Positions 1 to 64,000 of a DNA stretch of 64,000 nucleotides are shown here, in pieces. A program made the position numbers and the translations under genes. The notes below the pieces were generated by a model that saw only the letters and a program-made list of their open reading frames with translations, had not been told where the DNA came from and searched no databases. Position 1 is the stretch's first letter. Each line of letters opens with the position of its first letter. This DNA comes from Ylistrum balloti (lineage: Eukaryota), in assembly GCF_031769215.1 (NCBI RefSeq), contig NW_026783211.1:1-64000 (forward strand), read 5' to 3'.

Positions 1-432
1 CCTTCCTATTGTATTTGATATATAGCTGAATCTAGTTATAACTATAGTATCACTATAAAACTCCTTAAACAAGGTATCTAAATAACAAATTATACAGACC
101 AGGATACTATTTATTATCAGTTCCCGACGCTAAAATACGAGATAGCGACTAAATGATTAATAAGAAATTTTGAAAAGTACTTATCCTTCTGATGGATTTC
201 TCGGGAACTCTGTTGTCTAATTAATCCTCTGTCTGCCGATAGAATTAACACATAAAGAAAAAAAAGTCCACAGGAATTACACAATATATTCCAGAAGAAT
301 ATATGTAATATATATATATAGAAAAGACTGTTGGTGAATGATGTAACCTAACACTATATCGTTGATGATAGGTAACAAAGGTACTCTAAGCCTGTAGGTA
401 GGTGTCGACAGCTCGGGGGTCAGTGGTGGTAT
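1..432 (-). mobile_element. Inverted 5' UTR segment of LINE copy 1
   Basis: 1-432 is the reverse complement of 23348-23788 (5' end of copy 2), with a few substitutions; joined at 433/434 to sense sequence equal to 24236 onward. Confidence 0.95.
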
Positions 433-433
433 C

Positions 434-1624
434 ATACTGACCCCTAGGGATAAAAAACCACTACATGCGGGACGTGTTCGCGGGGACATATCCCAATACA
501 CAGGGGTAACCAGTGACGTCAGGGACGTCAAGATGCTACCATCAGGTATCATATTAGTTCTCTGCGCCACAGCGATGTGCATAACAAAGGCGATGAAAAT
601 CGCATGTATAGATGGTACACCATGTACAACACGGCTATCTAAACGGCCATATACAAACTCCCCACCTAGACGCAAACAAAAAATGACTCGCACAACAACA
701 AAGGGGGTCATCTATCGGATCCCCCTCAACACGTCATTAACATCATTAAACAAAATAAACAATGTCAAGACAGCCAGTAGGATGCACAACAAAGACAAAC
801 AACCTACTACATCCATCCTACTGGAATTTCACTCAAACACTCTACCTAAAGAAATCAAATTTAACAAAATCACATATCCAGTAACAAAATTCAACGTACC
901 ACGCAAACAACAAAAACCTACTACAAAGCATACAAAACCAAAATATTCCCAGTGCTCAACAACCCAAATCACCTACAACAAAACTACAACAAATCGACTG
1001 TACTCGGCAGTCGTACAAAACAACACTCCGCAAAATAACACAAACAAACACACCAACACTACTACAACCATTAACTCACAAATAACACCTACACAACACG
1101 GAGTATTAGTCACCACAGAGCTACTCGGCAATATTGTCCTGTTAGCACGTGATCAAACACTCACAGACAGACAAGCACTACAAAAAGTCAGGGCCCTAAT
1201 AAACAAACAAAACGGGTTCCCGGCACCTCAAGTCACACCCATAAATAAACTGACACAAACAACACCCACACAAACCTCACCAACACAGCCAAAACCAACA
1301 CAGTCCACACCAACAACATCACCTACACTTTTCCTAACACAAACAACACCCCAAACCTTAATAACAACCACACAAACCAAAAACACTCCTACACAACAAA
1401 CAATACACCTTCTGGATAGTTCTGGAGAGTTAGACGACTCGTTTCTGTCCAAACCTCCCACACCTCGCTCTCCTACTGGATTGGGTAGACGTAGGACACA
1501 AACAAACAATAAAACAACACCAAAAAACAAACAAACAACACCGACACGCCCTAACACCAGATCACGGGCAAAACACACCGCCAATCAGCCGAGACCTGGA
1601 AATAGCAAACGACAGCTTTACTAG
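434..1624 (+). pseudogene. LINE ORF1, copy 1, lacking the first 12 codons (first downstream ATG at 533)
   Basis: Same as ORF 24200-25426 from codon 13 on, apart from one L/S change. Confidence 0.9.
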
Positions 1625-1704
1625 AGCCACAAGCAACATAAATTTAATATAAATACCCATTTTCTTTCGCGGGTATATTAAATGACCAGTCAGGCCTTAC
1701 TGTC

Positions 1705-4700
1705 ATGCATTGGAATGCAGGAGGCCTTAAGCCGAAAATTTCAGAATTAAAATCATTTCTGAACGAAAATGCTCCCGATATTTTATGTATTCAGGAAACA
1801 ATGCTTAAACCTAAACACAAAAGTTTCAAAATTAATGGTTACAATCCACCATTTAGGTACGATACGGACCAAGGTTTGGCAATATATATAAAATGCGGAA
1901 TTGCATACAAAGAGTATGAAATCAAAGACCAAGATCTTGTGGCTCTAACCCTACTAGAATAGATGTAGCACGGGGTATAGAATCCCATCTAGATATCACC
2001 CTAGCATCTCCAAACTTAGCTAGTAAATGTAGCTACTGGAACACCCTCGATAGCACTCTAGGTTCCGACCATTACCCAATTTTGACACAGTTTGATTTTA
2101 AACCCCATGTCAATACAATTCAATACCCACCACGATGGGTTTTTAATAAGGCCAATTGGGACCAATTCAAAATTTTAGCAGAAACAATCCAACATGAGGA
2201 AATTTTCGATCAAGATGTTGACGTCTTTAATGCAAATTTAACTAGGGTTATTTTAGATATAGCGTCAACATCTATCCCTAAAACCTCAGGCAAACCCAAA
2301 ACGAGGAAAAACAATCCATGGTGGAACGATGAGTGTAGGTTAGCCAAAAAACTCAAAAAGAATAGCGAAAGGAAATGGAGGGCAAATAAAAATAGTGAAC
2401 TATTAAAAACAGAGTACACAAGATGCAAAACAAACTTCAATAATATCATTCAAAACGCCAAAAACAATCATTGGCAAGAGTTTTGTACATCTTTAAATAA
2501 CAAAACTAATTTGAAAAACGTTTGGTCAAAGGTCAAAGCTATACAGGGAATAAGTAGATCAGAAATCCCTATACTAGGTAAGAACAACATTACCGATAAG
2601 GAAAAGGCAGATACTCTAGCTAAACAATATCAAAAGGCTAGTAGTAATGATAATTTGACCCCTGAATTCAAACTAAATAAAGTTCACAATCAAGTCACCA
2701 TTGATAATGAAATCAAAGACCCAGGCCCTAACACCGGTGATCTCAACTGCCCATTCACAATCACAGAATACAAACAAGCACTACAGAACAAGAGAAACAC
2801 GTCCCCGGGCGATGATAATATTTCATACAACATACTCAAACACTGTCCGGACAACATCACAGACATCATACTCCTTTTTTACAACCACATATGGGACACA
2901 GGTATAATACCTGAATCTTGGAAAAATGCCATTGTTATACCTATACTAAAACCAGGTAAAAATCCACAAGAACCTGCATCATATAGGCCCATAGCTCTAA
3001 CCTCACACCTGTGTAAGGTCATGGAAACTATGGTAAACAATAGGCTAGTACACTCATTAGAAAGATCAGGTATCATAAACGAGGAACAGAGCGGATTCCG
3101 TAAGGGTAGATCGACATTAGACCCACTACTACGACTCACTTCAGAGATAAAAAAAGGTTTTAACCTCAAACAAAACACTCTAGCTGTCTTCTTAGATCTG
3201 GAAAAAGCTTATGATCTCATTTGGCATGACGGACTTCTGGTCTCACTAAAAAAATTCGGCATAACTGGTAACATCTTCAAATTCGTCAACAGTTTCCTTA
3301 AAAACCGTAAAATTCAAGTTAGGATCCATAACACTCTTTCGGATCAACTTGAACTAGACAACGGTGTAGCACAAGGCAGCGTTATTTCTCCAACACTCTT
3401 TAATATTTACATCAACACACTGTCAGATACGCTAAACAACAACACCAAGTTAGCGCAATTTGCAGATGATGGGTGTATCTGGAGTACAGGAAAAAACATT
3501 AGATATCTAACCAAACATATCCAAATAAATCTTACAGCAATTAATGAGTGGGCCAATAAGTGGGGTTTTAAACCATCTAAACAAAAAACTGTAGCAATGT
3601 ATTTCTCTAGAAGTAGAACACTACCAGAACTATACCTAGGCCAGACCAAATTAAAATTTGAAAAACAAGTTAGGTATTTAGGCATGATAATCGATCACAA
3701 ACTCACATGGAGTAAACATATTCAATATGTAAAGGAATCATGCCAAAAGGCAATTAACACCATGAGGTATATTTCTGGTTGTAAATTTGGCGCCAATAAA
3801 ACAACTCAATTAATGTTATATAAGGCCTTAGTTAGATCTAGGTTAGATTACGGGTGCCAGGTATATAATATAGCTAGTGACACAGTATTAAAACATCTAG
3901 ATGTAATACAACACACAGCCTTAAGGGTAGCGCTAAGGGCCATCAAAAACACCAACAGCAATAGTTTACTAGCAGAGGCCGGCGAAACAACATTAACACT
4001 TAGGCGAGAAAACCTTACTCTAAAATACTGGGCTAGAACCCAAAATCATGGGGATAGGTTCTTACTAAACAAAGCAATACAAAATAGTGAAATACCTGTT
4101 ACCAACATCAGGGCTCCCTATCCTTCAGAAATACTTAGATTAAAACAGAAATATGGTTTAGAAGGTGTCAAGATCTCCCGCAAACAAGATTTCCAAGGAC
4201 TCCCTCAGCTCCTTACAATCCTTGACAACTGGAAATAGCAGTAGACCTAAACTGCTTAATGCAATTCATTATATGATCACCGAGATCGATCAATTAGGAA
4301 TAGATCTAAAATTCGAATGGATTCCATCTCATGTCGACATTTTAGGTAACGAGATAGCAGATCAACTCGCTAGAGCAGCCTTAGGGTCACGTGATGTTCA
4401 TCTAAATATAGACTTGAGTGTATCAGAGGTCGTCAGTATAATCAATGACAAAACTCAATTGATAAGGCAGGAAAATTGGTCGAAATTAACTAATAACTGG
4501 CTCTATTCCATCGAGAGCAATGTTAAGATCCAACCTCAGTTATATAGTTATAATAAAGTAGAGGATACTGTTATCACTAGACTTCGATTAGGCTACACCA
4601 AACTCGGTCATAACATCAACCGTATTAAAAAGGAAGTCAGTCCATATTGTCCAAACTGTGGTGAACCGGAAACCATAGAACACATTCTGTTCGAATGCAC

Positions 4701-4866
4701 CACCCATGACAACTTTAGATCAGTTTTCCAAAACCAAATTGAGCATATAGACAATATGAAATTCGATTCCAAAACGGTACTCAACCCTCCAAAACAACAT
4801 AGAAAATATGTATTCGACCAATTAACCTCCTATCTAACGGATATTGATTATATTGATAAAATCTAG
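1705..4866 (+). pseudogene. LINE ORF2 (APE-RT-RNase H-CCHC), copy 1, broken by two frameshifting deletions
   Basis: Deletion of 244 bp at 1947/1948 (equals 25750-25993 of copy 2, includes the GDFNGHH endonuclease motif); second deletion at 4197/4198 removes the YTDGS half of RNase H; ORF-track pieces 1705-1962, 2082-4238, 4165-4866. Confidence 0.92.
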
Positions 4867-5686
4867 GAAAGCGATATAATTATATATATATATATATATA
4901 AAAAAAAAAAAAAATCAAAAAAACACACACACACACACGCAATATACGCAATTATGAGTCCACGTCCAGTATAGAATAAAAACACAAATAGGTACTACTT
5001 GTAGATCGTACAACCACTGCTTACTATAACTGGATAAACAGTGGACGTATTCGAATCTACATGTCCCCAATGGGTGGTCAGTAACCTATGGTAGGTAGGG
5101 AAACCAGGATACACAGCCCTCTGTAATTGACTTTACAGGGAGGTGTATTCAACACTGGACACAGGACTATAATTTCACCACCTCACACTTTTTTTTTAAA
5201 CCATACCCACAACACCACATACACACACAAAAACATCTCCTACATAAATACAACATACACTGGGCCGAAACCCAAAGCCAACAACCATTACAAAATCTCT
5301 TCCACCCTACCTTCCACCTTCTAATATACAAATCCCTGCTCTAGTAGGGTAGACATGTAGACGATTATACACAGTAATCTACAGTCTCCCGAACGACATC
5401 GATTGTATAATAATTCACATTTATTCTCACTAATCCCAAAAATCTACGCTAACCCAATTCCAGCACATTCTTTACATCACCCCATCACATCCACTCTCAT
5501 AACTGAACTTAATAACACAGTTCCCCACTTTTAAAATCCACTCTAGACCAGCATGACTAACCTTGTCAAATGGTGGCTAGTAATCCCATCTACAAATAAC
5601 AAACCTACACCAGCTAACAAGCTAAACCTATTTTCCAATTTCCGACTTTCCCATACACTCTCTCCCGCTATCTTCTAAAACTTCTT

Positions 5687-5780
5687 GTCCTTCGGAAGGG
5701 ACGTTAAACGGGGGTCCGGTGTACAGTGAGTCACGCCGTGCACGTTAAAGAACCTCTGCTGGTTTTCGAAAAAGAGAAGG
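5687..5780 (+). repeat. Segment resembling the Nin/Deu SINE central domain, inside the LINE 3' UTR
   Basis: GTCCTTCGGAAGGGACGTTAAACGGGGGTCC...CACGTTAAAGAACC...TTCGAAAAAGAG resembles, from memory, the DeuSINE/Nin core (GTCTTTCGGATGAGACGTTAAACCGAGG...GACGTAAAAGATCCC...TTCGAAGAAGAG); no database search run. Confidence 0.55.
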
Positions 5781-6096
5781 CTAACTGCTAGCCGCCACAG
5801 AGCATAGGTTTATATTAGGGAAATATAAAGTGAGACTAGAGTAGGACTAGGCGTTTCTGTGACAGTCCAAAATTTCCCCAGTTTTTTTGTTTTTTGTTTT
5901 TTTTTTTTTTCTTTAGACGTTAGGGTATAGATATAGTCAGATCTGTCCTCCCCATATTAGACCTGTTTGGTGATTACTAAAAAGCGAAATTGCACACCCT
6001 AAAGCCTCGGCCCTACCAGCCCCCTCCCCCTTAGTGTCCTAGGCTCGGTTATAACCGGAACAAGGACGTTAAGCTAAAAAAAAAAAAAAAAAAAAA

Positions 6097-6108
6097 GGGC
6101 GGGGCATA
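6097..6108 (+). repeat. Target site / putative 12-bp TSD GGGCGGGGCATA, 3' side of copy 1
   Basis: Directly follows the poly-A; the same 12-mer lies at -72..-61 from the ATG in every uninterrupted H1 unit (e.g. 8558-8569). Confidence 0.85.
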
Positions 6109-6168
6109 CAGCTTACCTAGCACTGACTAGCGCAGTTCTCGAACAATCACATCCAGACGAATCCGAAG

Positions 6169-6726
6169 ATGGCAGAGAAGACTCCAGTGAAGAAAGCAGT
6201 GAAGAAGCCAAAGACCCCGGCAGCTCATCCAAAGTACAGCGACATGGTGGCCACTGCAGTGGGAAGTCTGAAGGAACGTGGAGGCTCGTCCCGTCAGGCA
6301 ATACTGAAATACATCATGGCTAACTTCAAAGTGGGATCCGACGCTAAGGCTATCAACGCACACCTGAAGATCGCCCTCCGGAACGGCGTGAAGAAAGGAG
6401 CCCTGAAACAGTCGAAAGGAACCGGAGCTGCTGGATCATTCAAGCTCGGAGAGAAACCTAAACCCGCCAAAAAACCAGCCGCTAAGAAAGTGGTTAAGCC
6501 GAAAGCAGCAAAACCTAAGAAACCGGCGGCGAAGAAAGCGACTACGTCGGCGACGGCTAAGAAACCAAAGGCAAAGACACCCAAGAAAGCAGCTACCAAG
6601 AAAACCACGGAGAAGAAACCATCCAAGAAAACTACCAAGCCCAAGACCCCTAAGAAAAAGGCTATCAAGTCTCCGAAGAAAGCTAAGACAGACAAGCCTA
6701 AGAAAGCCAAGGCTGCAAAAAAATAA
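6169..6726 (+). CDS. H1: Linker histone H1 (185 aa)
   Basis: Winged-helix globular domain [29 protein letters not shown], Lys/Ala/Pro-rich tail with (S/T)PKK motifs, 3' stem-loop; upstream promoter replaced by LINE tail. Confidence 0.97.
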
Positions 6727-6762
6727 GATGTATATCTTACACCGTCCGAACGACACGTAAAC

Positions 6763-6778
6763 AGTCCTTTTTAGGACT
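6763..6778 (+). other. Histone mRNA 3' stem-loop, H1 variant AGTCCT-TTTT-AGGACT
   Basis: 6-bp stem, 4-nt loop, followed by ACCCA; also at 9224, 11685, 14146, 16607, 19068, 21529. Confidence 0.9.
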
Positions 6779-8459
6779 ACCCACATGTCACGAAAATCAT
6801 CCAATTACGCCTCGAAAAATACGCAAAACGCACTAATCCTAACTTCTTATAATTGACCAACGAACAAACCAACAACACCCTTCCCCACCCCCACCCTCCA
6901 AATACACCCACCTACCCGAAAGTAAAGGAAAATCCACCTTCCCACCCAACCCCACAGGACTACTTCACATCACACACTTTTTTGTTATAAACAATTGATA
7001 CCTGCTACAACTTCTAAGTCGCCGCCCCGTCCCCCGTCTCCCACCCGACAAGTACACACTCACGCCCGGCCCCGCCCATTTATGATTAGGTGAATGAATT
7101 TCAATAATATACACGTTAAACCAACAGTTAATACACCTATAAGCTGACACGGTATCGGTTTATTTCTTAATACTACGCATGTACAATCTGAATTCAAATA
7201 CACAAATGTAGTGTACCGACTAACGCTAAAAATTGCCACTTTCAACCAACAATCATTTCATATATGAAATAATAGTAATGTTTATGTGGAAACTAGTGAA
7301 AACACTTCAAAATCATACTCTGAAATCGAGACAATTTCCGCTATACATTTTTTTTTCAAAATAGTTGAAACAGGTGGTATTATTCCAATTTCCACATATT
7401 TCAGTTTACCCAGTTGCAGGAGTCGTTTTCACTGTCCGTGCACGTGGGTACGTTGTCGTGTATACCTGTGTACGTATGTGTATAGTGCACGATCAAAGGT
7501 AAGTATCGTCGTCGTCTATACGATAGAGAATTATCCTGAATATAAAGTTGTTCTGACTCAAATTTCTAAAGTATAAATTTAACCCAGAATGTATAAAATG
7601 GATGTGTGAGCCAAACACATTTATTGCGAAAGGCTGAGTCCGGGGGCTCCAACCACGGCAGTTTTATTTTTTAAAAATATGAAATCCGATTCTCCTATTT
7701 GTGTGGTTTTGTTTTGTTTTGTGTGTGAGTGTGTGCATGTGTTTTTTTTTTCCTTTTTTCCCCTCTCACCTGTGACTGTTACTAGCGCGCGCACACCCAC
7801 ACCCACAAACACACCCCCATACATACACACCATTTCTTTATTTTCGAGTTCGATATCTAGACAACACAGAATTAATACATGTTTGCGTAGAGTCGAGTCA
7901 AGTACACATGTGTACACGTATATATATGATCACACATACAATACAGCACAACACACATGTGGATACGATGACGTATGAATTGGGAGGGAAAAAAACCCCC
8001 AAAAAACATATTCCATACTTAGAATGTGATATTTGTTAGCAATTAAATGCGATAATCGAATCGAAAATGGTGGAGACTATGGATTGAGATTAAGTATAGC
8101 AGGAATTCGATAAATGTGCTTCCATGTCTATGATATTTACCCATTCTAAATCTAAATTATTCACAAATACCATTTATTACCATATATACAATGAACATGT
8201 ATATATTAAGAAACTAAGTAAATAGTGTGTTTATGAAAATAACGCATATATTACGAATTTAGAACAATTCTATTCAACTAATAGTGAAACCGCACTGACA
8301 AAATTATAGGAAAATGTCATGTAGCTCACTCATTACGAAACCGATTTAAATTTTGAAAACACCATTCGTTTGCCTATCTATCCGTTAGCAAATAGGTGTA
8401 TATATCACTAATTTTCTCCAATAATTTAGAGCTATAAACAACGTTTATTCACACCAAGG

Positions 8460-8569
8460 AAACACAAATTACTTGTTTTCCACACAGACAGGCTAACGCG
8501 CCGTTAGGTGTCCTCGGCGAGGTGCAGCAAAAAGCGCTTAAACGGCTGAGCGAGGACGGGCGGGGCATA
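8460..8569 (+). promoter_or_regulatory. H1 promoter: H1-box (AAACACA, 8460-8466) and GC box (GGGCGGGGC, 8558-8566); no canonical TATA
   Basis: Both motifs are known H1 promoter elements; repeated every 2461 bp; also a short palindrome CTAACG-CGC-CGTTAG at 8493-8507. Confidence 0.7.
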
Positions 8570-8629
8570 CAGCTTACCTAGCACTGACTAGCGCAGTTCT
8601 CGAACAATCACATCCAGACGAATCCGAAG

Positions 8630-9187
8630 ATGGCAGAGAAGACTCCAGTGAAGAAAGCAGTGAAGAAGCCAAAGACCCCGGCAGCTCATCCAAAGTACAG
8701 CGACATGGTGGCCACTGCAGTGGGAAGTCTGAAGGAACGTGGAGGCTCGTCCCGTCAGGCAATACTGAAATACATCATGGCTAACTTCAAAGTGGGATCC
8801 GACGCTAAGGCTATCAACGCACACCTGAAGATCGCCCTCCGGAACGGCGTGAAGAAAGGAGCCCTGAAACAGTCGAAAGGAACCGGAGCTGCTGGATCAT
8901 TCAAGCTCGGAGAGAAACCTAAACCCGCCAAAAAACCAGCCGCTAAGAAAGTGGTTAAGCCGAAAGCAGCAAAACCTAAGAAACCGGCGGCGAAGAAAGC
9001 GACTACGTCGGCGACGGCTAAGAAACCAAAGGCAAAGACACCCAAGAAAGCAGCTACCAAGAAAACCACGGAGAAGAAACCATCCAAGAAAACTACCAAG
9101 CCCAAGACCCCTAAGAAAAAGGCTATCAAGTCTCCGAAGAAAGCTAAGACAGACAAGCCTAAGAAAGCCAAGGCTGCAAAAAAATAA
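8630..9187 (+). CDS. H1: Linker histone H1 (185 aa)
   Basis: Protein identical to 6169-6726. Confidence 0.97.
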
Positions 9188-11090
9188 CATGTATATCTTA
9201 CACCGTCCGAACGACACGTAAACAGTCCTTTTTAGGACTACCCACATGTCACGAAAATCATCCAATTACGCCTCGAAAAATACGCAAAACGCACTAATCC
9301 TAACTTCTTATAATTGACCAACGAACAAACCAACAACACCCTTCCCCACCCCCACCCTCCAAATACACCCACCTACCCGAAAGTAAAGGAAAATCCACCT
9401 TCCCACCCAACCCCACAGGACTACTTCACATCACACACTTTTTTGTTATAAACAATTGATACCTGCTACAACTTCTAAGTCGCCGCCCCGTCCCCCGTCT
9501 CCCACCCGACAAGTACACACTCACGCCCGGCCCCGCCCATTTATGATTAGGTGAATGAATTTCAATAATATACACGTTAAACCAACAGTTAATACACCTA
9601 TAAGCTGACACGGTATCGGTTTATTTCTTAATACTACGCATGTACAATCTGAATTCAAATACACAAATGTAGTGTACCGACTAACGCTAAAAATTGCCAC
9701 TTTCAACCAACAATCATTTCATATATGAAATAATAGTAATGTTTATGTGGAAACTAGTGAAAACACTTCAAAATCATACTCTGAAATCGAGACAATTTCC
9801 GCTATACATTTTTTTTTCAAAATAGTTGAAACAGGTGGTATTATTCCAATTTCCACATATTTCAGTTTACCCAGTTGCAGGAGTCGTTTTCACTGTCCGT
9901 GCACGTGGGTACGTTGTCGTGTATACCTGTGTACGTATGTGTATAGTGCACGATCAAAGGTAAGTATCGTCGTCGTCTATACGATAGAGAATTATCCTGA
10001 ATATAAAGTTGTTCTGACTCAAATTTCTAAAGTATAAATTTAACCCAGAATGTATAAAATGGATGTGTGAGCCAAACACATTTATTGCGAAAGGCTGAGT
10101 CCGGGGGCTCCAACCACGGCAGTTTTATTTTTTAAAAATATGAAATCCGATTCTCCTATTTGTGTGGTTTTGTTTTGTTTTGTGTGTGAGTGTGTGCATG
10201 TGTTTTTTTTTTCCTTTTTTCCCCTCTCACCTGTGACTGTTACTAGCGCGCGCACACCCACACCCACAAACACACCCCCATACATACACACCATTTCTTT
10301 ATTTTCGAGTTCGATATCTAGACAACACAGAATTAATACATGTTTGCGTAGAGTCGAGTCAAGTACACATGTGTACACGTATATATATGATCACACATAC
10401 AATACAGCACAACACACATGTGGATACGATGACGTATGAATTGGGAGGGAAAAAAACCCCCAAAAAACATATTCCATACTTAGAATGTGATATTTGTTAG
10501 CAATTAAATGCGATAATCGAATCGAAAATGGTGGAGACTATGGATTGAGATTAAGTATAGCAGGAATTCGATAAATGTGCTTCCATGTCTATGATATTTA
10601 CCCATTCTAAATCTAAATTATTCACAAATACCATTTATTACCATATATACAATGAACATGTATATATTAAGAAACTAAGTAAATAGTGTGTTTATGAAAA
10701 TAACGCATATATTACGAATTTAGAACAATTCTATTCAACTAATAGTGAAACCGCACTGACAAAATTATAGGAAAATGTCATGTAGCTCACTCATTACGAA
10801 ACCGATTTAAATTTTGAAAACACCATTCGTTTGCCTATCTATCCGTTAGCAAATAGGTGTATATATCACTAATTTTCTCCAATAATTTAGAGCTATAAAC
10901 AACGTTTATTCACACCAAGGAAACACAAATTACTTGTTTTCCACACAGACAGGCTAACGCGCCGTTAGGTGTCCTCGGCGAGGTGCAGCAAAAAGCGCTT
11001 AAACGGCTGAGCGAGGACGGGCGGGGCATACAGCTTACCTAGCACTGACTAGCGCAGTTCTCGAACAATCACATCCAGACGAATCCGAAG

Positions 11091-11648
11091 ATGGCAGAGA
11101 AGACTCCAGTGAAGAAAGCAGTGAAGAAGCCAAAGACCCCGGCAGCTCATCCAAAGTACAGCGACATGGTGGCCACTGCAGTGGGAAGTCTGAAGGAACG
11201 TGGAGGCTCGTCCCGTCAGGCAATACTGAAATACATCATGGCTAACTTCAAAGTGGGATCCGACGCTAAGGCTATCAACGCACACCTGAAGATCGCCCTC
11301 CGGAACGGCGTGAAGAAAGGAGCCCTGAAACAGTCGAAAGGAACCGGAGCTGCTGGATCATTCAAGCTCGGAGAGAAACCTAAACCCGCCAAAAAACCAG
11401 CCGCTAAGAAAGTGGTTAAGCCGAAAGCAGCAAAACCTAAGAAACCGGCGGCGAAGAAAGCGACTACGTCGGCGACGGCTAAGAAACCAAAGGCAAAGAC
11501 ACCCAAGAAAGCAGCTACCAAGAAAACCACGGAGAAGAAACCATCCAAGAAAACTACCAAGCCCAAGACCCCTAAGAAAAAGGCTATCAAGTCTCCGAAG
11601 AAAGCTAAGACAGACAAGCCTAAGAAAGCCAAGGCTGCAAAAAAATAA
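11091..11648 (+). CDS. H1: Linker histone H1 (185 aa)
   Basis: Protein identical to 6169-6726. Confidence 0.97.
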
Positions 11649-13551
11649 CATGTATATCTTACACCGTCCGAACGACACGTAAACAGTCCTTTTTAGGACT
11701 ACCCACATGTCACGAAAATCATCCAATTACGCCTCGAAAAATACGCAAAACGCACTAATCCTAACTTCTTATAATTGACCAACGAACAAACCAACAACAC
11801 CCTTCCCCACCCCCACCCTCCAAATACACCCACCTACCCGAAAGTAAAGGAAAATCCACCTTCCCACCCAACCCCACAGGACTACTTCACATCACACACT
11901 TTTTTGTTATAAACAATTGATACCTGCTACAACTTCTAAGTCGCCGCCCCGTCCCCCGTCTCCCACCCGACAAGTACACACTCACGCCCGGCCCCGCCCA
12001 TTTATGATTAGGTGAATGAATTTCAATAATATACACGTTAAACCAACAGTTAATACACCTATAAGCTGACACGGTATCGGTTTATTTCTTAATACTACGC
12101 ATGTACAATCTGAATTCAAATACACAAATGTAGTGTACCGACTAACGCTAAAAATTGCCACTTTCAACCAACAATCATTTCATATATGAAATAATAGTAA
12201 TGTTTATGTGGAAACTAGTGAAAACACTTCAAAATCATACTCTGAAATCGAGACAATTTCCGCTATACATTTTTTTTTCAAAATAGTTGAAACAGGTGGT
12301 ATTATTCCAATTTCCACATATTTCAGTTTACCCAGTTGCAGGAGTCGTTTTCACTGTCCGTGCACGTGGGTACGTTGTCGTGTATACCTGTGTACGTATG
12401 TGTATAGTGCACGATCAAAGGTAAGTATCGTCGTCGTCTATACGATAGAGAATTATCCTGAATATAAAGTTGTTCTGACTCAAATTTCTAAAGTATAAAT
12501 TTAACCCAGAATGTATAAAATGGATGTGTGAGCCAAACACATTTATTGCGAAAGGCTGAGTCCGGGGGCTCCAACCACGGCAGTTTTATTTTTTAAAAAT
12601 ATGAAATCCGATTCTCCTATTTGTGTGGTTTTGTTTTGTTTTGTGTGTGAGTGTGTGCATGTGTTTTTTTTTTCCTTTTTTCCCCTCTCACCTGTGACTG
12701 TTACTAGCGCGCGCACACCCACACCCACAAACACACCCCCATACATACACACCATTTCTTTATTTTCGAGTTCGATATCTAGACAACACAGAATTAATAC
12801 ATGTTTGCGTAGAGTCGAGTCAAGTACACATGTGTACACGTATATATATGATCACACATACAATACAGCACAACACACATGTGGATACGATGACGTATGA
12901 ATTGGGAGGGAAAAAAACCCCCAAAAAACATATTCCATACTTAGAATGTGATATTTGTTAGCAATTAAATGCGATAATCGAATCGAAAATGGTGGAGACT
13001 ATGGATTGAGATTAAGTATAGCAGGAATTCGATAAATGTGCTTCCATGTCTATGATATTTACCCATTCTAAATCTAAATTATTCACAAATACCATTTATT
13101 ACCATATATACAATGAACATGTATATATTAAGAAACTAAGTAAATAGTGTGTTTATGAAAATAACGCATATATTACGAATTTAGAACAATTCTATTCAAC
13201 TAATAGTGAAACCGCACTGACAAAATTATAGGAAAATGTCATGTAGCTCACTCATTACGAAACCGATTTAAATTTTGAAAACACCATTCGTTTGCCTATC
13301 TATCCGTTAGCAAATAGGTGTATATATCACTAATTTTCTCCAATAATTTAGAGCTATAAACAACGTTTATTCACACCAAGGAAACACAAATTACTTGTTT
13401 TCCACACAGACAGGCTAACGCGCCGTTAGGTGTCCTCGGCGAGGTGCAGCAAAAAGCGCTTAAACGGCTGAGCGAGGACGGGCGGGGCATACAGCTTACC
13501 TAGCACTGACTAGCGCAGTTCTCGAACAATCACATCCAGACGAATCCGAAG

Positions 13552-14109
13552 ATGGCAGAGAAGACTCCAGTGAAGAAAGCAGTGAAGAAGCCAAAGACCC
13601 CGGCAGCTCATCCAAAGTACAGCGACATGGTGGCCACTGCAGTGGGAAGTCTGAAGGAACGTGGAGGCTCGTCCCGTCAGGCAATACTGAAATACATCAT
13701 GGCTAACTTCAAAGTGGGATCCGACGCTAAGGCTATCAACGCACACCTGAAGATCGCCCTCCGGAACGGCGTGAAGAAAGGAGCCCTGAAACAGTCGAAA
13801 GGAACCGGAGCTGCTGGATCATTCAAGCTCGGAGAGAAACCTAAACCCGCCAAAAAACCAGCCGCTAAGAAAGTGGTTAAGCCGAAAGCAGCAAAACCTA
13901 AGAAACCGGCGGCGAAGAAAGCGACTACGTCGGCGACGGCTAAGAAACCAAAGGCAAAGACACCCAAGAAAGCAGCTACCAAGAAAACCACGGAGAAGAA
14001 ACCATCCAAGAAAACTACCAAGCCCAAGACCCCTAAGAAAAAGGCTATCAAGTCTCCGAAGAAAGCTAAGACAGACAAGCCTAAGAAAGCCAAGGCTGCA
14101 AAAAAATAA
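13552..14109 (+). CDS. H1: Linker histone H1 (185 aa)
   Basis: Protein identical to 6169-6726. Confidence 0.97.
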
Positions 14110-16012
14110 GATGTATATCTTACACCGTCCGAACGACACGTAAACAGTCCTTTTTAGGACTACCCACATGTCACGAAAATCATCCAATTACGCCTCGAAA
14201 AATACGCAAAACGCACTAATCCTAACTTCTTATAATTGACCAACGAACAAACCAACAACACCCTTCCCCACCCCCACCCTCCAAATACACCCACCTACCC
14301 GAAAGTAAAGGAAAATCCACCTTCCCACCCAACCCCACAGGACTACTTCACATCACACACTTTTTTGTTATAAACAATTGATACCTGCTACAACTTCTAA
14401 GTCGCCGCCCCGTCCCCCGTCTCCCACCCGACAAGTACACACTCACGCCCGGCCCCGCCCATTTATGATTAGGTGAATGAATTTCAATAATATACACGTT
14501 AAACCAACAGTTAATACACCTATAAGCTGACACGGTATCGGTTTATTTCTTAATACTACGCATGTACAATCTGAATTCAAATACACAAATGTAGTGTACC
14601 GACTAACGCTAAAAATTGCCACTTTCAACCAACAATCATTTCATATATGAAATAATAGTAATGTTTATGTGGAAACTAGTGAAAACACTTCAAAATCATA
14701 CTCTGAAATCGAGACAATTTCCGCTATACATTTTTTTTTCAAAATAGTTGAAACAGGTGGTATTATTCCAATTTCCACATATTTCAGTTTACCCAGTTGC
14801 AGGAGTCGTTTTCACTGTCCGTGCACGTGGGTACGTTGTCGTGTATACCTGTGTACGTATGTGTATAGTGCACGATCAAAGGTAAGTATCGTCGTCGTCT
14901 ATACGATAGAGAATTATCCTGAATATAAAGTTGTTCTGACTCAAATTTCTAAAGTATAAATTTAACCCAGAATGTATAAAATGGATGTGTGAGCCAAACA
15001 CATTTATTGCGAAAGGCTGAGTCCGGGGGCTCCAACCACGGCAGTTTTATTTTTTAAAAATATGAAATCCGATTCTCCTATTTGTGTGGTTTTGTTTTGT
15101 TTTGTGTGTGAGTGTGTGCATGTGTTTTTTTTTTCCTTTTTTCCCCTCTCACCTGTGACTGTTACTAGCGCGCGCACACCCACACCCACAAACACACCCC
15201 CATACATACACACCATTTCTTTATTTTCGAGTTCGATATCTAGACAACACAGAATTAATACATGTTTGCGTAGAGTCGAGTCAAGTACACATGTGTACAC
15301 GTATATATATGATCACACATACAATACAGCACAACACACATGTGGATACGATGACGTATGAATTGGGAGGGAAAAAAACCCCCAAAAAACATATTCCATA
15401 CTTAGAATGTGATATTTGTTAGCAATTAAATGCGATAATCGAATCGAAAATGGTGGAGACTATGGATTGAGATTAAGTATAGCAGGAATTCGATAAATGT
15501 GCTTCCATGTCTATGATATTTACCCATTCTAAATCTAAATTATTCACAAATACCATTTATTACCATATATACAATGAACATGTATATATTAAGAAACTAA
15601 GTAAATAGTGTGTTTATGAAAATAACGCATATATTACGAATTTAGAACAATTCTATTCAACTAATAGTGAAACCGCACTGACAAAATTATAGGAAAATGT
15701 CATGTAGCTCACTCATTACGAAACCGATTTAAATTTTGAAAACACCATTCGTTTGCCTATCTATCCGTTAGCAAATAGGTGTATATATCACTAATTTTCT
15801 CCAATAATTTAGAGCTATAAACAACGTTTATTCACACCAAGGAAACACAAATTACTTGTTTTCCACACAGACAGGCTAACGCGCCGTTAGGTGTCCTCGG
15901 CGAGGTGCAGCAAAAAGCGCTTAAACGGCTGAGCGAGGACGGGCGGGGCATACAGCTTACCTAGCACTGACTAGCGCAGTTCTCGAACAATCACATCCAG
16001 ACGAATCCGAAG

Positions 16013-16570
16013 ATGGCAGAGAAGACTCCAGTGAAGAAAGCAGTGAAGAAGCCAAAGACCCCGGCAGCTCATCCAAAGTACAGCGACATGGTGGCCACTG
16101 CAGTGGGAAGTCTGAAGGAACGTGGAGGCTCGTCCCGTCAGGCAATACTGAAATACATCATGGCTAACTTCAAAGTGGGATCCGACGCTAAGGCTATCAA
16201 CGCACACCTGAAGATCGCCCTCCGGAACGGCGTGAAGAAAGGAGCCCTGAAACAGTCGAAAGGAACCGGAGCTGCTGGATCATTCAAGCTCGGAGAGAAA
16301 CCTAAACCCGCCAAAAAACCAGCCGCTAAGAAAGTGGTTAAGCCGAAAGCAGCAAAACCTAAGAAACCGGCGGCGAAGAAAGCGACTACGTCGGCGACGG
16401 CTAAGAAACCAAAGGCAAAGACACCCAAGAAAGCAGCTACCAAGAAAACCACGGAGAAGAAACCATCCAAGAAAACTACCAAGCCCAAGACCCCTAAGAA
16501 AAAGGCTATCAAGTCTCCGAAGAAAGCTAAGACAGACAAGCCTAAGAAAGCCAAGGCTGCAAAAAAATAA
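16013..16570 (+). CDS. H1: Linker histone H1 (185 aa)
   Basis: Protein identical to 6169-6726. Confidence 0.97.
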
Positions 16571-18473
16571 GATGTATATCTTACACCGTCCGAACGACAC
16601 GTAAACAGTCCTTTTTAGGACTACCCACATGTCACGAAAATCATCCAATTACGCCTCGAAAAATACGCAAAACGCACTAATCCTAACTTCTTATAATTGA
16701 CCAACGAACAAACCAACAACACCCTTCCCCACCCCCACCCTCCAAATACACCCACCTACCCGAAAGTAAAGGAAAATCCACCTTCCCACCCAACCCCACA
16801 GGACTACTTCACATCACACACTTTTTTGTTATAAACAATTGATACCTGCTACAACTTCTAAGTCGCCGCCCCGTCCCCCGTCTCCCACCCGACAAGTACA
16901 CACTCACGCCCGGCCCCGCCCATTTATGATTAGGTGAATGAATTTCAATAATATACACGTTAAACCAACAGTTAATACACCTATAAGCTGACACGGTATC
17001 GGTTTATTTCTTAATACTACGCATGTACAATCTGAATTCAAATACACAAATGTAGTGTACCGACTAACGCTAAAAATTGCCACTTTCAACCAACAATCAT
17101 TTCATATATGAAATAATAGTAATGTTTATGTGGAAACTAGTGAAAACACTTCAAAATCATACTCTGAAATCGAGACAATTTCCGCTATACATTTTTTTTT
17201 CAAAATAGTTGAAACAGGTGGTATTATTCCAATTTCCACATATTTCAGTTTACCCAGTTGCAGGAGTCGTTTTCACTGTCCGTGCACGTGGGTACGTTGT
17301 CGTGTATACCTGTGTACGTATGTGTATAGTGCACGATCAAAGGTAAGTATCGTCGTCGTCTATACGATAGAGAATTATCCTGAATATAAAGTTGTTCTGA
17401 CTCAAATTTCTAAAGTATAAATTTAACCCAGAATGTATAAAATGGATGTGTGAGCCAAACACATTTATTGCGAAAGGCTGAGTCCGGGGGCTCCAACCAC
17501 GGCAGTTTTATTTTTTAAAAATATGAAATCCGATTCTCCTATTTGTGTGGTTTTGTTTTGTTTTGTGTGTGAGTGTGTGCATGTGTTTTTTTTTTCCTTT
17601 TTTCCCCTCTCACCTGTGACTGTTACTAGCGCGCGCACACCCACACCCACAAACACACCCCCATACATACACACCATTTCTTTATTTTCGAGTTCGATAT
17701 CTAGACAACACAGAATTAATACATGTTTGCGTAGAGTCGAGTCAAGTACACATGTGTACACGTATATATATGATCACACATACAATACAGCACAACACAC
17801 ATGTGGATACGATGACGTATGAATTGGGAGGGAAAAAAACCCCCAAAAAACATATTCCATACTTAGAATGTGATATTTGTTAGCAATTAAATGCGATAAT
17901 CGAATCGAAAATGGTGGAGACTATGGATTGAGATTAAGTATAGCAGGAATTCGATAAATGTGCTTCCATGTCTATGATATTTACCCATTCTAAATCTAAA
18001 TTATTCACAAATACCATTTATTACCATATATACAATGAACATGTATATATTAAGAAACTAAGTAAATAGTGTGTTTATGAAAATAACGCATATATTACGA
18101 ATTTAGAACAATTCTATTCAACTAATAGTGAAACCGCACTGACAAAATTATAGGAAAATGTCATGTAGCTCACTCATTACGAAACCGATTTAAATTTTGA
18201 AAACACCATTCGTTTGCCTATCTATCCGTTAGCAAATAGGTGTATATATCACTAATTTTCTCCAATAATTTAGAGCTATAAACAACGTTTATTCACACCA
18301 AGGAAACACAAATTACTTGTTTTCCACACAGACAGGCTAACGCGCCGTTAGGTGTCCTCGGCGAGGTGCAGCAAAAAGCGCTTAAACGGCTGAGCGAGGA
18401 CGGGCGGGGCATACAGCTTACCTAGCACTGACTAGCGCAGTTCTCGAACAATCACATCCAGACGAATCCGAAG

Positions 18474-19031
18474 ATGGCAGAGAAGACTCCAGTGAAGAAA
18501 GCAGTGAAGAAGCCAAAGACCCCGGCAGCTCATCCAAAGTACAGCGACATGGTGGCCACTGCAGTGGGAAGTCTGAAGGAACGTGGAGGCTCGTCCCGTC
18601 AGGCAATACTGAAATACATCATGGCTAACTTCAAAGTGGGATCCGACGCTAAGGCTATCAACGCACACCTGAAGATCGCCCTCCGGAACGGCGTGAAGAA
18701 AGGAGCCCTGAAACAGTCGAAAGGAACCGGAGCTGCTGGATCATTCAAGCTCGGAGAGAAACCTAAACCCGCCAAAAAACCAGCCGCTAAGAAAGTGGTT
18801 AAGCCGAAAGCAGCAAAACCTAAGAAACCGGCGGCGAAGAAAGCGACTACGTCGGCGACGGCTAAGAAACCAAAGGCAAAGACACCCAAGAAAGCAGCTA
18901 CCAAGAAAACCACGGAGAAGAAACCATCCAAGAAAACTACCAAGCCCAAGACCCCTAAGAAAAAGGCTATCAAGTCTCCGAAGAAAGCTAAGACAGACAA
19001 GCCTAAGAAAGCCAAGGCTGCAAAAAAATAA
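18474..19031 (+). CDS. H1: Linker histone H1 (185 aa)
   Basis: Protein identical to 6169-6726. Confidence 0.97.
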
Positions 19032-20934
19032 GATGTATATCTTACACCGTCCGAACGACACGTAAACAGTCCTTTTTAGGACTACCCACATGTCACGAAA
19101 ATCATCCAATTACGCCTCGAAAAATACGCAAAACGCACTAATCCTAACTTCTTATAATTGACCAACGAACAAACCAACAACACCCTTCCCCACCCCCACC
19201 CTCCAAATACACCCACCTACCCGAAAGTAAAGGAAAATCCACCTTCCCACCCAACCCCACAGGACTACTTCACATCACACACTTTTTTGTTATAAACAAT
19301 TGATACCTGCTACAACTTCTAAGTCGCCGCCCCGTCCCCCGTCTCCCACCCGACAAGTACACACTCACGCCCGGCCCCGCCCATTTATGATTAGGTGAAT
19401 GAATTTCAATAATATACACGTTAAACCAACAGTTAATACACCTATAAGCTGACACGGTATCGGTTTATTTCTTAATACTACGCATGTACAATCTGAATTC
19501 AAATACACAAATGTAGTGTACCGACTAACGCTAAAAATTGCCACTTTCAACCAACAATCATTTCATATATGAAATAATAGTAATGTTTATGTGGAAACTA
19601 GTGAAAACACTTCAAAATCATACTCTGAAATCGAGACAATTTCCGCTATACATTTTTTTTTCAAAATAGTTGAAACAGGTGGTATTATTCCAATTTCCAC
19701 ATATTTCAGTTTACCCAGTTGCAGGAGTCGTTTTCACTGTCCGTGCACGTGGGTACGTTGTCGTGTATACCTGTGTACGTATGTGTATAGTGCACGATCA
19801 AAGGTAAGTATCGTCGTCGTCTATACGATAGAGAATTATCCTGAATATAAAGTTGTTCTGACTCAAATTTCTAAAGTATAAATTTAACCCAGAATGTATA
19901 AAATGGATGTGTGAGCCAAACACATTTATTGCGAAAGGCTGAGTCCGGGGGCTCCAACCACGGCAGTTTTATTTTTTAAAAATATGAAATCCGATTCTCC
20001 TATTTGTGTGGTTTTGTTTTGTTTTGTGTGTGAGTGTGTGCATGTGTTTTTTTTTTCCTTTTTTCCCCTCTCACCTGTGACTGTTACTAGCGCGCGCACA
20101 CCCACACCCACAAACACACCCCCATACATACACACCATTTCTTTATTTTCGAGTTCGATATCTAGACAACACAGAATTAATACATGTTTGCGTAGAGTCG
20201 AGTCAAGTACACATGTGTACACGTATATATATGATCACACATACAATACAGCACAACACACATGTGGATACGATGACGTATGAATTGGGAGGGAAAAAAA
20301 CCCCCAAAAAACATATTCCATACTTAGAATGTGATATTTGTTAGCAATTAAATGCGATAATCGAATCGAAAATGGTGGAGACTATGGATTGAGATTAAGT
20401 ATAGCAGGAATTCGATAAATGTGCTTCCATGTCTATGATATTTACCCATTCTAAATCTAAATTATTCACAAATACCATTTATTACCATATATACAATGAA
20501 CATGTATATATTAAGAAACTAAGTAAATAGTGTGTTTATGAAAATAACGCATATATTACGAATTTAGAACAATTCTATTCAACTAATAGTGAAACCGCAC
20601 TGACAAAATTATAGGAAAATGTCATGTAGCTCACTCATTACGAAACCGATTTAAATTTTGAAAACACCATTCGTTTGCCTATCTATCCGTTAGCAAATAG
20701 GTGTATATATCACTAATTTTCTCCAATAATTTAGAGCTATAAACAACGTTTATTCACACCAAGGAAACACAAATTACTTGTTTTCCACACAGACAGGCTA
20801 ACGCGCCGTTAGGTGTCCTCGGCGAGGTGCAGCAAAAAGCGCTTAAACGGCTGAGCGAGGACGGGCGGGGCATACAGCTTACCTAGCACTGACTAGCGCA
20901 GTTCTCGAACAATCACATCCAGACGAATCCGAAG

Positions 20935-21492
20935 ATGGCAGAGAAGACTCCAGTGAAGAAAGCAGTGAAGAAGCCAAAGACCCCGGCAGCTCATCCAAAG
21001 TACAGCGACATGGTGGCCACTGCAGTGGGAAGTCTGAAGGAACGTGGAGGCTCGTCCCGTCAGGCAATACTGAAATACATCATGGCTAACTTCAAAGTGG
21101 GATCCGACGCTAAGGCTATCAACGCACACCTGAAGATCGCCCTCCGGAACGGCGTGAAGAAAGGAGCCCTGAAACAGTCGAAAGGAACCGGAGCTGCTGG
21201 ATCATTCAAGCTCGGAGAGAAACCTAAACCCGCCAAAAAACCAGCCGCTAAGAAAGTGGTTAAGCCGAAAGCAGCAAAACCTAAGAAACCGGCGGCGAAG
21301 AAAGCGACTACGTCGGCGACGGCTAAGAAACCAAAGGCAAAGACACCCAAGAAAGCAGCTACCAAGAAAACCACGGAGAAGAAACCATCCAAGAAAACTA
21401 CCAAGCCCAAGACCCCTAAGAAAAAGGCTATCAAGTCTCCGAAGAAAGCTAAGACAGACAAGCCTAAGAAAGCCAAGGCTGCAAAAAAATAA
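20935..21492 (+). CDS. H1: Linker histone H1 (185 aa)
   Basis: Protein identical to 6169-6726. Confidence 0.97.
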
Positions 21493-23323
21493 GATGTATA
21501 TCTTACACCGTCCGAACGACACGTAAACAGTCCTTTTTAGGACTACCCACATGTCACGAAAATCATCCAATTACGCCTCGAAAAATACGCAAAACGCACT
21601 AATCCTAACTTCTTATAATTGACCAACGAACAAACCAACAACACCCTTCCCCACCCCCACCCTCCAAATACACCCACCTACCCGAAAGTAAAGGAAAATC
21701 CACCTTCCCACCCAACCCCACAGGACTACTTCACATCACACACTTTTTTGTTATAAACAATTGATACCTGCTACAACTTCTAAGTCGCCGCCCCGTCCCC
21801 CGTCTCCCACCCGACAAGTACACACTCACGCCCGGCCCCGCCCATTTATGATTAGGTGAATGAATTTCAATAATATACACGTTAAACCAACAGTTAATAC
21901 ACCTATAAGCTGACACGGTATCGGTTTATTTCTTAATACTACGCATGTACAATCTGAATTCAAATACACAAATGTAGTGTACCGACTAACGCTAAAAATT
22001 GCCACTTTCAACCAACAATCATTTCATATATGAAATAATAGTAATGTTTATGTGGAAACTAGTGAAAACACTTCAAAATCATACTCTGAAATCGAGACAA
22101 TTTCCGCTATACATTTTTTTTTCAAAATAGTTGAAACAGGTGGTATTATTCCAATTTCCACATATTTCAGTTTACCCAGTTGCAGGAGTCGTTTTCACTG
22201 TCCGTGCACGTGGGTACGTTGTCGTGTATACCTGTGTACGTATGTGTATAGTGCACGATCAAAGGTAAGTATCGTCGTCGTCTATACGATAGAGAATTAT
22301 CCTGAATATAAAGTTGTTCTGACTCAAATTTCTAAAGTATAAATTTAACCCAGAATGTATAAAATGGATGTGTGAGCCAAACACATTTATTGCGAAAGGC
22401 TGAGTCCGGGGGCTCCAACCACGGCAGTTTTATTTTTTAAAAATATGAAATCCGATTCTCCTATTTGTGTGGTTTTGTTTTGTTTTGTGTGTGAGTGTGT
22501 GCATGTGTTTTTTTTTTCCTTTTTTCCCCTCTCACCTGTGACTGTTACTAGCGCGCGCACACCCACACCCACAAACACACCCCCATACATACACACCATT
22601 TCTTTATTTTCGAGTTCGATATCTAGACAACACAGAATTAATACATGTTTGCGTAGAGTCGAGTCAAGTACACATGTGTACACGTATATATATGATCACA
22701 CATACAATACAGCACAACACACATGTGGATACGATGACGTATGAATTGGGAGGGAAAAAAACCCCCAAAAAACATATTCCATACTTAGAATGTGATATTT
22801 GTTAGCAATTAAATGCGATAATCGAATCGAAAATGGTGGAGACTATGGATTGAGATTAAGTATAGCAGGAATTCGATAAATGTGCTTCCATGTCTATGAT
22901 ATTTACCCATTCTAAATCTAAATTATTCACAAATACCATTTATTACCATATATACAATGAACATGTATATATTAAGAAACTAAGTAAATAGTGTGTTTAT
23001 GAAAATAACGCATATATTACGAATTTAGAACAATTCTATTCAACTAATAGTGAAACCGCACTGACAAAATTATAGGAAAATGTCATGTAGCTCACTCATT
23101 ACGAAACCGATTTAAATTTTGAAAACACCATTCGTTTGCCTATCTATCCGTTAGCAAATAGGTGTATATATCACTAATTTTCTCCAATAATTTAGAGCTA
23201 TAAACAACGTTTATTCACACCAAGGAAACACAAATTACTTGTTTTCCACACAGACAGGCTAACGCGCCGTTAGGTGTCCTCGGCGAGGTGCAGCAAAAAG
23301 CGCTTAAACGGCTGAGCGAGGAC

Positions 23324-23335
23324 GGGCGGGGCATA
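23324..23335 (+). repeat. Target site / putative 12-bp TSD GGGCGGGGCATA, 5' side of copy 2 (promoter of an eighth H1 unit)
   Basis: H1 spacer and promoter continue normally up to this 12-mer (expected ATG at 23396 = +72) and then switch to GGCATACAG plus LINE 5' UTR. Confidence 0.85.
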
Positions 23336-24199
23336 GGCATACAGAAAATACCACTGACCCCCGAGCTGTCGACACCTACCTACAGGCTTAGAGTACCTTT
23401 GTTACCTGTCATCAACGATATAGTGTTAGGTTACATCATTCACCAACAGTCTTTTCTATATATATATATTCCATATATTCTTCTGGAATATATTGTGTAA
23501 TTCCTGTGGACTTTTTTTTTTTCTTTCTTTTTTTGATGTGTTAATTCTATCGGCAGACCGAGGATTAATTAGACAACAGAGTTCCCGAGAAATCCATCAG
23601 AAGGATAAGTACTTTTCAAGATTTCTTATTAATCATTTAGTCGCTATCTCGTATTTTAGCGTCGGGAACTGATAATAAATAGTATCCTGGTCTGTATAAT
23701 TTATTATTTAGATACCTTGTTTAAGGAGTTTTATAGTGATACTATAGTTATAACTAGATTCAGCTATATATCAAATACAATAGGAAGGTCCAAACAGTAT
23801 TAGGTAGAGTTATAATTCTGTAGAAAATATTTCATATTTTATATATCTCTGATACATATAACCTTTATTTTATCTATTTTCTTATCGGGCTATTCATTTC
23901 GGACCATTTTTAAGACGGCCTTATAAAGTGCCATCCCAACCCCAAAAACAAAAGAAAAACTGTATCTGGTTCCTGTCCATTGTCTTTCCGTGGCCAGATA
24001 TCACACTTTCACACCTGACTACACAACCTCTGCTATCCAGACCACTACTTTCACGCTTGATATGTATATTATCTCAATCAAGGTCTCTGTCGCTCCGTCT
24101 CCAGGTAACACACCAGACCTTTTATTCTAGACTAATTAGGATCTCCCCACAGGAATTCCTCTCACCCTTTTCCCTCTGTCAACTAACTACAAACACAAC

Positions 24200-25426
24200 A
24201 TGGCTGGCCCAACCACAAACAAACCCGCCGTAGTTATACTGACCCCTAGGGATAAAAAACCACTACATGCGGGACGTGTTCGCGGGGACATATCCCAATA
24301 CACAGGGGTAACCAGTGACGTCAGGGACGTCAAGATGCTACCATCAGGTATCATATTAGTTCTCTGCGCCACAGCGATGTGCATAACAAAGGCGATGAAA
24401 ATCGCATGTATAGATGGTACACCATGTACAACACGGCTATCTAAACGGCCATATACAAACTCCCCACCTAGACGCAAACAAAAAATGACTCGCACAACAA
24501 CAAAGGGGGTCATCTATCGGATCCCCCTCAACACGTCATTAACATCATTAAACAAAATAAACAATGTCAAGACAGCCAGTAGGATGCACAACAAAGACAA
24601 ACAACCTACTACATCCATCCTACTGGAATTTCACTCAAACACTCTACCTAAAGAAATCAAATTTAACAAAATCACATATCCAGTAACAAAATTCAACGTA
24701 CCACGCAAACAACAAAAACCTACTACAAAGCATACAAAACCAAAATATTCCCAGTGCTCAACAACCCAAATCACCTACAACAAAACTACAACAAATCGAC
24801 TGTACTCGGCAGTCGTACAAAACAACACTCCGCAAAATAACACAAACAAACACACCAACACTACTACAACCATTAACTCACAAATAACACCTACACAACA
24901 CGGAGTATTAGTCACCACAGAGCTACTCGGCAATATTGTCCTGTTAGCACGTGATCAAACACTCACAGACAGACAAGCACTACAAAAAGTCAGGGCCCTA
25001 ATAAACAAACAAAACGGGTTCCCGGCACCTCAAGTCACACCCATAAATAAACTGACACAAACAACACCCACACAAACCTCACCAACACAGCCAAAACCAA
25101 CACAGTCCACACCAACAACATCACCTACACTTTTCTCAACACAAACAACACCCCAAACCTTAATAACAACCACACAAACCAAAAACACTCCTACACAACA
25201 AACAATACACCTTCTGGATAGTTCTGGAGAGTTAGACGACTCGTTTCTGTCCAAACCTCCCACACCTCGCTCTCCTACTGGATTGGGTAGACGTAGGACA
25301 CAAACAAACAATAAAACAACACCAAAAAACAAACAAACAACACCGACACGCCCTAACACCAGATCACGGGCAAAACACACCGCCAATCAGCCGAGACCTG
25401 GAAATAGCAAACGACAGCTTTACTAG
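24200..25426 (+). CDS. LINE ORF1 protein (408 aa), nucleic-acid binding/chaperone-like
   Basis: Position before ORF2; KGVIYRIP and TSILLEF..LPKEI motifs recall I/Nimb ORF1p; Thr/Gln/Pro-rich disordered and basic C-terminus. Confidence 0.8.
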   Translation: MAGPTTNKPAVVILTPRDKKPLHAGRVRGDISQYTGVTSDVRDVKMLPSGIILVLCATAMCITKAMKIACIDGTPCTTRLSKRPYTNSPPRRKQKMTRTTTKGVIYRIPLNTSLTSLNKINNVKTASRMHNKDKQPTTSILLEFHSNTLPKEIKFNKITYPVTKFNVPRKQQKPTTKHTKPKYSQCSTTQITYNKTTTNRLYSAVVQNNTPQNNTNKHTNTTTTINSQITPTQHGVLVTTELLGNIVLLARDQTLTDRQALQKVRALINKQNGFPAPQVTPINKLTQTTPTQTSPTQPKPTQSTPTTSPTLFSTQTTPQTLITTTQTKNTPTQQTIHLLDSSGELDDSFLSKPPTPRSPTGLGRRRTQTNNKTTPKNKQTTPTRPNTRSRAKHTANQPRPGNSKRQLY

Positions 25427-25506
25427 AGCCACAAGCAACATAAATTTAATATAAATACCCATTTTCTTTCGCGGGTATATTAAATGACCAGTCAGGCCTT
25501 ACTGTC

Positions 25507-28425
25507 ATGCATTGGAATGCAGGAGGCCTTAAGCCGAAAATTTCAGAATTAAAATCATTTCTGAACGAAAATGCTCCCGATATTTTATGTATTCAGGAAA
25601 CAATGCTTAAACCTAAACACAAAAGTTTCAAAATTAATGGTTACAATCCACCATTTAGGTACGATTCGGACCAAGGTTTGGCAATATATATAAAATGCGG
25701 AATTGCATACAAAGAGTATGAAATCAAAGACCAAGATATTGTGGCTCTAGGAATAGAACTACACAACAAAACAAACAAAACAGTCATACTCAATATATAC
25801 CTCTCCCCCAAAAAACCAATTCCATTTAATTCCCTGGTGAATCTGATAGAAAATATCGACACAGATAACATCATTGTAACCGGGGATTTTAATGGACATC
25901 ATACATTGTGGGGAAGTAACAAAAACAATTCCCGGGGAGAAACAATACACAAATGGGCAGATGAGACTGGTCTAACCATACTAAATGAGGGTAACCCTAC
26001 TAGAATAGATGTAGCACGGGGTATAGAATCCCATCTAGATATCACCCTAGCATCTCCAAACTTAGCTAGTAAATGTAGCTACTGGAACACCCTCGATAGC
26101 ACTCTAGGTTCCGACCATTACCCAATTTTGACACAGTTTGATTTTAAACCCCATGTCAATACAATTCAATACACACCACGATGGGTTTTTAATAAGGCCA
26201 ATTGGGACCAATTCAAAATTTTAGCAGAAACAATCCAACATGAGGAAATTTTCGATCAAGATGTTGACGTCTTTAATGCAAATTTAACTAGGGTTATTTT
26301 AGATATAGCGTCAACATCTATCCCTAAAACCTCAGGCAAACCCAAAACGAGGAAAAACAATCCATGGTGGAACGATGAGTGTAGGTTAGCCAAAAAACTC
26401 AAAAAGAATAGCGAAAGGAAATGGAGGGCAAATAAAAATAGTGAACTATTAAAAACAGAGTACACAAGATGCAAAACAAACTTCAATAACATCATTCAAA
26501 ACGCCAAAAACAATCATTGGCAAGAGTTTTGTACATCTTTAAATAACAAAACTAATTTGAAAAACGTTTGGTCAAAGGTCAAAGCTATACAGGGAATAAG
26601 TAGATCAGAAATCCCTATACTAGGTAAGAACAACATTACCGATAAGGAAAAGGCAGATACTCTAGCTAAACAATATCAAAAGGCTAGTAGTAATGATAAT
26701 TTGACCCCTGAATTCAAACTAAATAAAGTTCACAATCAAGTCACCATTGATAATGAAATCAAAGACCCAGGCCCTAACACCGGTGATCTCAACTGCCCAT
26801 TCACAATCACAGAATACAAACAAGCACTACAGAACAAGAGAAACACGTCCCCGGGCGATGATAATATTTCATACAACATACTCAAACACTGTCCGGACAA
26901 CATCACAGACATCATACTCCTTTTTTACAACCACATATGGGACACAGGTATAATACCTGAATCTTGGAAAAATGCCATTGTTATACCTATACTAAAACCA
27001 GGTAAAAATCCACAAGAACCTGCATCATATAGGCCCATAGCTCTAACCTCACACCTGTGTAAGGTCATGGAAACTATGGTAAACAATAGGCTAGTACACT
27101 CATTAGAAAGATCAGGTATCATAAACGAGGAACAGAGCGGATTCCGTAAGGGTAGATCGACATTAGACCCACTACTACGACTCACTTCAGAGATAAAAAA
27201 AAGGTTTTAACCTCAAACAAAACACTCTAGCTGTCTTCTTAGATCTGGAAAAAGCTTATGATCTCATTTGGCATGACGGACTTCTGGTCTCACTAAAAAA
27301 ATTCGGCATAACTGGTAACATCTTCAAATTCGTCAACAGTTTCCTTAAAAACCGTAAAATTCAAGTTAGGATCCATAACACTCTTTCGGATCAACTTGAA
27401 CTAGACAACGGTGTAGCACAAGGCAGCGTTATTTCTCCAACACTCTTTAATATTTACATCAACACACTGTCAGATACGCTAAACAACAACACCAAGTTAG
27501 CGCAATTTGCAGATGATGGGTGTATCTGGAGTACAGGAAAAAACATTAGATATCTAACCAAACATATCCAAAAAAATCTTACAGCAATTAATGAGTGGGC
27601 CAATAAGTGGGGTTTTAAACCATCTAAACAAAAAACTGTAGCAATGTATTTCTCTAGAAGTAGAACACTACCAGAACTATACCTAGGCCAGACCAAATTA
27701 AAATTTGAAAAACAAGTTAGGTATTTAGGCATGATAATCGATCACAAACTCACATGGAGTAAACATATTCAATATGTAAAGGAATCATGCCAAAAGGCAA
27801 TTAACACCATGAGGTATATTTCTGGTTGTAAATTTGGCGCCAATAAAACAACTCAATTAATGTTATATAAGGCCTTAGTTAGATCAAGGTTAGATTACGG
27901 GTGCCAGGTATATAATATAGCTAGTGACACAGTATTAAAACATCTAGATGTAATACAACACACAGCCTTAAGGGTAGCGCTAAGGGCCATCAAAAACACC
28001 AACAGCAATAGTTTACTAGCAGAGGCCGGCGAAACAACATTAACACTTAGGCGAGAAAACCTTACTCTAAAATACTGGGCTAGAACCCAAAATCATGGGG
28101 ATAGGTTCTTACTAAACAAAGCAATACAAAATAGTGAAATACCTGTTACCAACATCAGGGCTCCCTATCCTTCAGAAATACTTAGATTAAAACAGAAATA
28201 TGGTTTAGAAGGTGTCAAGATCTCCCGCAAACAAGATTTCCAAGTCCCGTGGTTAAAAACATCACCAAACGTATCGCTATTACTGCATAAGACGTTAGAT
28301 AAACACCACGACCCGATAGGCGCAAAACACCTAGCATTAGAGTTGATAGATAAGAAATATTTCAACTTCGTTAAATTTTATACCGATGGCTCTAAAAATC
28401 CAACCAATGATAGAGTAGGGATAGG

Positions 28426-28437
<12 letters not shown>
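25507..28437 (+). pseudogene. LINE ORF2 (APE endonuclease, RT, RNase H N-half), copy 2; +1 frameshift in A8 at 27195-27202, truncated at the junction
   Basis: Complete APE (HWN, QET, NIY, GDFNGHH, HLDITL, SDHYPI); RT continues in the next frame after the A8 run (A7 in copy 1); YTDGS RNase H motif at about 28381. Confidence 0.9.
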
Positions 28438-29058
<621 letters not shown>

Positions 29059-30044
29059 ACGGCCTTTCTGGAGCTTCACACCAAAAACAAACGGCCCTTT
29101 TCAGGGCCACCCACTTTTCTCGAGAAGTGCCTGTTTGATAGCACTCGAAAACTTACGCATGCTTTATAATCTAATCACATATCAAATCAAATCAAAAAAA
29201 AGAAATCAGACACGCCTTACACTTCGAGGTGCACTATAACACTGTTGATAACAAAAAATTAATAATTGTACATGTCTAAATCATTCCACACTGCACCGTA
29301 TGAAATATACACTGTCCTAATCACAGCTTTGTTGTTGTTAATATTATTATTAATAATATTATAATTATCACCATCATCATAAGTGCTAGTAGTTGTTGTT
29401 GTAGTAGTAGCAGAAGTACACTTATTGTTATTAGTATTATTATTGTTATTATTTTTACCACACACATATAGATGTATACACAGTGGGTTGGAAGAATGAG
29501 AGATAACAAACACAGCGGAGAGGTCACTTATCGTGTTTATGTAAGACGTTACACAAAAAACAAGTAAACAAAAGAAACAAAGCACAGTAATTGGAAGTAT
29601 TTCAGATTTTGAGCCATGTCAATGCAATGTGGAGAGAGAGTACATATGTAAATAACCGTTGCACACGTTTAACTTCATATCTTGTTGTACACGTGTGTGT
29701 TTACCGTTATATTTGTTGTGTTTGTTTGCTGAAATGAAATGTCGAACTGTAATGTTAATTACGACACTAAATGCGTAATTATGTACAGACTGTCACCCTA
29801 TGCATTTTATAGATATTGTCAATGATGAGTTGTAATCAAGTTCTTTACAATTGATCGAGGAAATGACATGTTTTCTTGACACGGTTTCAAGACAACCTAG
29901 GTAGGATTGAAACTTGGCGGAATGTACATGCCTGACGGCCAGTCGACGACCGTCTGAACGAACCAATCAAAATTGACTTGACACATTACACTACCCAATC
30001 GCGACCATCGTCTGTAGCGTAGCGGGGAGGACAAAAATAGGTGA

Positions 30045-30509
<465 letters not shown>

Positions 30510-30540
30510 GCTGTACACTTTGTAGCCCACATACCAAAAC

Positions 30541-30556
30541 GGCCCTTTTCAGGGCC
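30541..30556 (+). other. Histone 3' stem-loop of H3 (GGCCCTTTTCAGGGCC)
   Basis: Canonical SLBP stem-loop; also at 35398, 40315, 45235, 50152, 55091, 60019. Confidence 0.95.
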
Positions 30557-31241
30557 ACCACATCTCACAAAAAGTGCCATTAATTGCTCGATAATACGCA
30601 ATTTGAATTGTTAATAGACATGATTATGAAATGATTATTACGGTGGTGTTTTTAGCAAGCATGAAATAAATGCTTGAATAGATAGGATTGTGGTAATAAA
30701 ATGAGATGATTATTTGAAATGGTAGGGTATGTTTTTCAAGGTTTGGCTATTGAGTGTTAATTTGGTGTTGTTTGTTGGTTTTTGTAATTGGTGTTGCTTG
30801 TTTTAGAATGTATTTAATGTTTGTAATTGTGTGTTTTGTTGTTTTTGTTTGTTTTGGTTATTTTGAGTTTTTTGTTTTGTTTTTTTTTGTGGTTGTGTTT
30901 AATGTTTAAAAAAAAAAGGGTTAGGTTTAAAAAAAAAAAAAAAAAAACCCAAAAAAAAGATTTGATTTGCATATCCCGCCGAGCGGAGCGAGGCGAAAAT
31001 TTTTTGGGGGTGATTTTTTTTTTCTCGGAGTGTTATTTTTTTGGGGATGTGTATATATAATATATATTAAATTGGGTGGGTCGCGTGCTTTGGGTACTGG
31101 AGATCGTAATGAATTTTGGATGTATTCATGTTATGCATGATATTATACACAATTATTTACTTGGCTAATTCAATATAATAATGATAACAACAATAACAAT
31201 AATAATAAGAAGAATAAGAATAAGAAACATAACAAAAACAA

Positions 31242-31273
31242 TAGGTCTTTTCACCATGTGGTGAAAAGACCTA
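31242..31273. repeat. 15-bp-stem palindrome preceded by an (AAT/AAC/AAG)n microsatellite; possible end of a HINE/pearl-like non-autonomous Helentron relic
   Basis: TAGGTCTTTTCACCA-TG-TGGTGAAAAGACCTA in every H3-H4 spacer (e.g. 36159-36190); family assignment is from memory of bivalve repeats. Confidence 0.45.
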
Positions 31274-31464
31274 ATAATATACACTATGATGCTTTATTTG
31301 TTGACGGTAAGTATCGGTTTACAGCGTTAAATTCATCCTCATTTGATTATTGATTAACAATGTTTTGGGACATGATATATGTATGCACTTTATTCACAAA
31401 TACTGTTAAGTACACACTGCTTTATCCCGTACAACACGGCTAAGGAGAGTGTAGTTATTTTCGA

Positions 31465-31528
31465 CCAATGAAAACCGCGCTTATAAAAGCGGAGAGGTCT
31501 TCTCACACGGCCTCCAGATTTGTATATA
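31465..31528 (+). promoter_or_regulatory. H4 promoter: CCAAT (31465), TATAAAA (31482), TATATA (31523)
   Basis: Motifs seen upstream of ATG 31585 in every unit. Confidence 0.6.
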
Positions 31529-31572
31529 GCATGGGTGATCTGCGCTACCGGTTCATTTTCAGTCACTGCTAG

Positions 31573-31896
<324 letters not shown>

Positions 31897-31931
31897 ACAC
31901 TGACTACCTAGAACAGCCAACCAACTCAAAC

Positions 31932-31947
31932 GGCCCTTTTTAGGGCC
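31932..31947 (+). other. Histone 3' stem-loop of H4 (GGCCCTTTTTAGGGCC)
   Basis: Also at 36849, 41766, 46687, 51625, 56544, 61487. Confidence 0.95.
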
Positions 31948-32854
31948 ACCAAAATACCCAAAAAGTATTTGTATAACGCCTCGAATACATACGCCACTCA
32001 TTTCTATTTACAGAACAAGTAAGACTTACCTAGGTTTCATTTGCATGCAAACCCGCTGATTCCTGTTGTTCATTATCATTCATAAAGGAACAATAGTATA
32101 CTGAGAAACGTTCAACGAAACAGAATGTCAATAATACAATACCTAACGTACTTTCCTTCTCTTCACTGTAGTACGTTTGCATTGTTATGAAATGACACTT
32201 ACAACGGTCCCCCATAAGCAAATAAATACAACAGAAAACAAATACTTACCAAACTATCAATTTCATTTTATTTTCTTTCCTTTCCATTCCATAATCATAT
32301 CTATTCAGATTCAATTCGATTCAGTTGATATGTACATATTTTGGCTGTGTTTTATCATTGAAATAAAACACGGCCTAATTCTTATAAACTTATGCACACT
32401 TCTCCATAAATACACAGAACATGGGTTGATCTTACATCGTTGCAATTAATACATGAAAACAAAGATAATCAATCCATACACTATTCCGTTATTGAGCTAT
32501 AGTACATGCATTGGTAGGTTTGAAATAAGGTTATACCAAAGTATTATGATATCAAACACACATGCACATGGAACCATGTTACAAGGTGGTATTATTTCGT
32601 CTTTACTTTAATCTAAATGTAAATCAATCAACACTAACTTACCAACAACTCCACATGATATTTGGACGGATATGTTTTCATATATTTCATTGCTACATGA
32701 TGATTATATTTCTCATTCGTTTCCTTACTATAGCAGTTCTCTTTTACATATTACAAACAAATCACACGACGACACACACTGAAGCAAGTCAAGTCTTACG
32801 CAGACAAAGCGTATAATTTTCGAGAGATCACAGGGCTTTTTGAGGAATGTGGGT

Positions 32855-32870
32855 GGCCCTGAAAAGGGCC
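32855..32870 (-). other. Histone 3' stem-loop of H2B
   Basis: Reverse complement is GGCCCTTTTCAGGGCC; also at 37772, 42689, 47610, 52548, 57467, 62411. Confidence 0.95.
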
Positions 32871-32907
32871 GTTTGGTTGGTTTGTTGTAGTAAACTTTGC
32901 TACAAGT

Positions 32908-33282
32908 TTACTTGGAACTGGTGTACTTGGTGACAGCCTTGGTGCCTTCGCTGACGGCGTGCTTAGCCAATTCACCGGGGAGAAGGAGACGGACAGCAGT
33001 CTGGATTTCCCGACTAGTGATGGTGGACCTCTTGTTGTAGTGGGCCAGACGGGAAGCCTCAGCGGCGATTCTCTCGAAGATGTCGTTGACAAAGCTGTTC
33101 ATGATGGACATGGCTTTGCTGGACACTCCGGTGTCGGGGTGCACCTGTTTCAACACCTTGTAGATGTAGATGCTGTAGGATTCCCTCCTCTTCCTCCTCC
33201 TTTTCTTGTCAGTTCCACGACTGGCCTTTGCCTTAGTGGCGGCCTTCTTTGCTCCTTTCGAACCTACTTGTTTAGGGCCCAT
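32908..33282 (-). CDS. H2B: Histone H2B (124 aa)
   Basis: [31 protein letters not shown]. Confidence 0.98.
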
Positions 33283-33915
<633 letters not shown>

Positions 33916-33949
33916 ACGGCCTTTCTGGAGCTTCACACCAAAAACAAAC

Positions 33950-33965
33950 GGCCCTTTTCAGGGCC
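33950..33965 (+). other. Histone 3' stem-loop of H2A (GGCCCTTTTCAGGGCC)
   Basis: Also at 29093, 38867, 43789, 48705, 53643, 58562, 63512. Confidence 0.95.
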
Positions 33966-34901
33966 ACCCACTTTTCTCGAGAAGTGCCTGTTTGATAGCA
34001 CTCGAAAACTTACGCATGCTTTATAATCTAATCACATATCAAATCAAATCAAAAAAAAGAAATCAGACACGCCTTACACTTCGAGGTGCACTATAACACT
34101 GTTGATAACAAAAAATTAATAATTGTACATGTCTAAATCATTCCACACTGCACCGTATGAAATATACACTGTCCTAATCACAGCTTTGTTGTTGTTAATA
34201 TTATTATTAATAATATTATAATTATCACCATCATCATAAGTGCTAGTAGTTGTTGTTGTAGTAGTAGCAGAAGTACACTTATTGTTATTAGTATTATTAT
34301 TGTTATTATTTTTACCACACATATATAGATGTATACACAGTGGGTTGGAAGAATGAGAGATAACAAACACAGCGGAGAGGTCACTTATCGTGTTTATGTA
34401 AGACGTTACACAAAAAACAAGTAAACAAAAGAAACAAAGCACAGTAATTGGAAGTATTTCAGATTTTGAGCCATGTCAATGCAATGTGGAGAGAGAGTAC
34501 ATATGTAAATAACCGTTGCACACGTTTAACTTCATATCTTGTTGTACACGTGTGTGTTTACCGTTATATTTGTTGTGTTTGTTTGCTGAAATGAAATGTC
34601 GAACTGTAATGTTAATTACGACACTAAATGCGTAATTATGTACAGACTGTCACCCTATGCATTTTATAGATATTGTCAATGATGAGTTGTAATCAAGTTC
34701 TTTACAATTGATCGAGGAAATGACATGTTTTCTTGACACGGTTTCAAGACAACCTAGGTAGGATTGAAACTTGGCGGAATGTACATGCCTGACGGCCAGT
34801 CGACGACCGTCTGAACGAACCAATCAAAATTGACTTGACACATTACACTACCCAATCGCGACCATCGTCTGTAGCGTAGCGGGGAGGACAAAAATAGGTG
34901 A

Positions 34902-35366
<465 letters not shown>

Positions 35367-36489
35367 GCTGTACACTTTGTAGCCCACATACCAAAACGGC
35401 CCTTTTCAGGGCCACCACATCTCACAAAAAGTGCCATTAATTGCTCGATAATACGCAATTTGAATTGTTAATAGACATGATTATGAAATGATTATTACGG
35501 TGGTGTTTTTAGCAAGCATGAAATAAATGCTTGAATAGATAGGATTGTGGTAATAAAATGAGATGATTATTTGAAATGGTAGGGTATGTTTTTCAAGGTT
35601 TGGCTATTGAGTGTTAATTTGGTGTTGTTTGTTGGTTTTTGTAATTGGTGTTGCTTGTTTTAGAATGTATTTAATGTTTGTAATTGTGTGTTTTGTTGTT
35701 TTTGTTTGTTTTGGTTATTTTGAGTTTTTTGTTTTGTTTTTTTTTGTGGTTGTGTTTAATGTTTAAAAAAAAAAGGGTTAGGTTTAAAAAAAAAAAAAAA
35801 AACCCAAAAAAAAGTAATAAAAAAAAAAAGGGGGTGGGTAGGTGTTGTGGTTTTGGTTTGTTTTGTTGTTGTTTTGATTTGATTTGCATATCCCGCCGAG
35901 CGGAGCGAGGCGAAAATTTTTTGGGGGTGATTTTTTTTTTCTCGGAGTGTTATTTTTTTGGGGATGTGTATATATAATATATATTAAATTGGGTGGGTCG
36001 CGTGCTTTGGGTACTGGAGATCGTAATGAATTTTGGATGTATTCATGTTATGCATGATATTATACACAATTATTTACTTGGCTAATTCAATATAATAATG
36101 ATAACAACAATAACAATAATAATAAGAAGAATAAGAATAAGAAACATAACAAAAACAATAGGTCTTTTCACCATGTGGTGAAAAGACCTAATAATATACA
36201 CTATGATGCTTTATTTGTTGACGGTAAGTATCGGTTTACAGCGTTAAATTCATCCTCATTTGATTATTGATTAACAATGTTTTGGGACATGATATATGTA
36301 TGCACTTTATTCACAAATACTGTTAAGTACACACTGCTTTATCCCGTACAACACGGCTAAGGAGAGTGTAGTTATTTTCGACCAATGAAAACCGCGCTTA
36401 TAAAAGCGGAGAGGTCTTCTCACACGGCCTCCAGATTTGTATATAGCATGGGTGATCTGCGCTACCGGTTCATTTTCAGTCACTGCTAG

Positions 36490-36813
<324 letters not shown>

Positions 36814-37824
36814 ACACTGACTACCTAGAACAGCCAACCAACTCAAACGGCCCTTTTTAGGGCCACCAAAATACCCAAAAAGTATTTGTATAACGCCTCG
36901 AATACATACGCCACTCATTTCTATTTACAGAACAAGTAAGACTTACCTAGGTTTCATTTGCATGCAAACCCGCTGATTCCTGTTGTTCATTATCATTCAT
37001 AAAGGAACAATAGTATACTGAGAAACGTTCAACGAAACAGAATGTCAATAATACAATACCTAACGTACTTTCCTTCTCTTCACTGTAGTACGTTTGCATT
37101 GTTATGAAATGACACTTACAACGGTCCCCCATAAGCAAATAAATACAACAGAAAACAAATACTTACCAAACTATCAATTTCATTTTATTTTCTTTCCTTT
37201 CCATTCCATAATCATATCTATTCAGATTCAATTCGATTCAGTTGATATGTACATATTTTGGCTGTGTTTTATCATTGAAATAAAACACGGCCTAATTCTT
37301 ATAAACTTATGCACACTTCTCCATAAATACACAGAACATGGGTTGATCTTACATCGTTGCAATTAATACATGAAAACAAAGATAATCAATCCATACACTA
37401 TTCCGTTATTGAGCTATAGTACATGCATTGGTAGGTTTGAAATAAGGTTATACCAAAGTATTATGATATCAAACACACATGCACATGGAACCATGTTACA
37501 AGGTGGTATTATTTCGTCTTTACTTTAATCTAAATGTAAATCAATCAACACTAACTTACCAACAACTCCACATGATATTTGGACGGATATGTTTTCATAT
37601 ATTTCATTGCTACATGATGATTATATTTCTCATTCGTTTCCTTACTATAGCAGTTCTCTTTTACATATTACAAACAAATCACACGACGACACACACTGAA
37701 GCAAGTCAAGTCTTACGCAGACAAAGCGTATAATTTTCGAGAGATCACAGGGCTTTTTGAGGAATGTGGGTGGCCCTGAAAAGGGCCGTTTGGTTGGTTT
37801 GTTGTAGTAAACTTTGCTACAAGT

Positions 37825-38199
37825 TTACTTGGAACTGGTGTACTTGGTGACAGCCTTGGTGCCTTCGCTGACGGCGTGCTTAGCCAATTCACCGGGGAGA
37901 AGGAGACGGACAGCAGTCTGGATTTCCCGACTAGTGATGGTGGACCTCTTGTTGTAGTGGGCCAGACGGGAAGCCTCAGCGGCGATTCTCTCGAAGATGT
38001 CGTTGACAAAGCTGTTCATGATGGACATGGCTTTGCTGGACACTCCGGTGTCGGGGTGCACCTGTTTCAACACCTTGTAGATGTAGATGCTGTAGGATTC
38101 CCTCCTCTTCCTCCTCCTTTTCTTGTCAGTTCCACGACTGGCCTTTGCCTTAGTGGCGGCCTTCTTTGCTCCTTTCGAACCTACTTGTTTAGGGCCCAT
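37825..38199 (-). CDS. H2B: Histone H2B
   Basis: Protein identical to 32908-33282. Confidence 0.98.
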
Positions 38200-38436
38200 G
38201 TTGCTAGTACGACGAGTGCCGATACGAATAACACACAGCCCGCCACAAACCCCTCTTATATACCATCGCCCTCTCAGGTAGGATCGAGTCTTGTAATGCC
38301 CAAATCACTCGAACCTTACACGCTCACTGAAAACACCCCCTACTTTACGCTCGTTGCAATTTCGATCCTACCTTGGGGTATATAACGCTTCATGATGTGG
38401 CCGACCTCTCATTCTGCTTAACACTGTTGACAGTAA

Positions 38437-38832
<396 letters not shown>

Positions 38833-39818
38833 ACGGCCTTTCTGGAGCTTCACACCAAAAACAAACGGCCCTTTTCAGGGCCACCCACTTTTCTCGAGAA
38901 GTGCCTGTTTGATAGCACTCGAAAACTTACGCATGCTTTATAATCTAATCACATATCAAATCAAATCAAAAAAAAGAAATCAGACACGCCTTACACTTCG
39001 AGGTGCACTATAACACTGTTGATAACAAAAAATTAATAATTGTACATGTCTAAATCATTCCACACTGCACCGTATGAAATATACACTGTCCTAATCACAG
39101 CTTTGTTGTTGTTAATATTATTATTAATAATATTATAATTATCACCATCATCATAAGTGCTAGTAGTTGTTGTTGTAGTAGTAGCAGAAGTACACTTATT
39201 GTTATTAGTATTATTATTGTTATTATTTTTACCACACATATATAGATGTATACACAGTGGGTTGGAAGAATGAGAGATAACAAACACAGCGGAGAGGTCA
39301 CTTATCGTGTTTATGTAAGACGTTACACAAAAAACAAGTAAACAAAAGAAACAAAGCACAGTAATTGGAAGTATTTCAGATTTTGAGCCATGTCAATGCA
39401 ATGTGGAGAGAGAGTACATATGTAAATAACCGTTGCACACGTTTAACTTCATATCTTGTTGTACACGTGTGTGTTTACCGTTATATTTGTTGTGTTTGTT
39501 TGCTGAAATGAAATGTCGAACTGTAATGTTAATTACGACACTAAATGCGTAATTATGTACAGACTGTCACCCTATGCATTTTATAGATATTGTCAATGAT
39601 GAGTTGTAATCAAGTTCTTTACAATTGATCGAGGAAATGACATGTTTTCTTGACACGGTTTCAAGACAACCTAGGTAGGATTGAAACTTGGCGGAATGTA
39701 CATGCCTGACGGCCAGTCGACGACCGTCTGAACGAACCAATCAAAATTGACTTGACACATTACACTACCCAATCGCGACCATCGTCTGTAGCGTAGCGGG
39801 GAGGACAAAAATAGGTGA

Positions 39819-40283
<465 letters not shown>

Positions 40284-61451: not shown

Positions 61452-62463
61452 ACACTGACTACCTAGAACAGCCAACCAACTCAAACGGCCCTTTTTAGGG
61501 CCACCAAAATACCCAAAAAGTATTTGTATAACGCCTCGAATACATACGCCACTCATTTCTATTTGCAGAACAAGTAAGACTTACCTAGGTTTCATTTGCA
61601 TGCAAACCCGCTGATTCCTGTTGTTCATTATCATTCATAAAGGAACAATAGTATACTGAGAAACGTTCAACGAAACAGAATGTCAATAATACAATACCTA
61701 ACGTACTTTCCTTCTCTTCACTGTAGTACGTTTGCATTGTTATGAAATGACACTTACAAGCAAATAAATACAACAGAAAACAAATACTTACCAAACTATC
61801 AATTTCATTTTATTTTCTCTCCTTTCCATTCCATTCCATTCCATTCCATAATCATATCTATTCAGATTCAATTCGATTCAGTTGATATGTAAATATTTTG
61901 GCTGTGTTTTATCATTGAAATAAAACACGGCCTAATTCTTATAAACTTATGCACACTTCTCCATAAATACACAGAACATGGGTTGATCTTACATCGTTGC
62001 AATTAATACATGAAAATAAAGATAATCAATCCATACACTATTTCGTTATTGAGCTATAGTACATGCATTCGTAGTTTTGAAATAAGGTTTTACCAAATTA
62101 TATCATATCAAACACACATGCACATGGAACCATGTTACAAGGTGGTATTATTTCGTCTTTACTTTAATCTAAATGTAAATCAATCAACACTAACTTACCA
62201 ACAACTCCACATGATATTTGGACGGATATGTTTTCATATATTTCATTGCTATATGATGATTATATTTCTCATTCGTTTCCTTACTATAGCAGTTCTCTTT
62301 TACATATTACAAACAAATCACACGACGACACACACTGAAGCAAGTCAAGTCTTACGCAGACAAAGCGTATAATTTTCGAGAGATCACAGGGCTTTTTGAG
62401 GAATGTGGGTGGCCCTGAAAAGGGCCGTTTGGTTGGTTTGTTGTAGTAAACTTTGCTACAAGT

Positions 62464-62838
62464 TTACTTGGAACTGGTGTACTTGGTGACAGCCTTGGTG
62501 CCTTCGCTGACGGCGTGCTTAGCCAATTCACCGGGGAGAAGGAGACGGACAGCAGTCTGGATTTCCCGACTAGTGATGGTGGACCTCTTGTTGTAGTGGG
62601 CCAGACGGGAAGCCTCAGCGGCGATTCTCTCGAAGATGTCGTTGACAAAGCTGTTCATGATGGACATGGCTTTGCTGGACACTCCGGTGTCGGGGTGCAC
62701 CTGTTTCAACACCTTGTAGATGTAGATGCTGTAGGATTCCCTCCTCTTCCTCCTCCTTTTCTTGTCAGTTCCACGACTGGCCTTTGCCTTAGTGGCGGCC
62801 TTCTTTGCTCCTTTCGAACCTACTTGTTTAGGGCCCAT
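62464..62838 (-). CDS. H2B: Histone H2B
   Basis: Protein identical to 32908-33282. Confidence 0.98.
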
Positions 62839-63079
62839 GTTGCTAGTACGACGAGTGCCGATACGAATAACACACAGCCCGCCACAAACCCCTCTTATAT
62901 ACCATCGCCCTCTCAGGTAGGATCGAGTCTTGTAATGCCCAAATCACTCGAACCTTACACGCTCACTGAAAACACCCCCTACTTTACGCTCGTTGCAATT
63001 TCGATCCTACCTTGGGGTATATAACGCTTCATGATGTGGCCGACCTCTCATTCTGCTTAACACTGTTGACAGTAACTAG

Positions 63080-63556
<477 letters not shown>

Positions 63557-63861
63557 TGATAGCACACGAAAATTCCTCATTTGGTGAGTTATTGCTTCAT
63601 TCATTTCTTAACACTGTCAAGAACGTTGTATGATACACACAAAAAAAAAAAAAACCCAAAACAAATCACCGCATAGGATGACATGTAAAAAAGACATATA
63701 ACGAAAAAGTTTATAATAGGGTAGGTGAGCTGTAGCGAATCACAATAGTAAATGAATAAACTGTCGAGTGATCATGTTAGTGAGAGACAACACACACACA
63801 CACATATATATATGTACATTAAAATATTATACGGACGTGGTATTTATTTACTTACGTATAC

Positions 63862-63862
<1 letters not shown>

Positions 63863-63916
<54 letters not shown>
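63863..63916. repeat. (TC)27 microsatellite in the unique flank
   Basis: Read directly from the sequence. Confidence 0.95.
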
Positions 63917-63920
<4 letters not shown>

Positions 63921-64000
63921 TTTCTTTTTGGTCTTGTACAAAGTTAGCTAAGTTTTATATAACATCTGAATATCTTTTATGTGTTATAATAGTGTTATAT

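What the first reader, a model, noticed from the sequence alone, without database searches (positions are those of the whole stretch)
6076..23345. Candidate sequence-specific LINE targeting the histone H1 promoter GC box
Seen: uninterrupted H1 units read GAGGAC|GGGCGGGGCATA|CAGCTTACC. Copy 1 ends in A21 immediately before GGGCGGGGCATA (6097-6108). Copy 2 begins immediately after GGGCGGGGCATA (23324-23335). The two junctions are the two halves of one insertion site with a 12-bp TSD, at the same position (-72..-61 from the ATG) in units seven repeats apart. The target is GC-rich with no A/T tract for poly-A priming. Known: target-specific non-LTR families (R1/R2 in rDNA, TRAS/SART in telomeric repeats, Tx1, Utopia and NeSL in small-RNA genes) use multicopy targets, while I/Nimb elements with RNase H are generally regarded as non-specific. 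Inference: a recently active I/Nimb-like family specialised on the H1 promoter, leaving the H1 coding sequence intact. I cannot confirm novelty without a database search.
Basis: partly seen in the sequence, partly recalled or inferred. Interest (0 to 1): 0.92.

Follow-up and report, generated by a model that had tools for sequence, protein, structure and literature searches.

The report
LINE that repeatedly hits H1 promoter
A young jumping gene (a 7.2 kb LINE retrotransposon) in this scallop-like genome has landed at least eight separate times at the very same letters of the histone H1 gene promoter, a kind of target not reported for such elements, although older copies of the family lie scattered elsewhere.

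Summary
Copy 1 ends in A21 at 6096, directly before GGGCGGGGCATA. Copy 2 starts directly after the same 12-mer at 23335. Seven 2461-bp H1 units lie between them.

Genome-wide, the same poly(A)|GGGCGGGG junction recurs on four other contigs. The 5' junctions all differ in filler, 5' truncation, one target deletion and one clean 1.6-kb truncated copy. Complete copies carry a 13-14 bp target-site duplication. So these are independent target-primed insertions, not one insertion spread by unequal crossover.

An old copy (84-89% identical) sits at the same site in a diverged H1 unit, next to a tail fragment inserted there as well.

The family is not exclusive. About 20 copies that are 90-98% identical have unrelated flanks and their own duplications. 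In a tree these form the older rungs. The youngest clade is histone-associated: H1 promoter, plus one copy at an H3 promoter.

The element is APE-RT-RNase H. Its Repbase clade could not be tested. I found no report of a histone-targeting LINE.

The 3' end of copy 2 (28444-28676) looks like an assembly chimera. The inverted start of copy 1 lies at a contig end.

The scan found this before on other DNA of this genome (s1-240613).

The parts
1..6096 (+). LINE copy 1. Its 5' side is cut by the contig start. Positions 1-427 are inverted relative to all other copies. It has internal deletions at 1946/1947 (243 nt), 4197/4198 (328 nt, start of RNase H) and 5188/5189 (about 120 nt). ORF1 remnant at 533-1624, RT at 2082-4238.
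6076..6096 (+). Poly(A)21 tail of copy 1, abutting the target with no A/T-rich target sequence.
6097..6110 (+). Downstream copy of the target site GGGCGGGGCATAC(A): GC box plus CATA motif of the H1 promoter, -72 from the ATG. The bottom-strand nick is inferred between 6096 and 6097.
6097..23335 (+). Seven H1 units of 2461 bp. Each has a 185-aa H1 ORF (first at 6169-6726) and a histone 3' stem-loop-like element (for example 21524-21568, below Rfam's gathering score). Six uninterrupted target sites lie at 8558, 11019, 13480, 15941, 18402 and 20863.
23324..23335 (+). Upstream copy of the target site in front of copy 2.
23336..23352 (+). 5' junction filler (GGCATACAG repeats target letters 7-15, then AAAATACC). 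It differs from the filler of every other copy.
23353..28443 (+). LINE copy 2 with the canonical 5' end ACTGACC. ORF1 at 24200-25426 (408 aa, open). ORF2 is split at about 27195 by one extra base that the short-read contigs lack (25507-27210 and 27644-28477). The 3' third of the element is absent.
28444..28676 (+). Mosaic of 10-40 nt pieces taken alternately from the LINE RNase H region and from the H2B-H2A spacer and promoter. Probably an assembly chimera that joins copy 2 to the core-histone array.

Best explanation
This is a 7.2 kb non-LTR retrotransposon. It has a 408-aa ORF1 and a 1244-aa ORF2 with APE endonuclease, RT, RNase H and a C-terminal zinc motif. It integrates by target-primed reverse transcription and strongly prefers one position in the promoter of the tandemly repeated histone H1 genes.

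Shown:
- The bottom strand is opened between GAGGAC and GGGCGGGG (top-strand reading).
- The poly(A) tail joins there without A/T microhomology.
- Complete copies carry a 13-14 bp duplication, GGGCGGGGCATAC(A). This puts the GC box and CATA motif on both sides of the element, and the H1 coding sequence stays intact.
- The 5' ends are joined variably, as expected for separate events.

Inferred:
- The specificity lies mainly in the element's own protein: the APE domain, perhaps helped by another DNA-binding part.
- It is a preference, not an absolute rule. Off-target insertions with ordinary duplications accumulate elsewhere as fossils.
- Copies inside the H1 array stay young because the array turns over, as with R1/R2 in rDNA.
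- Extra CATAC/CATACAG letters at the 5' ends, including on copies outside H1, suggest that source copies live in the H1 site and are transcribed from just inside the duplicated H1 core promoter.
For: - Same 3' junction: poly(A)|GGGCGGGGCATACAG occurs on five contigs, C1354, C1188 (twice), C205 and C107. C1023 has a variant offset by 4 nt. The genome holds only 42 such promoter sites in 648 Mb.
- 5' junctions at the H1 site all differ: window 23336, C1188:3262, C1188:17916 (about 55 nt truncated), C1188:32484 (about 36 bp target deletion and 87 nt truncation) and C872:7216.
- C205 holds a 1.58 kb 5'-truncated copy with a clean 13-14 bp duplication.
- C107 holds a copy 84-89% identical in a diverged H1 unit with the identical 3' junction. 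A 43-nt tail plus poly(A) sits in the upstream site copy.
- Tree: the youngest clade (support 99/96) holds all H1 copies and one H3-promoter copy. The only two other members have truncated or noisy 3' ends. The old H1 copy is the outlier.
- Three copies on C1188 have both ORFs open and differ by 0-1 residues.
- The APE model (pLDDT 94) matches the TRAS1 and L1 endonucleases, and the catalytic D, N and H residues are invariant.
- Short-read contigs of three other samples show intact sites and further 5' junction variants.
- CATACAG lies next to the 5' end at the non-H1 flanks L035 and L041.
Against: - About 20 of the 30 fetched 3' ends (90-98% identical) have unrelated flanks with no shared motif beyond a weak GGA/GAG before the nick. 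Some of them are nearly as young as the H1 copies.
- Only the best 40 of 165 candidates were scored, so the off-target share may be larger.
- Two copies with H1 at the 3' side have non-H1 5' flanks (L035, L036).
- The arrays are poorly assembled in places: noisy stretches on C872 and C879, and the mosaic in the window. Counts are therefore approximate.
- The three C1188 copies are each separated by exactly three H1 units, which hints at some block duplication.
- There is no RNA data, no biochemical test and no second well-separated species.
Confidence: 0.78

Rival explanations
1. One or a few insertions into an H1 unit were multiplied by unequal crossover or gene conversion within the array. 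Under this reading the shared junction reflects common descent, not targeting.
For: The H1-resident copies are nearly identical: at most 5 substitutions in 5 kb within C1188, and 14 between C1188 and window copy 2. The C1188 copies are spaced by exactly three units. Tandem arrays are known to homogenise (established knowledge).
Against: At least five different 5' junctions exist, with different fillers and truncation points. There is a separate 1.58 kb truncated copy with its own duplication, a tail-only fragment, and an old copy in a diverged unit. Crossover copies both junctions unchanged and creates no new target-site duplications.
Confidence: 0.06
2. The endonuclease is not sequence-specific. 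Targeting comes from the RNA. Read-through transcripts of H1-resident copies carry downstream H1 letters after the templated A-run. These letters anneal to the nicked H1 promoter of another unit and prime reverse transcription exactly there, as shown for R1 3' read-through.
For: Poly(A) lengths at H1 sites are similar, about 18-24 in four copies. Off-target copies show the enzyme can nick many sequences. The primer end ...CCGCCC cannot pair with poly(A). 5' ends also carry target-derived letters.
Against: Off-target copies have similar A-run lengths of 11-20. No off-target copy shows transduced H1 letters after its tail. The consistent 13-14 bp stagger points to a defined pair of cuts. The first colonisation of H1 would still need another cause.
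Confidence: 0.13
3. The hot spot is created by the locus rather than by recognition of the sequence. The integration complex may be tethered to a factor bound at histone promoters (a GC-box or TATA-binding factor, or the histone locus body). Alternatively it may use recurrent nicks or R-loops at a very active G-rich promoter.
For: One young copy sits just before the cap-like CATTC of an H3 gene. The mosaic also involves an H2A promoter. Position-specific integration by tethering is known for Ty3 and the Dictyostelium TRE elements (established knowledge).
Against: Single-nucleotide precision of the 3' junction in at least six events. Only one H3 case was found in the genome. The H2A mosaic is probably an artefact.
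Confidence: 0.12
4. Assembly artefact: redundant haplotigs, collapsed arrays or chimeric consensus create the apparent repeated junctions.
For: Contig-end noise, the mosaic at 28444-28676 and garbled H1 units on C872 and C879. Most H1 arrays lie on short contigs.
Against: No junction type is seen twice, so the contigs are not duplicates of one locus. The junctions on C1188 and in the window lie in clean sequence with 100% identical H1 units and open ORFs. Independent short-read contigs hold the element, the H1 spacer and varied 5' junctions.
Confidence: 0.03

Closest known systems
R1 (R1Bm and relatives), APE-type LINE specific for 28S rDNA
   Same: APE endonuclease. One exact site in a tandem multigene family. 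A duplication of about 14 bp. Constant 3' junction and variable 5' junctions. Resident copies are all young, and there are tandem re-insertions. (The R1 features are from established knowledge; this element's features are.)
   Different: The target is the Pol II promoter of a protein-coding histone gene, not an rRNA gene. ORF2 has an RNase H domain. ORF1 has no CCHC knuckles. Many off-target copies exist.
TRAS1/SART1, telomere-repeat-specific R1-clade LINEs
   Same: APE domain fold: the TRAS1 EN structure 1WDU matches the model at TM 0.72-0.81, and phmmer gives E 1.5e-10. Both make a sequence-defined nick in a repeated target.
   Different: Different target. About 21% identity in the EN domain. 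RNase H is present here.
Tx1-clade elements (Tx1, Keno, Mutsu, Dewa), and Utopia, NeSL and R2
   Same: All insert into multicopy genes as a 'safe haven' strategy (PMC4640811).
   Different: Their targets are snRNA, tRNA, 5S, spliced-leader and rRNA genes, or transposons. The list of known targets in PMC4640811 has no histone genes. Utopia, NeSL and R2 use a restriction-like endonuclease.
Ty3 and Dictyostelium TRE5/TRE3, position-specific integration at Pol III genes
   Same: Integration close to a transcription start and promoter of a gene family.
   Different: Those elements are tethered to the transcription machinery and show positional scatter. Here the 3' junction is exact to the nucleotide.

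Membership tests
Target-specific non-LTR retrotransposon (operational sense of Kojima and Fujiwara) | Several independent copies flanked by the same sequence at the same nucleotide of a repeated target | tested here: met
   At least 8 events at GAGGAC|GGGCGGGG, with distinct 5' junctions.
Target-specific non-LTR retrotransposon (operational sense of Kojima and Fujiwara) | The great majority of family copies lie in the target | tested here: not met
   About 20 of 30 fetched 3' ends have unrelated flanks. The feature is met only for the youngest clade.
Target-specific non-LTR retrotransposon (operational sense of Kojima and Fujiwara) | Targeting persists over time or across lineages | tested here: inconclusive
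   An old copy (84-89% identical) sits at the same site. A second organism label (X5) holds the element and the H1 spacer, but it is near-identical. No distant species could be searched.
Target-specific non-LTR retrotransposon (operational sense of Kojima and Fujiwara) | The endonuclease cleaves the target sequence specifically in vitro | not testable with these tools
   Only a confident APE model with conserved catalytic residues is available.
I group (I/Nimb/LOA/Ingi-like) LINEs | ORF2 domain order APE-RT-RNase H | tested here: met
   Pfam: Exo_endo_phos_2 at 93-207, RVT_1 at 498-744, RNase_H at 955-1083, zf-RVT at 1159-1192.
I group (I/Nimb/LOA/Ingi-like) LINEs | Placement of the RT domain within the Nimb or I clade in a Repbase/RTclass1 phylogeny | not testable with these tools
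   No Repbase references were available. The nearest proteins are unnamed or auto-named: 85% to an invertebrate-metagenome fragment, then about 40% to bivalve and other animal LINEs.
I clade proper / R1 clade | ORF1 with CCHC zinc knuckles (recalled from I factor and R1, not checked in a source) | tested here: not met
   No CCHC pattern and no Pfam hit in the 408-aa ORF1.
R1 clade | No RNase H domain in ORF2 (recalled) | tested here: not met
   RNase_H domain present, E 2.7e-13.
Twin-priming 5' inversion (copy 1) | An inverted 5' segment that is adjacent in the element to the direct segment, with a small gap at the joint and bounded by the duplication | tested here: inconclusive
   The geometry fits: inverted canonical positions about 453 to 15, then direct from about 901. 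But the contig starts inside the inversion, and identity there drops to 96%.

The most novel reading that the evidence does not exclude
This is a LINE lineage whose home is the promoter of a replication-dependent histone gene. It cuts between the upstream H1 elements and the GC box/CATA motif and duplicates that core promoter. Both the element and the H1 gene therefore keep a copy, and the element is transcribed from the histone promoter. On this reading the scattered copies are stray offspring of H1-resident masters. It would be the first LINE specific for a protein-coding gene promoter, and in an RNase H-bearing clade not known for target specificity.
Probability: 0.35. Interest if true: 0.85.

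Novelty: new variant of a known kind. Interest (0 to 1): 0.72.

Why it matters
Known target-specific LINEs use rRNA, small-RNA and spliced-leader genes, other transposons, microsatellites or telomeres. They fall mostly in the early-branching, Tx1 and R1 groups (PMC4640811).

A LINE that homes to a histone gene promoter would add a new class of safe haven. It would offer an APE endonuclease with a G+C-rich recognition site for comparison with R1 and TRAS. It would also show a family caught between dispersed and site-specific life styles, which bears on how specificity evolves.

It matters practically for histone-array assembly and copy-number work in bivalves, because these insertions break the arrays.

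Tried and rejected
- Extending left of position 1: impossible, because the window begins at the contig start.
- TRF found no arrays because the periods exceed 500. The periods came from pattern and BLAST spacing instead.
- The 85%-identical ORF2 fragment from GCA_002794085.1 (L044) ends inside the 3' UTR, so it gives no junction.
- Rfam scan of the H1 unit plus copy 2: no ribozyme or other RNA family in the element, only a sub-threshold histone stem-loop.
- No RNA runs were found, and all runs are contigs only. Transcription starts and expression could not be read.
- PDB sequence and fold searches confirm a LINE APE, RT and RNase H but do not separate clades.
- Six literature searches found no histone-targeting LINE.
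- C879:569 and C205:3762 were suspected to be 5' junctions. They are intact sites.
- The GGGCGGGGCAT seen 130 nt upstream of the C1023:45427 copy is a variant of an internal 3' UTR fragment of the element, not a site copy.
- A shared CACTGAC between the element's 5' end and the H1 leader, and AGGACG between its tail and the nick site, are too short to count as evidence.
Full report
LAYOUT. The window is the first 64 kb of contig C1354 of a 648-Mb assembly. It reads as follows.
- LINE copy 1 at 1-6096.
- Seven histone H1 units of 2461 bp at 6097-23335.
- LINE copy 2 at 23336 to about 28443.
- Tandem core-histone quartets (H3, H4, H2B, H2A) of about 4.9 kb, running to the end of the window.

Each H1 unit has a 185-aa Linker_histone ORF. 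Each also has a weak histone 3' stem-loop match. The H1 protein and the nearest LINE proteins (bivalve hits) are consistent with a bivalve.

THE OBSERVATION. A21 (6076-6096) abuts GGGCGGGGCATA at 6097. The same 12-mer at 23324-23335 is followed by non-H1 sequence. The 12-mer occurs eight times at exact 2461-bp spacing, with none expected by chance. It lies 72 nt before the H1 ATG. In intact units the site reads GAGGAC|GGGCGGGGCATACAGC.

WHAT THE ELEMENT IS. Contig C1188 (39 kb) carries three full-length copies inside an H1 array. A full copy is about 7.2 kb.
- The 5' UTR is about 880 nt and starts at ACTGACC.
- ORF1 has 408 aa. It is low in complexity, with no Pfam hit and no CCHC motif.
- ORF2 has 1244 aa, with APE, RT, RNase H and a zf-RVT-like motif.
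- The 3' UTR is about 1.3 kb, followed by poly(A).

The APE domain folds confidently (pLDDT 94). It matches the TRAS1 and L1 endonucleases, and the catalytic residues are invariant among homologues. The nearest database protein is an 85%-identical fragment from an 'invertebrate metagenome'. All other hits are about 40% identical or less.

Against this canonical structure, window copy 1 is the aberrant one. Its first 427 nt are inverted and only 96% identical, and three internal stretches are missing. Copy 2 has the canonical 5' end. It has one extra base near 27195 that splits ORF2, and the short-read contigs lack that base. Copy 2 also has no 3' third.

IS THE SITE USED REPEATEDLY? I searched the genome with the last 500 nt of the element and scored the best 40 of 165 candidates. 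The results are as follows.
- The exact junction poly(A)|GGGCGGGGCATACAG is present on C1354, C1188 (twice), C205 and C107.
- C1023 has poly(A)|GGGGCATACAG, a variant offset by 4 nt.
- A noisy stretch on C872 is the same junction, badly assembled.

The genome holds only 42 promoter sites with the upstream half, on six contigs.

The 5' junctions are decisive, because they all differ.
- The window has the site followed by GGCATACAGAAAATACC.
- C1188:3262 has 26 nt of GATAC/CATAC-rich filler.
- C1188:17916 is truncated by about 55 nt and has a different filler.
- C1188:32484 lacks about 36 bp of target and 87 nt of element.
- C872:7216 has yet another CATAC-rich filler.
- C205 has a 1.58 kb 5'-truncated copy. 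It is bounded by GGGCGGGGCATAC(A) on both sides, a textbook target-primed insertion.
- C107 holds a copy only 84-89% identical to the young ones, in an H1 unit that is itself 85-95% diverged. Its 3' junction is identical. In front of its upstream site copy sits a 43-nt tail with poly(A), which is a second insertion into the same site.

That makes at least eight separate events at one nucleotide position of a target that occupies a few hundred positions in 648 Mb. Chance is excluded. Unequal crossover or conversion would copy both junctions unchanged and would not create new duplications.

IS THE FAMILY SPECIFIC? Not strictly. About 20 of the 30 fetched 3' ends have unrelated flanks. Where a short copy shows both ends, it has its own 7-12 bp duplication at a different sequence. 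The only shared feature is a weak GGA/GAG motif before the nick.

A maximum-likelihood tree of the last 1 kb is ladder-like.
- Scattered copies form the older rungs.
- The youngest clade (support 99/96) holds every H1 copy and one copy joined by its poly(A) just before the cap-like CATTC of an H3 gene (C253).
- The only other members of that clade are two copies whose 3' tails are truncated or noisy.
- The old C107 copy is the outlier.

Some scattered copies (L004, L009, L010, L011) are only slightly older than the H1 clade. One of them (L010, C1023:38200-45427) adjoins the H1 array by its 5' end.

My reading is that the lineage has long preferred the H1 site. Resident copies are kept young by array turnover. 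Off-target insertions persist as fossils. This is inference by analogy with R1/R2 in rDNA.

MECHANISM.
Shown:
- The place of the bottom-strand break. The primer end is ...CCGCCC-3', followed by T's in the cDNA.
- A stagger of 13-14 bp.
- Absence of A/T at the nick.
- Variable 5' joining, with fillers that repeat target letters.

Inferred:
- Recognition by the element's own endonuclease or ORF2 protein.
- Because the duplication contains the GC box and the CATA motif (about 30 nt before a CAGT initiator-like motif), each insertion leaves a full upstream H1 promoter plus core motif in front of the element. Only the core motif is left in front of the H1 gene.
- The heptamer CATACAG (target letters 9-15) lies directly before the element's 5' end. 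This is so even at two non-H1 flanks (L035, L041). It suggests that source RNAs start within the duplicated site of H1-resident copies.

There was no RNA data to test this.

INDEPENDENT DATA. I laid Logan contigs of three samples (two organism labels) on 22900-28670. They hold the H1 spacer at k-mer depth 2100-3900 and the element's 5' UTR at 180-240. Full-length copies therefore number at most a tenth of the H1 units. The contigs show the intact site and further 5' junction variants. They do not support 28444-28676: contigs jump from 28440 to 28636, and loose ends continue as the canonical element or the canonical H2A spacer. The alignment shows 10-40 nt pieces of the two sources interleaved, with indels continuing into the first H2A gene. 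I take this join as an assembly chimera. The adjacency of the H1 and core arrays in this contig is therefore not reliable.

KNOWN OR NEW. Six full-text searches found no LINE reported to target histone genes. [quoted passage not shown] It places most specific families in the early-branching, Tx1 and R1 groups. Repbase could not be consulted, so an unpublished or Repbase-only description cannot be excluded. Another agent of this scan reached the same reading on another piece of this genome (s1-240613). That is not independent evidence.

VERDICT. There is a real, strong and long-standing preference for one site in the H1 promoter, but it is not exclusive. The clade is unverified. I class it as a new variant of a known kind, with interest 0.72.

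Noticed in passing
window 28444-28676: Interleaved 10-40 nt pieces of the LINE RNase H region and the H2B-H2A spacer, followed by an H2A gene with small indels. Short-read contigs do not bridge the region. It looks like a consensus built from reads of two loci, that is, a chimeric assembly join.
   Followed up: yes
window 1-427: The first 427 nt of the contig are the element's 5' UTR in inverted orientation, at only 96% identity. The geometry fits twin priming, but it lies at a contig end and could be a fold-back artefact.
   Followed up: partly
G000:C1188:3262-39174 (L031-L034): Three full-length copies with different 5' junctions are each separated by exactly three H1 units (period about 14.6 kb). 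The regular spacing is unexplained if the insertions are independent.
   Followed up: partly
G000:C253:9445-9941 (L014): A young copy is joined by its poly(A) to TCTCTCATTC, between the TATA-like box and the cap-like CATTC of a histone H3 gene. It is the only such junction in the assembly.
   Followed up: yes
G000:C246:491-2797 and C781:106331-106891 (L008, L025, L027): A diverged subfamily in which the full tail is followed by one or more short tail-only copies, each with its own A-run and an 11-bp duplication. These are tandem tail arrays.
   Followed up: partly
G000:C879:5343-5821 (L006): The element tail, without poly(A), is joined at an AGCT microhomology to codon 20 or so of an H1 coding sequence. 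This is either a deletion after insertion or an atypical priming event.
   Followed up: partly
G000:C1023:45427-45650 (L039, L049): Between the H1 upstream region (cut about 50 bp before the GC box) and the 5' end of a full-length copy lies a fragment of about 215 nt of the element's own 3' UTR. This suggests a template switch at the RNA 5' end.
   Followed up: partly
G000:C1354:77695-85065: A second H1 array of at least four units lies in the opposite orientation further along the same contig, beyond the core-histone array.
   Followed up: no
window 28671-64000: About seven core-histone quartet units (H3+, H4+, H2B-, H2A+) of 4.86-4.92 kb at 98-100% identity. The long antisense ORFs listed over the histone genes are mechanical.
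   Followed up: partly
L044 (NSIT01000299.1, GCA_002794085.1): An 'invertebrate metagenome' contig encodes an RT-RNase H fragment 85% identical to this ORF2 (81% at the DNA level). It is probably host DNA of a related bivalve in a symbiont metagenome.
   Followed up: partly
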